From contig WJJJ01000026.1 in NCBI GenBank assembly GCA_014729775.1, positions 16,948 through 80,947 of the forward strand: a stretch of 64,000 nt of DNA. The letters are read 5' to 3'. Shown here piece after piece: positions 1 to 64,000 of the stretch. Source of the stretch: Candidatus Omnitrophota bacterium. Lineage in GTDB: Bacteria; Omnitrophota; Gorgyraeia; Duberdicusellales; 4484-171. Below the pieces are notes generated by a model. It saw nothing but the letters and a program-made list of their open reading frames with translations. It ran no database searches and had not been told where the DNA came from. How positions within the stretch are numbered: the stretch's first letter is position 1; each line of letters opens with the position of its first letter. Made by a program: the position numbers and the translations under genes.

Positions 1-163
1 CCATGGCCGCCGCGAGAATCGGTACCGCGAATCTCTGCCCGCCGAATTCCCACGACACGTCCACTTCTTCTGGATTCAGCGTAACCTTCCCCGGCGCGAG
101 CGCGACTTCATCAAATCCGTAACACCTGCGGGCACGGCGCCCCATTCCAATCCATTCCGCCAT
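1..163 (-). CDS. IMP dehydrogenase/GMP reductase family protein, N-terminal fragment (gene runs off the window start)
   Basis: Minus-strand ATG at 161-163 preceded by GGAGG; translation MAEWIGMGRRARRCYGFDEVALAPGKVTLNPEEVDVSWEFGGQRFAVPILAAAM matches the conserved IMPDH/GuaC N-terminus (FDDVLLxP ... PxxSAAM). Not in the ORF track because it is truncated. Confidence 0.45.
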   Translation of the reverse strand, partial: MAEWIGMGRRARRCYGFDEVALAPGKVTLNPEEVDVSWEFGGQRFAVPILAAAM

Positions 164-245
164 AAGAAACCTCCTATTCCCTTGTCACAACCGCGTAAAA
201 ATACTCCTGCTGATTCATCTTCTCAGCCCCATCCAGAATCCAGGA

Positions 246-1238
246 TCACGCTTCCCTCTCTCCTGATTCCGCGCCCTGCACGGCCTCTTCCGATCGCGGG
301 GGCAATGCCCGCTCCAGTTCCTCGCGAAGACATGCTTCCGGATCCGGGTATTCCGGCTCCTTCCATTCCGGAGCGGTATCGTTCAACAGATATTCGGCCA
401 GCATGCGTCCCTGCCGTCCGGAAATTTCTTCCTGACCGAAGAAAAATTTACGGTGTGCCGCATCGTCTCCGGTCACGCTTCCCGCACAGAACACGCGCTC
501 CAAATTAGTAAAAAACACCCCGAAGGTCTCGGCACCTTCAGGCAGGAAACGGGTTGCCGGCTCAAAACCGGAATCTTTGATCACGATCTGCGCCGACAGC
601 ACTTTCAACGGCTCAAGTTTTACCGCCTTGACCATTTTTTCCCCGATTATTTCGGCCAGCGCGGCTCCCTCGTATATTTCAATGCGGTGTTGACCGCATC
701 GTTCAAAGACCAGTTCACGCGAATTTCCGAGAAACCCGAAATCCTTTCCCACCAGCCGTACCCGCATCTTGCACCGGGCACAGGCGAACGCCCACCGGAT
801 TCCCTGCCAGGTAGAAGCTTCGATACACACTTCTTCGCTGATTTTCAGGTAATCGTTCACTTTCAAAAGATTGAGGTCCGAAAGATACGAAAATCCTTCC
901 CGGTGCACTCCCCGCAGATCTTCTTTTCTGGACTGCATTCCGGAGGCTACCGCGAGGGTGCCGTATTCATGCGTATTTCCGCTTTTCAGCACGACTTTGC
1001 GCCTGTGCGGCCGTACCTGAACTGCCGGCGCACAGATAAATTCGATGCGCTGTCCCGCGGCCCACCGGTCCAGACGCAGCGGCGCCGGAAACGTATCGGC
1101 AAAAATAAAGGATCGGTTCTCCCACACCGCCGGCCGGGCGTCAATGAGCGTGATCGGCAGCGAGACGTGCTGCGCTCTGACCGTTTCAATAAGATTCCGT
1201 CCTGCGTTTCCGCCCCCGATCACCGTAAGCTGTTTCAT
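246..1238 (-). CDS. FAD/NAD(P)-dependent pyridine nucleotide-disulfide oxidoreductase family protein
   Basis: N-terminal Rossmann motif VIGGGNAG, second dinucleotide-binding region (VRLVGKDFGF), 330 aa. Confidence 0.7.
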   Translation of the reverse strand: MKQLTVIGGGNAGRNLIETVRAQHVSLPITLIDARPAVWENRSFIFADTFPAPLRLDRWAAGQRIEFICAPAVQVRPHRRKVVLKSGNTHEYGTLAVASGMQSRKEDLRGVHREGFSYLSDLNLLKVNDYLKISEEVCIEASTWQGIRWAFACARCKMRVRLVGKDFGFLGNSRELVFERCGQHRIEIYEGAALAEIIGEKMVKAVKLEPLKVLSAQIVIKDSGFEPATRFLPEGAETFGVFFTNLERVFCAGSVTGDDAAHRKFFFGQEEISGRQGRMLAEYLLNDTAPEWKEPEYPDPEACLREELERALPPRSEEAVQGAESGEREA

Positions 1239-2083
1239 TTTTCCTGTTTCGTCCTTCGGGCCGCGGTCACCGCGTTATCCAGTAAAAAAAGCGGGGTCAA
1301 TTTCCCCACGCCTCCGGGGACGGGCGTCACCGCGGATGCCTTCGCTTGTATCCGTTCAAATTCCACATCTCCGCAAAGTTTTCCGTCTTTGCGCCCGGTC
1401 CCCACGTCGATGACCACGGCTTCCGGCCGGATCCAGTCGGCTTTCACCAATTCCGGCACACCGGCAGCGGAAATAACGATCTCGGCGTTTTGCAGGAACC
1501 GGGGAAGGTCCCCCCGTTCATGAGTAGCGATGTGCGTAATCGTAACCGTCGCCATCCTCCGGCCCAGCAGTAACGCGAGCGGTTTTCCGATTAACGTGGA
1601 AAAACCGATCAGCGTCACTTTTTTCCCGTACAGATCCGGACTGACGAGAGAGAGAACTTTCAGCACACTGCGTACCGTCGGCGAAAGAAAGACCGGTTCC
1701 CCGCTGAATAGCTTGCCCAGGTTCCAGGGTGTCATCCCCTCTACGTCCTTCCGCGGGTCCAGCGCGGCAAACACCTCTTCTTCTTTCCAGCCGGGTGGGA
1801 ATGGTTTATGTACGCATATTCCCGTCACCTTCTCGTCTCTGTTCAACGCGTCGAGCGCTTCGCGTAGTGCACTCAATGACGTGTCTTTCCCGAGCACGAT
1901 CCTTCGGTATTCGATCCCGATCTCGCGCGCGAGGCGCTCCTGTGAAGCCAAATACACTCCGCTGGAAAATTGATCTCCTATCGCAACCGATGCCAACACG
2001 CAGGGCGGAGCGCTTTTGACTTTCCGCACCAAATCGGATTTCAGTACGTCATGGGTATGCTTGGTTTCTATGACTCTTCCCAT
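1235..2083 (-). CDS. folD: bifunctional methylenetetrahydrofolate dehydrogenase/methenyl-THF cyclohydrolase FolD
   Basis: Motifs GICVHKPFP, GKKVTLIGFSTLIGKPLALLL, VTITHIATH, PVPGGVGKLT; 282 aa. Confidence 0.9.
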   Translation of the reverse strand: MGRVIETKHTHDVLKSDLVRKVKSAPPCVLASVAIGDQFSSGVYLASQERLAREIGIEYRRIVLGKDTSLSALREALDALNRDEKVTGICVHKPFPPGWKEEEVFAALDPRKDVEGMTPWNLGKLFSGEPVFLSPTVRSVLKVLSLVSPDLYGKKVTLIGFSTLIGKPLALLLGRRMATVTITHIATHERGDLPRFLQNAEIVISAAGVPELVKADWIRPEAVVIDVGTGRKDGKLCGDVEFERIQAKASAVTPVPGGVGKLTPLFLLDNAVTAARRTKQEK

Positions 2084-2598
2084 CGTTCCAATTCCGCGGC
2101 AAATACCGCCGATTCTTCGCCGGTCACGCCGAACAGATGCTCGTTGGCTTCAAGATTATTCAGACAGGCGCGCAGCGCCAGCCGCGCGCATTGATCCCCT
2201 AATACAAAATCGGAATAAATACTTTTCTTTATACCAGATTCTGACTTTTTTACAAGCGCGTGAAGTGCCGTACAGGCTCGGCCGGTGGTGAGAACAATGC
2301 CCTGACATCGCTCTGCCGCACCCTTCCGTGCATCTCCCCGGAGAGACATCACTTCGGCGAACACTTTTCCGTCCAAATCGATATGTCCGGCCACTCGTTC
2401 ACGCAGGGACGAAAGCAGGGCAAGTTCATCTGCGTAACTCTGTTCCCGGGAAGCGGAATACCTCAGCGCTTTTTCCACCAGCCCCGCGCCGAGACAGAGC
2501 AGCAGAGCGGCAACGCTCCCTCCCCCGGGGGCGGGACTGCGTTGGCGCAAATCATTCAAAAAGGGGAGCACACATTCAAGATACTTCTGTTCACTCAT
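2068..2598 (-). CDS. cyclodeaminase/cyclohydrolase (formiminotransferase-cyclodeaminase C-terminal domain-like, FchA-type)
   Basis: SPAPGGGSVAAL motif typical of FTCD_C/methenyl-THF cyclohydrolase; adjacent to folD as often seen. Confidence 0.65.
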   Translation of the reverse strand: MSEQKYLECVLPFLNDLRQRSPAPGGGSVAALLLCLGAGLVEKALRYSASREQSYADELALLSSLRERVAGHIDLDGKVFAEVMSLRGDARKGAAERCQGIVLTTGRACTALHALVKKSESGIKKSIYSDFVLGDQCARLALRACLNNLEANEHLFGVTGEESAVFAAELERWEES

Positions 2599-2945
2599 AA
2601 ATTTCGGTGTTCAAACGCGTCTTTGATCAATACATACTGCGCCCAGCGCCGGCCGAAGGTGATCTCCACGACGTCATACCCCAATTGCTCGCCGGGATAT
2701 TCCGGCGCATAACAGGCGGCAACGTGCGAAATTCGCCTCTGCTTGTTCCGGGTAACCGCCTCTCGTCCCCGGCATAACGCACCGGCGCGGCGGGCTTTCA
2801 CCTCGATGAACCGTACGCCCTCTCCGTTCCGGGCGAGAATATCCACTTCTCCGCGGCGGGTACGGATATTGGTCTTCAGTATCCGGTAGCCTTTCCGCCG
2901 CAGGAACTCACAGGCATCGCGCTCAGCCGTCCGCCCTCTGCGCAT
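2595..2945 (-). CDS. yraN: YraN family (UPF0102) endonuclease
   Basis: YraN-like core (GYRIL..N.R...GE.DI.A; FIEVKAR). Start taken at an internal Met, because the ORF-track N-terminus overlaps rnhB in another frame. Confidence 0.6.
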   Translation of the reverse strand: MRRGRTAERDACEFLRRKGYRILKTNIRTRRGEVDILARNGEGVRFIEVKARRAGALCRGREAVTRNKQRRISHVAACYAPEYPGEQLGYDVVEITFGRRWAQYVLIKDAFEHRNL

Positions 2946-3534
2946 ACTCCCCGATCTGACGGCGATGACAGGGCCGGTAACTTTTCCGGTGGAACAGAGA
3001 CGCTTCCCGGCGCTGCAATAATTCCCTGTGCCGGGCGGTCGGATACCCCTTATGCCGGGCAAAGTCCCACTCCGGCCATACGCAATGCGCCAGCTCCATA
3101 CAATGATCACGCGCCACCTTCGCCACGATCGACGCGCAGGAAACTTCCAAAACCCGGGCATCGGCTCCTTTTTCGCAGCGAATCCGCACCGGCAACGAAG
3201 TACGGAAACAGGGCCCGTCGATGACGAATTCCGCGGTGCTCAGCTGAGGAGCTTTCTTTAACAGCCCCGAGATCGCCCGTTCGAAGGCGAGGAACGTGGC
3301 TTTGAGAATATTAAGTTCGTCGATCTCCCCTTCCCGGGAGAGCGCGACCGCAAACAGCGCGTACTGCCGGAGCCATTGAAATATTTCCTGACGTTGCCGC
3401 GGCGGAGTTTTTTTCGAGTCTCTCACGCGAAATCCAGGACGGCGGGGCAGCCATAACGCACAGCTCACCACCGGACCGGCCAGCGGACCTCTCCCCGCTT
3501 CGTCGACTCCAACCCGCAATAGGCTCATTGGCAC
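2923..3534 (-). CDS. rnhB: ribonuclease HII
   Basis: GVDEAGRGPLAGPVV catalytic motif; 203 aa. Confidence 0.9.
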   Translation of the reverse strand: MPMSLLRVGVDEAGRGPLAGPVVSCALWLPRRPGFRVRDSKKTPPRQRQEIFQWLRQYALFAVALSREGEIDELNILKATFLAFERAISGLLKKAPQLSTAEFVIDGPCFRTSLPVRIRCEKGADARVLEVSCASIVAKVARDHCMELAHCVWPEWDFARHKGYPTARHRELLQRREASLFHRKSYRPCHRRQIGEYAQRADG

Positions 3535-3885
3535 TTACGTCTGCATTGCTTTCTTTCCGACCCGGCCGCGAAGATAGTACAACCGTTTCCGGCGTGGTTT
3601 CCGTTTGGTGCGTTTGAGCAGCTCAATCCGGCTGATCTTCGGAGAATAATAGGGAAACGTCACCTCATACGCCTCACCGTACGCGATCCGCCGCAGGGTA
3701 AAAGACTTCCGGTGCATTTGCCCCTGTATCTTCAGTACGATCCCCTGCACCGGATGAATCCGTTCTTTATCCCGTTCCCGGATCTTATAGAAGACTTTAA
3801 TCAGATCCCCCTGTGAGAATTCAGGATAATCTTCCCGTTCCATCTGCGCTTTCAGCTCTTTTTCGACTTCAAACAATTTTCCCAT
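3535..3885 (-). CDS. rplS: 50S ribosomal protein L19
   Basis: 116 aa, L19 signature (HPVQGIVLKIQG..., YSPKISRIEL); follows trmD as in the conserved trmD-rplS arrangement. Confidence 0.9.
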   Translation of the reverse strand: MGKLFEVEKELKAQMEREDYPEFSQGDLIKVFYKIRERDKERIHPVQGIVLKIQGQMHRKSFTLRRIAYGEAYEVTFPYYSPKISRIELLKRTKRKPRRKRLYYLRGRVGKKAMQT

Positions 3886-3946
3886 GAGATCCTCCTTCTT
3901 TGCGCGTAAGTAGTGTCCGTTTCTTTTTTTGCTTTTGTGGTACCTT

Positions 3947-6001
<2,055 letters not shown>

Positions 6002-6136
6002 AGAAAGGATCCCTCCCGGGAATTCAGTTCTTTTGGAGCCGTGCTTCCGTTCACCTGCACCGGAAAATCACCCTCTCCCCTCATGGGACGTTCCCCCATG
6101 CCGGTTGCGGAGACGGAATTCATTGTCGAAGGAGAA

Positions 6137-6592
6137 TTACGATTCGAATTTTTGAAACAGGGCGATGATGTCACTGCTCTTTTCTGCCGCCATCAGTTCG
6201 CGGCGGAACGCCGCGTCCATCAACAACTTGGAAAGCTCGGCAAGAAGACGCAGATATAGATTCAGTTCCTGCGGATTGGCGCCCATGAGAAAAATTAGAT
6301 GTACCGGTTCGCCGTCCAGCGCGCTGAAGTCGACCCCGGACGAAGACTTCCCGAACCCGATCAGAAAACCGTCCACCGAATCGGTGCGGGAGTGAGGGAT
6401 CGCGACGCCGTGTCCGATCCCGGTCGAACCCAGCGATTCCCGCTCCAGGATATCCCGGATAAAAGCCTCCTGCTCGTTAATTTCTCCGCCGCTGTTGAGT
6501 GAACCTGCGATTTCGCGAATCGCTTCCTCTTTATTTTGAGCCGAAAGGTTCATCTGACATGCGTGCTCTTTCAAATAGTCCGAAATTTTCAT
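6137..6592 (-). CDS. ptsN: PTS EIIA type-2 domain protein (PtsN-like nitrogen regulatory IIA)
   Basis: GIGHGVAIPH active-site His motif. Start moved to the internal MKISDYLKE Met, which has AAGGAGA upstream. Confidence 0.7.
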   Translation of the reverse strand: MKISDYLKEHACQMNLSAQNKEEAIREIAGSLNSGGEINEQEAFIRDILERESLGSTGIGHGVAIPHSRTDSVDGFLIGFGKSSSGVDFSALDGEPVHLIFLMGANPQELNLYLRLLAELSKLLMDAAFRRELMAAEKSSDIIALFQKFES

Positions 6593-6614
6593 CGACTTCT
6601 CCTTACTTTGGTGT

Positions 6615-7094
6615 TTATATTGACCCGTAAAGCATTTCCACTTTTTCGTAATCCTTGACCACGACCACCGTACAGGGGGATTCACGAAAAATCCGTTCCC
6701 CTTCATCGTAAAAGATTTCCTTACGGGAAACCGCTTCTTTCAATTCTCCCATCACCAGCATATCAGCATTCAGCTGTTTGATCGTTTCCACGACTTCATC
6801 ATGGACCACACCCCGGGTCAGCACCGGTTCGAACGCGACGCCTTTTTGTTCGGCCATCCTCCGAACCCGCTCCAGGAACCTGCGGCCCTGCTCCTCCAAA
6901 TCACTTTCGTATCCCTGCGCCTCGACTTCCACGAAAATCTTGCTTTTCAGCAGGTCACCCAGCGCTTTTTCATCAACCACATATACCGCGGTAAGTTTCG
7001 CGTCCAGCTGCTGAGCCAGATAGACCGCGTACTTTGCGGTTAATAAAGACACCACGCCGCCGGCGACGGATACCACGATATTCTTTATTCCCAT
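6615..7094 (-). CDS. universal stress protein UspA family
   Basis: 159 aa, USP fold motifs (IVVSVAG, ADMLVMG, SPCTVVVVK). Confidence 0.75.
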   Translation of the reverse strand: MGIKNIVVSVAGGVVSLLTAKYAVYLAQQLDAKLTAVYVVDEKALGDLLKSKIFVEVEAQGYESDLEEQGRRFLERVRRMAEQKGVAFEPVLTRGVVHDEVVETIKQLNADMLVMGELKEAVSRKEIFYDEGERIFRESPCTVVVVKDYEKVEMLYGSI

Positions 7095-7119
7095 CCCATC
7101 CTCCTTTACTCGGTATGGA

Positions 7120-7737
7120 TTATTTCTTCCGCATCCGTTCTTTGAGCACTTTCAGCAGGGAAAATGCATCACGCGCTTCCTCTTCTAACCGTTCGCCGAT
7201 ATACTTGACGTTTTCCCGGTAATGCGGAAGATATATTCTTTCCAATCCGTTCACTTTTTTTATCGTCCGCTGGACTTCTTTCGCGATACGCAGAAGCGCG
7301 ATCTTTTTCTCCGCAAGCTGCGCGGCGAGTTCGAGGATTCTTTTAAACTTCACGATCACTTCATCCACATAGGTGCTCACCTCGAACGGACTGTAATAAG
7401 GAGGGTTTTCTTTCACGCGCAGACGGATTACCGGGATGGTCACTCCCATAATCCTCCGCTGAGAGATCGATAATGAAGAAGTGATGTCCACGGCACGGCT
7501 CAGCTCATCGACCCGTTCCCGTCCCATGTGCACCACGGCTTTCTCCGCGAGCGCGTACCCTTGGTGCAGCGCTTCGTCGATATCTTTTTGAAGCCTGTCC
7601 ACCATATGCACCAGCGCGCTTAATTCGCCCATGAGTATCCTGCGTTTCTCATCCAGAAGCTGATGCCCCTCTTCGGTAGTGGACAACAGCTTCTTCATCT
7701 TCAGCAGATTGGTTTTCGTCGCCGGAACATGATTCAT
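7120..7737 (-). CDS. atpD: V/A-type ATP synthase subunit D
   Basis: N-terminus [13 protein letters not shown] and coiled-coil architecture of V-type subunit D; last gene of the operon. Confidence 0.85.
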
Positions 7738-9116
7738 GTGCGTTTCTTGTAATGCATCTTTATTTCTTCTTCTTTTACCCGAACCAGTTCGTCGGGAGGA
7801 AGCAGTGACAGCACGTCCCAGCCGAGTGTCAACCCTTCTTCCAGATCACGGCGCTGCGCGGGATCCTGGGAGAGAAAGCGGCGCTCGAATTCGTCCCCGA
7901 AACGCAGATATCTGCGGTCCAGCGGGGAAAGTTCCTCCTCGCCGATAATCGAGGCCAACGCGCGGATATCTTTTACGTGCGCGTAACAGGCGAACAACTG
8001 AGATGCCAGAGAAGGATGATCGGAACGGGTCATTCCGCTCCCGATATTATCCTTCATGAGACGGGATAACGAAGGCAATCCCGCGATCGGAGGATAAATG
8101 CCGCGGTTGTTCAATTCGCGTTCCAGGACGATCTGTCCCTCGGTGATATACCCGGTAAGATCGGGAATGGGATGGGTAATATCATCGTTAGGCATCGTCA
8201 CGATCGGCAGTTGCGTGATCGACCCTCTTTTCCCTCTCACCATTCCGGCGCGTTCATACAGTCCGGCGAGCTCGCTGTATAAATACCCGGGATAGCCTTT
8301 ACGCGCGGGGATCTCGCCGCGGATAGTCGATAATTCGCGCAGGGCCTCGCAGTAATTGGCCATGTCAGTCATGATCACCAGCACATGAAGGTCCTTTTCA
8401 AAAGCCAGGAACTCCGCGCAGGTAAGCGCGAGCCGGGGAGTAAGAAGCCGTTCAATGGAAGGACTGTCTGCCAAACTGAGAAACATGGCAACCCGTTCCA
8501 GCACTCCGGATTCCCGAAAACTGCGCATAAAAAATTGAGCGGTGTCGTATTTCACTCCCATCGCGGCGAAGATTACGCAAAAGCGTTCGTCTGCGACTTT
8601 CGCCTGGCGGGCAATCTGCGTCGCCAGCAGATCATGGGGCAGTCCGCTTCCGGAAAACACCGGTAATTTTTGTCCCCGTACAAGGGTATTCATGACGTCG
8701 ATCGCCGAAATTCCGGTTTCGATAATATTTTTGGGATAGTCTCTTGCCGTGGGATTGATCGGAAGCCCGTTGACGTTCATCGCGTGCTCGTATACCGGTT
8801 TGGGCATTCCGTCGAGGGGATTCCCAAGCCCGTCAAATACCCTGCCAAGCATATCCTCGGAAACCCCGATGGAAAGCGGCCGCTCCTTGAATTTCACCCG
8901 GCAATTCCGCAGAGAGAACCCGCTCGTCCCCCCCAATGCCTCGACGACCGCGAACTCCTTTCCGACTTCAAGCGTAATGCCTATTCGCGTGCGTCCCTTC
9001 TCATCGGTGATCTCCACCAGCTCGTTGTATCCGACATTGTGGATATTGCGGATAAGAAATATCGGACCGACGATTTCTTCGAATCCGGTATACTCTCTCA
9101 AACGGTAATCAGACAT
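7734..9116 (-). CDS. atpB: V/A-type ATP synthase subunit B
   Basis: 460 aa, regulatory subunit B motifs ([15 protein letters not shown]). Confidence 0.9.
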
Positions 9117-9133
9117 GTGACGGTTCCTCCCGC

Positions 9134-10888
9134 TTAAAAACTCAATTCCTCCAGAGACTGCCTGACTCGCTGCGGCAGACGCGCGAGTTCCTCCAGCATT
9201 TCCTCGGTATATTTAAAACGCATGCGTATCATGTCCTTATACACAGGCAGTATGCGCAGCTCCTCGATACTAATCCCCTGCTGTACCAGCTTGCCGGCCT
9301 GCTGGTAAAACTCAAGGATGGTCTTGAGCATCAAAAACTGCTTCTTGGGGGACGCGTAGGTATCCACCGCGTCATAGGCGCTTTGCTGCAAAAACGCGTT
9401 TTTGAATAAGGCGCAGGTCTCCAGTACCAGCCGCTGTTTTTGGGGGAGTACGTCCGGCCCCACCAGTTTGACGACCTGGCTCAGCCGTTCCTCCTGTTGA
9501 AATAGATCCATCACTAAATAGCGCAGTGCGACCCATTCCCGGTCGACATGCGCGAACCACCAGCCTTTGATATCATCGATATATTCCGAATAACTGCTGG
9601 TCCAGCTGATCGCCGGATAATGACGGGCATTCGCCAAATCCTTGTCTAAAGCCCAGAAACAGCGGACGAATCGTTTCGTGTGCGAGGTCACCGGCTCGGA
9701 AAAATCTCCTCCCGGCGGGGAAACCGAGGCGATAATCGTGATCGAGCCTCTCTCCCCGGACATTGTCTCCGCATTGCCCGCCCGTTCATAAAACGCCGCC
9801 AGCCTTGAAGGCAGGTAGGCGGGAAACCCTTCCTCCAGCGGCATTTCTTCCAGGCGGCCGGAAAGCTCTCTCAGCGCCTCAGCCCAGCGAGAGGTCGAAT
9901 CTCCCATCAGCGCGACGTGATATCCCATATCCCGGTAATATTCGGCGAGCGTGATACCGGTATAAATACTCGCTTCCCGGGCGGCTACCGGCATATTTGA
10001 GGTATTGGCGATAAAGATCGTCCGTTCCAAAAGAGGCTTTTGCGTCCGGGGGTCAATCAGTTTTGCGAAATTCATCAGCACGTCCGTCATCTCGTTGCCG
10101 CGTTCTCCGCAGCCCACGAATACTACCACATCCGCATCGCTCCATTTGGCGATTTGATGCTGGGTCACGGTTTTCCCCGTACCAAACCCTCCGGGAACCG
10201 CCACACATCCTCCCTTTGCCACCGGGAACAGCGTATCGATAATCCTCTGCCCGGTAAGCAACGGGACTTCGATCGGCCGCTTGGCTTTGATCGGCCGGGG
10301 ATTCCGCACCGGCCACCGCTGATGCAGAAATACCTCCCGCGATTCGCCCGCCTCCTCAACCACCGCGATCTTTTCATCAATGTGATACTCACCGGCGTCG
10401 GCAACCCAGATCAGCGTCCCCCGCACCTCCGGCGGACAGAGCACTTTGTGGAGAATCAAAGACGTTTCCTGCACCTCCCCGATCACTTCCCCTCCGGAAA
10501 TGCGGTCTCCGCTCTTTCTTTTCGGAAGAAAGGACCATTTCTTTTCCCGTGACAACGGCCGGGTCCGCATGCCCCGCTGAATGAATATCCCTTCCTGCTC
10601 GTAAATCACTTCCAGCGGCCGCTGAATGCCGTCGTAAATAGTACCGATCAGTCCCGGCCCGAGCTCCACCGAAAGCGGCGCGTCGGTACTGTATACCGGA
10701 TCTCCGGCTTTCAGCGAAGTGGTATCCTCATACACCTGGACAAAGGCGTGTTCACCTTTCAGCCGCACGACCTCACCGATCAAATGCTCCCGCCCGACTT
10801 CGACCATATCCAGCATGCGCACTCCCCGCACGCCCTCGACTTCGACCACCGGTCCGCTTACCCGGAACACTTTTCCCGCGACTAACAT
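9134..10888 (-). CDS. atpA: V/A-type ATP synthase catalytic subunit A
   Basis: 584 aa, Walker [23 protein letters not shown], characteristic non-homologous insert. Confidence 0.9.
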
Positions 10889-11540
10889 TCTGCCTCCCTC
10901 AGTAGTTCCATGTAAATGTCGTCATACTGCCGCTGCAGCCTGGCCTGGAACCGGTTATCGTAGCGGAGACGTCCCTCGTCGGCTTCCAGCACTACCCCGA
11001 GGTCCTGAAACTGTCCCTCTTCCCAGTAGCAAACCACGGGTTTTCCGCATTGGTCATGAATACGTTCGCTCACTTCATTCCGAAAGCCGGAATCGAACAG
11101 GGGTGCGTCGTTGACCGCGTACCGCACGTGCAGCTGGGCACGGTCAATGACTTTCGCCCCCTCTAGGATCGCCTCCCGCAGAAACTGGCGGTACCCCGGA
11201 TCCTCCCGGAATTCCCGGGCGCGGCGCTTCACCTCCTCAAGAATCAACCGGGCGTAGGCGCTTTTTTGTTCCATCTGAGCCCGCCGTTTCTCTAAATGCA
11301 GGGAAGACAAATTTTTTTCCCGCAGTTTCTCCAGATCACTGCGGGCGGCAGACAGCATCTCATTCCGTTTCTCCCCAGCCGCGGCGCGCGCCTGGCGCCG
11401 GACATTTTCGGCATCACGTTCGGCACGTTCCCGGATACTGTGGATCTGTGTTTCGGCTTCAAGCCGGATCTGCTCGCAGATTTTCTCGGCATCCCGGGCA
11501 CTCATTGAAGAATAGTCGTTCGGTAATTGATTCATTCCGC

Positions 11541-11544
<4 letters not shown>
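10882..11544 (-). CDS. atpE: V/A-type ATP synthase subunit E
   Basis: 220 aa, N-terminal charged coiled coil plus C-terminal globular part, operon position between F and A. Confidence 0.7.
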
Positions 11545-12320
<776 letters not shown>

Positions 12321-14222
12321 TCATCCTTTCAAGGGCGAGTAGGTTTTATTCCCGGTCACAAAAAACTTGGAAAAAAACTCGTAATAATTGAGCCGGAGGG
12401 ACTGGATCGTCACCACCAGCCCTTCCAGCACGATCACGAAGACATTCCCCAGCAAAACCACTAAAAACGACAATGCGCCGCCGCCGATGGATGCGACCGC
12501 GCGGGACAACTCGAAGATCGCGATAAAAAGACCGGCATGGGCCAGGGCGAAAGCCGCAATTCGAATAAACGACAGCGTGTTGGCTAAATACCCCATAATG
12601 ATCTCCAGGATATCCACCATGCTTTCCATGAACGTCACCACGAAGCCCTCCCGTCTGCGCCGCAGGAGAGTTTCTGCCAGCGGTTTCAGAAACAGTATTC
12701 CCAGACCGGAACCGATCAGCGCGTACCAATGCACCGGCACCTCTCCTTTTTGGACAAAGATCTTGCTCACCACCCCGATCGCGATCCAGTACAGCGCTCC
12801 GGAAATCAGCCCCGCTTTGTCAAATAACGCTCTCAGGTAATTTCTGTCACGAATGGCGTTGATCACGTTGAGCACAATCCCCAGGGTGATCATCCCGATC
12901 CCGAAATACACACTGAGGGTAAAAATAGACATAATATCATGCAAAGGCTTGATCCACAAGGAGGGAAATTCAATCCCGAACACGCTGCCGAAGAGCACGC
13001 CGAACAGCGAAGAACTTATCCCGCAATATAACAGCAAAGCGCCCGCCTGGCGGATTTTTTCTTTTTGAGACCGGCGAAACAGCCATGCCGCGGCGCACAA
13101 TACCGCCCCATGGCCGATATCGCCGAACATCACGCCGAACATGAGTAAAAAACTGAAGGCGACGAATACCGTGGGATCAATCGAGCCGTAACGCGGCATC
13201 CCGTAGGAAGAGATCAGCAGTTCGAAGGGCTTCAGCAGCGCGTTATTTTGAAACCGTACCGGAACTTCTTCGTTTGCGATATGCAGTTGCCGCGGATCTC
13301 TCACCTCGACATACGAGGGAGACGCCGTGCGTTCGATCTCGCGAATGACCTGCTGTCTGGCCTCCTTCGGGACCCATCCGCAGAGCAGCGCGGTCCGTTC
13401 GGTCAAACAGGAAAACTTTTTCGCCTTCAGCAGGGACTGCCGTAGACGCAGGAAACTCCTTATCTGCGCCAGTTTTTCTTGCGACTCGGCGGCGAGCGCG
13501 GCCAATTGACGATCGATCTCTTCATTTTCCTGCCGGTAATGCGCGATTTTTTCCTTGATCTTGCCTTCAACATCGCCGGAAAGCATTCCCGGCTGGGCCG
13601 GCCACTCCATCGGTATCCAACCCACGTCATGAAGTGCTCTCTCAAAGACCGGCTTATCCTGTTTCAACCCCATGAGCATGGTCACCGCGGTATCTCCTTC
13701 GCGGCGATAAGGGTAAAGGATGTGCGGCACATCCTCCAGACTCCGCTCCAGCACCTGGAGATTCTCAGACGCGACTTTGCCCAGCGACACGTGAAGAAAG
13801 GTATAGACGGCCTTTCCCTGGAGCGGAAACATCAAATATTCTTTGATTTGGTATAAGAACATTTCCTGCCGGGAGACTTCTTCCCGCACCTGTTCTTTCT
13901 GCGCCAGCAGAGGGGCCGCCTTCTGTTCAATCCGGCCCAATACTTCGCGGAGCTCCTGATATGAAAAGGAAGGAAAGGTGGACGCCGCCGGAAGTGAAAC
14001 GCCGAGCGTTCGAAGAAGATGGGTGAGCTTCGCCTCCAGCGTGTCCAATTCGGTGAATTCCCGGCTGAGATTACAGCCGGAAAGGCTTCCCAGCTCCTGT
14101 TCGATATCGCGAAGGTCAACGGGATGGAACAGTCCCGTATGTACCAGGCGGGGTACGAGTTCGTCGAGCTTTTCCTTGAATACGACCACGCTCAACAGCT
14201 CCATCGAAGAAGGGGTCAGCAT
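12321..14222 (-). CDS. atpI: V/A-type ATP synthase subunit I (a-subunit, 116 kDa type)
   Basis: 633 aa, soluble N-terminal half and polytopic C-terminal half with the conserved Arg region (IRIAAFALAHAGL). Confidence 0.8.
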   Translation of the reverse strand: MLTPSSMELLSVVVFKEKLDELVPRLVHTGLFHPVDLRDIEQELGSLSGCNLSREFTELDTLEAKLTHLLRTLGVSLPAASTFPSFSYQELREVLGRIEQKAAPLLAQKEQVREEVSRQEMFLYQIKEYLMFPLQGKAVYTFLHVSLGKVASENLQVLERSLEDVPHILYPYRREGDTAVTMLMGLKQDKPVFERALHDVGWIPMEWPAQPGMLSGDVEGKIKEKIAHYRQENEEIDRQLAALAAESQEKLAQIRSFLRLRQSLLKAKKFSCLTERTALLCGWVPKEARQQVIREIERTASPSYVEVRDPRQLHIANEEVPVRFQNNALLKPFELLISSYGMPRYGSIDPTVFVAFSFLLMFGVMFGDIGHGAVLCAAAWLFRRSQKEKIRQAGALLLYCGISSSLFGVLFGSVFGIEFPSLWIKPLHDIMSIFTLSVYFGIGMITLGIVLNVINAIRDRNYLRALFDKAGLISGALYWIAIGVVSKIFVQKGEVPVHWYALIGSGLGILFLKPLAETLLRRRREGFVVTFMESMVDILEIIMGYLANTLSFIRIAAFALAHAGLFIAIFELSRAVASIGGGALSFLVVLLGNVFVIVLEGLVVTIQSLRLNYYEFFSKFFVTGNKTYSPLKG

Positions 14223-15253
14223 ATTAACACCGCCTTTGTCATCTCGCTATCCCATCCGTACTGGATCGCGTAAGCCAGAGAAACACAATTTTTCGCTTCC
14301 CAGCGTACCATGACGCAGTACGCCAGCAGAGTACCGATGGTAAACGGAAACCCCGACATGACCCGCCTCGCTTCCCGCATCAAAATCGCGTACAGAAACT
14401 GCCCGACTAAATGTATATTCCGGGGAGAAAAACTTTTCAACTCAGGATACCCTCCCGCGTGCACACTCTCCATTAAACTCGTTAATTCACCGGCGTAATG
14501 CCGCCGCACTTCTTCTTTGCGTACTTTATCCCCTCCGGGAATGATCCAGCCCAGGATATCGTCGACCCCGGCAGCGTAATATTTCTTGAACCGGATCAGC
14601 CAGTGGATATTCTCCATGTCGATCTCGACCCCCAGCAGTTTACGCACGGCTTTCCGGTCGGAAAAAGACAATCTGGCCAGCGCGTCAAGTACCCGCCGGT
14701 AATAATCGATATCAAGCGCGATTTCCAGGAAAAACACCGATCCGTGGAGTTTGAATTTTTCCCGCGCGCCGTTGAGCGGACGGCGGTAGGGAGTTTTCTC
14801 CAGCGCGAGAATAAACTCCTCGATCGTCGCCGAAGCGAGCAATACCGCGACGTCCACCCCGCGGAACTGTTGCTGAAGAATTCCCCGGTCGGAAGGCACC
14901 GGTTCCTTTTTGTGCCAGGCCCGGATCAGCCTTTTTAAGCGTTCAATTTCATAACGCTCGCAGTACACTTCGAGAAACTCTTTCTCCCGCGCGGTCGGAA
15001 TCACCTGGATAAGACGCTGAAGCTGGCGGCGTTCGTTTACTCGTACGTATTTCTCGATCCCCTGGGCCCGTACCGGTTGCGTCGGCACCGAAACGTCCGG
15101 ATCGGGGGGATGCGCCCGCCGCACCCGGTTCCACAGATCGTCCAGATCCGCCCTTTCCGCGCACGTCCGGAAATCGTCACAGCTGAGCAACCGGGAAATC
15201 ATCCCCCGGGTTTTCGCGTTGAGAAACGCGTATTTGGATAGCTGCCCTATCAT
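14216..15253 (-). CDS. atpC: V/A-type ATP synthase subunit C (d-type)
   Basis: 345 aa all-helical protein at the conserved position between the G/H-like gene and I. Confidence 0.65.
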   Translation of the reverse strand: MIGQLSKYAFLNAKTRGMISRLLSCDDFRTCAERADLDDLWNRVRRAHPPDPDVSVPTQPVRAQGIEKYVRVNERRQLQRLIQVIPTAREKEFLEVYCERYEIERLKRLIRAWHKKEPVPSDRGILQQQFRGVDVAVLLASATIEEFILALEKTPYRRPLNGAREKFKLHGSVFFLEIALDIDYYRRVLDALARLSFSDRKAVRKLLGVEIDMENIHWLIRFKKYYAAGVDDILGWIIPGGDKVRKEEVRRHYAGELTSLMESVHAGGYPELKSFSPRNIHLVGQFLYAILMREARRVMSGFPFTIGTLLAYCVMVRWEAKNCVSLAYAIQYGWDSEMTKAVLIC

Positions 15254-15573
15254 TCACGCTCCCTTAACGCGATCAGGCGGCGGAACAGCTCCTCGGCCCG
15301 GTCATGAATCTGCTGCATTCGGCGTTCCCGCACACACGCAGCATGCTCCCTTACCGAGGAAAAGATCTTTGTCCTTTCACGCTCGTACTCCCGGATGACC
15401 TCGACTTCCATCCGGCGAATCTCCTCGCCGGTTTGCTGCAGGAGGTCTTCGGTCTCCTCCGCTCCCTCGCGTTTCGCCTGATCCATACGTTTCTGCGCCT
15501 GGCGGCGGGATTCCTTGACCCGGGCGTCGGCTTCCCGTTCCGCCCGCAAAATAGTGTCGATTACCTCTTTCAT
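15250..15573 (-). CDS. V/A-type ATP synthase peripheral-stalk subunit (G/H-like), coiled coil
   Basis: 107 aa charged coiled-coil protein as first gene of the operon, overlapping atpC. Confidence 0.45.
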   Translation of the reverse strand: MKEVIDTILRAEREADARVKESRRQAQKRMDQAKREGAEETEDLLQQTGEEIRRMEVEVIREYERERTKIFSSVREHAACVRERRMQQIHDRAEELFRRLIALRERE

Positions 15574-15593
15574 AAGAATGCCGCCTCCCTTGA

Positions 15594-16268
15594 TTATGCC
15601 GCGTAAGACTTAATGTTTTCCAGTAATCCGTAACAGAGCAACTTATCGTTCTCCTGAATTCGGTCGTTCGCGTGCGGGAAGGAAATCAATCCCTCCTTCC
15701 GGTCGATTGACAGAACCAGAATATTTTTGTCGATGAATCCGGCTTCGGCCAGGGTTAATCCTTTTTCCTTACTTTCACTGCGAATGGTCAGCTGAGCGAT
15801 GCCGTACCCCTTAGGAAGATAAAACAATTCTTCCAGCGTTTTCTGCCGGATAATTCCCCGGGCGATTATGCGCTTTTCGATAAACTTATTCAAAGCACGG
15901 CTGAAGCCGCGCAAAGTGGTGAGCTTGTAAAAAAGATACAGGATCACCGTAAGGATCAATGCCTTCTCCACGTTAGTCTCCAGCGCGTCTTTTCCGAATG
16001 AAAAGAACAGCCCGCCGATGATCGACACGATCCCGACCTTTCCCATGATCATTAATACCGTGACGGTCTTGCGGCGGATATCGTCCTCGAGGATGATCTC
16101 GGCTTCGCTGGTGGTAAATCCGGTGCCGGTAAAAGCGGAAATAGCCTGAAACCGGGCAGTTTTTTCATCCAGCCCGGTAAGCTTCAAAATGACCGTGGCC
16201 ACACGCACAATCGAAAAGAAAATTCCGATGAGAATAAGAACTGGGAGGACTCCCGAAAAAATTTCCAT
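15594..16268 (-). CDS. membrane protein with pore-loop-like segment and C-terminal TrkA-C (RCK_C) domain
   Basis: Two N-terminal TM helices, SAFTGTGFTT loop, further TM, then a TrkA_C-like beta domain. Confidence 0.5.
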   Translation of the reverse strand: MEIFSGVLPVLILIGIFFSIVRVATVILKLTGLDEKTARFQAISAFTGTGFTTSEAEIILEDDIRRKTVTVLMIMGKVGIVSIIGGLFFSFGKDALETNVEKALILTVILYLFYKLTTLRGFSRALNKFIEKRIIARGIIRQKTLEELFYLPKGYGIAQLTIRSESKEKGLTLAEAGFIDKNILVLSIDRKEGLISFPHANDRIQENDKLLCYGLLENIKSYAA

Positions 16269-16349
16269 TTTATTCCCTGTGGGTTCGCGTCACGTACCCC
16301 CGGGTTCTGCTCCCTGAAACTGCCGCAGGACTGCAGAACGGGGATTGAA

Positions 16350-17234
16350 TCAATTATATAGATTATAAGTGAACAAGGAGAATTCGGCAATGAATTTCTT
16401 CGCCGCGCGGTAATTGCGCACTTCGCCGGTGAGCACGCATATAATGTAATCTCCCTGGGCGGTAAAGACGATGCCGGCATCATGCACCACCCCCCGTTCC
16501 AAACCGGTTTTATGCGCGACCGGGATCTCTTCCGGAAGATAGCGCGGCAGGCGGTCGTCCACCTGCTGTTCTTTCAGTATCGACAGGGCAAACTCGGCAT
16601 GAGGCAGCCGGCGGCGGTAAAACCCTTCCAGCACTGAAACGATATCCGCCGCGGAGGTATAATTCTCCTTGCCCTTGCGCCGGGACACGAAATCCATCAT
16701 TTTCCGTTCGAGCACGGTCTGCCGCAGGTCAAGAGCGGTAAATTCACTTCTCAACAGGTCCATCCCGAGCATCTCTATGACTTTGTTGGTCGCGGTGTTA
16801 TCACTGCGGGTGACCATCAGGGTGAGCAGTTCGGCAAAGGAAACCTCCGCGGGAACCTGGGCGGCTTTCAGCACCCCCGAGCCGCCGCAGATATCCCGCC
16901 GGCGAATCGTCACCCGCTCTTCAAGCGAACGTTGCCCCCGCTCGACCGCGCGCAGCGCAACGGCGAGAATAGGGATTTTGATGATGCTGGCGGCAATGAA
17001 CGGCTCGTCTGACCGGTATCCCGCCTCGCCGGAAGAAACGAGATCTTTCACCAGAAAAGCCGCATCGCCATGGAACTGGACGCACAGCGACTCCCCCTGC
17101 GCCTGCATTCGCGCGAAATCCGCTGCGGCCCGCCCAAAGGGACGCGGTCCCCAGCCGCGGGTGAAGGCCGCGAAAACGATTCCCGCGATCGCACACATGA
17201 GGATCCCGATTGTGAACTTCCTGCGGCGCAGCAT
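16350..17234 (-). CDS. class A beta-lactamase-related serine hydrolase
   Basis: SxxK (SIIK), SDN (RSDNTATN) and KTG (HKTGLERG) motifs. Start moved to the internal MLRRRK Met before a TM/signal segment. Confidence 0.7.
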   Translation of the reverse strand: MLRRRKFTIGILMCAIAGIVFAAFTRGWGPRPFGRAAADFARMQAQGESLCVQFHGDAAFLVKDLVSSGEAGYRSDEPFIAASIIKIPILAVALRAVERGQRSLEERVTIRRRDICGGSGVLKAAQVPAEVSFAELLTLMVTRSDNTATNKVIEMLGMDLLRSEFTALDLRQTVLERKMMDFVSRRKGKENYTSAADIVSVLEGFYRRRLPHAEFALSILKEQQVDDRLPRYLPEEIPVAHKTGLERGVVHDAGIVFTAQGDYIICVLTGEVRNYRAAKKFIAEFSLFTYNLYN

Positions 17235-17292
17235 ATCTTTTCTCTTTAAACGTGAAATTCGTCTGAGGCGCGGATCCTCCGGGCGTAAAGCA

Positions 17293-18828
17293 TTATTCGT
17301 CTTCGTTCTTCCGGCGCATCCGGCTTCGGGGTTCGGTTTTCCACGAATGCGACGCGACCAGCACCGCCGCGAACAGCGTATAGAGCAGCCAATCCCGGCC
17401 GACCAGGATAATCGCGGTCCACGAATATCCTCCGTAGGGATCGGCAAGTTCTTTGGTGAGCGAAGAAAGCAGCAATGCGCCCAGAATCCCCGGCGCGACG
17501 ATCTTCACCGAAAAATCCCACACGGCGGGCAGCTTCCACCGGCAGGAATGATTCAAATGGCCGCGGAGTTTCACTGCTTTAAGGATCCATCCGACGAGCA
17601 CGCACTCGAAAATCGCTCCCACCACCAGACCGTACTGCGTGATGAAATGATCGGCGATATCAAGCAGGTGGATCCCCGCCCGGGTAGCGAATATCATACT
17701 TCCTAAGAATCCCAGCCCCGACAGGATCGAAACCACCGTCTTTCGCGGATAATGGAATTTATCGATAATGGCCGAGGCAAACGCCTCCAGGATCGAGATC
17801 GCCGACGAGAGCCCCGCGATCACCAGGATACCGAAAAAGATCGCGCCGAAGAGCTTTTCAAATCCGGGAAGCATGCTGATCGCTTTCGGATAGGCGACGA
17901 ACGCCAGCCCGATCGACTGATCCACCACCGCCTCAAACGGCTTGCCGGTCGTACGCGCCATGTAGCCGAGCACCGAAAAGACCCCGATCCCGGCCAAAAA
18001 AGAAAAGGCCGCGTTAAACAGGGTGATCGTGATCGAATCCCGCACGATTTCGCTTTTGCGCGGCAGATAGGATGAGTAGGCGATCATGATACCAAACCCG
18101 ATACTGAGCGTAAAAAAGATCTGACCAAAGGCATCCATCCACACCCCGATATCGCCCAGCCGGCTGAAATCCGGACGCAGATAAAAAGAGAGCACTCCTT
18201 CTTTTGCCCCGGGCAGACGCGCGCTCCAGGCTACGATCGCCACGGTAAGGATCAATAGCAGCGGCATAAACACTTTGTTGGCGCGTTCCAGCCCCTTTTC
18301 CACGCCCTTGAACACGATCAGCCAGGACACCCCCCACACCGCAAGCAGCGCTCCGATCATCGGCGTCCGCAGATCCCCCAGCGCGAACGGTCCCTCGCTG
18401 ACCATAAGATATTCCTGAAAGAAGAACGCGTTCGGATCCGGAGCCCAGCGCAGGTCGAACGAATAAAAGAAAAAGTTCACGCACCAGGAAACAACGACCG
18501 AATAGTACAATACGATCCCGAACATCACGAAGATCACCTGCCACCACCCCAGCCACTCCCATTTACGCGAAACACTGGCGAAGCTTGCCGGCGCAGATCC
18601 CCGCATCTTATGCCCCAGTCCGATCTCGAGAATCATCAGGGGAATGCCTACCACCAGCAGAGCCACGCCGTAGGGAATGAGAAAGGCTCCGCCGCCGTTT
18701 TTGTAACACAGATATGGGAATCTCCAGATGTTGCCCAGTCCCACGGCCGAGCCGATCGCGGCCAGAAGGAACCCGATGTGTGATTTCCACTGCGGACGAT
18801 GATGGGGTAAGGGAGTACCGTTTTCCAT
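17293..18828 (-). CDS. sodium-dependent transporter, SNF (neurotransmitter:sodium symporter) family
   Basis: GLGNIWRFPYLCYKNGGGAFLIPY signature, 511 aa, about 12 TM. Confidence 0.85.
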   Translation of the reverse strand: MENGTPLPHHRPQWKSHIGFLLAAIGSAVGLGNIWRFPYLCYKNGGGAFLIPYGVALLVVGIPLMILEIGLGHKMRGSAPASFASVSRKWEWLGWWQVIFVMFGIVLYYSVVVSWCVNFFFYSFDLRWAPDPNAFFFQEYLMVSEGPFALGDLRTPMIGALLAVWGVSWLIVFKGVEKGLERANKVFMPLLLILTVAIVAWSARLPGAKEGVLSFYLRPDFSRLGDIGVWMDAFGQIFFTLSIGFGIMIAYSSYLPRKSEIVRDSITITLFNAAFSFLAGIGVFSVLGYMARTTGKPFEAVVDQSIGLAFVAYPKAISMLPGFEKLFGAIFFGILVIAGLSSAISILEAFASAIIDKFHYPRKTVVSILSGLGFLGSMIFATRAGIHLLDIADHFITQYGLVVGAIFECVLVGWILKAVKLRGHLNHSCRWKLPAVWDFSVKIVAPGILGALLLSSLTKELADPYGGYSWTAIILVGRDWLLYTLFAAVLVASHSWKTEPRSRMRRKNEDE

Positions 18829-18973
18829 AACCTGGCCGTTTTTGGGATGGAATTATTATATCAAGAAACCGGGCGTTGTAAACACGCAAAGTGCGCCGGA
18901 GACGGTTCCGGGAGGTGAAAGTTCGGCATGTTCAGGGAGTGAGGGAACACCGCGCAGACCCGTCCGCGCGGAT

Positions 18974-19369
18974 TTAATCTTCGGTAATTTCCCCGGTGGT
19001 CAAATCCATGGTGAAGGTAGGACCGGTGCCGGAAGCGGCAGCGGTCACGGTACTTCCGGAAATGGAATAATCATAGTTGTCGTCGGTAAAGGACAGCGAT
19101 ACGTCCGCTTCATCGTCCCCGTCAAGGTCGGCATCTATGGCGACCTCACCGGAACCGCCACCCGAAGTTAAATCTCCGGGCCAGTCTCCGGTCGCCGAAT
19201 GAATCGCCATGGATACTTCGCGGATTTCCTCAAGATTCCCCTTTACCCTGGAAGCCCTGGCCTTATCGACCGACTGCATGTACTGCGGAATAGCGACTAC
19301 GAGCAAAATCCCTAATATAATGGAAATAATGAGCAGTTCCAGTAACGTGAACCCCTTACGACTGCGCAT
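18974..19369 (-). CDS. prepilin-type N-terminal cleavage/methylation domain pilin (major pilin-like, paralogue 1)
   Basis: KGFTLLELLIISIILGILLVVAIPQY class III signal peptide; acidic C-terminal region with DADLDGDDE. Paralogous to 21344-21739. Confidence 0.8.
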   Translation of the reverse strand: MRSRKGFTLLELLIISIILGILLVVAIPQYMQSVDKARASRVKGNLEEIREVSMAIHSATGDWPGDLTSGGGSGEVAIDADLDGDDEADVSLSFTDDNYDYSISGSTVTAAASGTGPTFTMDLTTGEITED

Positions 19370-19455
19370 ATTTTTTTCTCCCTTCCCCGCCCGCCGGGCT
19401 CCTTTTATTGATCATATTTTTTCCCGTGCCGTGCAGCACCCGTGTCCGCCGCCGT

Positions 19456-20079
19456 TTACTGTCCCCAGGAATGGGTAAACGGATAGAAGTACTCTTCGGC
19501 GAGATTGACCTCGGGATTGGACTTCGGATCTTCCGCGTGCCCCGGCCGCTTGCGCATGGCCAGATCACTGATCAAAATACCCCCGTTCTGTTTTTGGATC
19601 GAGAGCCCGTCGGGATCGACGAGTTGATGGGAAAGCACCCGGGAATCGTCTATCACCCCGTTGTCATCGAAAACCTCAAACGTGACCGAATTCGCCGGAT
19701 AGGTACGGGTGGCGAACACGGTATCCGCGTTGTTGGTATTAAACACGTAGCAGACCTCGCGGTCATCGCCATAATCCTGGGGCGTGCGGTTCTCATTGCC
19801 GTTGACGTCCATATCCTGCCGCAGACATAACTGATGCACCCCTCCGGTTGCGTTCACCGAAATCCCGTCGCTCACCCGGTCGCCGGTAACCGTGAGCATA
19901 TTTTTGTGAAGGTGATCCACCAGCAGGGTCATCCGGTTGAGAATTTCCACGACATTCTCAGTGGTGGTAAACATGCGGGAACTCAGAATATGAAAAGATA
20001 CCGCGGCGAGCACGATACTCACCATCAGCACCATTGCCAGCAGGAGTTCAATCAAGGTCACGGCGCGCTTCATTCGCAT
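19456..20079 (-). CDS. prepilin-type minor pilin / pseudopilin
   Basis: RAVTLIELLLAMVLMVSIVLAAV N-terminal prepilin motif; 207 aa. Confidence 0.7.
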   Translation of the reverse strand: MRMKRAVTLIELLLAMVLMVSIVLAAVSFHILSSRMFTTTENVVEILNRMTLLVDHLHKNMLTVTGDRVSDGISVNATGGVHQLCLRQDMDVNGNENRTPQDYGDDREVCYVFNTNNADTVFATRTYPANSVTFEVFDDNGVIDDSRVLSHQLVDPDGLSIQKQNGGILISDLAMRKRPGHAEDPKSNPEVNLAEEYFYPFTHSWGQ

Positions 20080-20088
20080 GGCAGGTAT

Positions 20089-20493
20089 TTATTCTTCTTC
20101 CTGAGGGGTATCCTCATAGGTTACGTCCATCTGGACCCGGCGCAAATCCATCACTTCCCCGTCGATCGTGACCTGTTCCACCGTGTATTCCGGCGTATAA
20201 GTCGTCCCGTCGGGCCGGTCCATACTCGCGCCGGGATAATCCTGGGCACCTCCGCCGGCGGGATCAATGTAGAGATCGTTACTCGCATCGTCCCAGGTAT
20301 CGGCGCGCACATGGATGTAGAGCTCATCAAACTGATCCCGTGAGATATTCATCGACTGCAGTCGTTTATGGGCGCGGTCAACCAGCCTCTGCGCACCCAC
20401 GAACGAAGCCAGCAGTCCGCCGAAGGCGAAAGCGAGAATGCCCGCGGCCACGAGCAGTTCCACCAGGGTAAAACTCTTTCGCTGAAGATTCAT
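20089..20493 (-). CDS. prepilin-type minor pilin / pseudopilin
   Basis: KSFTLVELLVAAGILAFAFGGLLA prepilin motif; 134 aa. Confidence 0.7.
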   Translation of the reverse strand: MNLQRKSFTLVELLVAAGILAFAFGGLLASFVGAQRLVDRAHKRLQSMNISRDQFDELYIHVRADTWDDASNDLYIDPAGGGAQDYPGASMDRPDGTTYTPEYTVEQVTIDGEVMDLRRVQMDVTYEDTPQEEE

Positions 20494-20504
20494 GCTTCCT
20501 CCGT

Positions 20505-20912
20505 TTACTGCGGCACCGGCCGGTTCGGATCGTTCCCGCCGGTACAGTCGCCGGCCAGGATGTTCGGGTCACCTGGCCCGATATGCCACGCTCCATGGCT
20601 GGCACTTGCCGCCTCCGCGCAGAACCCTCCACCGCCGGCGGTCACGCGGTAGGTCCAGAAACCGTTCGTAGCGAGCGTCAGATTCAGCGCGTTGTTGCAG
20701 GCCGCGGTATCTGCGCAGGCCGCGTAACTGTTGGTGCGCAGTTCTTCCGATTCCTCCGCCGTCTGCAACAGCAGCAGCGCCCCCCGCGCTTCCCGGTCAT
20801 GCGCCCGCAGACGCGCGTTCCAGTAATTCGGCAGGGCGAACGTTGCCACCACGCCCACGATAACCACTACCATCAGCAGTTCTATAAGGGTAAAACCCCT
20901 TTGTTGCCCCAT
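20505..20912 (-). CDS. prepilin-type pilin
   Basis: Internal start MGQQRGFTLIELLMVVVIVGVVATFALPNY; Cys-rich C-terminal domain. Confidence 0.7.
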   Translation of the reverse strand: MGQQRGFTLIELLMVVVIVGVVATFALPNYWNARLRAHDREARGALLLLQTAEESEELRTNSYAACADTAACNNALNLTLATNGFWTYRVTAGGGGFCAEAASASHGAWHIGPGDPNILAGDCTGGNDPNRPVPQ

Positions 20913-20926
20913 GCTTTCTCCTGATC

Positions 20927-21343
20927 CTAAAAACAGCCGCCTTCGGCGAATACTCCGGTGTTGAGATCCAGCGTAACACTGTTCGCCGGCTGCGCGCCGC
21001 TGCAGAAACCGGTCTGTTTTTGCGCAGTCACGACTCCTCCCTGGACAGTGTAAAGCCACATCTGATCGTTCTGTACACTGCGCAGATCAATACCCGAAAC
21101 GTTGGTTCCGATCCGGTTATCGAGATTGGCAGGATTCGGCACGTTTACAAAGTTTCCGGTTTCGCTCCGGATAATCTGTTCCGCTTCGGCAATGAGCGCC
21201 ATCGCGTGCCGTGCCTTCGCTACCTCGGCTCGAAGCACCGAGCCGCGGTAGCGAGGGACTGCGACCGACGCCAACGCGACGATCACCACGGCGGCAATCA
21301 ACAATTCCAACAACGTGAATGCGGATTTTCGGCGCATATCCAC
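20927..21343 (-). CDS. prepilin-type pilin
   Basis: KSAFTLLELLIAAVVIVALASVAVPRY prepilin motif; C-terminal Cys pair. Confidence 0.7.
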   Translation of the reverse strand: MDMRRKSAFTLLELLIAAVVIVALASVAVPRYRGSVLRAEVAKARHAMALIAEAEQIIRSETGNFVNVPNPANLDNRIGTNVSGIDLRSVQNDQMWLYTVQGGVVTAQKQTGFCSGAQPANSVTLDLNTGVFAEGGCF

Positions 21344-21739
21344 CTAGTCGTCAGATTCGGTAATCTCTCCAGTTTCCAGATCAATGACGAATGTCGCGCC
21401 GCTTCCGGACGCGGTCACGTCGCTTCCGGAAATGGAGTAATCGTAGTCGTCATCGGTAAAGGACAGCGATACGTCCGTTTCGTCATCCCCGTCAAGGTCG
21501 GCATCAAGGGCGACCTCTCCGGCACCGTCGCCCGAATCTAAAGCGTCGGGCCAGTCTCCGGTCGCCGACTGAATCGCCATGGCGACTTTACGGATTTCCT
21601 GAAGATTACTCTTCGCGCTCGCTTCCTTGGCTTTCTGGACCGATTCCATGTACTGCGGAATAGCGATCACTGCCAGAAGACCTAAGATGATGACTACGAT
21701 CAGCAGTTCCAACAAGGTAAACGCCTTACGCTCTTTCAT
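21344..21739 (-). CDS. prepilin-type pilin (major pilin-like, paralogue 2)
   Basis: Start at internal MKERKAFTLLELLIVVIILGLLAVIAIPQY. About 80% nucleotide identity to 18974-19369, including the DADLDGDDE tail. Confidence 0.8.
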   Translation of the reverse strand: MKERKAFTLLELLIVVIILGLLAVIAIPQYMESVQKAKEASAKSNLQEIRKVAMAIQSATGDWPDALDSGDGAGEVALDADLDGDDETDVSLSFTDDDYDYSISGSDVTASGSGATFVIDLETGEITESDD

Positions 21740-21830
21740 ACAAACCCCCTTTTGTGAATAGGTTACGATAAAAAATCCCACTTTATTTATACCATACCCC
21801 GTCACCCGGTGTCAATCCCGGCGGAAAAAC

Positions 21831-23072
21831 TCACATTCCGCCGCCGCCGAGCTGGGATATGCGGAACATCGGCAGAAACAGGGATACCACCAGACCGCCG
21901 ATCAGCAGTCCCATGACCATGATCATGATCGGTTCGAACGCCGCGATCAGCCGTTCCACGCGGGTCGTCAGTTCTTTCCGATAATGGATGGATATCTTCT
22001 CAAACACCTGGGGCATCGTCCCGGTCTCCTCGCCGATCTTGGCCATTTCGGAGATCAGCAAAGGAAAAATATTCAGATTACGGAATTCATCGGAAAGGGA
22101 CGATCCCTCGCGCACCTTCTCCTTGACGTGAAGAATACTTTTTTCCAGACGGATGTTGCCGATCCCGTGGGCGGCGACTTCCAGGGTATATACCAGAGGC
22201 AGGCCGCTGTCGAGCAGAATGTAGACAGTGGAAGTCAAACGCTCCAGGCAGGCGTAAAAATGAAACGGCCCCAGCAGAGGGATTTTCAGCCGGATCTTAT
22301 CCCAGAGGGGACGGGTCTCCTGCGAGCGCATAAAATAGACCAGCCCGGCGACCGCCGCGATAAACCCGGCAAGCAGAAGAAAAAAATAGGTATTCACGAA
22401 TTTGCCGATCCCGAACACGATTTGCGTGGCCAGGGGCAGATCGACTCCGAAGTTATCGAATAATTCGATGAACTTCGGCAGGATCACCCGGAAAAACACG
22501 AAGACCACGACCACCGCCACGATCATCAACAGCGACGGGTATATCATCGCGCTTTTTATCTTGCGCTCGAATTCGATCCGCATTTCAAGATAATCCGCCA
22601 GTTTTTCGAGCACAAAGGGCAGGTTTCCCGAAGCCTCGCCTACTTCGACTATCCCGCGCCACAACGAAGAGAATACCTTCGGATACTTCCCGATTGCTTC
22701 GCCCAGCGACAGCCCTTCCTTGATCCGTTTGGCGCATTCACGGAGAATTTTTTCCAGTTTCGCGCTTTCGGTCTGAAAGGACAGGATCTCCAGACTCCGC
22801 AGCAGGGTCACCCCGCTGGAGAGCGTAGTGGCAAGATTACGGGCAAAAAAGGTCAGGTCGTATAGTTTCAGTGAATTGCGTTTCCCGCGGCGGCGGCGTA
22901 AAAAACCGGCACCTCCGCCCGCGCCCTTTTTCTCCTTCACTTCTTTGATCGAGATGATGAACAGTCCCCGCGCTCTGAGTTTGCCGATCAGTTCCTGGCG
23001 CGTATTCGCTTCTTCTATATCCCGTATCTTTCGGGCGTCCTGTGTTTTCGCCGAATAAATAAACTGCGGCAT
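21831..23072 (-). CDS. type II secretion / type IV pilus inner-membrane platform protein (GspF/PilC family)
   Basis: 413 aa, two GspF repeats, three TM segments. Confidence 0.85.
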   Translation of the reverse strand: MPQFIYSAKTQDARKIRDIEEANTRQELIGKLRARGLFIISIKEVKEKKGAGGGAGFLRRRRGKRNSLKLYDLTFFARNLATTLSSGVTLLRSLEILSFQTESAKLEKILRECAKRIKEGLSLGEAIGKYPKVFSSLWRGIVEVGEASGNLPFVLEKLADYLEMRIEFERKIKSAMIYPSLLMIVAVVVVFVFFRVILPKFIELFDNFGVDLPLATQIVFGIGKFVNTYFFLLLAGFIAAVAGLVYFMRSQETRPLWDKIRLKIPLLGPFHFYACLERLTSTVYILLDSGLPLVYTLEVAAHGIGNIRLEKSILHVKEKVREGSSLSDEFRNLNIFPLLISEMAKIGEETGTMPQVFEKISIHYRKELTTRVERLIAAFEPIMIMVMGLLIGGLVVSLFLPMFRISQLGGGGM

Positions 23073-23086
23073 ACGTTCCCCTTTGG

Positions 23087-24796
23087 TTAATACGCGATCG
23101 CCACTGAAAGCACTTCCTCAAGGGAAGTGACCCCTTCTTCAACCCTTTTGATCCCGCTCTCCAGCAGCGACTGGGATCCGTTCTTCCTCGCCGCCGCCAT
23201 GATCTCTCCCGGCGGCGCGTCGCGGGAGATCGCTTCACGGATCGAGTCATCGACATAGATGATTTCGGCCACCACGGTCCGTCCGCGGTACCCCACCATA
23301 TTACACTTTTCACACCCCTTGGGCCGGTAAATCACCGGCACATTGATCTTGACGTTTCGCGGCATATCTTCGGGTTTCACTTCATAGGCTTCTTTGCACT
23401 CCGGACACAAACGCCTCACCAGACGCTGGGCGACGATCAGCCGCAGAGAAGCCACGACCATATACTTAGGCACGCCGATATCGACCAGCCGGTCGATAGT
23501 CGTGGGGGCGTCGTTGGTATGCAGAGTGGAAAGGACCAGGTGGCCGGTAAGCGCCGAACGGATACCGATTTCCGCGGTTTCCAGATCGCGCACCTCCCCC
23601 ACCAGAATGATGTCCGGATCCTGGCGCAGAAACGAGCGCAGGGCGTTGGCGAAAGTAAGACCGATTTCCGGTTTTACCTGAACCTGGTTGATCCCCTGAA
23701 TCCGGTACTCGACCGGATCTTCAATGGTAAGCGTGTTCTTGGCCGACGATTTGATCTCGTTCAGTGCCGAATACAGCGTGGTCGATTTTCCGCTCCCGGT
23801 CGGCCCGACCAGAAAGACCAGCCCATAGGAGGAGGATATACCGTGACGAATCTTCTCCAGCTCATCCGGGAAAAAACCCAGTTTGGCCAAATCCAGCGGC
23901 ACGCGTGATTTATCCAGGATCCGCATGACTACCTTTTCCCCGAAAATCGTGGGCACCGTCGAGACCCGCAGATCGATCAGCCGTTTCATGATCTTGACCA
24001 TGAATCCGCCGTCCTGGGGCAGGCGTTTTTCCGCGATGTCCATTTTGGATAAGATCTTGACGCGGGAGACGATCGGCAAATACAGCGACACCGGCGGCGA
24101 CGGCATTTCATATAACACACCGTCGATACGGTAGCGCAGGGAAAGCTGTCCGTGGTGAGGCTCAATGTGGATATCGGAAGCGCTTTCCTCTATCGCCTGG
24201 CGGATGATCAAATCCACCAGTTTGACTACCGGCGCTTCCTCGGCCCGCGCGATCAGCGTATCCAGACTCAAATCGGTCTCTTCCGAGCCGATCTCCTTGA
24301 TTTCCTCATCGACCGTTTTTTCCACCGCGTCCATAGCTTCGCGGTAAAACTTATCCTTGCCGTAAAAAGATTCAATGGCATGAAGGATGTCGGACTTGGT
24401 ACTCACAACCGGATTTACCTCGCAGCCGGTGAGCTTCTTCAAATTGTCCATCAGGATCAAATCAAGGGGATCAAACATGACCACCGTAAGTGAATTCAGA
24501 CTTTTGGAAAGCGGCAGGACCAGATTCCGGATCGCGAAGTCGTAGGGGATCATGTTTTCCAGATTCTGCTCCGCGGCGGGTTTGAGCTTGCCGGAAGAAA
24601 GAGATACGTAGGGAATGGAAAGCTGCTTACTGAGCGCGATCACGATCTGCTCTTCATTGACATAATCGAGCTGGATCAGCGTTTCGCCCAGTCGTCCGCC
24701 TTCCTTTTTCTGCGCTGAAAGCGCTTCCTTGATCTGATCTTCGGTAACGATCCCTTCTGCGGTGAGAATATCGCCGAGTTTTTTATATCGTGCCAT
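23087..24796 (-). CDS. type II secretion / type IV pilus assembly ATPase (GspE/PilB family)
   Basis: 569 aa; N1E-like N-terminus, Walker A GPTGSGKSTT, Asp/His boxes, tetracysteine CPEC...CEKC. Confidence 0.9.
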   Translation of the reverse strand: MARYKKLGDILTAEGIVTEDQIKEALSAQKKEGGRLGETLIQLDYVNEEQIVIALSKQLSIPYVSLSSGKLKPAAEQNLENMIPYDFAIRNLVLPLSKSLNSLTVVMFDPLDLILMDNLKKLTGCEVNPVVSTKSDILHAIESFYGKDKFYREAMDAVEKTVDEEIKEIGSEETDLSLDTLIARAEEAPVVKLVDLIIRQAIEESASDIHIEPHHGQLSLRYRIDGVLYEMPSPPVSLYLPIVSRVKILSKMDIAEKRLPQDGGFMVKIMKRLIDLRVSTVPTIFGEKVVMRILDKSRVPLDLAKLGFFPDELEKIRHGISSSYGLVFLVGPTGSGKSTTLYSALNEIKSSAKNTLTIEDPVEYRIQGINQVQVKPEIGLTFANALRSFLRQDPDIILVGEVRDLETAEIGIRSALTGHLVLSTLHTNDAPTTIDRLVDIGVPKYMVVASLRLIVAQRLVRRLCPECKEAYEVKPEDMPRNVKINVPVIYRPKGCEKCNMVGYRGRTVVAEIIYVDDSIREAISRDAPPGEIMAAARKNGSQSLLESGIKRVEEGVTSLEEVLSVAIAY

Positions 24797-24799
24797 ACC

Positions 24800-24819
24800 T
24801 TCTTTCCGTTGAGAAAGAA
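24800..24819 (-). promoter_or_regulatory. perfect 7-bp inverted repeat (TTCTTTC-N6-GAAAGAA) overlapping the Shine-Dalgarno-like sequence of the GspE/PilB gene
   Basis: mRNA reads uucuuuc-ucaacg-gaaagaa-ggu-AUG; the 3' arm contains the only purine-rich SD-like element. Confidence 0.3.
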
Positions 24820-24844
24820 TGTGCCGCGCGCCTGCGATCGCTAC

Positions 24845-26386
24845 TCACCGGGCGTATCGGTCAAGCGTCTGCTCAATGAGCACGCGTTTTTGCGGATTAT
24901 ACTGTTCGCGATGCGGCATCATCGTTTTCTGCGCTAACTGCCTGGTTTTTTCTTCAAGCACGTGCGGCGTCAGGAACACGAGAAGTTCACGCTCCTGCAC
25001 GTCCTGGTTTTTCCACCGGAAAAAACGTCCCAAAAAGGGCACATCACCCAAAATCGGCACTTTAGTATTGTTTTTCGTGGACTCGGTCTTAATTAGTCCG
25101 CCGATCAGCAGAGTCTCGCCGTTCTCAAGACGGGCGATCGCGGTCGCCGACCGTTCCTCGGGATCCTTAATGCTTCCCGCAATAAACGCCTCCGCGGTCT
25201 CGGTCCCCAGCGTAAATCCGCTGTCTTTCGCTTCCCGAACCACCGCTTCCACAAACAGGGTGATCTCGTCGTTCTCGTGATTCACCTGCGGCGTGACCCG
25301 GAGCCGGGTCCCGGTCTGCGCACGTTCGGTGGTAAAGGTCGTTCTGTCGGTATCTCCCGACTCCTCGCGTGTCACTCCGATCGCCTCATCGGTCGTGATC
25401 TGAATTTCCGCGGTCTGATTGGCCAGGGTAAGAATCCGCGGCCGGGCCAGAGATTTGGTATCCGACAAACTGCGCAGAAAATTCAGCACCAGATCAGCCC
25501 CCACCACGGTCAGGACCGTGGGAGTGAACGAGCCCGCGGGGTTTCCGCTGAATTCCCAGTTATCCAGGATAGCTCCTTCCTGCACGTCAAATGAGCCGTA
25601 GTTCGGCGTCGCCGAATACTCGCCGAACGGGAACCGGGTAAATCTCGTTCCCGATACTCCCAGCGAGACCAGGCTGTCCGGCCAGTTGACTCCCATTTTA
25701 TCGATGTTGCGCTTGGACACGTCCAGCATTTCCACCTCGATCATCACCCGCTTCGGTGATCTGTCCAGCCGGTAAATCACCTCGTCGATCATGGGAAACT
25801 GCGCGGGCACATCCACGACGATCAGAGAATTGGTGATCGGATCCTCGCTCACTCTTCCGAATTCGCTGAGCACGGTCTCCACCGCTTTTTTCAGCCCGAT
25901 GAGTTCTTCCTGATCGCCTTCTTCACCCTCTTCTCCTTCTTCGCCTTCTTCCTCCCCGGTACCCATCACGGAATCGATTTCGGTTTTCATCCGGGTGGAA
26001 TCCACGCGCAGATATTTGAGCTGATACACCTTGGTTTTCAGCTCGATGGTCGGCTTGCCCATCTCCTTGACCACGAACACATTGGCCTCCGGATAAAAAT
26101 CGTAGGTAAGATTGTTCGCTTTAAAAATGATATCCAGCGCTTCCTTTAACGGCACGTCCTCCAGATAGAGCACCAGCTTTCGGTCCTGCACCGCTTCGGT
26201 GGAAACGAAATTCAAACCGGTCTGCTGGGAAAGCATCTTGAGCACCCCCACCAGACGCGCGCCTTCCAGATCAAGAGAAACCCGTTTCTTGACGCCGGCG
26301 ATCAGGTAATCACCGTACATGGAATCCTGAGCCCCGGCACTCAGGCCGACGGTAAGCAACAGCAATAAAACGAGCAGTCTTTTCAT
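24845..26386 (-). CDS. secretin (GspD/PilQ family outer-membrane channel)
   Basis: Signal peptide, N-domains, C-terminal secretin motif VPILGDVPFLGRFFR; contains a GEEGEEGEEGEE insertion. Confidence 0.85.
   Translation of the reverse strand: MKRLLVLLLLLTVGLSAGAQDSMYGDYLIAGVKKRVSLDLEGARLVGVLKMLSQQTGLNFVSTEAVQDRKLVLYLEDVPLKEALDIIFKANNLTYDFYPEANVFVVKEMGKPTIELKTKVYQLKYLRVDSTRMKTEIDSVMGTGEEEGEEGEEGEEGDQEELIGLKKAVETVLSEFGRVSEDPITNSLIVVDVPAQFPMIDEVIYRLDRSPKRVMIEVEMLDVSKRNIDKMGVNWPDSLVSLGVSGTRFTRFPFGEYSATPNYGSFDVQEGAILDNWEFSGNPAGSFTPTVLTVVGADLVLNFLRSLSDTKSLARPRILTLANQTAEIQITTDEAIGVTREESGDTDRTTFTTERAQTGTRLRVTPQVNHENDEITLFVEAVVREAKDSGFTLGTETAEAFIAGSIKDPEERSATAIARLENGETLLIGGLIKTESTKNNTKVPILGDVPFLGRFFRWKNQDVQERELLVFLTPHVLEEKTRQLAQKTMMPHREQYNPQKRVLIEQTLDRYAR
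25913..25960 (-). repeat. in-frame tandem 9-bp repeats (GAAGARGGN x4) encoding GEEGEEGEEGEE in the secretin gene
   Basis: Plus strand gccttcttcaccctcttctccttcttcgccttcttcc; translates on the minus strand to EEGEEGEEGEEGD. Confidence 0.7.
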
Positions 26387-26417
26387 TATTCCTCCTTCAA
26401 ATTGGGAATACGATTCG

Positions 26418-26822
26418 TTATTTGGTCACCCCGCGCTTAAATAACTTTCCCCGGTACATAAAAAACACGTTATTTTCTTCGATCTTGAACACCGTCGCCT
26501 CGGCGTCATTATAATACACCGTTTCGCCGACCGCGTATACATCGTCGTTGATCAGGGCCCGCGGCGTATCAGTACCCCATAAAATCCCCTGCACCGGGAT
26601 AGACGGCAGTACGATCGTTTCCGGCTCGGGTTCACCCTGCGGCCCTCCCGGCTCCTCGGGCAGTAATGATTTAAACGGATCGCGTTCGACCGCCGGAATA
26701 CTCAGGGGGACATCGGACACCTGCGCCAGCCCCGCGCGTTCCCCCCGCCACACGCCCGTAAAGGCCAAGGCCGCGGTCAGCGATAGGATCACTCCGGCTT
26801 TATGACACCACAATCTCATCAT
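26418..26822 (-). CDS. PilP/GspC-HR-like periplasmic protein (secretin-interacting)
   Basis: Signal/TM segment, Pro/Glu-rich linker, C-terminal beta-domain resembling PilP / GspC HR (GILWGTDTPRALINDDVYAVGETV). Confidence 0.4.
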   Translation of the reverse strand: MMRLWCHKAGVILSLTAALAFTGVWRGERAGLAQVSDVPLSIPAVERDPFKSLLPEEPGGPQGEPEPETIVLPSIPVQGILWGTDTPRALINDDVYAVGETVYYNDAEATVFKIEENNVFFMYRGKLFKRGVTK

Positions 26823-27313
26823 TCCCCCTGCAGGACATAATACCCGACCAGATCGGCGCGTACCCGCTTGCCGCCGTTCCGGGCCTCACGCACCGTCATG
26901 GTCTTCACCTGGATATTCTTGTGCTCCACCGTATTTACGAACTCCAGAATATCGGTGTACGTTTCGGAAGTGAATTCAAGATAAATTTCCGACACCCCGT
27001 ACCCGTCCTCTTCCCGCTGTTTGGGACGCAGCGCCTCCATATCGACCCCGCTCTCATACGCCGCCTGCTCCACGAAGCGTTTATACTCAATGGGATCGGA
27101 AAAGGCGAACGCTTCGCGCAGAGCCCCGAATTCTTTGTTCACACGTCTCCAGGACGCGATCATCTCCTGTCCCTCTTTCACCTCTTCGACCTGGCGGTTG
27201 ACCGCCTCAAGATCTCCTGCGTATTTCTTGTAGACGCCGTGTACGACAAACGCGGTCACTACCGCGAGCGTCACCACGATAAACACATTTTTATATTCCG
27301 ACAGACGGTTCAT
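26819..27313 (-). CDS. PilO/GspM-like bitopic inner-membrane assembly protein
   Basis: Single N-terminal TM, coiled coil, periplasmic domain; position between the PilM-N fusion and the PilP-like gene. Confidence 0.5.
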   Translation of the reverse strand: MNRLSEYKNVFIVVTLAVVTAFVVHGVYKKYAGDLEAVNRQVEEVKEGQEMIASWRRVNKEFGALREAFAFSDPIEYKRFVEQAAYESGVDMEALRPKQREEDGYGVSEIYLEFTSETYTDILEFVNTVEHKNIQVKTMTVREARNGGKRVRADLVGYYVLQGE

Positions 27314-28797
27314 TTCTCCTCCATCCGAATTTCGAACGAAGTCACTTCATATTCATTTTGCGCGTTCCGTGTCGATGAAACCATCTCCACCGATCCGAAC
27401 AGCCCGAATCGAGAGTTGTGCTCCCGGAGTTCCCGTACGAATTCATCGATACTGACCCGCTCCTTCAGGCTGTCGCCGAGGAACGAAAATCCCGATACAC
27501 TTCCTTGATATCCGTTCTCCCGTTTGGTCAACCGTATTTCATTGAGCCATATGCCGTCGGGCAGTACGTCCGGCAGATTATTGAAAAAGGAACTGGTCCG
27601 TTTGAATTTATCCTGAAGACGCCGAAGGACCGTCACTTCGTTGCGGCGCGACTGCAGACGCTGTGCCCGGTCTTCCCAGGAGAGCCCGCGGAATTCCTCG
27701 GGCAGATTCAGCGCGGCTTCCATTTTGTTCAGCTTCAGCTTCTGGTCAAAGATCACGTTACTGAAAAGCACCGCCACCAGGACCGACGCAAGGATCCCCA
27801 CGCCCAGCACGATCCCGATCGCCAGGTAATTGATCCCCACCCTGGTAGGTTCCATCGACTGCTGTATTTTTACTTCCTCTTCCTTGGTTTCCTGCAATTC
27901 GGGCGAAAACTTGTAGGGGAAAGTTTCCCGACCGGCGGTCCCCAGCGCTTTTGCCCCCTCGACCTCGTTCACCCGATCGTCGATTTCAGTCGCCAGTACC
28001 GCGGATATGTCCAGCTGGAGATCCTCTTTCAACGCAGCAATGATGTCCTCCCGCGGCGTATCGGTCACTACCACCAGTTTATTGATGGAATAGGCCCGGA
28101 ATTCCCGCAGAAAATACTGAAAAGAGAGTCTCACCGACTCGGTGTATTTGCCCGTGTCGAACTCACCCTCCTGTTCCACCGCCAAATAGCGGTTAAATAC
28201 CGGCAGTTCGTTATAGAAGAAGGTCAGATACGACTCGTGCCGGGTAAGATCGAGCACGGCAAAATTTTTCAAGCCTGAATATTTTTTCACTGACTTGAGC
28301 GTCCGTACCAGCGCGATACAAGCCGGTTCGATGATGGTCGGGGTAAGGTCAAGGTGAGAAAAGATCGTCTGGACTTTCCGGTAATTCTCCTGCTTTATCC
28401 CGATAAAACAGACCATCAGCTTTTTTTCCTTCGCCAGACGGGCGTAGCTGTAATCCCAGATCAGTTCGGTCACCTTAAAGGGAATATGTTTTTCGATCTC
28501 GTACATGAGCGAGGCGCTGAGTTCGTTCTTGTTCATCATCGGCATTTCGAACGAACGGAAGATGAAATCCCGGTCGCCGAGGGCGACGCTCACGTCTTTT
28601 TCGTCACTGTGAATCTGACGGAGGGTTTTATTGATCAGGGCTTCCCATTTGACGTCTTCGCTCAATGTTTCGACCTGTGCGTCCTCCTCAAGAGAAGAGA
28701 GATCGAACTTTGCCGCGGCCAGGGCGCGCTTGGCTTCGGCCAGAACCGCCCCGATCGAATTCACGCCCAAATAAATACCGAGATTTTTTCGTGCCAT
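27310..28797 (-). CDS. PilM-PilN fusion protein (GspL-like architecture)
   Basis: N-terminal actin-like PilM domain (LGIYLGVNSIGAVLAE...), central TM (INYLAIGIVLGVGILASVLVAVLF), periplasmic PilN-like coiled coil. Confidence 0.6.
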   Translation of the reverse strand: MARKNLGIYLGVNSIGAVLAEAKRALAAAKFDLSSLEEDAQVETLSEDVKWEALINKTLRQIHSDEKDVSVALGDRDFIFRSFEMPMMNKNELSASLMYEIEKHIPFKVTELIWDYSYARLAKEKKLMVCFIGIKQENYRKVQTIFSHLDLTPTIIEPACIALVRTLKSVKKYSGLKNFAVLDLTRHESYLTFFYNELPVFNRYLAVEQEGEFDTGKYTESVRLSFQYFLREFRAYSINKLVVVTDTPREDIIAALKEDLQLDISAVLATEIDDRVNEVEGAKALGTAGRETFPYKFSPELQETKEEEVKIQQSMEPTRVGINYLAIGIVLGVGILASVLVAVLFSNVIFDQKLKLNKMEAALNLPEEFRGLSWEDRAQRLQSRRNEVTVLRRLQDKFKRTSSFFNNLPDVLPDGIWLNEIRLTKRENGYQGSVSGFSFLGDSLKERVSIDEFVRELREHNSRFGLFGSVEMVSSTRNAQNEYEVTSFEIRMEEK

Positions 28798-28988
28798 CAG
28801 CCCTCTTTCGATTTACAGCTCTTCAGCCACTCGTCGATATACTTTCGGTCGAACCGCCACACCTTCCCGATTTTGATCCCTGAAATCTTCTTCTGATGCA
28901 GCCAGTTGTAGATCGTCTGCTTCTTCAGCCCGAGATAATCGGCAAGCTCGTCGACACTCATCAGGCGGGATGTTTTGTTTTTCTTCAT
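28797..28988 (-). CDS. helix-turn-helix DNA-binding protein (excisionase/MerR-like HTH_17 family)
   Basis: 63 aa; LMSVDELADYLGLKKQTIYNWLHQKKISGIKIGKVWRF matches the excisionase-family HTH. Its stop overlaps the PilM-N start (ATGA at 28795-28799). Confidence 0.65.
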   Translation of the reverse strand: MKKNKTSRLMSVDELADYLGLKKQTIYNWLHQKKISGIKIGKVWRFDRKYIDEWLKSCKSKEG

Positions 28989-29032
28989 CTGTACTCTTTT
29001 TCTTACTTTTACTATAATCTCTATACATATTC

Positions 29033-29061
29033 ATTTAAATATTTTTATTTAATAAAGTCAA
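29033..29061 (-). promoter_or_regulatory. candidate sigma70-type promoter for the HTH/pilus operon
   Basis: Minus strand TTGACT (29056-29061), 17 nt, TTAAAT (29033-29038), about 45 nt upstream of the HTH start. Confidence 0.3.
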
Positions 29062-29091
29062 GTAATTTTTATCATCTTTTTACGCGGTTTT

Positions 29092-29171
29092 CCTATATAT
29101 TGTGGTTTTCAATCCCCCCCCCGATATATAGGGCATAAAAATGCTCCCACGACCCGCTGTTTCTATATAGG
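29092..29171 (-). promoter_or_regulatory. three copies of a (C)CTATATA(T/G)G motif, two inverted and flanking the C9 tract plus one direct; candidate operator
   Basis: CCTATATAT at 29092-29100, ATATATAGG at 29124-29132 (inverted repeat of the first), TCTATATAGG at 29162-29171. Confidence 0.45.
29114..29122 (-). repeat. homopolymeric C9 (G9 on the transcribed strand) tract in the pilus-cluster promoter region
   Basis: Nine consecutive C at 29114-29122, inside the only strongly AT-rich intergenic region of the window. Confidence 0.85.
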
Positions 29172-29219
29172 TATTAATGGAGAAAACAGGCCGAACCCAC
29201 ACGGAAGCGGACCGCGCCT

Positions 29220-30674
29220 TTACCGGCCGGCGGCGGGGTTCCATTTCACCTCAAGCGCCCGTGCCGCCCGTGCTTCATCGACCCGTCCGCCCGGCCGGGA
29301 AAGAGGTGCCCGGAGAAGCCGGTCGGGTTCCTCCCGCGCCTCACGGCAAATGGCCCGCACTGCCTCGATGAACCGGTCCAGAGTCTCTTTGGATTCGGTT
29401 TCGGTTGGTTCGACCATCAAGGCTTCTTTGACGATAAGAGGGAAATACATGGTAGGCGGATGAATTCCGTAATCAATAAGTCTCTTGGCGACGTCATAGG
29501 CCCTCACCCCTCTTCCTGCCAGCGACGCACAGGAAAAAACCGCCTCATGCATGCAGGCGCGGTCATAGGGCACATCCAGCACCTCTTTGAGCATCCTCTG
29601 TACATAGTTGGCGTTGAGCACCGCGTGTTCGGACATTCTCCGCAGCCCCGCGCCTCCCAATCTCAATACATAGGCGTAGGCCCTGACGCAGACGAGAAAA
29701 TTGCCGTAAAAGCTGCGGATCGTCCCGATAGTTTCCGGCGACCCTTGAGACCAGGAATACCGGCCGTCGCGCCGTTCAATGCGGGGAACGGGAAGATAGG
29801 CACGCAAGCGCTCAGTCACTCCCACGACCCCCGCGCCGGGCCCGCCGCAGCCATGAGGCGTGGAAAATGTTTTATGTAAATTAAGATGCATCACGTCAAA
29901 TCCCATGGCCCGGGGCGCCCCGATCCCGGCCAGCGCGTTGAAATTAGCCCCGTCATAATACAACAGCGCGCCTTTCTCATGAGCCATACGCTTCAGTTCA
30001 GAGATTTCCTCTTCGAATATCCCCAGCGTGTTGGGATTGGTGAGCATCACCGCGGCGGTCTGTTCGTTCAGCGCCCGGGAGAACGCCCGCGCGTCCACGC
30101 AGCCTCCGGAGTTACTGGGCACGACGACGGTCGCATATCCGCACATCGCCGCGCTTGCCGGATTTGTTCCGTGCGCGGAATCCGGAACGAGCACGTGGGT
30201 TTTCTTTACTCCCCGCTGTTCATGATACTTGCGGATCATCATCATGCCGGTAAATTCACCGTGCGCCCCGCTGGAAGGGATCAGGCTGAAATAATCCATG
30301 CCGGTGATCGCGCACAGACAGCGTTCCAATTCATAGAGCAGTCCCAGCGCGCCCTGAACGCTGTCCTCCGGCTGGTAGGGATGTAAATCGCGCAGTCCCT
30401 CCAGCGCGGCCGCCTGTTCGTGAAGACGGGGATTGTGCTTCATGGTGCATGAACCGAGAGGATAAAAATTACCGTCCACGGAAAAATTATTTGCGGCCAG
30501 CGCGCTGAAATGGCGAACGGTTTCCCGCTCTCCCGGATCGGGCAGGGGCAGCGTCTCCCGCAGGAGTTTTCGGGGAAAAATGTCGGTCAGGGATACGTCC
30601 GGAACCCCGCTGTCCGGAACATAGGTAGGCGCTTCGCTCCCGGAATATCGATCAAACACGAACCTGTCCACCAT
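29220..30674 (-). CDS. gcvPB: glycine dehydrogenase (decarboxylating) subunit 2
   Basis: 484 aa; PLP-lysine region NLHKTFSTPHGCGGPG. Confidence 0.9.
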   Translation of the reverse strand: MVDRFVFDRYSGSEAPTYVPDSGVPDVSLTDIFPRKLLRETLPLPDPGERETVRHFSALAANNFSVDGNFYPLGSCTMKHNPRLHEQAAALEGLRDLHPYQPEDSVQGALGLLYELERCLCAITGMDYFSLIPSSGAHGEFTGMMMIRKYHEQRGVKKTHVLVPDSAHGTNPASAAMCGYATVVVPSNSGGCVDARAFSRALNEQTAAVMLTNPNTLGIFEEEISELKRMAHEKGALLYYDGANFNALAGIGAPRAMGFDVMHLNLHKTFSTPHGCGGPGAGVVGVTERLRAYLPVPRIERRDGRYSWSQGSPETIGTIRSFYGNFLVCVRAYAYVLRLGGAGLRRMSEHAVLNANYVQRMLKEVLDVPYDRACMHEAVFSCASLAGRGVRAYDVAKRLIDYGIHPPTMYFPLIVKEALMVEPTETESKETLDRFIEAVRAICREAREEPDRLLRAPLSRPGGRVDEARAARALEVKWNPAAGR

Positions 30675-31998
30675 GAAGGATCTCCTCTAACGCGGAAACA
30701 TACGCGTCTATATCCTGTTTGGTTTTCTTTTCTGTACAGCAGGAAAGAATTCCTCCGTCCAGCCCGGGAAACTCTTTGCCGGTAGGATACCCGCCCAGGA
30801 TCCCTTTGCGGCGAAGCGCCTCAAGTACCGCCGCCGGACGCGCCACCTGCCACACGAACTCATGAAACACCCCCGGTCCGTAAGGAAGTGTTACGCCGGA
30901 GAGCCCTTTCATTTTCCGGTACAGATACTGCGTGTTGCGCACACACTGGCGGGCGGTATGCGTAAGCCCCCGCGACCCCTGCAATGACAGGTACACCGCG
31001 GCGGCGATCGCCTGAAGTGAATGATTGGAACAAATATTACTGGTCGCCTTCTCTCTGCGAATGTGCTGTTCTCTGGTCTGCAGTGTCAGGCAGAAGGCGT
31101 CGTTACCGCCGGCATCGACCGTACGACCCACGATCCGGCCCGGCAACTGCCGGATCATCCGCCGGGACGCGGCTAAATACCCCCCTCCCGGTCCGCCGAA
31201 GTTCACCCCGCAGCCGAAAGGCTGGATGTCGCCGCAGATGAGATCACCCGAAGGCTGAAAGAGCGCCAGCGACAGGGGATTGGCAACGACGATCAGCAGG
31301 GTATCCGTCGTTCGGCACAGACGGTGGATCTCCTCGGCATCTTCGATCAGGCCGAAAAAATTGGGCGCCTGCACCACGCAGCAGGACACCTCTCGGCTCA
31401 GCGCGCGGCGCCAGGCGGAAATATCCAGCGTCCCGGCGGCCGCACGGGGAACCTCTTCGCAGATACATTCCTGCGCGGAAAGATACGTCCTCAGCGTACG
31501 TTTGTATTCAGGATGCACGGAATCGGCAAGCAGCACCCACCCCCGCCGGTTCAGACGAAGCGCCATGCGCACCGCTTCCCCGAGAGCAGTCGCGCCGTCG
31601 AGCAGGGACGCATTCGTCACCTCCTTGCCGGTAAGCAGACAGATGAAACTCTGATATTCAAAAATTGCCTGAAGAATACCCTGCGAACATTCCGGCTGGT
31701 AAGGGGTGTATGCCGTGACAAACTGGGGAAGCGATACCAGCGAGGAAAGCGCGGCCGGCACGTAATGGTCGTAACAGCCCGCGCCGAGAAAGGAATTCCA
31801 GCGCGAAAGCGGCGTGTTCTCCCCGGCGCGGCGGCGCAGCAGCTGGAGCACTTCGTATTCGCTCAGCCCCCGGGGAAGCGGCGGCGCAGAAAAGCGCAGC
31901 TCGTTGGGGATGTGTCGGAAAAGCTCTTCCGCGCTCCGGACGCCGATCGCATCCAGCATTTCTTTTCGTTCCTGTGAAGAATGGGGAATATACGGCAT
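30652..31998 (-). CDS. gcvPA: glycine dehydrogenase (decarboxylating) subunit 1
   Basis: Start taken at MPYIPHSSQERKEMLDAIGV, the canonical GcvPA N-terminus; about 448 aa. Confidence 0.9.
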   Translation of the reverse strand: MPYIPHSSQERKEMLDAIGVRSAEELFRHIPNELRFSAPPLPRGLSEYEVLQLLRRRAGENTPLSRWNSFLGAGCYDHYVPAALSSLVSLPQFVTAYTPYQPECSQGILQAIFEYQSFICLLTGKEVTNASLLDGATALGEAVRMALRLNRRGWVLLADSVHPEYKRTLRTYLSAQECICEEVPRAAAGTLDISAWRRALSREVSCCVVQAPNFFGLIEDAEEIHRLCRTTDTLLIVVANPLSLALFQPSGDLICGDIQPFGCGVNFGGPGGGYLAASRRMIRQLPGRIVGRTVDAGGNDAFCLTLQTREQHIRREKATSNICSNHSLQAIAAAVYLSLQGSRGLTHTARQCVRNTQYLYRKMKGLSGVTLPYGPGVFHEFVWQVARPAAVLEALRRKGILGGYPTGKEFPGLDGGILSCCTEKKTKQDIDAYVSALEEILHGGQVRV

Positions 31999-32056
31999 TG
32001 TGCTGGAAAAAACCGCACCCAAAACGAAACGACGCCGCGTCCCGGGTGCATCTGTT

Positions 32057-32428
32057 TTATGATTGCTGCTGAAGAAACTCCCGGTAGGCTTCCTCGTCCA
32101 TCAAGTTCTCGGCAGACTGAGGATCCGTCAGTTCTATTTTGATCATCCATCCCTTTTGCAGCGGATCTTCATTCACCCACTGGGGATTCTCGGCCAATTC
32201 TTCGTTTACCGCGATCACCTTCCCGCTCAGCGGCGAAAAAAGCTCACTGGCGGCTTTCGTCGATTCTACTGTCCCGTACTGCGACTCAGTTTCCACCGCA
32301 TCCCCGACCGAAGGAAGTTCCACGTACACTACGTCTCCCAGTTCTTTTTGCGCGTGGTCGCTGATACCGATCACCGCCGTATTTCCTTCGATGCGGGCCC
32401 ATTCATGTGTCTTACTGTAGCGAACCAT
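32057..32428 (-). CDS. gcvH: glycine cleavage system H protein
   Basis: Internal start MVRYSKTHEWARIEG with GAGGAGG upstream; lipoyl-lysine motif VESTKAASELFSPLSG. Confidence 0.9.
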   Translation of the reverse strand: MVRYSKTHEWARIEGNTAVIGISDHAQKELGDVVYVELPSVGDAVETESQYGTVESTKAASELFSPLSGKVIAVNEELAENPQWVNEDPLQKGWMIKIELTDPQSAENLMDEEAYREFLQQQS

Positions 32429-32444
32429 TACGCCTCCTCTCGTT

Positions 32445-33611
32445 TCAGCACCTTGCTCCCGGTCCCTCCCTGCGTGGTTTCGGACAGCACCCGCTCTCAC
32501 AAGGTATTCCTTTCTGTTTAGTGTGAATGGGCACAAAGGGAAGATCAGTCACGACTGAATCCGCCGCCTGCCCCCTGATCATCGTCACCACCCGCTGTCC
32601 GGCTTGGGCGTATCCGGACTCAATCCGGACCATCGCGATACTCTTCTGAAGCGCGGGGGAAAAGGTACCGCTGGTCACCGTGCCCACCTGTCTGCCCGCT
32701 GCGTACACCGGATATCCCGTTCTCGCGATTTTCGCGCGTTCCAGCACGATCCCCGTGCGTACCACCGATCCCGGCTGAGCCCGTTCTCCGGCCAGCGCGC
32801 TGCGCCCGATAAAATCGGCCTTGCCCATTTTTACGGCCCAGCCCACGCCGGCCGCGAAGGGGCGAGTATTCTCATCGATCTCCTGACCGTACAAGGGATA
32901 TCCCGCTTCAATGCGAAGAATGTCACGGGCCCCGAGCCCGCAGGCACGCATGCCGCATTCCTCCCCGGAGGCACAGAGTAGCTCCCATAGCCGCAGCGCG
33001 GCCGCGGCGGGGAGAGATATCTCAAAACCCAATTCACCGGTGTACCCGCTGCGCAGCAGCGTGAGTGAATGATCCCCCCACCGGGTCCTGCTTACCGACA
33101 TATACTCCAGCTCCCGCGCCGCGGGAACGGCCTTTTCGACCACCGCGGCGGAAGCGGGCCCCTGCACCGAAATAAAGGCGCGCTCCTCCGTCTGATCCGC
33201 AACCGAGACGTCTTCATCTTCAATTGCGGCACGCAGCCGGTGCAGGATTTTCTGCCGGTTGACTGCATTCACCACGCAGAGATATTCTTCCGAAAGAGAT
33301 CCAAGAATACAGTCATCAAGAACCGTCCCTTCAGATGACAGGAAAAGAGTATACTGCAGACGCCCCTCAGCAAGCGCTTCCACGTCATTCGAAGTCATCC
33401 TCTGGAGGAACCGCGGCGCATCGGACCCCCTGATCGAAAGGTGTCCCATGTGCGACACATCAAAGATCCCGCAGGAATCCCTCACGGCTCTGGCTTCCGC
33501 CAGACTGCCGTCATAGCGCAGCGGGAGACACCATCCGGCGAAACTCACCATGCGCGCCTGACGGTTTCGATGCCACGAAAACAAAGGAGTTTTTCTTGAC
33601 TGAAAACTCAT
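32445..33611 (-). CDS. gcvT: aminomethyltransferase (glycine cleavage system T protein)
   Basis: GWCLPLRY...GIFDVSHMG N-terminus; unusual Cys-rich C-terminal tail of about 25 aa. Confidence 0.9.
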   Translation of the reverse strand: MSFQSRKTPLFSWHRNRQARMVSFAGWCLPLRYDGSLAEARAVRDSCGIFDVSHMGHLSIRGSDAPRFLQRMTSNDVEALAEGRLQYTLFLSSEGTVLDDCILGSLSEEYLCVVNAVNRQKILHRLRAAIEDEDVSVADQTEERAFISVQGPASAAVVEKAVPAARELEYMSVSRTRWGDHSLTLLRSGYTGELGFEISLPAAAALRLWELLCASGEECGMRACGLGARDILRIEAGYPLYGQEIDENTRPFAAGVGWAVKMGKADFIGRSALAGERAQPGSVVRTGIVLERAKIARTGYPVYAAGRQVGTVTSGTFSPALQKSIAMVRIESGYAQAGQRVVTMIRGQAADSVVTDLPFVPIHTKQKGIPCESGCCPKPRREGPGARC

Positions 33612-33652
33612 TTCCTGCTCCGATAAAAGTCAAATTTTATCATAGAAACCGC

Positions 33653-34465
33653 TCAATGTAATGATAATTTTTCAAAAAAATCAGCAGCGAGTTGACGGAA
33701 CACGCCGTCGGCAGAAAAATCAAGGGCCGTTGGTTCCGGATTGACCACGAACACTTTCTTCGCATGCTGTCTTGCGTATCCGGGAAGCGACGCCGCAGGA
33801 TACACGCTCCCGCTCGTACCCACGCAAAGAAGTACGCCGGCTTCAAAAATATAGCGCCGGGCGGATTCCAGCGGTTCCAGAGGCAGCTGCTGCCCGAAGA
33901 GTACCACCGCCGGCGTGAGCCTGCCCCTGCACTCCGGGCAGGTCCCCCGCAGCCGGAGAATCCACGCTCGAATACGCCGGCGAGTGGACGCGGAGGAAAG
34001 GCCGTTCAGCAGCCGCCTGCATTCTTGCGGAGTCCTCCTCCGGCGGATACCGCAGTGCGGGCATCGCATTCCCATAGCGCTTCCGTGAATCTGCGCGACC
34101 CGGATCGATCCGGCGCGGCGGTGAAGATCGTCGATATTCTGAGTGATCACTCCGCTCACCCATCCTTCCTGCTCCAGCCGGACCAGTATCCGGTGGACGG
34201 CATTGGGCTCTGCCTTCAGCAAAACCCCGTACCACTCACATAAAAATTCCTTGAGCACACGGGGATCGTTCCTAAACAGCGATGTCAGTCCTTCTTCGGT
34301 CGCGAACCGTTCCGGATCATACCGGGCCCAGAGCCCCCCTGTTCCCCGAAACGCGGGAATCCCGCTGGCTACGGAGATCCCCGCGCCGCACAGTACCGCG
34401 GTTTTTTCATTCCGGATCAAGGTCCGAATTTGTTCCATTCCCTTTGTTCTCGTCATAGGCGTCAT
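33653..34465 (-). CDS. cobB: NAD-dependent protein deacylase, Sir2 family (CobB-type sirtuin)
   Basis: GAGISVASGIPAFRG, GVITQNIDDLH, Zn ribbon CPHCG...CPEC. Confidence 0.85.
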   Translation of the reverse strand: MTPMTRTKGMEQIRTLIRNEKTAVLCGAGISVASGIPAFRGTGGLWARYDPERFATEEGLTSLFRNDPRVLKEFLCEWYGVLLKAEPNAVHRILVRLEQEGWVSGVITQNIDDLHRRAGSIRVAQIHGSAMGMRCPHCGIRRRRTPQECRRLLNGLSSASTRRRIRAWILRLRGTCPECRGRLTPAVVLFGQQLPLEPLESARRYIFEAGVLLCVGTSGSVYPAASLPGYARQHAKKVFVVNPEPTALDFSADGVFRQLAADFFEKLSLH

Positions 34466-35140
34466 TTATTCCGGCTGAATTTCGATATAGGAAATCGTCC
34501 GTGCTGCACCGCGATTACGCCGGTATGAAGGAAAACTCATGGGACTACACCGGCTGCAGACCTCAAATGAAATAAAATCTTCGTTTGCCAGACCCCGTTT
34601 TCTCAGAAACGCAGAGGCAAAGGAGACCGGATCGAAAAACAGTTTTCCCCCGCGGGAATGAACTGACCCTGCCAGCGGCCCGTCGAGGAAGCTGCGTGCA
34701 ACTTCATAACAGCAGCGGCGCAGACCGATCCCGGCGATTACCTGAAACTCCGCCAGCGGACCGGGAACGCGGCCAAGGATCCCCGCGGCGGCCGAACGCC
34801 ATCCCATGTGCACCAGCCCGACGAGGGAACCGGCCTTCTTGACGAAATACAGCGGCAGACAATCCGCGGTACGGATCGTCAGGATCAGTCCCGGCCGGGC
34901 AGTGAACAACCCGTCGCCGGTCCTGCTCCCGGCATCCGTGAAATGATGGACGCACCCCCCGTGGACTTGCCGCAGAAACGCGTGCCCGGACTCCTGCGGG
35001 ACCTCGGGAAGAGACTCCAAATCCTGGGGAACCGCGCCAAACACCCCGGGGCCGCTGAATCCCGCCCTCACTTTTCCCCTCAGAAACTGGTACCATCCGT
35101 CGACAGCTTCAGTCTTCTCCGACAGAGACCACCTTTTCAC
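34466..35140 (-). CDS. pgeF: peptidoglycan editing factor PgeF / YfiH (laccase-domain, purine nucleoside phosphorylase-like)
   Basis: QVHGG...TADCLP motif; 224 aa. Confidence 0.8.
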   Translation of the reverse strand: MKRWSLSEKTEAVDGWYQFLRGKVRAGFSGPGVFGAVPQDLESLPEVPQESGHAFLRQVHGGCVHHFTDAGSRTGDGLFTARPGLILTIRTADCLPLYFVKKAGSLVGLVHMGWRSAAAGILGRVPGPLAEFQVIAGIGLRRCCYEVARSFLDGPLAGSVHSRGGKLFFDPVSFASAFLRKRGLANEDFISFEVCSRCSPMSFPSYRRNRGAARTISYIEIQPE

Positions 35141-35330
35141 GGGACTTTTCTCCTTTTATAATGGAAATCTCCGATTTCCGGACGCGAAAATAGTCCGCGA
35201 GCACGACTTTGAGCCGCTTATTGGCCTTGCCGTCGCGGGCAGGTTCGCTCAAATAGACCTTCACCTGTTCCCCGGAACGTTCAACTCGTTCTTTTTTCGC
35301 CCGGGGGATAACTTTGATTTTCAGCTTCAT
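35109..35330 (-). CDS. DUF167 (YggU) family protein
   Basis: Start at internal MKLKIKVIPRAKKERVE; about 73 aa core typical of YggU. Confidence 0.5.
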   Translation of the reverse strand: MKLKIKVIPRAKKERVERSGEQVKVYLSEPARDGKANKRLKVVLADYFRVRKSEISIIKGEKSREKVVSVGED

Positions 35331-36519
35331 GGGTGAAAGGGAGTATCTCTGACTGGTGATATTCGGCAGAAGGCAGACTTTGCACGTTTCGCAGCCGGCG
35401 TTCGATCGTACGCGATTTACGGCTCGCGGCGTCAATGGTATTGCTCGCTTCTGACAGCTTCTTGCGGGTTTTCTCCAGAATATCTCCGAACTTCGCGAAT
35501 TCGGTCTTTACCGACGCCAGTAACTGCCACACCTCACTGGATCTTTTCTGGATCGCGAGTGTCCGGAATCCCATTTGCAGACTATTGAGCACCGCGGTCA
35601 GCGTGGTCGGCCCGGCGGCAACTACCTGAAATTCCCGCCGCAAAGTATCGAACAGGCCGGGCCGGCGAAGCACCTCCGCGAACAGACCTTCAGTCGGCAG
35701 ATACAGGATCGCGAAATCCGTGGTATGAGGCGGATCGATGTACTTCTGCCGGATATTTTTCGCTTCGGTTTTAATTCTCGTCTCCAGCTGTTTCGTCCAC
35801 CGCTCAACCGACTCGGCATCGCCGGATTCCTGCGCCTGACACAGTCTTTGATAATCCTCCTGAGGAAACTTGGCGTCGATGGGAAGGAAAACAGGTTGTC
35901 TGTTGTCCTCTCCTCCGGGGAGCTTGATCGCGAACTCTACCCGGTCGGCTGTCCCTTTTTTCGTAGACACATTCGTGAGATACTGCTCCGGCGTCAGCAT
36001 CTGTTCCAGAAGCATTCCCAGCTGAATTTCACCCCAGGTCCCGCGCGTCTTCACGTTGGTCAGCACCTTCTTGAGATCCCCGACGCTGGTCGCCAGAGAA
36101 TGCATTTCTCCCAGTCCCCGGTGCACCGATTCCAGACGGTCACTGACGACTTTAAACGACTCTCCCAGCCGTCGTTCCAGGGTGCTCTGCAGTTTCTCGT
36201 CCACGACCATCCGCATCTGGTCCAGCTTGGCGGCATTCTCCGTTTCCATTTTTTCCAGACGTTCGCGTACCGTTCCCCGGATCGCATCCAGCATCCCGGA
36301 TATTTCATTTCGGTCCTGCCGTGCATTAGCCGCGGATTCGTGCCGGTTCCGGGATATTTCATCCCTGACCGTCTGTTCTATCCGGCCAAGGTTCTTTTCC
36401 AGAAGCTCAAGCTGAACCCTGAGCCGGGCGGGAACCCGTCCCTGCCGAAAAAACAGCGCCGCGACCGCAGCAGTCAGCACCACGCTTGTCCCCAAAATGA
36501 GTAGCAGTTCTGCGTTCAT
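35281..36519 (-). CDS. rmuC: DNA recombination protein RmuC
   Basis: N-terminal TM, long coiled coil, C-terminal RmuC nuclease-like domain; 412 aa. Confidence 0.8.
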   Translation of the reverse strand: MNAELLLILGTSVVLTAAVAALFFRQGRVPARLRVQLELLEKNLGRIEQTVRDEISRNRHESAANARQDRNEISGMLDAIRGTVRERLEKMETENAAKLDQMRMVVDEKLQSTLERRLGESFKVVSDRLESVHRGLGEMHSLATSVGDLKKVLTNVKTRGTWGEIQLGMLLEQMLTPEQYLTNVSTKKGTADRVEFAIKLPGGEDNRQPVFLPIDAKFPQEDYQRLCQAQESGDAESVERWTKQLETRIKTEAKNIRQKYIDPPHTTDFAILYLPTEGLFAEVLRRPGLFDTLRREFQVVAAGPTTLTAVLNSLQMGFRTLAIQKRSSEVWQLLASVKTEFAKFGDILEKTRKKLSEASNTIDAASRKSRTIERRLRNVQSLPSAEYHQSEILPFTHEAENQSYPPGEKRTS

Positions 36520-37103
36520 TCGCTTTTACCCGAAAGATATTCGTCGACCCGGTGAAAGATCTCCTCCGGCGGCATCATCCGTCCTTCGCCGGAACTTCCG
36601 CAGGCAAGCGCTCCCCGTCCGGGGGAGAGAAGTTCGTACTGCGTCCGCCGGAATAATTTATCGGTGTTATCCAGAATCACCGTATTATTCCACATATGCG
36701 TGTTCATCGCCGGCGCGCAGAAAATTTTTTTCTCTTCCGGGAACGCGCACATCACGGTCGTGAGCAAATTATCGCAGATTCCGATGGCCAGCTTCGACAG
36801 AGTATTCGCGGAAAGCGGCGCGATGACGCATGCCTCTGCCCACTGCGCGAGCCCTATGTGTTTGGTACGCTGTTCTTCTCCGGGGGAGAACATCCGCACG
36901 AACACCGCCTCGCCGCTCAAAGACCGGAACACTCTCGGCGAAACAAACCGGGCCGCGGCCGGAGTCATGACTACCTTCACCCGGCACCCCGCTTTTACGC
37001 ACAGCCGGACCAACTCACAGGTCTTATAAGAAGAAATTCCTCCGCAGACCCCGATAAGAATATTATGCTGCTCGTCGTGCATCTTTCCCTTTGAGAGACT
37101 CAA
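36516..37103 (-). CDS. coaC: phosphopantothenoylcysteine decarboxylase (flavoprotein, CoaC domain only)
   Basis: ILIGVCGGISSYK flavoprotein motif, 195 aa; no CoaB half present. Confidence 0.8.
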   Translation of the reverse strand: MSLSKGKMHDEQHNILIGVCGGISSYKTCELVRLCVKAGCRVKVVMTPAAARFVSPRVFRSLSGEAVFVRMFSPGEEQRTKHIGLAQWAEACVIAPLSANTLSKLAIGICDNLLTTVMCAFPEEKKIFCAPAMNTHMWNNTVILDNTDKLFRRTQYELLSPGRGALACGSSGEGRMMPPEEIFHRVDEYLSGKSE

Positions 37104-38125
37104 AACAGTTTATCCTGGGTTTGCCTGGGATCCTGGATTCCCATATGAAGATAGGCCCGATGGGCCGCGACGCGCCCGCGGGGAGTTCTCACGATGAATC
37201 CGTTCGCGAGCAGGTACGGCTCAACGACCTCCTCAAGAGTGCCCCGGTCCTCCCCCAATGATGCCGCGATCGCGTCGATCCCGGCCGGCCCCCCCTGATG
37301 AAGATCGATGATCGTGCGCAAATATTTGCGGTCCATATCGTCCAGTCCCTGTTCATCGACCCTGATCTGATCCAAAGCTCGCCGCGCGGTAGGCATGTCG
37401 ATGTTCCCGTCCCCCATGACCTGGGCGTAATCCCGCACCCTTTTAAGAATCCGGTTGCATAACCGGGGCGCCCCCCGGGACCGGCGGGCGATCTCTGCCG
37501 CGCTTGCGGTGTCAATCGCGATATCGAGCAGCTCCGCGCTGCGGCGGGTCACCGTGGCCAGATCCTGAGCCGGATAAAAATCAAAATCAAAGAATAAACC
37601 GAACCGCCCCCGCAGAGGAGCGCTCAACAGCCCCTTGCGCGTGGTGGCGCCGATCAGCGTAAAAGGTTTTAAATTGAATTTCACGCTTTTCGCGTAAGGA
37701 CCCTTGTCGATCACGAAATCGATCTGATAATTCTCTATCGCGGGGTAAAGGAACTCTTCCACCACCTTGGACAGCCGGTGAATTTCATCGATAAACAGCA
37801 CGTCCCCTTTTTCCAGATTAGTCAAAATCCCCACCAGGTCCCCGGCCCGTTCGATCGCCGGACCGCTGGTCGCGGTAAGCTTGGCGTTCATTTCGCGCGC
37901 GATACAATAGGCCAGACTCGTCTTTCCCAGACCGGGCGGTCCGGAAAGGAGCACGTGTTCCAAAGGTTCTTCCCTTTGCTTCGCCGCTTCGATCGCGATC
38001 TTCAGCGACGACACGATTTTTTTCTGCCCGATGAATTCATCGAGATTCTGCGGACGAAGGGAGAGGTTTATTATCCTCTCTTCCTCGTTTTCCTGCCCGT
38101 AATCGACCAGCCTGTCTTCGTTCAT
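37100..38125 (-). CDS. ruvB: Holliday junction branch migration helicase RuvB
   Basis: Walker A GPPGLGKTSLA, FIDEIHRL, arginine finger; 341 aa. Confidence 0.9.
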   Translation of the reverse strand: MNEDRLVDYGQENEEERIINLSLRPQNLDEFIGQKKIVSSLKIAIEAAKQREEPLEHVLLSGPPGLGKTSLAYCIAREMNAKLTATSGPAIERAGDLVGILTNLEKGDVLFIDEIHRLSKVVEEFLYPAIENYQIDFVIDKGPYAKSVKFNLKPFTLIGATTRKGLLSAPLRGRFGLFFDFDFYPAQDLATVTRRSAELLDIAIDTASAAEIARRSRGAPRLCNRILKRVRDYAQVMGDGNIDMPTARRALDQIRVDEQGLDDMDRKYLRTIIDLHQGGPAGIDAIAASLGEDRGTLEEVVEPYLLANGFIVRTPRGRVAAHRAYLHMGIQDPRQTQDKLF

Positions 38126-38130
38126 ATCAG

Positions 38131-38841
38131 TTAGAGAGATGACGCGACGTTTTCCTTGCGCGCGATATGAATATCGCCGAACTGCTGTTTCTGTACCGCG
38201 ACGATCTCGCGCATTTTTATCAGTTCCAATATAGCCAGAAACGTCACCACGATCTCCAGTTTATTGCGGGCCTTCTGAAACAGCGTGTGCAGCGCGACCG
38301 TGTCTTTCACTACAAGGGTGTGCAGCAGATCGTGCATCTTTTCTTCCACGGTATATTCATCTTTGATGATTTCAAAGAACATATCCCGGGGAACCTCGGT
38401 CAGCGCCTGTCTAAACGCGCTGATGAGATCAAAAATAGAAGCTTCTACGTAGACTTCCTTTTTCTGTTCCCCGGTCGACTGCCGGCTGCGGTACTTCAAC
38501 CTGTCGCGTTCTTTTATCTTCAGGAAATCCGCGGCTTCCTTGAACTTCTCATACTCAATGAGTTTCTGCACCAGTTCTTCACGGGGATCCTCTTCGGGTT
38601 CTTCTTCCTCTTTCTCCTCCTGCGGCAGCAGCATTTTCGATTTAATGCTCACCAGCGTAGCCGCCATTACAAGATATTCGGACGCGACATTAATATCCAG
38701 CAGTTTCATCAGCTCCAGGTAATGGAGATACTGGTCCACGACCACTGAAATCTCGATATCGGTAATGTTCAGGTGATTTTTTTTGATGAGATAAAGAAGC
38801 AGGTCAAGAGGACCTTCGAAGATATCCAGATTTACACGCAT
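38131..38841 (-). CDS. scpA: segregation and condensation protein A
   Basis: FEGPLDLLLYLI N-terminus, acidic linker, 236 aa. Confidence 0.85.
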   Translation of the reverse strand: MRVNLDIFEGPLDLLLYLIKKNHLNITDIEISVVVDQYLHYLELMKLLDINVASEYLVMAATLVSIKSKMLLPQEEKEEEEPEEDPREELVQKLIEYEKFKEAADFLKIKERDRLKYRSRQSTGEQKKEVYVEASIFDLISAFRQALTEVPRDMFFEIIKDEYTVEEKMHDLLHTLVVKDTVALHTLFQKARNKLEIVVTFLAILELIKMREIVAVQKQQFGDIHIARKENVASSL

Positions 38842-38931
38842 GCGTACCCCTTCGGAATTAATTTCGCGTTGATTTCAGTATATCACATCCCCCGCGGCCC
38901 GTTGAAGAAAAAAGCTTCCGGCGCGGTTCGT

Positions 38932-40845
38932 TCACAGACGGCGGGTAATGACCTCCTCCGCGTAGGCGTCGATGCGGTCGCCTTCCTGTATTTGATCATA
39001 GCCGGTACCGATACCGCACTCGTATCCTTCCGCGACTTCCTTGACGTCTTCCTTAAACCGTTTCAGTGAACGGATCTTGCCTTCGTGAACGACTTCATTC
39101 TCCCGGCTCACCTGGCAAATGGCTCCGCGGGCGATTTTTCCTTTTTCGATCATGCACCCGGCTATTTTCCCGGATCTACTCAGGGAAAACACCGTTTTCA
39201 CCACCGCGCGTCCGGTAAAAATCTTTTTCACGTGCGGCGAGAGCAGTCCTTCAAGCGCCGCTTTCACGTCATCAATAAGTTCATAAATGATCTGGTACAC
39301 CCTGATCTCAATCCCTTTGCTTTTGGCCAGGTCACGCACGGACGCGTCGGCGGTCACTTTAAAGCCCACGATCACCGCGTCACTCACCTCGGCAAGCAGC
39401 ACGTCCGAAGAATTCACCGCGCCTATGCCTTTGTGAACCAGCTGTAGTTCGACCTCTTTGGAAGAGATATTGCGCAGGGACCCTTCCACCGCTTCCAGGG
39501 TGCCGCCCACATCCGCTTTCAGGATCACTTTCAGCTGTTTTACTTCTCCTTCCTGGACCTTCTTGTATAAATCCTCCAGCTTCATGTGAGAAGACGGAGC
39601 GAGTTTTTTCCGCTTGGCTTCTTCCCGCCGCTTTTCAACGATCTCCCGGCCCTGGTGTTCATCGGAAACCACATAGAGCTGATCACCCGGATTAGGAACT
39701 CCGTTGAGTCCTAATATCTCGACAGGCGCGGCGGGGCCGGCCTCTTCCGTTCCTTCCCCTTTATCGTCCAGCATCGCTTTCACCCGTCCCAGCTCGGTTC
39801 CGCACACGCACCAGTCACCGACGCGCAGCACCCCTTCCTGCACCAGCACCGTGGCCAGAGGACCCTTTCCCGGCGACAGCCGGGCTTCCACCACGACCCC
39901 TTTTGCCCGGCGGCCGTAATCCGCCTTCAACTCCATAATTTCGGCCTGCAGCAGAATAAGTTCAAGCAGTTCATCAATGCCTTCCCCCGTTTTGGCGGAC
40001 ACCTTGACCGTAGGCGTCTGCCCGCCCCAGTCTTCAGGAGCGAGTTCGTGCTTGGAAAGCTGCTGTTTCACCATATCCACGTCAGCGGTCGGAAGGTCGC
40101 ACTTGTTTACCGCGACAATGATCGGCACGTCAGCGGCACGGGCGTGATCAAGCGCCTCCACCGTCTGAGGTTTTACCCCGTCATCAGCGGCGACGACCAG
40201 TATGACGATGTCGGTAATATTCGCTCCCCGCGCGCGCATTTCGGTAAAAGTTTCATGGCCGGGCGTGTCAACGAAAGAAATATTTCCTTTGGGAAGCCGG
40301 ATCTGGTAGGCGCCGATATGCTGGGTAATCCCTCCGGTTTCCTTCTCCGTGATCGTACTTTTCCGGATATAATCAAGAATACTCGTTTTTCCGTGGTCGA
40401 TATGCCCCATGAGAGTAATGACCGGCGGACGGGACTTCAGCTCCTGCGTTTCTTCAACCTGCAGGACCTGCTCCTCGGTCGTCGGTTTTTGGCGCAGATT
40501 TACTTTATACTTGTAGGCAAGCGCCGATGCGGTCTGTTCATCAAGCGCTTGATTGATATTGAACATTTTCCCTTGACGCAGCAAATCCCCCATAATTTCA
40601 GACGGCTTCTTATTCAATTTGACCGCAAGCTCCTTGACCGTAATCGGGAAATCAACCTCGATAACGTTCTGTTCGATTTCTCTCTGTTTCAGGTTTTCCA
40701 CTTCGTGCTTGATGATTTCCGCCGTGTCTTTATCGACGCTGGACATATGGCTTTTGACCGGAAAATTCAGCTTCTTGAGTTTCTCGATCAAGGCCTTACT
40801 GTCAACGCCCATTTCTTTTGCGAGCTCATGTATTCTCATACTCAA
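38932..40845 (-). CDS. infB: translation initiation factor IF-2
   Basis: G1-G4 GTPase motifs ([19 protein letters not shown]); 637 aa, short N-terminal region. Confidence 0.9.
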
Positions 40846-42143
40846 TTCTCTCCTTTTTCTTCGTCCGCCTTATGTTCCGTTTCCGTTGGTTCTTCGTTCG
40901 GTTCCCGCGGCGGTTCTTGCTCGCCGGGTTCATCCTCGGAGGTATCCCGCCGCAGGGCTTCCTGTTCGGCTTTTTTCGCTTTTGCTTCCTCCTCGGCCCG
41001 GACCTTTTGTTCCCGCGCGGTTTTCTCCGCCTCTTCGATGATCTGCGCGGCCTTCTTCTCTCCTATTCCTTTCAGGTCCGACAACGCATCCAGATTCGCC
41101 TTCGCCAGCGTGCCCACGTTCCCGTAGCCGGCATCCACCAGCGTTTCGGCGATTTTCTTCCCCACGCTTTTCAGCTGTTTAATCACTTTTATTTCCTCTT
41201 CGATCACTTCCTGGGACCGGACGTCAATCTCCCAGCCCACGAGACGGGACGCCAGACGCACGTTCTGCCCTTTTTTGCCGATCGCCAGCGAAAGCTGATC
41301 GTTGTTCACCAGTACCTTCGTGCGCTTATTGTCGCGGTCCAGTTCGATCCGGGAAACCACCGCCGGCGCGAGCGCCGCTTTAATGAACGCTTTTATATCG
41401 TCGTGCCAGCGCACAATGTCGATTTTTTCCCCGCGCAGCTCCTCAATGATATTTTTGACGCGCGAACCTCTGATCCCCACGCACGCGCCCACGCAGTCCA
41501 CTTTTTCATCCTTGGAATAGACCGCGATCTTGGTCCGCTCGCCGGCTTCGCGCGCGATCGATTTCACCTCCACTATTCCTTCGCCAATTTCCGGAACTTC
41601 CAGATCGAATAATTTCTTGACCAGGCCCTCGTGTCTTCGCGAAAGAATAATCTGGGTTCCTTTATCTTTTTTTACCTCATACACGTAGGCCTTGACCCTT
41701 TCCCCCATCCGGAACCGGTCCAGAGGAGAAAGGAACGAATGTGGAATAACCCCTTCGGTTTTCCCCATGAGATCGAGAATGACCGCCTTTTTATCAAAAC
41801 GGTAGACGGCCCCTCCGATGATATCACCTTCTTTTTCCTTGAATTCGCTATACAGATTCTCTTTTTCCGCCTCGCGTATTTTCTGGATGATCACCTGTCG
41901 GGCGGTCTGCGCGGCGATCCGGCCGAACTCTTTTGACACGATTTCCTCTTCGCCGATAAACACGTGGATATCGCCTTTGTCCTTGTCTATTTCCACGCGC
42001 ACGTCCTCGCTCGCGGAAGTAATTTTCGAGATCTTTTTCGCCGCGACTTCCAGCGCGTGTTTGACGGCTTCAAGCAGGACATTTTTATCCAGCCCTTTTT
42101 CCCGTTCCAACTGTTCGACTACGCTCAAGAATTCTTTATTCAC
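40842..42143 (-). CDS. nusA: transcription termination/antitermination factor NusA
   Basis: S1 and KH domains, C-terminal acidic/lysine-rich tail; precedes infB. Confidence 0.9.
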   Translation of the reverse strand: MNKEFLSVVEQLEREKGLDKNVLLEAVKHALEVAAKKISKITSASEDVRVEIDKDKGDIHVFIGEEEIVSKEFGRIAAQTARQVIIQKIREAEKENLYSEFKEKEGDIIGGAVYRFDKKAVILDLMGKTEGVIPHSFLSPLDRFRMGERVKAYVYEVKKDKGTQIILSRRHEGLVKKLFDLEVPEIGEGIVEVKSIAREAGERTKIAVYSKDEKVDCVGACVGIRGSRVKNIIEELRGEKIDIVRWHDDIKAFIKAALAPAVVSRIELDRDNKRTKVLVNNDQLSLAIGKKGQNVRLASRLVGWEIDVRSQEVIEEEIKVIKQLKSVGKKIAETLVDAGYGNVGTLAKANLDALSDLKGIGEKKAAQIIEEAEKTAREQKVRAEEEAKAKKAEQEALRRDTSEDEPGEQEPPREPNEEPTETEHKADEEKGEN

Positions 42144-42173
42144 ATTCGCCCCCTTTAATCACCGGAATCAGCA

Positions 42174-42641
42174 TTATCTGAATTTTTGTTTTCCGGTCTT
42201 TATTTGTTCATACTCGATGTGAAGACAGGTCTCGCCCTTGACGCGAATTTCCAGCGCGTCCTCGCCTGCATGGATCACTTGTCCTTCCCAATACGTCTTG
42301 CCCGATACCGGTTCATTCATCCACACCCCGACCTCGCGCCCGGCAACCCGCCGGAAATCCCGGCACTCGCGCAACGGGTGGTCCAGCCCGGGCGAATTGA
42401 CCTCTACCGTATACTGATCTCCCAGCGCGGCGGTTTCTTCCAGATACGCCGTAAGAAGACGGTTCACCTCCGCGCACTCGTCAATCGTGATCCCGCCTCC
42501 GGAACGGTCGATTAACAGCCGCAGAGAAACTTTTCCTTTCGTCGGCACGAGCGAGTATCCGAAGAGCTCGAATCCGCACTTCGCCGCGACTTCGCCGGCT
42601 TTTCGCTCAATTTGCGTTTGCACCGCAACGGGTATACTCAT
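42174..42641 (-). CDS. rimP: ribosome maturation factor RimP
   Basis: Start at internal MSIPVAVQTQIE, directly after the proS stop; conserved rimP-nusA-infB arrangement. Confidence 0.75.
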   Translation of the reverse strand: MSIPVAVQTQIERKAGEVAAKCGFELFGYSLVPTKGKVSLRLLIDRSGGGITIDECAEVNRLLTAYLEETAALGDQYTVEVNSPGLDHPLRECRDFRRVAGREVGVWMNEPVSGKTYWEGQVIHAGEDALEIRVKGETCLHIEYEQIKTGKQKFR

Positions 42642-42642
42642 C

Positions 42643-43857
42643 TCACACGTGCTCCGCTGCCGCGTCCGGGGACATCGCACTGCGTTCCCCGTCCGCCCGC
42701 GATTCCACTTCAATCTCTTTCCGGTCGGCGAACGTCCGGCCCATCACGAGGATCCGGGGGATCCCCAGCAGCTGCGCGTCACGGAATTTCACGCCCGCGC
42801 TTTCATTCCTGTCATCAATCAAAACGCTTCCCCCCCCGGTCTCAATACGTTCCGCCAGACGGCGGGCCTGGGGGATGAACTCCTGATTCAATACGACGAT
42901 CACCGCCCGATACGGACTCACCCGCGCCGGCCATATAATTCCCTTTTCATCGTGATTCGTTTCAATAATAGCCGAGAGCAGGCGGCTCACTCCGATCCCG
43001 TAACATCCCATTACCAAGGGGTTCCGTTTCCCGTGCTGATCGAGAAACGTCGCCTGCAGCGGTACGGAATACTTTGTGCCTAATTTAAACACGTGCCCGA
43101 TCTCGATCATCCGCGACTCACTCAGCGCCTGGCCGCAGTGTTCGCACTGTCCCGCTTCCCGGGCGTAAAGACCGCACCCGGCGCAGGCATACAGCATATC
43201 TTCGCCGATTTCCGCCGGGACCATGAATTCATGGGACACGTTGCCGCCCATAGCTCCCGGATCGGCTTCGCTCACCACGTATTCCAATCCGCATTCGGTA
43301 AAAATTTTCTGATAGGCGTCCAGCATCTTCTCGTAACTGGCGTTCAACCCGCTTTCGTCCGCGTCAAAACTGTAGGCGTCCTTCATCATGAATTCGCAGC
43401 CGCGGACCAGGCCGAACCGGGGCCTCATCTCGTCCCGGTATTTCGTCTGTATCTGATACAGCGTGACCGGAAGCTGTTTATAGGAAGAAATATATTTGGA
43501 CGCGATTTCGGTGATCAATTCCTCGTGCGTGGGCCCCAGACACAGTTTTCGGCCCTTGCGGTCCTGCACATGGAGCATCACTTCCTCCAGGTCTTTATCC
43601 CGCCCGGTCTTCTGCCACAGTTCCAGCGGCTGCAGCGCGGGCATAAATAATTCCTGCGCACCCGTTTGCTCCATCCTCCCGCGCACGATTTCTTCGATGT
43701 TCCGAAGAACTTTATACCCCAGCGGTAAATAGGTATAAATCCCTGCCGATACCATGTGCAGCAGGCCGGCGCGCAGAGAAAGCGCATGGCTTACGGCCTC
43801 GGCTCCCTTCGGAGTCTCCTTAGTCGTTGGGATGAATGTCTGGGAACGCAATTCCAT
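42643..43857 (-). CDS. proS: proline--tRNA ligase (short bacterial-type form lacking the INS editing domain)
   Basis: Class II motifs; 404 aa; C-terminal anticodon-binding domain. Confidence 0.85.
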   Translation of the reverse strand: MELRSQTFIPTTKETPKGAEAVSHALSLRAGLLHMVSAGIYTYLPLGYKVLRNIEEIVRGRMEQTGAQELFMPALQPLELWQKTGRDKDLEEVMLHVQDRKGRKLCLGPTHEELITEIASKYISSYKQLPVTLYQIQTKYRDEMRPRFGLVRGCEFMMKDAYSFDADESGLNASYEKMLDAYQKIFTECGLEYVVSEADPGAMGGNVSHEFMVPAEIGEDMLYACAGCGLYAREAGQCEHCGQALSESRMIEIGHVFKLGTKYSVPLQATFLDQHGKRNPLVMGCYGIGVSRLLSAIIETNHDEKGIIWPARVSPYRAVIVVLNQEFIPQARRLAERIETGGGSVLIDDRNESAGVKFRDAQLLGIPRILVMGRTFADRKEIEVESRADGERSAMSPDAAAEHV

Positions 43858-43868
43858 ACTGTCCGTTC

Positions 43869-45119
43869 TTATTTTTGCTCGAATATCTCTTTGGAAAGCT
43901 CCACGCCTTTTTTCCGGAATAAAGGGAAAAATGACGGAGCGTTTTTCGCCGCGAACGCGCCGCGGACCTTTCCTTCTTCATCCACGTCTTCGACGTGATA
44001 CCGAAAAATATCCCTGAGCACGATGTCTTCGCCTTCGATCCGCTCCACCTCGGTCATATAGGTAATTTTTCTTGTCCCGTCGGTAAGCTGGTCATGCTGG
44101 ACGATCAAATCAACCCCGGAAGCGATCTGTTTCCGGATCGCCCAGACGGGAAGATACAGCCCCGCGTAGAGAGCCGTCGTTTCCAAACGGGTAAGGGCGT
44201 CGAACGGCGTGGCCGCGTGAATGACCGCCAGACAGCCGCGGTGCCCGCTGTTGAGCGCCTGCAGATAATCCATCGCCTCCGGACCGCGTATCTCACCCAG
44301 AATGATCCGCGTGGGACGCATCCTCAGTGTATTGATAAACAGATCCCGGATGGTCACCTCACCTTTCCCCTCGATATTCGGCGGTCGGGTGAGAATGCGG
44401 ACTACGTGATCCTGCCTCAGGGTCAGTTCCAGGGTGTCTTCGATCACGATGATCCGCTCCAGCGGACTCAGATACGAGGATAATACCTCCAACGTGGTCG
44501 TTTTCCCCGAACCGGTCGCTCCGGAAAACAAAATATTCACCTTTGCCTTAATGCAGGCTACGAGAAAGTCCGCCATCCGCTGATCAATAGTGCCGAGCTC
44601 AACGAGGTCCTCAACCGCGTTAATGCTCCGCAGGAATTTACGGATGGTCACCGTCGTCCCGCCGACCGACAGCGGCGGGATGATGACGTTTACGCGGGAT
44701 CCGTCCTGGAGCGAAAAATCCACATACGGGTACGACTCATCCACCCGTTTTCCGGTCGGAAGCAGCATTTTATCGATGGTATGACGCAAATGCGTTTCAT
44801 CGTCGAACTGCAGATCGGTCGGCACTTTTCTCCCGTCTTTTTCCATGTACACCTGGTACGGCCCGTTGATCATGATCTCGGTCACCTGGGGGTCCTGCAT
44901 CAGCGGTTCCAGCGGTCCAAACCCGATAAATTCGTCGATCAGTTCCCTGATCACCTGTTCCTGCACATCCCGCGCGATCACGCGGTCCTTTTCTTTTTCC
45001 CAGTAGTTGAATATTTTCGCCACCCGTTCCCTGACGATCTCCCCGGTAAGTTTCTGGTTCATTCCGAGGGAAAAACTCAACTCTTTCCGCAGTTCTTTTT
45101 TAATTTCGCGAACTTCCAT
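43869..45119 (-). CDS. CpaF/TadA-family type II/IV secretion ATPase (orphan)
   Basis: Walker [11 protein letters not shown], Asp box IVIEDTLEL, Walker [10 protein letters not shown], His box VIHAATP; 416 aa. Confidence 0.75.
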
Positions 45120-45120
45120 T

Positions 45121-46167
45121 TTACAAAACCCCCATTTTCGATAATATGTCCCGCGCGTGGGCAGTCTCCGGTATCGTCCCGATAATTTTATTTTTGCGGA
45201 AAATCACTCCCCGCCCTTTTCCGAACGCTACCCCCACTTCGGCCTGCGCCGCTTCGCCCGGGCCGTTCACCTCACACCCCATAAGCGCGATCTTTTTCGG
45301 GAAAGATACTCCCTGGGATTGAAGCCGGTTCACCTCGTTGCGGAACCGATCCACGATACGCACAAGATTCACTTGACACCGGGAACAGGTGGGGCACGAA
45401 ATAATTTCCGGGTAAAAATGTCTCCGGCCCAGACTTTGGAGAATGGATTTTGCAACCCGTATTTCCCAGAAAGACGGTCCGGTAAGCGATACCCGGATCA
45501 CTTCGCCGATCCCCTCGGCCAACAGCATTCCGATTCCCAGAGACGACTTCACTACCCCTTCCAGAAAAGGACCGCTCGCGGTCACTCCCAAATGAAGCGG
45601 ATACTGAAACGTATCCCGGAATAACCGGTTCGCCTTGACTGTCGCCGGAACCGTGGAGGCCTTTAAAGACACCATAATATCAAAAAAATGCTCTTTTTCC
45701 AATAGCTTTATGTACCGGGAGACCGCGGCCACCATCTGCCGCGCCAGGCGTCCTTCTCCGCCCGTTCCCTGGCGAAACCCTCCGGAATTCACCCCGACCC
45801 GGATCGAAACGCCGTTCTGTTTCGCGGCACGGGCAACCTCACGCACCTGCGCGGCGCCGGTAATATTAAGCGGATTCAGCCTGATGCCGTCGAATCCCTG
45901 CTCAATCGCCTGCAGCGCCAGCCTATGCTGAAAATGAATGTCGGCAACGAGCGGGACCCGCACCCTTTTTTTGATATACCCGGCGATCGCACTGTCTTTT
46001 TTGTGCTTTACCGCGATCCGGATCGCTTCAGCCCCTTCGCGTTCGAGACGCTTCGCTTCCCGGCGCAAGGCCGGCCAGTCATCCATCCGCCCTTTGAGCA
46101 TCCCTTTGATCCGGACCGGATTCTTTCCGCCGACCTTCAACGGTCCGATCGATACGGTCCTGCTCAT
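45121..46167 (-). CDS. ispG: 4-hydroxy-3-methylbut-2-en-1-yl diphosphate synthase IspG (GcpE)
   Basis: TIM-barrel N-domain and 4Fe-4S domain with ISCPTCSRC...GC cysteines; 348 aa. Confidence 0.9.
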   Translation of the reverse strand: MSRTVSIGPLKVGGKNPVRIKGMLKGRMDDWPALRREAKRLEREGAEAIRIAVKHKKDSAIAGYIKKRVRVPLVADIHFQHRLALQAIEQGFDGIRLNPLNITGAAQVREVARAAKQNGVSIRVGVNSGGFRQGTGGEGRLARQMVAAVSRYIKLLEKEHFFDIMVSLKASTVPATVKANRLFRDTFQYPLHLGVTASGPFLEGVVKSSLGIGMLLAEGIGEVIRVSLTGPSFWEIRVAKSILQSLGRRHFYPEIISCPTCSRCQVNLVRIVDRFRNEVNRLQSQGVSFPKKIALMGCEVNGPGEAAQAEVGVAFGKGRGVIFRKNKIIGTIPETAHARDILSKMGVL

Positions 46168-47303
46168 TGTCCTGCCTCCGGGATTTCGTTCCGGAGAGAC
46201 GGGAGGACCCGTTGTTTGAGCGTCATTATTTTATCCCAGTATTTGGGACCGTACTTCACGATATCGTTATAGGACACCGTGAGCACCAGCAGCAGGATCA
46301 GCCCGATGCCGATTTTCATCAATATGCCTTCAGCCCGTTCGCTCAGCGGTTTTCGCCTGATCCGTTCCAAACCGAATACCGCCAGATGCCCTCCGTCAAG
46401 AACCGGAACCGGAAGCAGGTTAATGATCGCGAGGCTGATATTGAGCGCCGCGGCGAAATTCAACACCTGGACGACCCCCATCTTGGTAAATTGAGCCGTG
46501 TAATACACAATTGCCAACGGTCCGCCGGCTCCTTCCCGGAACGATATCGAACCGGTCAGGATGTACCAGAAACTCCTCGCAACCCGGGCCGTCAGTTTTA
46601 TCCACAGTTCTCCTCCCTTAAGCAGAGCGCCGGGGAATCCATACCGCACGGTTTCAGTGTTGACCTGCGGGGCAATTCCCATTATCGAAACCTCTTCCAG
46701 TTTCCGTCCGTACTCATCCCGGAGGACTTTCGTTTTCAACGGCACCGTGGAAGTAAAGGTATTTTCGCCGCGCTGATAGCTCACCGTGACTCTCTGCTGA
46801 GCCGCGTGGATGAGCTCAGCCATATGCTCCCAGTCATCCACTTCCGTCTCGTCTACCGCGAGGATACGATCCCCTTCCCGCAGTCCCGCTTCCGCGGCGG
46901 GATACCCTTCTTCCAGAGACCCGATGACCGGTTCCGATGACACGTCCGCTTTAGGATATCCGATAAACGCGATCAGGCAGAACAGGACTCCCGCCAGCAG
47001 GTAATTGCCTATCGGCCCGGCCGCCACTATGCGCGATTTGATCCCCGGAGATTTGGACAGGAATTCTTCGGGAGTACCCCGCGCCTCATCCTTGTTGTCG
47101 CCGGCCAGCTTCACGTACCCTCCCAGCGGAACCGCGCATACCAAAAACAGCGTATCTCCTTTTTTGAATTGAAAAAGCGGAGGGCCAAAACCGATCGAAA
47201 ATTTCTCCACTTTCACGCCCGAAAACCGTGCGACAATAAAATGGCTGTATTCATGCACCATCACCAACACGCTGAATATAAGAATCGCGACCAATAACGT
47301 CAT
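46164..47303 (-). CDS. rseP: RIP zinc metalloprotease RseP (site-2 protease)
   Basis: HEYSHF HExxH motif, PDZ domain, LDGGH motif. Confidence 0.85.
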   Translation of the reverse strand: MTLLVAILIFSVLVMVHEYSHFIVARFSGVKVEKFSIGFGPPLFQFKKGDTLFLVCAVPLGGYVKLAGDNKDEARGTPEEFLSKSPGIKSRIVAAGPIGNYLLAGVLFCLIAFIGYPKADVSSEPVIGSLEEGYPAAEAGLREGDRILAVDETEVDDWEHMAELIHAAQQRVTVSYQRGENTFTSTVPLKTKVLRDEYGRKLEEVSIMGIAPQVNTETVRYGFPGALLKGGELWIKLTARVARSFWYILTGSISFREGAGGPLAIVYYTAQFTKMGVVQVLNFAAALNISLAIINLLPVPVLDGGHLAVFGLERIRRKPLSERAEGILMKIGIGLILLLVLTVSYNDIVKYGPKYWDKIMTLKQRVLPSLRNEIPEAGQ

Positions 47304-48439
47304 CCGGCTATCCTCTCTTTCATTTTAACCCGCGCCCATCGATCCCAGAAGAAAACATCGTCGATCTTCTTCACGGGACGGGAAGGATACACGCCGCGCA
47401 TCCACTTCATAAGCGCGCTGATCCGGTGAAACTTTATTTTCTCCCGCAGGAACGCGTCCACGAGCACTTCGTCGCAGGCGTTGAGTACCACCGTCCCGTT
47501 GTCGGCCCGCCGGGCCGTTTCGGTCACCAGATCGAACAAGGGAAACCTCCGGGCGGGAAGCGGCTCAAACGTCAGTTTCCGCGCGCAAAAATCCGCTTCC
47601 GGAAGATCCCGTCTCCGTTCCGGATAAAAAAAAGCCGCGGCGATGGGCAATCTCATGTCCGGCGGGTACATACAGGCAAATATCATCCGGTCCGGAGATC
47701 TCACCAGTGCGTGCGCGATCGACTCCCGGTGCAGCAGCACTTCGATCCGGTCATAGGGCATATCGAAAAAAAAGTGCGTTTCAATCACTTCAAACGCTTT
47801 ATTTACCAGCGTCGCGCTGTCGACGGTAATTCTTTTCCCCATTTTCCACGTCGGATGACGCAGCACGTCCCGGGGAGAAACATTTTTTAATTGGGATCTG
47901 CGGTAATCCAGCAGTGCTCCTCCGGAAGCGGTCAGATACACCTTATCGATCGGCGTATCGCGCATCTGCCACAGTTGGAAGAACGCGTTGATCTCACTGT
48001 CCACCGGCAGGATCCGCACGCCGTACTTGCGCGCCCTGCGGAATAAAATGTGTCCCGCGCAGACGACGGATTCTTTATTGGCCAGCGCGACCGTCTTCGC
48101 ATAGGGAATATGCTCCCATAAAGGTCTCAGCGCGTCGATACCGGAAATCGCCATCAGCGTAAGGTCGGCGTTCCTCCGGCTGAATTCGCGCAGGCCCGCC
48201 CGCCCGAAATAATACCGGATACGCCGGCCTCGCAGTTTCTTTCTCAATTCTTTTTCCCGTTGGGAATCCACCAGACACACCGCGCGGGGACAAAACTCCC
48301 GCGCCTGCGCGGCTAAGGTATCGGAGTCCCCGTAAGCGCATAACCCGTCAACCCGAAAACGCTTCGGATGCGCCCGGACGATATCCAGCGCGCTCGTCCC
48401 CACGGAACCGGTAGAACCGAATACAGCTACTCTTTTCAT
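47300..48439 (-). CDS. dxr: 1-deoxy-D-xylulose 5-phosphate reductoisomerase
   Basis: GSTGSVG NADPH motif, LANKES, 379 aa. Confidence 0.9.
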   Translation of the reverse strand: MKRVAVFGSTGSVGTSALDIVRAHPKRFRVDGLCAYGDSDTLAAQAREFCPRAVCLVDSQREKELRKKLRGRRIRYYFGRAGLREFSRRNADLTLMAISGIDALRPLWEHIPYAKTVALANKESVVCAGHILFRRARKYGVRILPVDSEINAFFQLWQMRDTPIDKVYLTASGGALLDYRRSQLKNVSPRDVLRHPTWKMGKRITVDSATLVNKAFEVIETHFFFDMPYDRIEVLLHRESIAHALVRSPDRMIFACMYPPDMRLPIAAAFFYPERRRDLPEADFCARKLTFEPLPARRFPLFDLVTETARRADNGTVVLNACDEVLVDAFLREKIKFHRISALMKWMRGVYPSRPVKKIDDVFFWDRWARVKMKERIAG

Positions 48440-48444
48440 AACGA

Positions 48445-49236
48445 TTACTGGATCATCGTGACATACAGGTAGAACGTCGGCGCGGTAAAAATGATACTGT
48501 CGACCACGTCCAGCGCCCCGCCCATTCCCGGCACGATCTTACCCGAGTCCTTCACCTGACAGTCGCGCTTCAGCAAAGATTCGAACAGATCGCCCAGCTG
48601 GGAAATTACCGCGAGAATGATGATAAGAAAAAACTTCTCCCAAAACCCGATCGAGGTAATGAGCAGAGAAAAGAGAGTCCCCGCCGCGATACTGGTAAAG
48701 AACCCGCCGATGGAACCTTCCAGAGATTTCTGAGGACTCACGCGTTTGAGAAGCGGGGCTTTTCCGTATTTCTTTCCCCAGAGATACGCGCCCACGTCCG
48801 ATGATTTCGTCACCAGAATCAGAAACCCGCAGAGCAGTGCGCCTTCGGGCAAAAGCCTGATCCGCACCAGGAAGCTCAGACACCAGGAAATATAAAGAAT
48901 CGCGAACACCGTAGCCGAAATGGAAAGAATCGGCTGATGCGTTTCTCTTTTGGTGAGTTCCAGCAGGAAAAACAGAAACAGGGCCACCACGACCGAAATA
49001 AACTGTATCCCTTCCAGGACCGGGAAGCGGAAATGAATCGTTACCGGGATCAATATACCGGCGCACAGCGCCACGGCTTTAAATAACCGCACCCCTTTCT
49101 TTTCCACCATGTAGAAAAATTCATAGAGACTCACCGCGATCGCGACGGCGACCAAAAACGTCCACAACGGCGCATACAGGATCGCCGCGATCACCGACAC
49201 ACCGAGTACAATCGAAGTAATCACTCTTTTTCTCAT
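48445..49236 (-). CDS. cdsA: phosphatidate cytidylyltransferase
   Basis: Polytopic membrane protein with C-terminal CTP-transferase signature (SxxKRxxxxKDxGxxxPGHGGxxD-like). Confidence 0.85.
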   Translation of the reverse strand: MRKRVITSIVLGVSVIAAILYAPLWTFLVAVAIAVSLYEFFYMVEKKGVRLFKAVALCAGILIPVTIHFRFPVLEGIQFISVVVALFLFFLLELTKRETHQPILSISATVFAILYISWCLSFLVRIRLLPEGALLCGFLILVTKSSDVGAYLWGKKYGKAPLLKRVSPQKSLEGSIGGFFTSIAAGTLFSLLITSIGFWEKFFLIIILAVISQLGDLFESLLKRDCQVKDSGKIVPGMGGALDVVDSIIFTAPTFYLYVTMIQ

Positions 49237-49949
49237 ACTTCCCCGTACCGTCTTTCCCTGCGCCGGTATGATTCAACCGCGCGCGCTAACTGCTCCCTGT
49301 CAAAATCCGGCCATAGAATGTCGGAAAAGTAAAATTCGGTGTAGGCGCAGTACCACAGTAAAAAATTGCTGATCCGCTGTTCGCCGGAAGTCCGGATTAA
49401 AAGATCGGGATCCCGCACGTCGCCCATGGCGAGCCGTGCACGGAACGCCTCCGCGTCGATATCTTCCTCGCGCAGGGTGCGGGCCGACACCTCGCCCGCG
49501 ACCCTTCGGGCCGCCTGTACGATATCCCACCTTCCGCCGTAATCAAGGGCAACCTGGAACAAAAAGCTGCAATTTCCCGCGGTCAGCTGTTCCACTTCTT
49601 CGATTTTTCTGACCGTGGATTTTTTAAGCCGGTCGCGCCGGCCGAGAATCCTCAACCGGATATCATTCTTCTGGAGATCTTCCTTGTACCCTTCGAGGAA
49701 CCTGTCCAAATAGGAAAAAAGCACCTTGAGCTCCTCCTGAGGCCGGTTCCAGTTTTCGGTGGAAAAAGCGAAAATGGTGAGTACCCGGACGCCGAGCTCC
49801 TTGGCGCTGCGCACGATCTCCTTGACCCGCTTAACCCCCTCCCTATGTCCGGCCGTCCGCGGCAGGCCCCGGTTCAGCGCCCAACGCCCGTTCCCGTCGA
49901 GTATGATCGCGATATGGGCCGGTATTTCTTTTTTTTCTTTCTCTTTCAT
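49233..49949 (-). CDS. uppS: ditrans,polycis-undecaprenyl-diphosphate synthase (isoprenyl transferase)
   Basis: HIAIILDGNGRWA, FSTENWNRP, LLIRTSGEQRISNFLLW motifs. Confidence 0.9.
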   Translation of the reverse strand: MKEKEKKEIPAHIAIILDGNGRWALNRGLPRTAGHREGVKRVKEIVRSAKELGVRVLTIFAFSTENWNRPQEELKVLFSYLDRFLEGYKEDLQKNDIRLRILGRRDRLKKSTVRKIEEVEQLTAGNCSFLFQVALDYGGRWDIVQAARRVAGEVSARTLREEDIDAEAFRARLAMGDVRDPDLLIRTSGEQRISNFLLWYCAYTEFYFSDILWPDFDREQLARAVESYRRRERRYGEV

Positions 49950-49950
49950 T

Positions 49951-49984
49951 TTTTTCGAAGAAAAAAAGGGGGCGTCGAGCCCCC
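49951..49984 (-). terminator. Rho-independent terminator between the coiled-coil/OmpA operon and uppS
   Basis: On the minus strand: GGGGGC-tcgac-GCCCCC hairpin (49968-49984) followed by UUUUUUUCUUCGAAAAA (49951-49967). Confidence 0.6.
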
Positions 49985-50024
49985 TTAGTCGTGATCATCC
50001 CTGCAGCATTTACGCTGGTTGCGT

Positions 50025-50348
50025 CTATTGCGGTATGCCGTCGGCCTGTTCGTCGGCGACGAGTTCCTCTTTAAGATTTTCTTCCAGTTTCTCTTTGAGT
50101 TTTTCTATCTTGACGATCTCCGCTTCCAGCTCCGTGACTTCCGCTTCAAGCGAATCCACCGTCGACTGCAGTTCTTCATTTTCCTTTTGCAACGCATCAA
50201 TGTTTTTATTCAGTTCTATGCTGCGGGAAACCTGCTGTTGGTAACGTTCGTCGGTTTTCTTCATTTTGACCAGCACCGATACGCCGCCGATCACCAAAAT
50301 CACTATCAGACCGCTCAATAAACTCACGATCACCGGTTTCTCTTTCAT
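50025..50348 (-). CDS. membrane-anchored coiled-coil protein (FtsB/DivIC-like possible)
   Basis: N-terminal TM then a heptad-repeat Glu/Leu-rich coiled coil; 107 aa. Confidence 0.4.
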   Translation of the reverse strand: MKEKPVIVSLLSGLIVILVIGGVSVLVKMKKTDERYQQQVSRSIELNKNIDALQKENEELQSTVDSLEAEVTELEAEIVKIEKLKEKLEENLKEELVADEQADGIPQ

Positions 50349-50992
50349 TTCAGTTCCTCCTGTTCATATTCGGCGGGTTGTCGCGGCTGAAGCAGCTCTT
50401 CTTCCGCCTTTTTTACCGTTTTAGGAAGGATGACGATTTCGACTCTTCGATTCAGCTGACGGCCCTCGTCAGTGTCATTGGATGCCACCGGCTGAAACTC
50501 TCCGTATCCGATCGCGGACATCCGGTTAGGAGAAATCCCCTGCTCTTCAAGATAATGGAGCACGCTTAACGCCCGGTGGGCGGAAAGCTCCCAGTTGGAC
50601 TTCCATCCTGAATATTTGATGGGCTGATTATCGGTATGCCCTTCGATCCCGATATTGTTCTGGGGCACTTCTTCGCGTAAAATCCTCACGACTTTATCGA
50701 GAATGGGCAGACTCTGCGGCCGAAGTTGCGCCTTCCCGGAATCAAACAGCACTTCAGCCACGAACGTGATCACCAGTCCTTTTTCCGCCATCTCCAGGCG
50801 GACCTGCTTATCCTCGATCTCCTGGGAAAGCCGCTCTTCAAGCAGCTGCCGCGTCCCCTTCAACTGGTCAAGTTCGCTTTTCAGATATTCTATCTTTTCA
50901 ATGTCCGATCTCCTGCCGCGCTGCAGCACCAGCGCACACCCCTGCACGCACACGAATAAGACCACGAGAATACCGGCAATAATTCGCCTCAT
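50345..50992 (-). CDS. OmpA-family peptidoglycan-binding protein (OmpA/MotB C-terminal domain)
   Basis: Signal peptide, coiled-coil linker, OmpA_C motif GHTDN...N..LS..RA..V...L. Confidence 0.75.
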   Translation of the reverse strand: MRRIIAGILVVLFVCVQGCALVLQRGRRSDIEKIEYLKSELDQLKGTRQLLEERLSQEIEDKQVRLEMAEKGLVITFVAEVLFDSGKAQLRPQSLPILDKVVRILREEVPQNNIGIEGHTDNQPIKYSGWKSNWELSAHRALSVLHYLEEQGISPNRMSAIGYGEFQPVASNDTDEGRQLNRRVEIVILPKTVKKAEEELLQPRQPAEYEQEELK

Positions 50993-51201
50993 CTTTGCCT
51001 CCTTGTTTTACGTTCCCGCGAGCATTCCTTGGCGGCGGCTTCACGCGAGAGCGAGAGCATCCATATATAAATATGGTTTTTTTACCTTATCATAATATAA
51101 ATTTTTAGTCAAGAAATGATTGTTCCCTGCCGCGACTCCTGAATGGATGCCGAATGTCGGATCGTACATCCACCATCCAGGATCAAGACAACAGAGCCCG
51201 A

Positions 51202-51618
51202 TTATTCGCCGACCACTTTCACCAGCACCCGTTTCGGCCGCTGGCCGTCGAACTCACCGTAAAAGATCTGTTCCCACGGCCCGAAATCAAGCCGGCCCTT
51301 GGTCACCGCGATCACGACTTCCCGTCCCATGACCTGGCGCTTCAGATGTGCGTGGGCGTTATCCTCTCCGGTAAGATTATGCTGGTAATGCTCCAGCGCG
51401 TAGGGGGCGAGCTGTTCGAGCCACTCTTGAAAGTCCTTCTTGAGACCGGGCTCTTCGTCATTGATAAATACCGACGCGGTAATGTGCATCGCGTTCACGA
51501 GGCACAACCCTTCACGAACCCCGCTCGCCGACACGATCTTTGCCACCGTCGGGGTAATATTCACGAACTCGATCTTTTTTCTTGTTTTCAAGGTGAGATA
51601 TTCGGTCACCGAATTCAT
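51202..51618 (-). CDS. YjbQ family (UPF0047) protein
   Basis: 138 aa; conserved YjbQ core (HITASV...NDEEPGL...D...W). Confidence 0.7.
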
Positions 51619-51627
51619 GGTCCCTCC

Positions 51628-52383
51628 TTAATTCCGCACGTAATTCCTGAGCGTACCGATATGTTCAATTTCTACTTCCACGCGATCGCCCCGCTCCAAC
51701 GGACCGATCCCGCCCGGCGTGCCGGTCATCACCACGTCACCGGGTAAAAGCGTCATCACCCGGGAGACGAAAGAAACCAAGGAATCAACAGAAAAAATAA
51801 ACTGCCGGGTGGAGGAATCCTGGCACACTCTGCCGTTCACCCGGCAGACAATACGCGCCGGGGAGCCGGAAAAAGAAGTTTCCACCCACGGCCCCAGCGG
51901 GCAAAACGTGTCAAACGACTTCGACCTGGTCCATTGACCGTCCCTGCGCTGCAGATGGCGCGCGGTCACGTCGTTTGCGCAGGTGTACCCGAGAATATAC
52001 CGGGCGGCGTCGATCTCACGGATATTTCTGGCCCGGCGGCCGATCACGACCGCGAGTTCGGCTTCGTAATCAACCCGGGTGACGCCCGGAGGATACACGA
52101 TCCCCTCTTCCGGCCCGATCACCGCGGTGGAAGGTTTAAGAAAGATCACCGGTTCTTTCGGCACCGGCATTCCCAGTTCAGCCGCGTGATCGCGGTAATT
52201 CAATCCGGCGCACACGATTTTCGACGGACGAACCGGAAGCAGAATTTTTACCTGAGACGCCGGAACGCTCCGGCGGGAAATTCTGATCCCCCGCCAGGGC
52301 GGCGCGTCCAGCAACCTCACCCGGCGGTCCTTGAGCGCGCCCCATAAAATCTTCCCCCGATGGCGGACCCGGACGATTCTCAT
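51628..52383 (-). CDS. fumarylacetoacetate hydrolase (FAH) family protein
   Basis: KIVCAGLNY...AEL..P, E..ELAVVIG, LLPGDVVMTGTPGG signatures. Confidence 0.8.
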   Translation of the reverse strand: MRIVRVRHRGKILWGALKDRRVRLLDAPPWRGIRISRRSVPASQVKILLPVRPSKIVCAGLNYRDHAAELGMPVPKEPVIFLKPSTAVIGPEEGIVYPPGVTRVDYEAELAVVIGRRARNIREIDAARYILGYTCANDVTARHLQRRDGQWTRSKSFDTFCPLGPWVETSFSGSPARIVCRVNGRVCQDSSTRQFIFSVDSLVSFVSRVMTLLPGDVVMTGTPGGIGPLERGDRVEVEIEHIGTLRNYVRN

Positions 52384-53729
52384 TCCTGCGCTCCGGTTGA
52401 CGCGCGTAGCTGTTCCATCAGCGGAATGAACTCCGGAAAGGATTTATGAATGCATCTGACGTCGTCTATTTCGCTTTCTCCCTCCAGTGCCGACGCGAAC
52501 ACGATCAGGCTCATCGCCGTCCGGTGATCGAAACAGCTTTCAAACCGCGCGGGCCGGTACTTTTTCTTTCCCTCGATCACGATCGAACACTCTCCGCGTT
52601 CGCGATCTTCGTCATGGATCGCAACGCCCGCTCTGTCTAAATTACTCACCATCGACCATACCCGGTCGGTTTCTTTGACTTTCAGCTCACTCACCCCGCG
52701 GATTTCGGTCCGTCCGGAGGCGAACGCCGCGGCTACGCAGAGAACCGGGATCTCATCGATCATTTGCGGAATCTCGCCCGGCTCCACGACCGTAGCCCGT
52801 AACGATGAAGTTTCCACGACGAGGTCGCACACCGGCTCGTACTCCTCGCGTACCTGCTCACAGCGTATACGGGCGCCCATCCTGCGCAGAACGTCCAGCA
52901 GACCGCAGCGGGTCGGGTTCACGTTCACGTCCTTGAGCACCAGCCGGCTTCCCGGCACGATAAGCCCCAACACCAGAAAAAATGCCGCGGACGAAAAATC
53001 TCCCGGCACCCGTAAAAACCCGGGAGTAGCCAGGCACGCATCCGGCACACCGCGCACCGTGGTGCCCCGCGACTGAAGGCCGCAGCCGAACAGACGCAGC
53101 ATCCGCTCGGTATGATCGCGCGAAGGAGCGGGTTCGGTCACTTCGGTCGCTTCTTCGGCGTACAGCCCCGCCAGCAGCAGCGCGGACTTCACCTGCGCGC
53201 TGGCGATCGGCAGGCGAAACGACTTGCCGTGAAGGTGACCGACGGACCGGATATCTAAAGGAGGACATTCTTCCTCCCGGCCCGTGCGCTGCACGCACCG
53301 CGGTACTCCCCGAATATCGGCTCCCATTTCCCGCAGAGGAACGATGATCCGGTTCATCGGACGGTTCTCCAGCGACGTCTGCGCTTCGAATCGGGAAGAG
53401 AACTTCTGCCCGGCAAGTATCCCGCTTAAGATCCGCATCGTCGTCCCGGATTCACCCGCGAAAAGGGTCAGCGGATCCTCCTGGGGAGTGAAAAACTTCC
53501 CGCTGCCTCTGACGATGAACGCGTCTCCTTCCTCAAAAACGGATACGCCCAATTTCCGCATACATCCAAGCGTGGCTGCCGTATCGTCACTGCGTAAAAC
53601 CCGCTCGATTCTCGTTTCGCCCCGGCACAGGGCCGAAATCATCAGTGCCCGGTGAGAAATGGATTTATCCGGGGGCACGGAAATCCGCCGCGTCCCTCCC
53701 GTAAACGGCCGTATCACGTAATCCTTCAT
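52380..53729 (-). CDS. aroA: 3-phosphoshikimate 1-carboxyvinyltransferase (EPSP synthase)
   Basis: PPDKSISHRALM, LFAGESGTTMR, DHRTAMS motifs; 449 aa. Confidence 0.9.
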   Translation of the reverse strand: MKDYVIRPFTGGTRRISVPPDKSISHRALMISALCRGETRIERVLRSDDTAATLGCMRKLGVSVFEEGDAFIVRGSGKFFTPQEDPLTLFAGESGTTMRILSGILAGQKFSSRFEAQTSLENRPMNRIIVPLREMGADIRGVPRCVQRTGREEECPPLDIRSVGHLHGKSFRLPIASAQVKSALLLAGLYAEEATEVTEPAPSRDHTERMLRLFGCGLQSRGTTVRGVPDACLATPGFLRVPGDFSSAAFFLVLGLIVPGSRLVLKDVNVNPTRCGLLDVLRRMGARIRCEQVREEYEPVCDLVVETSSLRATVVEPGEIPQMIDEIPVLCVAAAFASGRTEIRGVSELKVKETDRVWSMVSNLDRAGVAIHDEDRERGECSIVIEGKKKYRPARFESCFDHRTAMSLIVFASALEGESEIDDVRCIHKSFPEFIPLMEQLRASTGAQE

Positions 53730-54622
53730 CTGCGCTCCTTTAAAAAGCGGTCAAATCTCGCGGGAAGCGGAGATTCGAATCTGCGCCGCTTTCTGTCCGA
53801 AGGATGAAGGAATGAAAGCACCCGGGAATGCAGGAGCAATCCATCCCATTGATCCTTTCGTCCGTATTTTCTGTCTCCCACCAGCGGATACCCCAAAAAT
53901 TTCATGTGTACGCGTATCTGATGCATCCTTCCCGTATACAAATTTATATCAAGAAACGTCGCGTCGCGCAAGCGCTCGCGCACGGCAATTTCGGTACGCG
54001 CCTCTTTCGCTTTACGGAAACTGATCTTCATTTTCAACCGGTTGCGGGCATCGCGCTTCAGCGGCAGATCAAGCACCATCCGGTCTTTTTTCAGCGTTCC
54101 CCAACAGATCGCTGCGTAACGTTTTCCCACCCGGCGCTCTTTAAACTCACCGACCAGAAAATGATGGGCGCGGGTATGCTTGGCCAATACCATCAACCCG
54201 CTCGTTTCCCTGTCCAGCCGGTGCACCACTCCCGGCCTCAGGGGATTCACCGGAGAAAGCGGACACTGCATGAACAGAAGCGCGTTGACCAGCGTGCGTT
54301 GATTCCGGGGATTCGGCGGATGCACGGTCAGGTCCGGCGGCTTCTCGACCACCAGCACGTCATCATCCTCGTATACGACAGGAATAGTAAGCGGATAGGG
54401 AACCAGGGATGACCGCTCCTGCGGCCAGCGGATCTTGACCGTTTCTCCGCCTTTAAGCCGGTAACCGGCTTTCGTTTGGCGGCGCTGATCGACGCACACC
54501 CTGCCGTCGGCAATCAAACCGGCCAGAAAACTGCGCGAGCGGTCCGGGATTGACTCCCGCAAAAACGCGTCCAGACGGGTATGTGAGAACTCAGGAGGAA
54601 CGTGAATGATCTGGCTGTTCAT
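53726..54622 (-). CDS. rluD: RluA-family 23S rRNA pseudouridine synthase (RluD-like)
   Basis: S4 domain N-terminus, catalytic HRLDRETSGLMVLAK motif. Confidence 0.85.
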   Translation of the reverse strand: MNSQIIHVPPEFSHTRLDAFLRESIPDRSRSFLAGLIADGRVCVDQRRQTKAGYRLKGGETVKIRWPQERSSLVPYPLTIPVVYEDDDVLVVEKPPDLTVHPPNPRNQRTLVNALLFMQCPLSPVNPLRPGVVHRLDRETSGLMVLAKHTRAHHFLVGEFKERRVGKRYAAICWGTLKKDRMVLDLPLKRDARNRLKMKISFRKAKEARTEIAVRERLRDATFLDINLYTGRMHQIRVHMKFLGYPLVGDRKYGRKDQWDGLLLHSRVLSFLHPSDRKRRRFESPLPARFDRFLKERR

Positions 54623-55046
54623 GGTGCTTTTGGCGGGATTGTCGGATCTGAAGAAAAATGAGGACCCCGGCTCCTATGCTGATGCAGGCATCGGACAGGT
54701 TAAAGACCGGCCATATCCGGAAATCAAGATAATCGATCACGTATCCGAATACGATCCGATCGGCCAGATTCGACAGCGCGCCGCCGAGGATAGCCCCGCA
54801 TGCGGCGAAAAAAAGCAGGCTTTTGACTTTTTCCTGGCGGATAAAATAAAAAAACACTGCCAGGAAAAAGATTCCCGCGTAAATTAAAAAATGGGTATAG
54901 TCCCGGAGAATCCCGAACGCCGCGCCGGTATTAAACGTCACGGTAATGTGAAATACGTTCGGCAGTACCGGGAGCGACTGGTAGGCGAAATTCGCGCGCA
55001 AATAGGATTTCAGGAAGAAATCCGTGATGAATACCGCGGCGGCCAC
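54591..55046 (-). CDS. lspA: lipoprotein signal peptidase (signal peptidase II)
   Basis: Four TM helices, NTGAAFG and FNLSD motifs; ileS-(dksA)-lspA context. Confidence 0.85.
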   Translation of the reverse strand: MAAAVFITDFFLKSYLRANFAYQSLPVLPNVFHITVTFNTGAAFGILRDYTHFLIYAGIFFLAVFFYFIRQEKVKSLLFFAACGAILGGALSNLADRIVFGYVIDYLDFRIWPVFNLSDACISIGAGVLIFLQIRQSRQKHHEQPDHSRSS

Positions 55047-55066
55047 GGCCCACGCTATCCCATGTG

Positions 55067-55564
55067 CTAAATTTTCCCTTCCCGTTCAAGTTGTTCCTGG
55101 ACTTCGCGGGTATACCGGGCGAAAGGAACCGCGCGAAGACGGGTTTTCTTGATCGGTTTCCCGGAAATTTCGCATATCCCGTAACGGCCTTCTTCGATCC
55201 GGGTCAGCGCGTTGTCAATCTGCATTAATAATTCGCGTTCGGTCGAGACCAGCCCGAGATTGAAATCACGTTCATAATTATCCGAAGCCACATCCGCCAT
55301 GTGCAGCGAATACCCCGACATATCACCGGCCATTTCCTTGGGAGACTTCATCAGCGAATTTTCCGAGGCCTCCCGGATCCTGGTCAGGGTATCTTCTTTT
55401 ATATTGAGTAGGAGCTCTCTGAATTCATTCAATTCTTTTTTCGTGAAAGGATTCTTCTTCCGTGAAGCGGAAGTTCTTTTTTTGCCGGACGTCTTTTTCC
55501 GGTTCGTTCTGCCGGACTGGGTTGTTTTTTTCTGGCTAGAAGCCTTTTTTCGCGGTTTCTTCAT
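55067..55564 (-). CDS. DksA/TraR-family C4 zinc-finger protein with lysine/serine-rich N-terminal extension
   Basis: C-terminal DksA-like coiled coil with a C4-type zinc-finger-like segment (GRYGICEISGKPI); basic low-complexity N-terminal tail of about 50 aa. Confidence 0.65.
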   Translation of the reverse strand: MKKPRKKASSQKKTTQSGRTNRKKTSGKKRTSASRKKNPFTKKELNEFRELLLNIKEDTLTRIREASENSLMKSPKEMAGDMSGYSLHMADVASDNYERDFNLGLVSTERELLMQIDNALTRIEEGRYGICEISGKPIKKTRLRAVPFARYTREVQEQLEREGKI

Positions 55565-58319
55565 TCGCTTCTCCTTCTTTTAATGCCTGCGCACATTTAC
55601 CGCATAATTCCGGATAAGAATCATCCCCCCCGATGTCAATGCGCCAATTCCAGCAGCGCGGACATTTCTGTCCTTTCGCTTTTTCCACCGAAATAGAACG
55701 CTCACCCTCAAGAACCCTCACCGAAGAGACGATCAATACTTCCCGCAGCGTCTCCTCCAACGGATGAAAAAAACGGTATTGATCACCGGGAAGCGTGATT
55801 CCGACTTCCGCTTCCAGGGAACTTCCGATCGCTCCCTGTTCCCGTTGCTGTTCCATCAACTTCAGCACCTCGCCCCGCAGTCCGAGAATTTTTTCCCAGC
55901 GGGCAATATGCCCGGCGTCCGCCCATTGCTCGGGCCGGTTTTCCGCGTATACGTTGAAAAAAAGCGATTCCTTTTTTCCGGCGGCATCGAGGTGCTGATA
56001 GGCTTCTTCCGCGGTAAACGATAATACCGGCGCGATCAATTTCAAGAGCACCTGAAGAGAATACCGTAGCGCGTACTGCGCGGACCGCCTTTGCGGGGAA
56101 TCTGGGTAAAAAGTATAAAGTCTGTCTTTTAAAATGTCAAGATAAAAGGAGCTCATTTCCAGATTACAAAAATTAAATATCTTCTGACAGGCGCGGTAAA
56201 AGGCGAACTGTTCGTAGCACTCCGTGACCTCTTTCTGCAGGAGCGCCGCGCGTGCCAGCATGTACCGGTCTACTTCCGGCATGACTTCGGTGTCGGGAAC
56301 GTAATCCGCGGGGAAATCCGCCAAGTTCCCCATCGCAAACCGGATCGTATTGCGCACCTTCCGGTATACGTCGACCAACTGCTTAAGGATCTCCTCGGAA
56401 ATCTTGACGTCTTCGCGGTAATCACTGTACGCTACCCACAACCGCAGGATTTCCGCCCCGTATTTTTTTATCACTTCCTGAGGCGCGATGGAATTGCCCA
56501 GAGATTTCGACATCTTCCGTCCTTCCCCGTCCACCACGAACCCGTGAGTTAAGATCGTTTTAAACGGAGCGCGCTCCTCCCGCGCGACCGAGGGAATGAG
56601 CGAGACCTGAAACCAGCCCCGGTGCTGATCGCTCCCTTCCAGGTATAGATCCGCGGGAAACGACAACTGCTCTTCTCCTTTCACCACGGCAAGAAAACTG
56701 GCGCCGGACTCAAACCACACGTCCAAAATATCGTACAACTTCTCGAATTCCCTGCTTCCGCAGCCGCATCTAACCTGTTCCGGAACAAACAGCGACGCCT
56801 CCTCGCTCACCCAGGAATTGGCCCCGCGCTTCGCGAATACTTCCGCGGTGCGTTTCAGCACGTCGGGTTCCAGCAGGACACTGCCGCACCTCCGGCAGCG
56901 CACCGCGGGAATGGGAATCCCCCAAAGCCGCTGCCGGGACAGACACCAGTCCGGTCTCAGCGAAACCATGCTGCGCATCCGTTCCCGGCCTCCCGGAGGA
57001 ACCCAGCGAACGTGATCGATACTCTCCAGGACTTTCTCCCTCAGATGGGCATGATCGATGTGCACGAACCACTGCGATGTCGCCCGGAAAATGATCGGCT
57101 GTTTACACCGCCAGCAATGCGGATAGGAATGGGACATTTCGGCGTGAGCGTACACCCGCCCTTTTTCCTCCAAAAGACGGATGACTTCTTTCCCGGCCTG
57201 GCTGACCGTCTTTCCCCGGAATTCCTCTGGTTCCTCAAACACGCCTTTGTCATTGACCGGCATCCGTATCGGCAAGTCATAAATGCGGGTAAGCGAGAAA
57301 TCCTCGGCGCCGTGTCCCGGCGCGATATGCACGCATCCGCTCCCTTCTTCTTTCGATACGAATTCCGCGGTGACTACCGGCGCCTCGCGGTCCAGAAAAG
57401 GATGCTCCAGCACCGTTCCCTGAAGCTGCCGCCCGGGCACGCTTCCCGTGATCGTCAGTTCCTTTCCCGCCCTTTTCTCCAGCGAAGGAACCAGCTCCCG
57501 CGCGGCGATGAACCGGCCGCCGCAGGACTCCACTACCGCGTATTCCAGATCCGGATGCACGGCCACGGCCACGTTGGACACCAGAGTCCACGGCGTCGTG
57601 GTCCAGACGAGAAACGAAAGCGGCTGACCGGTCGCCTCTCCTCTCCCGGACATGCGCCGTACCGGGAACAGACAGAAAAGAGAATCAGACTGTTTCTGGT
57701 CATATTCGACTTCCGCTTCCGCCAGCGCCGTTTCGCACTGCGCGCACCAGTTTACCGGTTTCCGTCCCCGGTACACATATCCCTTGCGGGTCAAAAACTC
57801 CAAAAGCGAAATCACCGCCGATTCGTATCGCGGCTGAAGCGTCAGATAGGGATGCTCCCAGTCACTTACCACCCCTAGACGCATAAAATCCTTCTTCTGC
57901 AGATCAACGAACCGCAGAGCGAACTTCTCGGCCTGCTTCCGGAACTCCAGCACCTCTACGTCGTGTTTGGTCTTTTTCAATTTTTTGAACAGCTGATGTT
58001 CCACGGGCAAGCCGTGGCAGTCCCATCCGATAAGAAAAGGACAATCGTAGCCCTGCAGTGTCTTATGTTTAAGGATGATATCTTTGAGAATCTTATTCAG
58101 CGCGTGTCCGATATGTATAAGTCCGTTGGCATAGGGCGGTCCGTCGTGCAGGATGAATTTCGGCCGCCGGGCGCGGTCCTGCCGCAGGCGTCCGTATAAT
58201 CCCAGGTGCGTCCAGAAATCGAGCATCCGCGGCTCCATTTGCCCGAGATTGGCCTTCATGGAAAAAGACGTACGGGGCAGATTCAGCGTCTGTTTGTACT
58301 CATTTTTCTTCTGCGCCAT
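55536..58319 (-). CDS. ileS: isoleucine--tRNA ligase
   Basis: 927 aa; HIGH (GLIHIGHALN), KMSKS (KMSKSLGN), C-terminal Zn finger CPRCWNW...CGKC. Confidence 0.9.
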   Translation of the reverse strand: MAQKKNEYKQTLNLPRTSFSMKANLGQMEPRMLDFWTHLGLYGRLRQDRARRPKFILHDGPPYANGLIHIGHALNKILKDIILKHKTLQGYDCPFLIGWDCHGLPVEHQLFKKLKKTKHDVEVLEFRKQAEKFALRFVDLQKKDFMRLGVVSDWEHPYLTLQPRYESAVISLLEFLTRKGYVYRGRKPVNWCAQCETALAEAEVEYDQKQSDSLFCLFPVRRMSGRGEATGQPLSFLVWTTTPWTLVSNVAVAVHPDLEYAVVESCGGRFIAARELVPSLEKRAGKELTITGSVPGRQLQGTVLEHPFLDREAPVVTAEFVSKEEGSGCVHIAPGHGAEDFSLTRIYDLPIRMPVNDKGVFEEPEEFRGKTVSQAGKEVIRLLEEKGRVYAHAEMSHSYPHCWRCKQPIIFRATSQWFVHIDHAHLREKVLESIDHVRWVPPGGRERMRSMVSLRPDWCLSRQRLWGIPIPAVRCRRCGSVLLEPDVLKRTAEVFAKRGANSWVSEEASLFVPEQVRCGCGSREFEKLYDILDVWFESGASFLAVVKGEEQLSFPADLYLEGSDQHRGWFQVSLIPSVAREERAPFKTILTHGFVVDGEGRKMSKSLGNSIAPQEVIKKYGAEILRLWVAYSDYREDVKISEEILKQLVDVYRKVRNTIRFAMGNLADFPADYVPDTEVMPEVDRYMLARAALLQKEVTECYEQFAFYRACQKIFNFCNLEMSSFYLDILKDRLYTFYPDSPQRRSAQYALRYSLQVLLKLIAPVLSFTAEEAYQHLDAAGKKESLFFNVYAENRPEQWADAGHIARWEKILGLRGEVLKLMEQQREQGAIGSSLEAEVGITLPGDQYRFFHPLEETLREVLIVSSVRVLEGERSISVEKAKGQKCPRCWNWRIDIGGDDSYPELCGKCAQALKEGEANEETAKKGF

Positions 58320-58358
58320 AATTGCAACCGTTTCCCGGCGGGGCCCTCTCCGGCCCGC

Positions 58359-59258
58359 TCAAAAACAGGTGAGCTGCCTGAACTGCGCGAACCGCTTCTC
58401 AAGGTCCGCTGCACCCAACGCGGCCAGGCGCCGCACGCTGAAATCCTCAACGGCAAACGTCGCCAGCACGCTTCCGTATACCACCGCCTTTTTGAAGCTT
58501 GCCGTATCCGTTTTCCCCCGGGCGGCCAAATACCCCAAAAATCCTCCGGCGAAGGTATCCCCGGCGCCGGTTGGATCGAAGATCGATTCCAGCAGGAATG
58601 CCGGCGTACAGAACACCTCTTCCCGCGTGGAGAGCACGGCTCCGTGCTCTCCCTTTTTGATCACCGCGTAGGGCGGCCCCATCGCATGAACAGCCCGGGC
58701 CATTTTCAGTATGTTCTTTTCGCCCGTCAGCATGCGCGCTTCCGTTTCATTCAACAGACACACGTCAACCTTTTTCAGTACTTCCCTCAGCTCACCGGGC
58801 GTATTCTCGATCCAGTAATTCATGGTGTCGCATACCACCAGCCGGGGTCTCGGCATCTGTTCCAGCACCTGCATCTGTACTGAAGGATGGATGTTGGCCA
58901 AAAACACGTAGGGAGTTTCGCGGTAAGCCTCCGGAACACGCGGCTGATACCCCTCCAAGGTGTTGAGTTCAGTGGCAAGCGTATCGGGATTGGAAAGATC
59001 CCATCCGTATTCACCGCGCCAGAAGAACGTGTTTCCCTCGCCGACGGTCACTCCTTCGGTATCGATCCCCTTATCCCCAAGCACGCGAAACTGCTCCTGC
59101 GTGAAATCTTTCCCCACGACCCCGACGAGCTTCACCGGACCGAACACGCTCGCGGCCAGCGCCGCGTACACCGCCGATCCGCCCAGTACCCGTTCACATT
59201 CACCGAACGGGGTCTTGACGCTGTCAAACGCGATTGTTCCCGCGACTACAATACTCAT
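58359..59258 (-). CDS. PfkB-family carbohydrate/nucleoside kinase
   Basis: Ribokinase-fold motifs including the C-terminal DPTGAGDTFAGGF anion hole. Confidence 0.75.
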   Translation of the reverse strand: MSIVVAGTIAFDSVKTPFGECERVLGGSAVYAALAASVFGPVKLVGVVGKDFTQEQFRVLGDKGIDTEGVTVGEGNTFFWRGEYGWDLSNPDTLATELNTLEGYQPRVPEAYRETPYVFLANIHPSVQMQVLEQMPRPRLVVCDTMNYWIENTPGELREVLKKVDVCLLNETEARMLTGEKNILKMARAVHAMGPPYAVIKKGEHGAVLSTREEVFCTPAFLLESIFDPTGAGDTFAGGFLGYLAARGKTDTASFKKAVVYGSVLATFAVEDFSVRRLAALGAADLEKRFAQFRQLTCF

Positions 59259-60115
59259 TTGAAATATTTATTGAGGAAAATTCCCAGTTTTTGTTTCACC
59301 CCGTCCGGCACCGCTTCCGGACGCGTCACGATCGCCTGGCCCAGCGCTTCCTGACAGGCGCACTCCCGCGAAGAGGACACCGCCGGGATCAGCTTCTTTA
59401 TAATTTTTTTAGAATTCTCGGCGTTCTTGAGCAGGTTCGCGATCACCGCATCAGCCGACACCGCCTCTTCTGTTTCATACCAGCAATCGTAATCGGTCAC
59501 CGCCGCCAGCGACGCGTAACATATTTCCGCTTCCCGGGCCAGACGGGCCTCCGTCATATTAGTCATACCGATCACATCCATCCCCCAGCTGCGGTATAAT
59601 AATGATTCCGCCCGCGTGGAGAACTGCGGCCCCTCCATATTGAGATAGGTTCCGCCGTAATGCACCGTGACTCCCGCCGCCCGGGCGGCCTGCTCCACCG
59701 CGCGCGCCAGCGTTTCACATACCGGATCCGAAAATCCGACATGCACCACGATCCCGTTTTCGAAAAACGTGTGAGGCCTGGCGTGATTAGTACGGTCCAC
59801 GAACTGAGTCGGTATCACGAATTCCAGCGGCTTGAGTTCTTTCCTGAGAGACCCGCAGGCGGTCACCGAAACAAGCCACTCAACCCCGAGCTGTTTCATG
59901 CCGTAGATATTCGCCCGGTAATTGATTTCCGACGGGTTACGCCGGTGTTTTTTCCCGTGCCGCGGCAGAAACACCACCTCCCTCCCCTGATATTCAGCGA
60001 GGAGATAACGGTCCGAGGGATCTCCGAACGGGGTCTGCACCGCGGTTTCTTCACGTACCTGCAGGCCCTCCAGCTGATACAGCCCGCTGCCGCCCATAAT
60101 ACCGATTCGTTTCAT
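59255..60115 (-). CDS. mtnP: S-methyl-5'-thioadenosine phosphorylase
   Basis: IGIMGGSG N-terminus, PNP/MTAP family motifs, 286 aa. Confidence 0.85.
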   Translation of the reverse strand: MKRIGIMGGSGLYQLEGLQVREETAVQTPFGDPSDRYLLAEYQGREVVFLPRHGKKHRRNPSEINYRANIYGMKQLGVEWLVSVTACGSLRKELKPLEFVIPTQFVDRTNHARPHTFFENGIVVHVGFSDPVCETLARAVEQAARAAGVTVHYGGTYLNMEGPQFSTRAESLLYRSWGMDVIGMTNMTEARLAREAEICYASLAAVTDYDCWYETEEAVSADAVIANLLKNAENSKKIIKKLIPAVSSSRECACQEALGQAIVTRPEAVPDGVKQKLGIFLNKYFK

Positions 60116-60948
60116 GCGCGCTCCTTGGTATACACGCGGGAGAGCTCCGCAGCCCGCGCCGCCGCGCGGCGGATCCCCCGCTGTATGGTATCTTTAAGTT
60201 TTCCCTTCCGGAATTCGGCGAAAGCCGCTTCCGTTGTGCCTTTCGGTGAAGCCACCTGTGCCACGAGCCGGTCAAACTGCGTGCCGGATGCTTTGGCCAG
60301 CCTGCCCGCACCGAGAAAAGTTTCCAGCACCGTCCGGCGCGCCTGGGCCCGCGTCATCCCCATGCGCACCGCCTCTTCATACATGCAGTGCATAAAATAA
60401 AACACATAGCCCGGCCCGCTCCCGGACACCGCCGTGACCGAATCAAGCAGCGATTCCCGCATCACCCAGACTTCTCCTGCCGCGGAAAACAGCCGCCGGG
60501 CGCACTCCATATCCTTTTTCCGGGCATGGCGCCCGGCACATAAAAATGTCACGGAATTCCGGACCTGGGCCGGAAGATTAGGCATCGCCCGCACGACCCG
60601 CACGCCGGGAAGCTCGCGGGTAAACAGCGACAGCGGAATTCCGGCGGCAATTGAAATCAGCAGAGGTTTCCGTTCCAGGATACAGCCGGATTCCGCGCGC
60701 AGAACCGCCCGCAGATCCTGAGGCTTCACGGCAAGCACCACCGCCTCGGCGTGAGTAAAAAGCTCCGCCGCGCTGCCGCACACCCGGAATTGCCTTTTCA
60801 ATTTGGGATGGGTCCGTAACGGTTTGAGCACCGAAGCGCGGGTATCGTAGACCTGTATCTTTCGGGACGATTCCGCGGCGGCCGCCGTTCCCAGCGCCTT
60901 TCCCATATTTCCAAACCCCAGAATTCCGAAAGAAAATTTCGTACGCAT
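60112..60948 (-). CDS. proC: pyrroline-5-carboxylate reductase
   Basis: Start at internal MRTKFSFGILGFGNMGKAL (Rossmann); P5CR C-terminal dimerisation motifs. Confidence 0.85.
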   Translation of the reverse strand: MRTKFSFGILGFGNMGKALGTAAAAESSRKIQVYDTRASVLKPLRTHPKLKRQFRVCGSAAELFTHAEAVVLAVKPQDLRAVLRAESGCILERKPLLISIAAGIPLSLFTRELPGVRVVRAMPNLPAQVRNSVTFLCAGRHARKKDMECARRLFSAAGEVWVMRESLLDSVTAVSGSGPGYVFYFMHCMYEEAVRMGMTRAQARRTVLETFLGAGRLAKASGTQFDRLVAQVASPKGTTEAAFAEFRKGKLKDTIQRGIRRAAARAAELSRVYTKERA

Positions 60949-61070
60949 GTACCACCTCACCCCGTCCCGCGGGACATTTTGTGGGGTAAATAAAGTAGGA
61001 TACAGTACCATAAAAAGGAAACAGTGTCAATGAGAAGGTAGGCTCACGCCCCGCAGAACCGGCACTGCGG

Positions 61071-62582
61071 TCACGGCCGCCGCGGCAGGTTATTGAGATA
61101 GGTATCGATCAGGTTCACTTCTTCGTATTTGTCTTTTTCCCGGTAAAGCTTTTTCGCCTTCTGATAATTCACCCGGGCCTTTTCATAGGCCCCGCTGTCT
61201 TCGTGAACCTTCGCGATGCCGGTATACAACTCGGCGGCGTCCGGATGCAGACCTATGGCCCGGGAATAAAGCTCGCGCGCCTGACGGGTATTGCCCAGCT
61301 TTCGGTAAAGATTGCCCAGATTCACGTAGGCGGGAAGGTAATCGGCATCAATACGCAGCGCCTGCCGGTAATCGGCGCGGGCCTGTTCGTATTGACGCAT
61401 CGCCTCGTGGGCGAGTCCGAGATTGGTATACAGATCGGGAGAATCGGGACGCAGAGCGAGCGCTTTCCGGTACGACGCAACGGCTTGCTGAGGCTGTCCC
61501 TGAGAATAAAAACAAGCGCCCAGATAGGCCTGGCCCCGGACCAGATCCGGATCAAGCCCCAGGGCTTTACGGAATTGTTCCTGCGCGGTCTCGTAATGCC
61601 CTTCGTGAAAATACAACACGCCCAGATTGATATAAGGCTCGGGATATCCGGGATCGAGTTTCATCGCCTTGGTGTACTGGGTAATCGCCTCTTCGGTCTG
61701 TCCCAGATCACGGTATACGTTCCCGAGATTATTATAGGCAAGCACCTGCTGGGGGTTCAGTTTGAGCGCCTGGTGATAAAACCCGATACTCTGCTGAAGG
61801 CCGCCCGATTCATAATGAGCCGCTCCCATATTATTGTGGAGGTAGGAAAGCTGGGAATTGATCGTCGTACATTTCTGAAACGCCCGCAGTGCTTCCTGCG
61901 GTTTATTCTGTACCAGCATGACTACTCCGTAATTCTGATAGGCGTCGCAGAAATAGGGATCGAAAAGAGCGGCCTTCCGTAATTGTTCCTGCGCCTGCTG
62001 GTACTGTCCCATGCGCGCGTACGCGACTCCGAGGATGGTAAGAGCCAGCGCGTCGTTCGTTTTCGCCTGGGTCGCAGCCCGCAACCGCGACACCGCGCGT
62101 TCGGGCCGGCCCTGGAGCAGATGTCCGATCCCCTTGCAGACGGCGACCGCGTAGTCTTTTTGAATCCGGCTTTGAGGAGCCGCGCGGACCGCCTGGATAA
62201 GCTTCTCTCGGGCCGCATAGGAATATGCCGTGCGCTGCGCTTCCCGCCGGAAAAATTCGAGCGCCTGATCGAACTGTTCTCCCGCGGCGAACTCGATCGC
62301 GTCACGCCCTTTTGGAGAAACAGTGTAGGGTGAAGGAACCAGTCCGTGCAGGTAGGAGGTTTTCTCGGGAAAAGAAAAAATCGGCGACTTCTTTTCTATC
62401 TGGGCGATCTCATGAGAATAATACGTTAACACCACGCCCCGGTAACGGATCCGCACGTAATCCTCGGTCTGCTCGACGATCTTGCCTTCGATCGTCTTGC
62501 CGCTTTTCAGAGTGATGATCTCGGCGGATGCGGTAACACACATGACCAGCGCGCAGGCCAGCACAACCGCGATCTTTCTCAT
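61071..62582 (-). CDS. secreted/periplasmic tetratricopeptide-repeat (TPR) protein
   Basis: Start at internal MRKIAVVLACALVMCVTASA signal peptide; about 12 TPR units (AYxNLGxxY consensus). Confidence 0.7.
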   Translation of the reverse strand: MRKIAVVLACALVMCVTASAEIITLKSGKTIEGKIVEQTEDYVRIRYRGVVLTYYSHEIAQIEKKSPIFSFPEKTSYLHGLVPSPYTVSPKGRDAIEFAAGEQFDQALEFFRREAQRTAYSYAAREKLIQAVRAAPQSRIQKDYAVAVCKGIGHLLQGRPERAVSRLRAATQAKTNDALALTILGVAYARMGQYQQAQEQLRKAALFDPYFCDAYQNYGVVMLVQNKPQEALRAFQKCTTINSQLSYLHNNMGAAHYESGGLQQSIGFYHQALKLNPQQVLAYNNLGNVYRDLGQTEEAITQYTKAMKLDPGYPEPYINLGVLYFHEGHYETAQEQFRKALGLDPDLVRGQAYLGACFYSQGQPQQAVASYRKALALRPDSPDLYTNLGLAHEAMRQYEQARADYRQALRIDADYLPAYVNLGNLYRKLGNTRQARELYSRAIGLHPDAAELYTGIAKVHEDSGAYEKARVNYQKAKKLYREKDKYEEVNLIDTYLNNLPRRP

Positions 62583-64000
62583 CGTCCCTCGACCCGGCGC
62601 ACGACCTGAGCGGTATTCACGAATTCCACGCCTTGCTTTTTCCATTGCGCGCACACCCGTTTTTTTTCCTGCGCCGAAAATCCCCGCAGCGCATCGTCCA
62701 CCACCGCGACTTCGAATCCCGCGTTGCACAATCCCTGCACGGCCTCTTTTACCGCGTATTCGGCGGCGACGCCGTACACGTATATTTTGTCCGGGAACAC
62801 CGCCTGCAGGATTTTGACGGTATTAGGATTGCTGAAAATATTCCAGGAATTTTTCTCAATGATGTACTGGGGATACCTGCTTACCAAAGAAGTAATTTCC
62901 TCATCGGAATATTCTTTCCCGGCCGGAAATGTCTTGGCGCAGGACATCGTGGTTTCGGGAATCTTTTTCGCCCCCGCGGTTCCCCTCACGCAATGGGGAG
63001 AGAATTCACGAAATTCAGCCGAGTCCTTGCGGTGAAGTTCGCGCGATGACACTACCGCGATATTGTGGGCCGCCGCCGTCCTGGTAAGCGCTTTGAGATT
63101 CTTCACGATCTTTTCGCATCCTTCGACGCGCAGAGAGCCCGGTTTACGGATAAAATCAAACTGACTGTCGATATCGAAAAAAAGAAGTTTCAGCGCGGTA
63201 CGGGCACTGACCAGTTTACCGGTCCCTGCCGCGCGTGCCGCCAGTTCACCGCTTAACTTCACCGGCACCGGACGGCCTCCCTCGAACCGCAGGGCCGACG
63301 CGGGGAGCTGTCCCGATTTGCGCTGAAGGAACTTTCTCTTTTCTTTCAGGGTCCGCACCACGGCGACTCGTTCCCCTTTACGCATCAGCCGCTTCCATAT
63401 TTTTTTCCCGGCGAGTTTCTTTTCCCCGTCAAGCCCGACGAGATCACTTTCGATTTTTCCGTCCGCTCCGCGGCGGCGGCGGAGCTGCTTAACGCCGGGG
63501 ATCGTCGTATTGCCTTCCTGAAGACTCATCACCGGAGACCAGCGGTGTTTCGGTTTTCCCGACACATTGACCAGCACGTACTTCATGTCGGTGTAGGGCA
63601 GATGTGAACCGCTGCCGATATGCGCCCCGACGCCGAACGCGTCCACCGGGATCCGCTTTTTTATCATTTTAGAAATACGGTGCTCATCCAGATTCCCCGA
63701 AACGAACAGCAGGGTATCGATAAATCCGTCCTGATCAAGCGACCGGCGCAAATAGCGTATTTCATCGTCGGAAGGGTTCTCCGCGCACAGTCCGAGCAGG
63801 TCACACCCTTCTTTTTTCAAAATTCGCGCGACCCGCATCGCGGACTGAATACCCCGGGTGAAATTATAGGTATCAACCATTAAAATCGACCTGGCCGGGT
63901 ACTGGGCGGCGAAAGAAAAAAACGCCAGAGTTTCCCGCTCGAAACTCATCACAAACGACCGGTTCATCGTGCCCACCACTGGTATCCCGAACCGCCGTCC
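62579..64000 (-). CDS. nicotinate phosphoribosyltransferase (C-terminal part) fused to nicotinamidase/isochorismatase domain; 5' end outside window
   Basis: N-terminal region has NAPRTase motifs (GTMNRSFVMSF, MVDTYNF, GVGAHIG). C-terminal region has the PncA triad context (LLFFDIDSQFDF, SPHCVRGTAGA). The ORF stays open to the window edge. Confidence 0.7.
   Translation of the reverse strand, partial: GRRFGIPVVGTMNRSFVMSFERETLAFFSFAAQYPARSILMVDTYNFTRGIQSAMRVARILKKEGCDLLGLCAENPSDDEIRYLRRSLDQDGFIDTLLFVSGNLDEHRISKMIKKRIPVDAFGVGAHIGSGSHLPYTDMKYVLVNVSGKPKHRWSPVMSLQEGNTTIPGVKQLRRRRGADGKIESDLVGLDGEKKLAGKKIWKRLMRKGERVAVVRTLKEKRKFLQRKSGQLPASALRFEGGRPVPVKLSGELAARAAGTGKLVSARTALKLLFFDIDSQFDFIRKPGSLRVEGCEKIVKNLKALTRTAAAHNIAVVSSRELHRKDSAEFREFSPHCVRGTAGAKKIPETTMSCAKTFPAGKEYSDEEITSLVSRYPQYIIEKNSWNIFSNPNTVKILQAVFPDKIYVYGVAAEYAVKEAVQGLCNAGFEVAVVDDALRGFSAQEKKRVCAQWKKQGVEFVNTAQVVRRVEGR

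Follow-up and report, generated by a model that had tools for sequence, protein, structure and literature searches.

A probable type IV pilus locus with a co-encoded HTH protein and a conserved promoter in Omnitrophota

Introduction

Omnitrophota is an uncultured nanobacterial phylum whose cells are ultra-small and host-associated. A 64 kb stretch of DNA from a Candidatus Omnitrophica MAG (here the window) was found to carry 13 tightly packed minus-strand genes (18974-28988) in which parts resembling those of type IVa pili (T4aP) and of type II secretion systems (T2SS) occur together. This raises the question of which machine the locus encodes, and of what a small DNA-binding protein does in its operon. 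We regard as probable a type IV filament machine of the T4aP/MSH/T2SS branch that is self-contained, belongs to the vertically inherited core genome of Omnitrophota, forms a surface pilus and has a dedicated HTH regulator.

Results and Discussion

Gene content and distribution

All 13 open reading frames were recovered (Table 1), and domain searches with Pfam, NCBIfam and orthologue profiles agreed with every gene assignment of an earlier note on this DNA, as well as with its view that T4aP-like and T2SS-like parts are mixed in one machine and that the operon includes a DNA-binding protein of its own. The order of transcription is HTH_17, PilM-PilN fusion (PilMN), PilO/GspM-like, GspC-HR/PilP-like, short secretin, PilB-type ATPase, platform and six prepilins. 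The HTH gene, said in that note to share an ATGA with PilMN, overlaps it by 1 nt (TGATG); the ATGA overlaps are those of PilMN with the PilO-like gene and of the latter with the PilP-like gene.

Table 1 Features of the locus and its surroundings, with positions in the window.
Feature	Position	Strand	Details
Conserved promoter/operator region	29033..29134	-	register-exact conservation in 55 species, anchored on -35
Box A, imperfect palindrome GCCCTATATATCGGGG	about 29119-29134	-	within promoter/operator region
Box B CACAATATATAGG	29092-29104	-	within promoter/operator region
10 bp-phased A-tract region	29062-29090	-	degenerate form of the three AAATTAT repeats of other species
-35 TTGACT	29056-29061	-	
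-10 TTTAAAT	29033-29039	-	
63 aa Xis/BldC-type winged-helix (HTH_17) protein	28797..28988	-	first operon gene; stop overlaps PilMN start
495 aa PilM-PilN fusion, GspL/MshI-type topology	27310..28797	-	Pfam PilM_2 (residues 8-203), PilN (404-492)
164 aa bitopic PilO/GspM-like protein	26819..27313	-	ATGA overlap with PilMN
134 aa bitopic protein, C-terminal GspC-HR/PilP-type beta domain	26418..26822	-	profile of 43 orthologues
513 aa short secretin	24845..26386	-	Pfam Secretin, Secretin_N, STN-like region
Acidic insert GEEEGEEGEEGEEG	25904-25957		inside Secretin_N domain
569 aa PilB-type extension ATPase	23087..24796	-	T2SSE 448 bits, MshEN 63 bits
MshEN motifs of ATPase	24623-24781		residues 6-58
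413 aa inner-membrane platform protein, GspF/PilC family	21831..23072	-	two T2SSF domains
Putative internal sigma-70-like promoter before pilin genes	21786..21815	-	TTGACA, 18 nt spacer, TGgTATAAA; read from this window
Prepilin 1, putative major pilin, 131 aa	21344..21739	-	N_methyl 26.9 bits; DADLDG (DxDxDG) at 21488-21505
Prepilin 2, minor pilin, 136 aa, 2 Cys	20927..21337	-	N_methyl 24.2 bits; orthologues in other loci
Prepilin 3, minor pilin, 135 aa, 4 Cys	20505..20912	-	N_methyl 32.6 bits; true start MGQQRGFTLIELL
Prepilin 4, GspI-like minor pilin, 134 aa	20089..20493	-	N_methyl 23.2 bits; weak XpsI/GspI matches
Prepilin 5, largest minor pilin, 207 aa	19456..20079	-	motif KRAVTLIELL; N_methyl 16.5 bits, below cutoff 21.2
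Prepilin 6, prepilin 1 paralogue, 131 aa	18974..19369	-	N_methyl 28.8 bits; DADLDG at 19118-19135
GC-rich hairpin CCGCGCGGACGGGTCTGCGCGG, likely operon end	18950..18971	-	sequence; directly after last pilin gene
CpaF/TadA-type ATPase	43869-45119		T2SSE family

About 60 Omnitrophota species (at least 58 to 60) share the order HTH-MN-O-P-Q-E-F(-pilins), so that the arrangement is not due to chance, and the interval from MN to Q holds exactly two ORFs in 45 of 46 loci. Since the recurrent locus is often found downstream of glycine-cleavage and lipoate genes, in a conserved gcvT/gcvP/lplA/lipA neighbourhood, it looks vertically inherited. The lineage specificity proposed earlier was supported by this distribution and by the ATPase and platform proteins, each of which forms its own Omnitrophota clade in neighbour-joining trees, although these trees are rough and their references are not experimentally characterised. 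The 64 kb window contains no GC anomaly, no tRNA gene and no known RNA family.

The absence of PilT and PilD from the vicinity held for the 64 kb window. No PilT-like paralogue was detected in it by tblastn with the PilB-type ATPase, the one other T2SSE-family protein being of CpaF/TadA type, and the only window proteins with at least five predicted TM segments are V-ATPase subunit I, an SNF transporter and CdsA.

Inner-membrane assembly proteins

PilMN comprises an actin-like cytoplasmic domain (about residues 1-300), a TM helix (322-345), a coiled helix and a periplasmic ferredoxin-like PilN domain (416-493). Its AF2 model (pLDDT 87.7) retrieved PilM as the top Foldseek match (E 1e-17), together with FtsA (1e-11) and GspL-cyto (8e-10), and its profile matches both PilM and PilN of the M. 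xanthus machine. Pfam, AF2 and Foldseek thus agree with the earlier description of PilM and PilN in one polypeptide with the topology of GspL. The fusion is not novel, and the oddness of the locus was overstated: fused PilM_2 and PilN proteins of 460-513 aa are the GspL of T2SS clusters in Nitrospirota, Desulfobacterota, Elusimicrobia and a proteobacterial MAG.

Taken alone, neither the 164 aa nor the 134 aa protein of the window gave a Pfam match. A profile built from 43 orthologues of the former matched M. xanthus PilO (E 0.0015), and single members were assigned to PilO (16/43), T2SSM (7/43) or T2SSM_b (2/43). The corresponding profile of the latter matched the GspC HR domain (3oss_C, E 1.5e-5, and 2lnv), its members falling into T2SSB (16/43) and T2SSC (14/43) and none into PilP.

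These proteins bear on the reading of the cluster as a T2SS, whose periplasmic pseudopilus would push folded exoproteins, e.g. hydrolases used in predation or parasitism, through the secretin. Its order would be L-M-C-D-E-F-G-(minor pseudopilins), a circular permutation of the canonical C-to-M order. We consider this reading unlikely, although it is favoured by the GspL type of the fused protein, by the presence of fused relatives in the GspL role of genuine T2SS clusters, which have GspK and T2SSM_b as well, and by the matches of the HR protein to GspC and GspB. However, the HR protein lacks both a PDZ and a coiled-coil substrate-recognition domain; a lipobox is likewise absent.

The MSHA locus of V. 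cholerae encodes MshI (GspL/PilN-like), MshJ (PilO-like), MshK, MshL (secretin), MshE (c-di-GMP ATPase) and MshG, followed by the pilin operon, with no prepilin peptidase and with PilT encoded elsewhere (PMC4624765; PMC6668835). The Omnitrophota locus has the same gene order, likewise an ATPase with c-di-GMP-binding motifs, and neither peptidase nor PilT. This parallel speaks for a pilus, and the suggestion of a system matching no textbook example is not supported.

Secretin, ATPase and platform

The secretin consists of a signal peptide, an STN/N0-like region, one Secretin_N and the secretin domain, with neither AMIN nor S domain in Pfam searches. Its NCBIfam scores were 187 bits for PilQ, 177.5 for GspD and 126.7 for MshL, all below the cutoffs. 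The single N-domain, unlike the N0-N3 series of T2SS, argues against secretion.

The ATPase scored 614 bits with the PilB model and 587 bits with that of GspE, and its full-length PDB matches are Geobacter and Myxococcus PilB (about 500 bits), whereas GspE structures match its C-terminal part only (about 400 bits). At the N-terminus it bears intact tandem 24-residue c-di-GMP-binding MshEN motifs (NF053729, 65.5 bits, curated cutoff 38), which are kept in all orthologues. The absence of the GspE N1E domain and the grouping with PilB, in that the Omnitrophota clade is sister to a T4aP PilB and apart from the GspE clade of T2SS, again speak against a T2SS. The platform protein resembles a T2SS more closely, with 329 bits for the GspF model and 249-286 bits for PilC models, all below cutoffs; this preference for GspF, like that of the HR protein for T2SSC and T2SSB over PilP, counts against a pilus.

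Prepilins

Five of the six prepilins passed the N_methyl cutoff. Three pilin genes, at first taken as the longest ORFs, were replaced by shorter ones with true starts at 21739 (MKERKAFTLLELL), 21337 and 20912. Prepilin 6 shares 72% identity and the DADLDG motif with prepilin 1; prepilin 4 is kept in most loci, where prepilin 5 adjoins it. Prepilin 5 was ruled out as GspK, being too small, and no minor pilin of GspK size occurs in the cluster.

Prepilin 1 is very acidic and devoid of Cys, and its N-terminal part finds its best match in GspG. With its GspG-like size and a DxDxDG motif of Ca-binding type, the window's own major pilin looks pseudopilin-like, which weighs for secretion and against a pilus, as does the single locus without PilT; retraction of the filament would be putative. 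Across species, however, the ATPase has a median identity of 71%, the first pilin one of 44% and the C-terminal domain of the latter one of 35%, whereas in T2SS control clusters the conservation of GspG equals or exceeds that of GspE. The major pilin was taken as the first pilin after the platform gene, and these first pilins are possibly not orthologous in all species, so that the variability may be exaggerated. Most orthologous major pilins also have the C-terminal Cys pair of a pilin-type disulfide. The missing GspK and a major pilin that is hypervariable between species, unlike control GspG, speak against the earlier description of the pilin set as T2SS-pseudopilin-like, and the rate at which the major pilin evolves, far above that of the motor, is more in keeping with an exposed pilus than with a secretion pseudopilus. 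Predation by Omnitrophota has been linked to T2SS-like loci, but the published locus beside giant genes contains rcpC and Rotamase_2 and is not the one described here (10.1101/2023.11.21.568195).

For the surface pilus that we favour, the following mode of action can be proposed. Binding of c-di-GMP to the N-terminal MshEN domain would switch on the PilB-type hexameric ATPase, which would work on the GspF/PilC platform and be anchored by the single-chain PilM-PilN protein of GspL/MshI topology. PilM-PilN, the PilO-like and the HR-domain proteins would link this inner-membrane motor to the short secretin. Prepilins would be processed by a peptidase encoded elsewhere, the four minor pilins may prime the filament, and the fast-evolving major pilin would be polymerised through the secretin into a surface-exposed pilus, probably serving these ultra-small, host-associated cells as an attachment organelle.

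HTH protein and promoter

The machine is built of known parts in a known order, and what sets the Omnitrophota locus apart is its own tiny DNA-binding protein and its conserved promoter. The 63 aa protein matches Pfam HTH_17 (62.6 bits, E 4e-17) and TIGR01764 'excise' (58.6 bits, cutoff 28.8), and its PDB sequence match is 4j2n (E 0.0014). Fold neighbours of its AF2 model (pLDDT 84) are Pukovnik Xis, RdfS, BldC, the GIsul2 excisionase and the MerR N-domain. With 68-89% identity to 58 orthologues it is the most conserved product of the operon; in 58 of 60 species its gene directly precedes PilMN, to which it is tightly coupled everywhere. The protein retains an intact DNA-binding fold in which recognition helix and wing do not vary; the absence of a signal peptide indicates that it is cytoplasmic.

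Throughout the phylum, about 100 bp of promoter DNA is conserved. It includes three AAATTAT repeats, spaced at 10 bp and adjoining the -35, as well as two ACAATATATAG boxes. A scan of 849 kb of Omnitrophota loci gave 113 matches to the boxes and 82 to the phased repeats, of which 80 and 76, respectively, lie at most 220 nt upstream of the HTH gene, so that these motifs are almost exclusive to its promoter; ACAATATATAG occurs once in the window. Both the near-invariant Xis/BldC-like protein, translationally coupled to its operon, and the promoter with its AAATTAT array appear to be new. The near-invariance of the protein and the conserved promoter/operator array are the two most distinctive features of the locus, and the earlier note had missed both.

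Members of this protein class recognise direct repeats with a spacing of one helical turn (PMC7498355; PMC5859096). By analogy with them, the protein is predicted to bind the three AAATTAT repeats cooperatively, possibly also the two ACAATATATAG boxes, and would be the dedicated (auto)regulator of the operon. The degenerate repeats of the window itself count against such binding. Covariation of the outer arms of Box A (CAC/GTG, CCC/GGG, TAC/GTA), against an HTH protein that does not vary, suggests that another factor or a DNA structure acts at Box A.

Its extreme conservation and translational coupling to PilMN would also suit a role as stoichiometric protein partner, e.g. of the PilM-like domain or the ATPase, in place of one in transcription, and the Xis-like protein TorI works through protein-protein contacts too. 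We regard this as improbable given the intact fold with its invariant recognition helix and wing, and a repeat array co-conserved beside the gene's own promoter, as befits an operator; the two roles are, moreover, mutually compatible.

A competence pilus, with the HTH protein handling DNA instead of regulating transcription, is distinctly improbable. PilMNOPQ T4a-type pili take up DNA in several phyla, according to a review (PMC6370729), the machine is translationally coupled to a DNA-binding protein, prepilin 3 gave a weak ComP_DUS match (E 0.002, below cutoff), and reduced genomes could benefit from nucleotide scavenging. Yet the HTH protein is cytoplasmic, comEA, comEC and dprA are absent from the cluster and its conserved flanks, and transcriptional control better accounts for the conserved operator-like DNA that directly precedes the HTH gene.

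Hardly tenable is a genuine excisionase, with the cluster on or beside an integrative mobile element. The best family matches (TIGR01764 and a phage Xis structure) point that way, together with a match to the MADS1 defence-system HTH (67.7 bits, cutoff 80), but the gene keeps its place upstream of PilMN, its chromosomal neighbourhood of housekeeping genes is conserved, no integrase was found among the flank genes scanned, the window shows neither tRNA gene nor GC shift, and the homologues form a tight group whose named members are all from Omnitrophota.

For the regulated pilus operon that we prefer, transcription would start from at least two promoters, before the HTH gene and before the pilin genes, as in the two msh operons. 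The hairpin after the last pilin gene is only terminator-like, because it has no strong T-tract. The next gene, that of the SNF transporter, has its own near-consensus promoter (18882-18855, 11/12 matches in a promoter scan).

Organization of the gene cluster

The 13 ORFs of the pilus cluster all run in one direction and either overlap or are separated by no more than 91 nt (table). When every protein was compared with HMM profiles, the product of the second gene gave PilM_2 and PilN and no unrelated family, as the earlier note had read it. The overlap of the first two genes, described in that note as ATGA, is a single base between the HTH stop and the PilMN start (TGATG), and ATGA overlaps are found at the following two junctions. 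The secretin and ATPase genes are separated by 48 nt with no gene between. An internal near-consensus promoter, TTGACA-18-TGgTATAAA, was read from the sequence before the first pilin gene. A simple promoter/terminator scan flagged neither this promoter nor that of the HTH gene, because their -10 hexamers deviate at scored positions.

Features of the pilus cluster, its promoter and its surroundings in the window; promoter motifs are given as conserved across 55 species.
Feature	Position (strand)	Size	Assignment or motif	Identity to window gene across loci
Pilus cluster	28988-18974 (-)	13 ORFs		
HTH protein	(-)	63 aa	HTH_17/excisionase family (Pfam, NCBIfam)	68-89%
PilMN	27310-28797 (-)	495 aa	PilM_2 (residues 8-203) and PilN (404-492)	29-57% (full-length matches 29-45%)
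O protein	(-)	164 aa	own sequence without Pfam/NCBIfam match	19-32%
P protein	(-)	134 aa	own sequence without Pfam/NCBIfam match	27-51%
Secretin	(-)	513 aa	STN-like region, one Secretin_N, Secretin domain	41-60%
Insert in secretin N-domain	25904-25957 (-)	18 residues	acidic, low complexity, GEEEGEEGEEGEEGDQEE	
ATPase	(-)	569 aa	T2SSE, MshEN and c-di-GMP motif domain	64-78%
Platform protein	(-)	413 aa	two T2SSF domains	49-63%
Six prepilins	(-)		class III signal peptides	
True starts of three pilin genes	21739, 21337, 20912			
DADLDG sites of the two major-pilin paralogues	21488-21505 and 19118-19135 (-)			
Promoter of HTH gene	29033-29134			
Box A	29119-29134 (-)		CACAATATATAGTGG, imperfect palindrome, furthest upstream	
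Box B			ATACAATATATAG, 29 nt downstream of Box A	
Direct repeats			three AAATTAT at exactly 10 bp spacing, after Box B and next to -35	
Core promoter			CTTGACA (-35), 16-17 nt spacer, TTTAAT or TTAAAT (-10)	
Leader			another AATTATA, downstream of -10	
V/A-type ATPase operon	~7120-15253 (-)			
CpaF/TadA-type ATPase	43869-45119 (-)	416 aa		

One flank of the cluster carries genes for an SNF transporter, a beta-lactamase-like protein, a TrkA_C-domain protein and a V-type ATPase, and the other carries gcvPB, gcvPA and gcvT together with genes for SIR2-family, Cu-oxidase_4 (laccase-type) and RmuC proteins. The window shows no GC step along its length and contains neither tRNA genes nor Rfam families at gathering thresholds. 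A riboswitch or other known RNA in the leader of the HTH gene was discarded, the window having no Rfam match and the leader measuring only about 35-40 nt. A T2SS-like locus next to giant genes, also considered, is a different locus, and there is no giant ORF in the window.

The absence of PilT and of the prepilin peptidase PilD near the cluster, noticed before, holds for the whole 64 kb window. A tblastn search with the cluster ATPase disclosed no PilT-like paralogue, the sole other gene of the T2SSE family being that of the CpaF/TadA-type ATPase, and a hydropathy screen of all ORFs gave no polytopic candidate for PilD, the polytopic proteins being V-ATPase subunit I, SNF and CdsA. A PilT-sized match in one related locus (L004:235-1032, 33% identity to the ATPase over ~265 aa), situated ~5 kb before the HTH gene on its upstream side, suggests that some of the genomes with the cluster may have retraction ATPases.

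Distribution and inheritance

A scan for related loci, with one genome per GTDB species, returned 79 loci (L001-L079). In 60 of them (L001-L060) the genes follow the order HTH-MN-O-P-Q-E-F, with three to six prepilin genes thereafter in most; the gene order is thereby common to the lineage, a point that the earlier note had asked to be checked. The block is kept only up to the platform gene in L046, L050 and L054, and only up to the ATPase gene in L041. These 60 loci belong to Omnitrophota, despite the label Planctomycetia on some bins and Methanosarcinales on one. The PilMN of the window is identical to a protein of a Candidatus Omnitrophica MAG, and all named full-length PilMN homologues (36-45% identity, 485-515 aa) are likewise from Omnitrophota. 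Upstream of the cluster, gcvT-gcvPA-gcvPB, often followed by lplA-lipA, is present in at least 17 species. From the shared order and this recurring gcv/lipoate neighbourhood, the locus is therefore old and vertically inherited, and is not an island.

Among the public bins that carry the cluster (L004, L006, L012, L014, L017, L018 and others; L016, L028), several are named 'uncultured Planctomycetia' and one 'Methanosarcinales archaeon', labels that probably reflect problems of taxonomy assignment or binning. The 'chromosome' records CP070797 and CP070807 consist of contigs joined by 100-N gaps and break inside the cluster.

The remaining 19 of the 79 loci (L061-L079) are weak PilM matches. Three of these, from Omnitrophota (L061, L062 and L073), hold a canonical T4aP locus with separate PilM, PilN, PilO, PilP and PilQ, as well as two PilB-like ATPases, PilC, a PilS-like kinase and a pilin. 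At least two distinct machines of the PilMNOPQ type therefore occur in the phylum, and presence/absence tables listing 'T4aP' may merge them. One Omnitrophota MAG has, directly upstream of the HTH-led cluster, a further filament gene set of a different kind (L051:871-9289), which consists of a secretin, a PilB-like ATPase of 606 aa, a platform protein and a short ORF resembling an ATPase.

Family placement of the motor, platform and secretin

None of the NCBIfam equivalog models reached its cutoff for these three proteins. The ATPase scored 614 bits with PilB (cutoff 675.65) and 587 with GspE (630), the platform protein 329 bits with GspF (424) and 249-286 with PilC (700), and the secretin 187 bits with PilQ (284), 177.5 with GspD (351) and 126.7 with MshL TIGR02519 (250.2). 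The PDB structures matching the ATPase end to end, at ~500 bits, were those of Geobacter and Myxococcus PilB, and GspE structures aligned to it only from residue 164-180 onward. Its N-terminus was assigned to MshEN (Pfam, 63.2 bits) and not to the N1E domain, which was absent there, and the c-di-GMP motif model NF053729 scored 65.5 bits (cutoff 38). The tandem MshEN motifs appeared intact by eye and are conserved in orthologues; the assignment rests on the NCBIfam domain match, a regular-expression search of the motif having given nothing. The ATPase is thus predicted to carry a c-di-GMP input. The secretin possesses one Secretin_N domain and not N0-N3, and its N-domain bears an acidic low-complexity insert.

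In neighbour-joining trees, which are rough and built from sequences gathered in this analysis, the cluster ATPases and platform proteins each formed a tight clade of their own. The ATPase clade was sister to a T4aP PilB and apart from the T2SS GspE group, while the platform clade joined neither the PilC nor the GspF group. As no equivalog cutoff was reached and both proteins form their own clades, we place the system in the T4aP/MSH/T2SS branch without a subtype assignment.

The PilM-PilN fusion and the O and P proteins

In the AlphaFold2 model of PilMN (pLDDT 87.7), an actin-like domain (residues ~1-300) is followed by a long TM helix, then by a coiled helix and a ferredoxin-like domain. Foldseek ranked PilM first (E ~1e-17), FtsA next and then the cytoplasmic domains of GspL (4pht_Y, 1yf5 and 5tkw, E 8e-10 to 2e-8); the T2SSL Pfam model had no match in the protein. 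In the accepted correspondence, PilM plus PilN are the counterparts of GspL, PilO of GspM, and PilP of the GspC HR domain (PMC4471445). Given the fold ranking and this equivalence, the 495 aa protein is, as modelled, a PilM/PilN sequence relative in GspL topology. The earlier view that PilM and PilN form one chain arranged as in GspL is borne out by the Pfam domains, the predicted topology and the Foldseek matches to cytoplasmic GspL, and the fusion is present in all ~60 orthologous loci.

In 45 of 46 loci, PilMN and the secretin gene are separated by exactly two ORFs. The profile of the first family (O) matched M. xanthus PilO (E 0.0015), and its members, taken singly, matched the Pfam models PilO (16/43), T2SSM (7/43) and T2SSM_b (2/43). 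That of the second (P) matched the GspC HR domain 3oss_C (E 1.5e-5), its members matching T2SSB (16/43), T2SSC (14/43) and PilP (0/43); the profile matches the HR fold common to PilP and GspC, although the PilP Pfam model is not matched. Neither a PDZ domain nor a coiled-coil part was found in the P protein.

Pilins

The identities of the ATPase and of the first pilin, the putative major one, were compared in ten Omnitrophota loci, with T2SS clusters as control. Median identity was 71% for the ATPase and 44% for the pilin (local alignment), the C-terminal part of the latter giving 35% over ~57 residues. In the T2SS controls GspG was conserved as much as GspE or more, as in an example where GspE was 55% identical, GspG 66% and the GspG C-terminal domain 61%. 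In most orthologues the first pilin closes with a Cys-X(n)-Cys pair, as in T4a pilins, and the largest prepilin has 207 aa and no T2SSK match, against ~330 aa for the control GspK. A surface-exposed filament is favoured because of the fast first pilin, the cysteine pair and the absence of GspK.

That the prepilins instead build the pseudopilus of a secretion system appears unlikely, since the first pilin diverges much faster than the ATPase, which control GspG does not, GspK is missing, and the cysteine pair closes most of the orthologues. Several traits nevertheless speak for such a pseudopilus. Prepilins 1 and 6, which are 72% identical and stand at the ends of the pilin block, contain no cysteine and are strongly acidic (28 and 22 D+E, respectively, vs 8 K+R); both carry the sequence DADLDG, of the DxDxDG calcium-loop type, which recalls Ca-dependent pseudopilins; and the best-scoring models in the cluster include GspF, GspG and T2SSC/T2SSB. 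The GspG model matches prepilin 1 over its N-terminal 60 residues only (44 bits, cutoff 88.85). Of note, the two paralogues with the DADLDG site flank the four minor pilin genes; they lack cysteine, whereas most of their orthologues in other species have the C-terminal Cys pair instead.

The HTH protein and its promoter

In 58 of 60 loci the HTH gene immediately precedes PilMN; of the two exceptions, one is cut by a contig end. Its product scored 62.6 bits with Pfam HTH_17 (cutoff 27) and 58.6 bits with TIGR01764 (28.8), and the recognition helix and wing, KQTIYNWL ... KIGKVWRFD, are invariant. Of 297 homologues at E < 1e-5, the best 120 show identities of at least 73%, and those among them that carry a name are all from Omnitrophota. 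The model (pLDDT 84) superposes on Pukovnik Xis, RdfS, BldC-DNA complexes, the GIsul2 excisionase, RacA and MerR N-domains (TM 0.65-0.77), and Pukovnik Xis is the sole significant sequence match in the PDB.

When the DNA preceding the HTH gene is aligned on its -35 hexamer, conservation in register is seen across 55 species, with two boxes and a series of phased repeats (table). Across 849 kb of Omnitrophota sequence, the 220 nt upstream of the HTH gene accounted for 80 of 113 matches to the boxes and 76 of 82 to the phased repeats, and in the window the box and repeat motifs occur once. No further regulon targets were found in the window or in the 849 kb of Omnitrophota flanks, and none before the pilin genes. 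The repeats of the window itself are degenerate A-tracts, and only its Box B equals the consensus exactly.

Members of the Xis/RDF class recognize direct repeats set one helical turn apart, and their binding is cooperative and involves bending (PMC7498355), and BldC binds direct repeats as head-to-tail multimers (PMC5859096). In the simplest reading of the conserved array, the HTH protein would be a dedicated (auto)regulator that occupies the phased repeats beside the -35 hexamer. One observation is not explained by autoregulation of this kind. The outer three base pairs of Box A covary across species (CAC..GTG, CCC..GGG, TAC..GTA; L001-L059), and the inner core AATATATA and the HTH protein remain constant while these arms vary; Box A may be a symmetric target of some other factor, or may form a DNA hairpin or cruciform.

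The HTH protein was also considered as the excisionase of a mobile element. This was rejected on the position kept in 58 of 60 species, the housekeeping flanks and the lack of a GC step and of tRNA genes; no site-specific recombinase was detected in the flanks scanned.

Comparison with known systems

The architecture had been thought to lie outside textbook systems, a view that was not supported, as the MSHA pilus of V. cholerae has the same layout apart from MshM, MshN and MshF. The MSHA locus contains mshI (GspL/PilN-like), mshJ (PilO-like), mshK, mshL (secretin), mshM, mshN, mshE, mshG and mshF; a second operon of pilin genes (mshBACDOPQ) follows, mshE encodes a c-di-GMP-binding ATPase and PilT is encoded elsewhere (PMC4624765). 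MSH loci are single loci without a prepilin peptidase, and MshM is mandatory in the TXSScan MSH model (PMC6668835). The Omnitrophota cluster is likewise a single locus in which MN-O-P-Q-E-F corresponds to I-J-K-L...E-G, a separately promoted pilin block follows, the ATPase has an N-terminal MshEN domain with predicted c-di-GMP binding, and neither a prepilin peptidase nor PilT is included. It differs from MSHA, a system of Proteobacteria, in having no MshM (ExeA-like ATPase), MshN (TPR) or MshF, in a secretin that scores far under the MshL equivalog cutoff, and in its extra leading HTH gene with the conserved operator array.

The T4aP systems of Myxococcus, Geobacter, Pseudomonas and Thermus share with the cluster the full-length PilB match, PilM as the best fold match of the cytoplasmic domain, the pilM-N-O-P-Q order with a PilO-matching O protein and the secretin after P, and a variable major pilin that is disulfide-bearing in most Omnitrophota species. 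Unlike in these systems, PilM and PilN are one polypeptide with the TM helix between them, the secretin has no AMIN domains, PilT is not nearby, and the HR protein is not a lipoprotein and matches GspC/GspB rather than PilP. In addition, T4aP genes are usually distributed over several loci (PMC6668835), whereas the cluster is a single one.

As regards T2SS, a GspL-topology protein and the GspC-HR match are common to both, but the cluster has no GspK, no conserved GspG, no N1E and no N0-N3. Eleven of the weak PilM matches (L061-L079), from Nitrospirota, Desulfobacterota, Elusimicrobia and MAGs labelled Proteobacteria, encode fused PilM_2+PilN proteins of 460-513 aa with a TM helix near residue 305-340. 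In L065, L066, L074-L076, L078 and L079 the fused gene directly follows a GspK-type gene (~300-360 aa), and in L065 the next gene matches T2SSM_b; these fused proteins are therefore GspL of T2SS, and the fusion is not the unusual trait it had been taken for. In such T2SS (L065-L079) the genes after the fusion likewise encode a PilO/GspM-like protein, then an HR-type protein and a secretin, and some of the GspE proteins also have MshEN-like N-termini. However, these systems have a GspK of ~330 aa, a slowly evolving GspG, the order E-F-G-H-I-J-K-L-M-C-D and no HTH gene; their fused proteins match PilMN only in part (21-34% identity), and their ATPases and platform proteins belong to other neighbour-joining clades.

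The HTH protein resembles Xis/RDF proteins and BldC (lambda and Pukovnik Xis, Apl, RdfS, Streptomyces BldC) in its length of 60-70 aa, its HTH_17/excisionase family and its fold, and its gene adjoins direct repeats one helical turn apart, a layout typical of binding sites for such proteins (PMC7498355, PMC5859096), to which the HTH protein is predicted to bind. It differs from them in being dedicated to a pilus operon, without integrase or mobile element, and in being almost invariant over a whole phylum.

Novelty and significance

In the available text of Seymour et al., T4aP is reported in nearly all Omnitrophota from TXSScan-type calls (presence/absence only), pili are linked to a host-associated lifestyle, and the fusion, the HTH protein and the promoter are not mentioned (PMC10066038). 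The same text describes Omnitrophota as abundant, uncultured and ultra-small, thought to be predators, parasites or partners of other cells, with pili as the main candidates for attachment (PMC10066038). The parts of the cluster, the fusion and the order are all known elsewhere. What is new is how these are combined, that the combination is kept throughout the phylum, and that a Xis-like regulator with an operator array is built in; for this regulator and its promoter no counterpart was found in the literature searched.

The locus represents a core machine, vertically inherited, whose parts are defined and for which a c-di-GMP input is predicted. Its regulatory module is very simple (a 63 aa protein and ~100 bp of conserved DNA) and could be studied in vitro or in a heterologous host, with no need to culture the organism. 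To the study of type IV filaments the cluster adds a well-populated intermediate between T4aP, MSH and T2SS, in which the fusion is of GspL type, the HR protein GspC-like, the motor PilB-like and the pilin fast-evolving; it bears on how secretion systems and pili diverged. A further proposal, which must be regarded as quite improbable, is that of a separate Omnitrophota-specific filament class, sister to T4aP/MSH/T2SS, with the Xis-like protein as an obligatory, co-evolved part that forms, with the operator, a phylum-wide genetic switch. If true, the Xis-like protein, the phased repeats and the two boxes, one of them a palindrome with covarying arms, would time the deployment of a host-attachment filament.

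Other ATPase genes in the window

The V/A-type ATPase operon is situated 4-12 kb downstream of the pilus cluster. Its subunits C/AC39, I, F and E were identified, and ORFs of 584 and 460 aa are presumably A and B. Co-location of an F-type ATPase with T4aP in Omnitrophota is described in the available text of Seymour et al. (PMC10066038); a link between the present operon and the cluster was discarded, as V/A-type genes adjoin the cluster in none of the other loci compared.

The CpaF/TadA-type secretion ATPase is an orphan, with no Tad genes adjoining. It scored 332 bits with CpaF structures and 288 bits with TIGR03819, under the cutoff of that model. Its gene lies between ispG (GcpE) and that of a class II tRNA synthetase, in a housekeeping run including uppS, cdsA, dxr, rseP and ispG.

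Follow-up and report, generated by a model that had tools for sequence, protein, structure and literature searches.

The 231-bp AT-rich stretch upstream of the pilus operon in the window (the whole 64,000 nucleotides of DNA that we analysed) finds good support, from comparison with related loci, as a putative operator-promoter region that is conserved ahead of an Omnitrophota operon encoding an HTH_17 protein and a type IV pilus. Within it lies a run of nine Gs on the coding strand (G9), for which the preliminary description had proposed a role in phase variation. On balance we lean towards another view, namely that G9 is a lineage-specific and slippage-prone filler that preserves a 29-bp spacing between two putative operator sites, and we prefer this to a switch: the tract most likely did not evolve as a contingency device.

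The pilus operon and its first gene

The relevant genes all lie on the minus strand (Table 1). Matches to Pfam along the operon comprise PilM_2 and PilN, Secretin (2.9e-38), T2SSE (2.5e-134), T2SSF (1.7e-58) and N_methyl pilins, the last of these confirmed in two of the five prepilin-like genes. Judged by these domains the operon is of the type IV pilus or type II secretion-like kind, with all components present, and the description of a pilus operon headed by an HTH gene is borne out.

Table 1. Features of the pilus locus and its upstream region; distances are counted from the first base of the -35-like hexamer.
Feature	Position	Strand	Remarks
gcvPB (glycine dehydrogenase subunit 2)	29220-30674	-	upstream neighbour; its stop codon is the edge of the intergenic region
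Intergenic region	28989-29219		231 bp, between gcvPB and the HTH_17 gene
P3, distal TATATA-core site ATACCTATATAG	29163-29174	-	
P2, putative operator site CTATATATCG	29122-29131	-	8/10 to consensus CAATATATAG; starts 70 bp upstream of the -35
G9 (C9 on the plus strand)	29114-29122	-	-61 to -53; overlaps the last base of P2
P1, putative operator site CAATATATAG	29093-29102	-	10/10 to consensus; starts 41 bp upstream of the -35
P1 to -35 stretch	29062-29092	-	31 bp; A-tracts about 11 bp apart (GAAAACCGCGTAAAAAGATGATAAAAATTAC)
-35-like hexamer TTGACT	29056-29061	-	TTGAC/TTGAT in relatives
-10-like hexamer TTAAAT	29033-29038	-	within conserved block TATTTWAAT, 17 bp after the -35
HTH gene (stand-alone winged-helix; HTH_17, excisionase/MerR type)	28797-28988	-	63 aa; first gene of the operon; ATG at 28988
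PilM-PilN fusion	27310-28797	-	495 aa; start codon overlaps the HTH stop codon (ATGA)
Remainder of the pilus operon	18974-27313	-	164-aa and 134-aa proteins, secretin, PilB-type ATPase, PilC, five prepilin-like genes
Secretin	26386-24845	-	
PilB-type ATPase	24796-23087	-	
PilC	23072-21831	-	

Several features of the neighbourhood are recorded here in their own right. In the PilM-PilN fusion PilM_2 covers residues 8-203 and PilN residues 404-492, and the fusion is kept across Omnitrophota homologues of 485-515 aa. Two of the prepilin genes, at 18974-19369 and 21344-21805 on the minus strand, are paralogues sharing 72% identity over 130 aa; they stand in direct orientation about 2 kb apart, with three other pilin-like genes between them, and recombination acting on this pair could exchange or vary pilins. 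Beyond the operon, at 12321-15573 on the minus strand, are encoded a 633-aa multi-pass membrane protein, a 345-aa protein and a 107-aa charged protein that, by eye, look like subunits of a V/A-type ATPase (I, C or d-like, and a stalk subunit).

The 63-aa product of the first gene matches Pfam PF12728 (HTH_17) with an E-value of 4.3e-17 and 62.6 bits against a cut-off of 27; its best sequence match in the PDB is the Xis protein of mycobacteriophage Pukovnik (4j2n, E 2e-3). An AF2 model (pLDDT 83.6) has strands at residues 9-11, 38-40 and 43-47 and helices at 12-19, 23-31 and 48-61. The modelled fold is that of a winged helix – a strand, two helices, a beta-hairpin wing and a C-terminal helix – and Foldseek places it beside RdfS (8dgl, TM 0.71), the GIsul2 excisionase (8c3t, 0.68), and Pukovnik Xis (4j2n), BldC (6ama) and RacA (5i44), each at 0.66. 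Stand-alone winged helices of the MerR or excisionase type bind AT-rich repeat arrays as cooperative multimers. Such cooperative array binding by proteins like BldC and Xis fits both the repeated sites described below and the ATTATA repeats that recur with a 10-bp period in relatives.

The likeness of the HTH protein to BldC (6ama/6amk), RdfS (8dgl) and Pukovnik Xis (4j2n) consists in a common fold together with the HTH_17 match. It differs from them in having neither an integrase nor a mobile-element context, and in that its gene, conserved across a phylum, heads a pilus operon on the chromosome; as a DNA-binding protein it would be their putative counterpart. The possibility that it is a true excisionase (a recombination directionality factor), with the AT-rich stretch marking the edge of a mobile element, was rejected: the neighbours are gcvPB and pilMN, no integrase is present and synteny is conserved.

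A conserved upstream region in Omnitrophota

Our comparison drew on 107 related Omnitrophota loci. The window's PilMN is identical to the Candidatus Omnitrophica protein GF333_06270, and no relative exceeds 50% identity to it. The HTH protein is far more constant, being 73-87% identical across loci whose PilMN proteins are 36-50% identical, and 88% identical to the window's in one further locus (L107). A search with it returned 297 homologues at E below 1e-5, all of the named ones from Omnitrophota, and PilMN follows the HTH gene in 83 of 89 loci. The order in the closest relatives is gcvPB-lplA-lipA-HTH-pilMN. In three of these (L003, L004 and L007) it is thus lplA, for a lipoate-protein ligase, and lipA, for lipoyl synthase, that separate gcvPB from the HTH gene; in the window gcvPB directly adjoins the pilus promoter. 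No intrinsic terminator was found after gcvPB, the fold of 29150-29240 being no better than those of shuffled sequences (z = -0.83), so that read-through from the gcv operon is possible.

The intergenic region stands out from its surroundings. It is the sole 150-nt stretch of the window below 36% GC, with a minimum of 24.7%, and the claim that it is the only AT-rich stretch therefore stands; the figure of about 60% GC first given for the window does not, the measured value being 55.4%. Three of the window's seven TATATA hexamers sit in it, and both of the window's copies of CWATATATMG coincide with P1 and P2, where 0.22 copies would be expected in the window (4 of 100 shuffles reach two).

On the plus strand the repeat copies lie where they had been described: CCTATATAT at 29092-29100, ATATATAGG at 29124-29132 and CTATATAGG at 29163-29171. 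In a repeat search the inverted repeat grows to arms of 14 nt that are 86% complementary (29092-29105 and 29119-29132) and separated by 13 nt; the C run contributes 4 nt to one of them. Less well supported is the interpretation of these copies as inverted half-sites: the comparative data favour P1 and P2 as two copies, in the same orientation and with starts 29 bp apart, of a motif whose core is palindromic, P1 being the downstream member. The distal site P3 contains a block, ATACCTATATA, that is common to L003, L004 and L007. A conserved spacing for P3 was considered and rejected, the distance from P3 to P2 varying between 36 and 43 bp by hand count.

Evidence that P1 and P2 are more than a local curiosity came from dividing the HTH proteins by the residue that precedes VWRF. 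Subfamily A (GKVWRF) takes in 30 loci including the window, subfamily B (GGVWRF) 47 and subfamily C (GHVWRF) 12. In subfamily A a motif scan located one CAATATATAG-like site whose start falls at -40 or -41, counted from the opening base of the -35, and another site at -69 or -70. Of the 23 distinct loci of subfamily A, 19 have two core-like sites at a distance of exactly 29 bp, an arrangement seen in none of the others (0/46 in B and 0/9 in C, 0/55 together). Five further upstream variants retain the 29-bp pair, at -69 and -40 where a -35 can be located; since L107 has a degenerate P1, P2 (at -70) is the sole site to score there. The window, with P1 at -41 and P2 at -70, shows the canonical spacing.

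When the subfamily-A regions were aligned without gaps and anchored on P1, three conserved blocks emerged: CAATATATAG-TGGTAT (P2 and its flank), ATA-CAATATATAG (P1) and TTGAC.-N17-TATTTWAAT. Information content is high at P2, at P1, at the -35 and in the -10 block, and low in the spacer of about ten columns that in the window holds the G run; between the TGGTAT flank and P1 the spacer varies in sequence and is constant in length. That the TATATA repeats are operator-like sites, as had been suggested, draws support from these fixed positions relative to a -35/-10-like block in relatives with such divergent PilMN proteins.

The same comparison bears on the core promoter. A generic promoter scan listed only TTTAAA-N17-TATAGT and not TTGACT-N17-TTAAAT; we prefer the latter, already picked out in the preliminary description and present on the minus strand, because its block is conserved in relatives, which keep TTGAC.-N17-T.TAAT. 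The exact register of the -10 is uncertain, given that the second base of the hexamer is not the canonical A. In most relatives the stretch from P1 to the -35 contains AAATTATA as two or three direct repeats that recur every 10 bp.

Subfamilies B and C (loci L028-L088) have upstream motifs of their own. Those of B comprise ATTATAATCTAAGTAAGT...ATTATAA and tandem AAGTAAGT repeats just before CACTTGACAA, and those of C comprise AAGTTAAGGAAAAATA...TATTTTTCCTTATTTTTT and CCTTGACAAAGTAAGTTCTTTATGGTATAT. To judge from their sequences, these differing sets may reflect co-evolution of regulator and operator, or they may simply be clade-specific promoters. A further small element lies closer to the gene. 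The leaders of L003, L004, L024, L025 and L029, which differ in length, have a short AGTAAGAA element 10-25 nt upstream of the HTH start codon, and in the window AAAAGTAAGAAAAAG, at 29004-28990 on the minus strand, contains AGTAAG (29000-28995). The AGTAAGAA element may be a ribosome-binding or regulatory element, and it resembles the AAGTAAGT repeat of subfamily B.

The arrangement that we envisage would thus consist of a sigma-70-like core, TTGACT-N17-TTAAAT, preceded by the 31-bp A-tract stretch and, upstream of this, by P1 and then P2. The sites would most likely be bound by the co-encoded 63-aa Xis/BldC-like protein: the protein and the site pair co-occur strictly, the motif sets are specific to subfamilies, and the motif is absent elsewhere in the window. 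Since both sites lie wholly upstream of the -35, the HTH protein would control the operon, its own gene included, as an activator or an architectural factor.

A critical issue is whether some other factor – a global binder of AT-rich DNA or a nucleoid protein – occupies sites that are themselves real, with the HTH protein serving another role. The motif is AT-rich and of low complexity, and the three subfamilies do not differ in their recognition-helix segment (KQTIYNWL), although their upstream motifs do. Moreover, the subfamilies coincide with clades, so that co-variation of motif and protein may reflect phylogeny and not recognition. We nonetheless regard binding by another factor as improbable: HTH subfamily and motif set co-occur strictly, the HTH protein is much more conserved than its neighbours, and the absence of further copies of CWATATATMG from the 64-kb window argues against a global factor.

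The G9 tract: filler or switch

The nine-base C run reported on the plus strand was confirmed, and is G9 on the coding strand. It is the longest G/C run of the window, followed by a C8 at 42830-42837 that lies within a 404-aa ORF, and no other long intergenic G/C tract was found in the 64 kb. A G9 or C9 was present in 71 of 100 dinucleotide-preserving shuffles of the window (mean 1.92 runs), but a G/C run of at least nine arose in a fraction of only 1.45e-4 of 200,000 shuffles of the 231-nt intergenic region. The run itself is therefore not beyond chance at the level of the window; its position is unusual. On the plus strand as a whole there are 15 C runs of at least six and a single G run of that length, an asymmetry that parallels the predominance of minus-strand genes and places G runs on the coding strand.

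Among relatives the tract has no counterpart. The upstream regions of 89 homologous loci, 21.4 kb in all, contain no other G/C run of at least seven, and the tract is unique to this genome among about 108 loci. It occupies the position at which relatives have the conserved TGGTAT flank and some of the variable spacer. Shorter G runs occupy the same position in L010 (GGGG) and in L107, where a G5 lies at -59 to -55 (TGGGGGTG), and the same spacer elsewhere carries A7/A8 runs (L021 and L001/L018). With nine Gs the tract exceeds the length of about seven or eight from which G/C runs are subject to slipped-strand mispairing.

Its length would set the spacing of P2 and P1, whose function as sites we infer from their conservation. 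Given that this spacing is nearly invariant at 29 bp and that the tract lies between the two sites, a one-base change would alter a constrained geometry, much as the preliminary description had anticipated. The window conforms to the 29-bp pattern only because the tract has nine Gs.

How might such a tract have arisen? We suggest that G9 is lineage-specific sequence in an otherwise unconstrained part of the P2-P1 spacer, and that its probable source is the G-rich flank of P2; as this flank most relatives have TGGTAT, while L010 has GGGG and L107 has TGGGGGTG. Growth of the run may have been driven by the GC bias of a 55% GC genome, an origin that would be neutral: non-conserved positions of the window's promoter are GC-rich (for example AAACAGCGGGTCGTGGGAGC and CCGCG), which would allow TGG(G)G to lengthen neutrally to G9. 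Tract length would then be held at nine because the canonical 29-bp spacing is kept. A run of this kind would be intrinsically prone to slippage, and a slip of one base in either direction would mis-space P1 and P2.

Length variation was sought directly. Tract variants from G6 to G14 with exact flanks gave no matches in JGI metagenome contigs, exact-protein look-ups of the HTH protein and PilMN found no record, and the clusters of PilMN and of the HTH protein each consist of a single protein on a single contig; neither the flank search nor the protein clusters revealed a second assembly of this population. In near-identical relatives homopolymers keep their length: T7 is constant in L004-L006 and in L007/L008, and A8 in L001/L018. 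For one marine population, eight independent assemblies agree fully in promoter sequence. Runs of T7-T8 also occur upstream of P2, at about -89 from the -35 in L004-L008 (where the T run lies between P3 and P2), at -101 in L011-L013, at -94 in L024 and at -82 in L027, and these too are of the same length in near-identical loci.

Comparison with known promoter tracts helps to frame the alternatives. In the Bordetella fim promoters the tract sits between an activator site and the -10, replacing a -35, whereas the tract in the window lies 53-61 bp upstream of an intact -35, between two upstream sites. What the window shares with fim2, fim3 and fimX is a poly-C/G homopolymer in a promoter that serves a fimbrial or pilus gene. 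In fim, tract length changes transcription by altering how an upstream regulatory element is placed relative to the core promoter (PMC1891110): the C7 and C8 alleles of B. pertussis fimX are polymorphic and differ 3.8-fold in transcript, and the C stretch, C7 in fimX, measures 10-18 in the fim2/fim3 strains typed (PMC1891110). Closest to the arrangement in the window is the nadA promoter of Neisseria meningitidis, in which a TAAA repeat tract is flanked by NadR operators and differences in spacing change expression (PMC2791445). Each has, upstream of its core promoter, a simple-sequence tract set between sites for a small regulator (putative in the window), and in each the spacing that depends on tract length is that of distal promoter elements and not that between -35 and -10. 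The window differs in having a mononucleotide G run and not a tetranucleotide repeat, in that no operator overlaps the core promoter, and in its host, an uncultivated environmental bacterium as opposed to a host-adapted pathogen.

These parallels bring us to the main rival of the filler interpretation: a true phase-variation switch, in which slipped-strand mispairing would convert G9 to G8 or G10 at high frequency and the pilus operon would flip between states. Each slip would alter the 29-bp spacing and the helical phase of the sites (about 34 degrees per bp) and so disturb cooperative binding of the regulator, with G9 as the canonical functional state. We hold this possible rather than probable. 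G9 falls within the length range of proven variable promoter tracts (fimX C7/C8; PMC1891110), and its location between two conserved, near-invariantly spaced sites is the geometry of nadA (PMC2791445). The target is a surface pilus operon with two 72%-identical pilin paralogues, a typical phase-variable class, and the A7/A8 runs of L021 and L001 fall within the same spacer. The run is locally very improbable, with nine Gs inside a 33% GC region (p about 1.5e-4), and this favours a switch and tells against a neutral filler. Two further points weigh against the filler: G9 displaces a moderately conserved TGGTAT flank, and, by analogy, a hypermutable tract within a spacer of invariant length would match the habit of known promoter phase-variation loci. 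Set against the switch is that the population is found in one assembly only, with no length polymorphism observed, and that the T7 and A8 runs and the eight marine promoters just described do not vary in length. The uniqueness of the tract among about 108 loci, moreover, means that G/C tracts have not evolved recurrently here; the window holds no further long intergenic G/C tract; and a G9 is nothing out of the ordinary at the composition of the window as a whole.

Two-colour Illumina chemistry is known to generate spurious poly-G, and a sequencing or assembly error (poly-G or collapsed reads) must accordingly be weighed alongside the idea that the 14-nt inverted repeat, which could form a hairpin, belongs to an RNA element such as a terminator or attenuator. 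We consider either explanation very unlikely. That exactly nine Gs should yield the family's canonical P2-P1 spacing is hard to reconcile with an artefact. The hairpin was rejected, being no more stable than shuffled sequence (z = -0.62); no terminator-like site was detected, and the sequence after the gcvPB stop codon likewise shows no advantage over shuffles in folding; and an Rfam scan of 28500-29700 returned two chance-level matches only, far below gathering scores.

A proposed regulatory module for Omnitrophota pili

Omnitrophota are abundant, uncultivated and often ultra-small bacteria. A literature search found no paper on the regulation of their pili, nor on an HTH-operator-pilus module; comparison of the loci lends good support to the existence of just such a module, apparently phylum-wide. 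It would combine a highly conserved winged-helix protein of 60-70 aa, two TATATA-core sites at fixed positions 29 bp apart and a conserved pilus promoter, and in this form it is open to test. Within it G9 would constitute a natural hot spot for spacing mutants.

Were G9 a genuine contingency locus – which we think doubtful – slippage between the operator sites of a mini-regulator would stochastically switch an entire type IV pilus operon, with escape from pilus-specific phages or alternation between attached and free states as possible uses. Promoter-spacing phase variation would then extend far beyond host-adapted pathogens, and a phylum-wide regulator of Omnitrophota pili would have been identified. 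Tract length in sequencing reads would be informative in either direction: heterogeneous reads would make this a rare case of phase variation driven by simple sequence repeats outside host-associated pathogens, and an invariant length would mark the tract as filler produced by GC drift, and as such a demonstration of how strictly the spacing of the two sites is kept.

Follow-up and report, generated by a model that had tools for sequence, protein, structure and literature searches.

A remodelled and conserved CpaF/TadA-family ATPase upstream of proS in the Omnitrophota

The DNA considered here (the window) is a 64-kb stretch of 64,000 nucleotides from a Candidatus Omnitrophota bacterium. Its minus strand codes for a CpaF/TadA-family ATPase of 416 aa with an ATG start, here termed cpaF1, which is placed between ispG and proS in the gene order uppS-cdsA-dxr-rseP-ispG-cpaF-proS-rimP-nusA-infB. 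The features of this region, listed in the direction of transcription, are:

49966..49986, minus strand: terminator-like hairpin of 8 pairs, 6 of them G-C, followed by a T-run (consensus scan, pattern match alone)
49233-49949, minus strand: uppS (ORF; Pfam on the orthologues in loci L001 and L002)
48445-49236, minus strand: cdsA (ORF; Pfam on the orthologues in L001 and L002)
47300-48439, minus strand: dxr (ORF; Pfam on the orthologues in L001 and L002)
46164-47303, minus strand: rseP (ORF; Pfam Peptidase_M50/PDZ)
45121..46167, minus strand: ispG (GcpE; Pfam GcpE 1.2e-108, TIGR00612 above cut-off), its stop 1 nt before the cpaF1 start
43869..45119, minus strand: cpaF1 (ORF; Pfam T2SSE 1.8e-50; CpaF as best PDB match; AF2 model)
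42643..43857, minus strand: proS, for a short ProRS of 404 aa (Pfam tRNA-synt_2b and HGTP_anticodon), starting 11 nt after the cpaF1 stop
42174-42713, minus strand: ORF of rimP (RimP Pfam; synteny), the true start probably later
40842-42143, minus strand: nusA (ORF; synteny)
38932-40845, minus strand: infB (ORF; synteny)

The junctions on either side of cpaF1 are tight, with a spacer of 1 nt after ispG (TAA-a-ATG) and of 11 nt before proS (TAA-gaacggacagt-ATG), and the consensus scan of the minus strand found no terminator-like hairpin at either of them. The hairpin just upstream of uppS is likely to be the 5' boundary of the transcription unit. The proS product lacks the INS editing domain and is matched by the NCBIfam proS models in two stretches. 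The base composition is even across the cpaF1 region; on account of this flat profile and of the synteny in every Omnitrophota locus described below, a recent insertion or horizontal transfer of the gene was rejected. The order uppS...proS...infB is ancestral and widespread, and occurs, for example, in Bacillus subtilis. A functional link of cpaF1 with ProRS, IspG or RseP, for which adjacency within this ancestral backbone is the sole support, was likewise set aside.

An earlier note, made from the sequence, had placed a complete CpaF-type ATPase between ispG and proS with these spacers, and the ORF, the Pfam and PDB matches and the junction sequences bear this out. A protein recorded as 'CpaF family protein [Candidatus Omnitrophica bacterium]' matches the product with 100% identity; an exact look-up of the window sequence itself gave no record, and close homologues were used in its place. 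Its best PDB match by phmmer is the Caulobacter CpaF (8rkd/8rjf; E=4.5e-98, residues 20-407 aligned to 26-411), and the Pfam T2SSE domain is detected at 172 bits against a cut-off of 24.9 (E=1.8e-50). None of the NCBIfam models reaches its own cut-off: the best, TIGR03819 (TadA family, conjugal-transfer-associated), scores 287.7 bits against 373.15, and the VirB11/TrbB models are not passed either (TIGR02788, 182.9 versus 249.95; TIGR02782, 166.7 versus 304.55). The AF2 model (pLDDT 85.5) superimposes on CpaF 8rjf with a TM of 0.75, and the top four Foldseek matches to it are all CpaF chains (TM 0.69-0.75). CpaF1 combines the fold of CpaF with a complete catalytic core.

The gene, which the earlier note had treated as a peculiarity of this genome, turns out to be a core gene of the whole lineage. 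A synteny check that the same note had proposed finds an orthologue immediately upstream of proS in all 22 of the other non-redundant Omnitrophota loci fetched, which include two complete genomes, and directly after ispG in 21 of these. The distance from the cpaF1 stop to the proS start is -2 to 12 nt in 18 of the 21 measurable loci, the window included. Identity to the window protein averages 58.6% for CpaF1, as compared to 58.4% for NusA, 54.7% for ProRS, 53.8% for IF2, 49.0% for IspG and 42.2% for Dxr; judged from these sequence comparisons, cpaF1 is under purifying selection and conserved at the level of NusA. In a neighbor-joining (NJ) tree, a phylogeny having also been proposed, cpaF1 forms its own clade; mean pairwise identity within the clade is 65% (137 sequences). 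Among the best 150 representatives of 50%-identity clusters, only 7 carry the full cpaF1 signature or most of it; the top of this search is occupied mostly by long fusion proteins. The nearest relatives outside the clade (the P0310 clade) are likewise orphans, found in a conserved VWA/Ser-Thr kinase/FHA module beside lpxK-lpxL-msbA.

Residues were counted in 137 members of the cpaF1 clade and in 56 canonical CpaFs, with Caulobacter numbering for comparison. One locus (L050, Ca. Subteraquimicrobium), initially a candidate Omnitrophota Tad locus, belongs by its taxonomy to the Actinomycetota and was kept as a canonical comparison only. The sites of interest in the window are:

44739..44741, minus strand: Asp127, equivalent to Loop-8 D208, an extension-face TadB/TadC contact in Caulobacter (D in 137/137 cpaF1)
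44712..44714, minus strand: Ser136, where the Caulobacter CpaF has R217, a cis arginine finger of the NTD (residue counts)
44499..44525, minus strand: Walker A/P-loop, residues 199-207 (SGATGSGKT), with K206 intact
44358..44381, minus strand: central/pore loop PNIEGKGE, residues 247-254 (Caulobacter E331-G334), retained
44202..44204, minus strand: Phe306, at the position of the retraction-face R387 (residue counts)
44088..44090, minus strand: Gln344, where Caulobacter has R425 (all 137 cpaF1 members have Q, all 56 canonical CpaFs R)
43905..43919, minus strand: basic patch F-R/K-K-K-G, residues 401-405, in the C-terminal region (column counts)

The catalytic motifs are intact throughout the clade (Walker A K206, Asp box E231, Walker B E276 and His box H293/H301, each in 137/137), and the Caulobacter positions K287, E312, E357, R359, H382, R223, R347, D208 and E331-G334 are kept in 134-137 of the 137 members, with the equivalents of R223 and R347 present in every one. 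The earlier description of these four motifs as intact therefore stands, but the protein departs from the canonical CpaF, with the losses of R217 (here Ser136) and of R387 (here Phe306) holding clade-wide. The former position, one of the arginine fingers of Caulobacter CpaF (R217 and R223 in cis, R347 in trans; PMC11300603, PMC12019362), is Arg in all 56 canonical sequences and in none of the cpaF1 members (S98/A34/C4/M1), and the latter is Arg in 54/56 canonical CpaFs versus 2/137. Ala201, at Caulobacter G282, is A in 136/137 against G in 56/56. In all, about 17 changes are fixed in the clade at positions that are invariant in canonical CpaFs. The two extension-face contacts are retained: the Loop-8 Asp, whose D208K substitution abolishes function in Caulobacter, and the pore loop (E250 in 134/137, G251 in 135/137 and G253 in 137/137), which mutagenesis there identified as the second platform contact of this face (PMC11300603). 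The retraction face, as defined by P386-R387, the beta13-beta14 turn and a C-terminal motif in a preprint (Whitfield et al. 2026, bioRxiv 10.64898/2026.02.24.707734), fares otherwise: R387 is almost uniformly lost in cpaF1, R425 is Gln in 137/137, and the GRPK motif is not conserved. At residues 401-405 the clade-conserved F-R/K-K-K-G stands against I/F/L-E-A-A-G in canonical CpaFs. The C-terminal region with this FKKKG patch is remodelled and conserved rather than degenerate. Since each related Omnitrophota genome that was examined shows this placement of the gene and this remodelling of the active site, cpaF1 is no stray gene but an uncharacterised branch in its own right within the Tad motor family.

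Pfam searches on essentially every other ORF in the 64-kb window recovered no TadB, TadC, TadZ, Flp or RcpA, as the earlier note had observed for the surroundings of the gene, and no T4SS genes. Likewise, no TadB, TadC or TadZ was found within ~10 kb of cpaF1 in any syntenic Omnitrophota locus with HMMs for TadB/C and for TadZ built here. In most of 62 CpaF loci from other phyla tadZ, tadB and tadC lie alongside cpaF; weak matches of the TadZ HMM were disregarded since CpaF itself was matched via fusions or over-extended ORFs. The only filament genes in the window form a T4aP-type cluster (18974-28797) whose near end is ~15 kb from cpaF1, and which, as had been noted before, has its own ATPase. 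It codes for four pilins, PilC, a PilB with an MshEN domain, a secretin and a fused PilM-PilN, and includes the only GspF-fold platform protein of the window:

21831..23072, minus strand: PilC, with two T2SSF domains (Pfam T2SSF 1.7e-58)

By inference, this PilC is a candidate docking partner of CpaF1. We found no physical or genetic link of cpaF1 to PilC or another platform, and in L002 the T4aP cluster is not syntenic with the cpaF1 operon.

The related family 4484-171 is reported to lack Tad complexes (Seymour et al.); beyond the loci above, the case for the absence of a Tad system draws on such published TXSScan/KO calls for related MAGs. One of our syntenic cpaF1 loci (L005) comes from a member of this family, genome 223 of that study. 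A second member, genome 231, is 92.7% complete and has the K02283 KO, whereas the tadB/tadC/tadZ/cpaB/cpaC KOs are absent; the pilB/C/D/M/T KOs are present, and the pilT KO K02669 occurs in one other Omnitrophota genome of the table. The literature searched contained no mention of a core-operon CpaF in Omnitrophota, and no proteomic or expression evidence for the Velamenicoccus cpaF1 orthologue. On Tad loci of Omnitrophota, and on TadB/TadC in the complete genomes, it yielded only fragmentary KO data and textual statements.

The reading that we tentatively prefer, and to which we would give somewhat less than an even chance, is that CpaF1 is a core motor of the extension type, which would run in one direction, be constitutively co-expressed and dock on a GspF-fold platform whose gene lies elsewhere, the T4aP PilC being one possibility. 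On this view it is not a retraction ATPase, and not the displaced motor of a Tad system either. The gene would represent a vertically inherited core-genome subfamily of the CpaF/TadA ATPases in Omnitrophota, which was probably uncoupled long ago from any Tad gene cluster. It appears to have been fixed immediately upstream of proS in an ancient uppS-cdsA-dxr-rseP-(ispG)-proS-rimP-nusA-infB operon, and would therefore be co-transcribed with these housekeeping genes. Its product most likely forms a hexamer that hydrolyses ATP and uses its N-terminal face, that of extension, to dock on a membrane platform of the GspF fold, since the Loop-8 Asp and the EGKG pore loop vary as little here as they do in genuine Tad motors. 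Because one cis arginine finger is lost, and with it the C-terminal-face arginine on which retraction in Caulobacter depends, we predict an assembly-type motor with altered kinetics that runs one way, rather than a bifunctional or a retraction motor. Its client would most likely be a type IVa pilus/T2SS-like machine (through PilC) or an unrecognised platform, and probably not a Tad pilus, as Tad platforms are reported absent from the closely related family. Against this, the T4aP cluster already has its own PilB and shows no conserved synteny with the operon. What keeps the docking loops could be a constraint of structure or catalysis and not the binding of a platform, the remodelled C-terminal region (FKKKG) could reflect a new partner, and with an arginine finger lost the protein might be a slow or regulatory ATPase and no motor.

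It is possible, if somewhat doubtful, that CpaF1 has been exapted, powering no type IV filament and serving instead as a hexameric ATPase in another essential process. This might be an envelope or lipid-carrier-linked export step, given the neighbours uppS/cdsA/dxr/rseP/ispG, or some other membrane or nucleoprotein remodelling. Such a role would fit a gene that is present in every Omnitrophota locus fetched with the conservation of NusA, that is lodged permanently in a core operon, away from any filament gene in the 22 other loci, and in which the fixed replacements include an arginine finger. The clade-specific basic patch near the C-terminus and the position of the equally orphaned P0310 relatives beside envelope-lipid genes point the same way, and the superfamily offers a precedent in the archaeal PINA, which is among the NCBIfam and PDB matches. 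However, the invariance of the TadB/TadC contact motifs (D127 in 137/137; EGKG in 134-137/137) is hard to explain if docking had been abandoned, no candidate for a new partner was found, and the neighbours need not indicate function, because their order is ancestral and widespread.

More speculative, and rather unlikely, is the proposal that CpaF1 constitutes a new functional class of secretion-ATPase-like motor: an essential housekeeping hexameric ATPase with no Tad pilus and an unrecognised client, joined by CpaF2 in some lineages, and with the remodelled, basic C-terminal face as a new interaction surface. CpaF2, which occurs together with CpaF1 in, for example, the lineages of loci L085 and L087, is a complementary, degenerate paralogue that keeps R217, but in which the trans finger R347 has become His and the Loop-8 Asp is gone; many cpaF2 proteins carry a precomputed match to Pfam PF27713 (UCP018868). 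The complementary losses suggest a heterohexamer in which F1 and F2 alternate, with three of its sites competent and the other three degenerate. If confirmed, this pair would be, to our knowledge, the first known heteromeric PilT/VirB11-type ATPase ring.

Improbable, in our estimate, is a cpaF1 that serves as the displaced motor of an ATPase-less Tad/Flp cluster elsewhere in the genome, having moved into a constitutive operon. A bona fide CpaF sequence and fold with intact extension-face docking loops is compatible with this, as is the occurrence of TadB/TadC/RcpA in 74/116 Velamenicoccia species in an analysis from which TadA was left out (Seymour et al.). However, family 4484-171, including the member at L005, keeps cpaF1 despite its reported lack of Tad complexes, and genome 231 has the cpaF KO without those of the partners. 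Further, the secretion loci beside the giant genes of Omnitrophota are reported to have their own gspE-type ATPase, the Tad locus of V. archaeovorus is described as 'complete' (Seymour et al.), and the ~17 fixed changes at invariant positions are not expected after mere relocation. On account of these changes, the 22/22 synteny and the Tad-less family of L005, a trivially displaced Tad motor is unlikely.

The suggestion in the earlier note of a retraction-like ATPase, by which CpaF1 would serve the nearby T4aP system in a PilT/PilU-like way, for retraction or in an auxiliary role, becomes very improbable on the present evidence. T4aP genes are nearly universal in Omnitrophota (Seymour et al.), with a cluster 15 kb away in the window, and according to Whitfield et al. 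2026 the Caulobacter CpaF is able to drive retraction. The same preprint, however, records no visible retraction for the pili of Caulobacter R387A, and it is this arginine that cpaF1 has almost uniformly lost, along with the change of R425 to Gln, while the extension-face loops stayed invariant. In addition, the NCBIfam PilT model TIGR01420 scores 47.9 bits against a cut-off of 319.1, a pilT KO is already present in genome 231 and one other Omnitrophota genome, and no linkage of cpaF1 to the T4aP cluster is conserved. A decaying or non-functional remnant, which the loss of one arginine finger and several otherwise invariant residues might have suggested, has practically no probability and is effectively refuted by the conservation data: the ORF runs its full length between a conserved start and stop and keeps the whole catalytic core, as the earlier note had seen in finding no pseudogene, its substitutions are fixed rather than scattered, the 137 sequences of the clade share 65% mean pairwise identity, and conservation is no lower than for NusA and IF2.

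The Omnitrophota are widespread, uncultivated and ultra-small, and are thought to be predators or parasites, so that surface machines are central to their lifestyle; published surveys have scored Tad by TadB/TadC/RcpA and left the ATPase aside. With its NusA-level conservation, its adjacency to proS, a docking face that is kept and an arginine finger and retraction face that are lost, the cpaF1 subfamily offers a natural experiment on how bifunctional Tad motors turn one-way and whether motors can switch clients. For a phylum in which genetics is nearly absent, it also supplies a concrete and testable candidate for an essential function.

Among known systems, the archaeal Holliday-junction ATPase PINA belongs to the same superfamily and, as a single gene working without filament machinery, provides a precedent, but it is very distant from cpaF1 (NCBIfam 27 bits versus a cut-off of 800; PDB 5yww, E=1.6e-5). 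We found no sign of a DNA-related function of cpaF1. PilT and PilU are further members of the superfamily of PilT/VirB11-like hexameric ATPases, and additional T4aP motor paralogues of this kind are sometimes encoded apart from the pilus cluster. Their N-terminal architecture is unlike that of cpaF1, however, and the best PDB PilT matches (E ~1e-10) are confined to the P-loop region. The next-best structural relatives after CpaF are FlaI and the archaeal GspE2 of the archaellum and Epd-like systems (Foldseek E ~1e-28, TMq 0.61-0.73), which have the three-domain layout in common with cpaF1 but only 24-28% identity to it (Foldseek), with an NCBIfam FlaI score of 186 against a cut-off of 550; moreover, cpaF1 is bacterial and has no archaellum genes.

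The closest counterpart is the Caulobacter crescentus CpaF (8rkd, 8rjf, 9e24), to which cpaF1 is ~42% identical over residues 20-407 (Foldseek). The three-helix-bundle, NTD and RecA-like CTD recur in the model, as do the arginine fingers R223 and R347, the Loop-8 Asp and the central pore loop in the sequence. The two differ in that cpaF1 has no N-terminal disordered extension (416 versus 501 aa), sits in a housekeeping operon without tadZ/tadB/tadC/flp/rcpA neighbours, has lost R217, R387 and R425, and carries G282A, V342F, T372S, T380V and ~10 further clade-fixed changes. Whitfield et al. 2026 also describe 'single-orientation' (extension-only) CpaF orthologues. These resemble cpaF1 in that they keep the motifs of the extension face but neither R387, at the N-terminal end of alpha11, nor the retraction-face elements of the C-terminus. 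As far as the text shows, those orthologues were modelled there with platform proteins as Tad motor subcomplexes, whereas cpaF1 has no adjacent platform genes, and its C-terminus, rather than being simply degenerate, is remodelled and conserved (FKKKG).

The CpaF/TadA-family ATPase gene cpaF1 lies in a same-strand run of genes, uppS-cdsA-dxr-rseP-ispG-cpaF-proS-rimP-nusA-infB, where it follows ispG and precedes a short proS gene. The intergenic distances given in the earlier note hold exactly: a single nucleotide separates ispG from cpaF (TAA-a-ATG), and 11 nt lie between the cpaF TAA and the proS ATG. A terminator-like hairpin occurs immediately upstream of uppS, with none at either cpaF1 junction. 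Pfam annotation of essentially the whole 64-kb window recovered a one-strand housekeeping array, a V/A-type ATPase operon and a type IVa pilus (T4aP)/T2SS-like cluster, with the following features:

43869-45119, minus strand: cpaF1, an ORF of 416 aa
42643-43857, minus strand: proS, encoding a ProRS of only 404 aa, whose match to the 559-aa bacterial ProRS model falls into two stretches
42174-42713, minus strand: mechanical rimP ORF with a TTG start, a 71-nt overlap with the proS end and the RimP domain from residue 40
18974-28797: T4aP/T2SS-like cluster (by Pfam, four pilins, PilC, PilB with MshEN, a secretin and fused PilM-PilN)
27310-28797, minus strand: apparent PilM-PilN fusion, a single 495-aa ORF
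23087-24796, minus strand: PilB/GspE ATPase of that cluster, with an N-terminal MshEN domain
7120-15573, minus strand: complete V/A-type ATPase operon (subunits D, B, A, E, F, I, C/AC39 and G-like)

Since this annotation detected no TadB, TadC, TadZ, Flp, CpaB or second CpaF in the window, the earlier claim of an orphan CpaF in a housekeeping operon is confirmed; pilT is likewise absent from the window. The true rimP start is probably further downstream than that of the mechanical ORF. Given its length and two-stretch match, the ProRS lacks the INS editing domain, and its orthologues in related loci are similarly short (404-419 aa). The pilus cluster has the V/A-type ATPase operon as a neighbour, 3.4 kb from its pilin end (18974), in contrast to the Omnitrophota described by Seymour et al., in which non-respiratory F-type ATPases adjoin T4aP clusters.

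Both sequence and fold place the cpaF1 product in the CpaF family. It matches Pfam T2SSE (E=1.8e-50), and the NCBIfam models rank TadA-type ATPases nearest, followed by FlaI and then VirB11/TrbB, all below the curated cut-off. Its top match among solved structures is Caulobacter CpaF (8rkd/8rjf/9e24; E=4.5e-98, residues 20-407). In a Foldseek search of the PDB with an AlphaFold2 model (60 homologues as input; pLDDT 85.5), the top four matches are CpaF chains (TM 0.69-0.75), with FlaI and archaeal GspE2 next. An identical protein (100%) is annotated as "CpaF family protein" in a Candidatus Omnitrophica MAG, and the best 120 database relatives of the cpaF1 product, at 60-80% identity, are Omnitrophota wherever they bear a name.

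The position of cpaF1 is conserved across the lineage. Two complete Omnitrophota chromosomes (CP070807.1 and CP070684.1) share with the window the identical ten-gene order around the orthologue. When a single genome of each GTDB species was scanned, 80 loci were returned; this synteny is kept at every locus that reaches a CpaF identity of about 50% and carries the label Omnitrophota, or the label "Planctomycetales" (assigned by an automated pipeline, probably in error), and at none of the loci from other phyla. Counting the later-found L085, L087 and L090, comparison with related genomes, a check proposed in the earlier note, places cpaF1 directly upstream of proS in 22 non-redundant Omnitrophota loci besides the window, and 18 of the 21 measurable loci, window included, have a spacing of -2 to 12 nt between the cpaF stop and the proS start. 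A deep-branching locus (L090:8863-12541; 46% identity) has the order rseP-cpaF-proS with ispG absent; hence the conserved linkage is of cpaF with proS and the operon backbone, not with ispG. The named loci span at least two Velamenicoccia orders, Duberdicusellales (family 4484-171) and Gygaellales, along with more divergent MAGs. Several MAGs labelled "uncultured Planctomycetales/Planctomycetia" (L010, L013, L015, L016, L022 and L033) carry the full Omnitrophota-type operon with cpaF1 and are probably mislabelled Omnitrophota. Across the syntenic loci, CpaF is conserved at the level of NusA and above its remaining neighbours in the operon (mean identity to the window protein: CpaF 58.6%, NusA 58.4%, ProRS 54.7%, IF2 53.8%, IspG 49.0%, Dxr 42.2%), and it is within the four most conserved operon genes at all loci with at least seven comparable genes. 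The gene is under strong purifying selection, and we give virtually no credence to the idea that it is decaying.

In a neighbour-joining phylogeny, also suggested in the earlier note, the operon-embedded cpaF1 proteins form one clade apart from 56 canonical CpaFs. We aligned 137 cpaF1 proteins with these (Caulobacter number = window residue + 81). The catalytic core is intact: K287 (Walker A), E312 (Asp-box), E357 (Walker B), R359 and H382 (His-box) are kept in 134-137 of the 137, as are the arginine fingers R223 (cis) and R347 (trans), D208 of Loop-8 and the central pore loop E331-G334. Hohl et al. (PMC11300603) modelled D208 and this loop, the two extension-face motifs, as contacting CpaG/CpaH (TadB/TadC), and mutation of either abolished function. 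However, about 17 positions with little or no variation in canonical CpaFs carry other, fixed residues in cpaF1. One of them is R217, which belongs to the pair of NTD arginine fingers contacting the phosphates when the enzyme is catalytically active (PMC11300603, PMC12019362); it is S/A (Arg in 0/137), and R425 is Q in all 137. The others are G282A, V342F, T372S and T380V, and further I199M, A216F, N292E, A311L, E324L, M366Y, M370L, N384S, M399Y and A416G; in addition, D375 is R/K in 115/137, a charge reversal adjoining the first His-box histidine. The clade-specific signature includes the loss of one cis arginine finger and of the retraction-face arginine. Among the best 150 of the 50%-identity cluster representatives (5,007 with E <1e-30), seven bear all or most of it and all others the canonical pattern. 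cpaF1 is clearly a CpaF homologue, set apart by conserved genomic surroundings and by an active-site and surface signature of its own. We found no description of this subfamily in the searchable literature; the main Omnitrophota genomic surveys discuss Tad and T4aP components, not the ATPase.

At the 62 loci outside Omnitrophota (from Chloroflexota, Verrucomicrobiota, Planctomycetota, Elusimicrobiota, Lentisphaerota and further phyla), tadZ and often also cpaB nearly always precede cpaF, and tadB and tadC follow it. HMMs for TadB/TadC, TadZ and CpaB, seeded from one canonical locus and iterated over every fetched locus, found none of these partners within about 10 kb of cpaF1 at the Omnitrophota loci. 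Some CpaF ORFs are longer, with over-extension possible in each case: those of Lentisphaerota/WOR-3 (L039, L052, L056, L066; ~545-605 aa) have an FHA-like region apparently N-terminal to the ATPase; those of Elusimicrobiota (L058, L067, L071, L083; ~715-745 aa) have a stronger match to the TadZ model than plain CpaF, as would be expected of a TadZ-like fusion; and many 50%-identity representatives are ~700 aa, with the CpaF portion at residues 300-700.

A second paralogue, cpaF2, belonging to another large Omnitrophota clade, occurs between proS and rimP in 4 of the syntenic loci (23 with the window counted) and is absent from the window operon. The closest relatives of cpaF1 outside Omnitrophota form the P0310 clade, certain members of which are labelled Myxococcota. 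The loci are:

L010:12365-13594: cpaF2
L014:12464-13729: cpaF2
L085:10001-11230: cpaF2
L087:10001-11248: cpaF2
L088:2360-6431: P0310-type locus
L092:5315-15206: P0310-type locus
L093:4835-15826: P0310-type locus

cpaF2 keeps R217, with the trans finger R347 replaced by His (118/118) and D208 of Loop-8 by Ser/Thr. As read from the alignment, the arginine-finger losses of the two paralogues are complementary, which suggests that a CpaF1/CpaF2 heterohexamer is possible; in an alternating ring, CpaF2 sites would receive their own R217 and R347 from CpaF1, and CpaF1 sites would be without both. The P0310 clade has a partial cpaF1 signature (Arg absent at 217, A282, F342, S372, V380) and retains R425. 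Its CpaF is part of a conserved module (TPR, unknown 750-880-aa protein, VWA, CpaF, Ser-Thr kinase, unknown protein, FHA) adjoining lpxL-lpxK-rpoD-DUF374-msbA. Because these relatives too lack Arg217 and are orphans like cpaF1, with no TadB/C beside them at the three loci, the loss of R217 and the separation from tadB/tadC may be older than the Omnitrophota clade. Elsewhere, on a 1.19-Mb contig, dnaX-recR is immediately preceded by two tandem T2SSE-family ATPase genes (L084:10001-12619), and pilus genes are absent from the vicinity; one product is 60% identical to cpaF2, and the other is divergent (449 aa, 35% identity to the window CpaF), with the first His-box His missing.

The explanation that we tentatively favor is that cpaF1 acts as an assembly-type motor working in one direction, with altered kinetics. 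As the extension-face motifs are invariant, it would still form hexamers and dock by that face on a GspF-fold platform; as Tad platforms are apparently missing from a closely related family, its client may be either PilC, the platform of the T4aP/T2SS-like machine that is nearly universal, or another platform yet to be recognized. An exaptation to a non-filament housekeeping function is somewhat less probable.

That cpaF1 is a displaced Tad motor, serving a Tad locus that merely lacks its ATPase, is unlikely in this lineage on several joint grounds. The same synteny is found in L005, with a cpaF1 77% identical to that of the window; this is the MAG QZM4_2.bins.51, genome 223 of Seymour et al. 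2023 (Velamenicoccia, Duberdicusellales, family 4484-171), and these authors state that Tad complexes are absent from the family. Their analysis set comprised TadB/C, Flp, RcpA and TadZ and left out TadA. The accessible portion of their KO table gives, for genome 231 of the same family (92.7% complete), K02283 (cpaF) without K12510/K12511 (tadB/C), K02282 (tadZ) or K02279/K02280 (cpaB/cpaC). The secretion loci adjoining Omnitrophota giant genes contain their own gspE, gspF and gspD (West-Roberts et al.).

The earlier note had suggested a retraction-like or auxiliary ATPase for the T4aP system, which we consider quite improbable. A preprint (Whitfield et al. 2026, 10.64898/2026.02.24.707734) proposes that CpaF retracts pili by flipping to dock by its C-terminal face; R387A pili fail to retract, and "single-orientation" CpaF orthologues are reported as degenerate at the beta13-beta14 turn, the C-terminal motif and R387. 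Only 2 of the 137 cpaF1 proteins keep Arg at position 387 (the window protein has Phe306 there), Gln replaces R425, and G-R-P-K is not retained as a motif. By the preprint's criteria, cpaF1 resembles an extension-type motor that works one way and whose C-terminal face has been remodelled; this, and the listing of pilT with pilB, pilC, pilD and pilM in the same portion of the KO table for genome 231, argue against a retraction-like role. cpaF1 shares the loss of R387 with the "single-orientation" orthologues but differs from them in its C-terminal region, which is conserved inside the clade and bears a clade-specific basic F-K-K-K-G patch.
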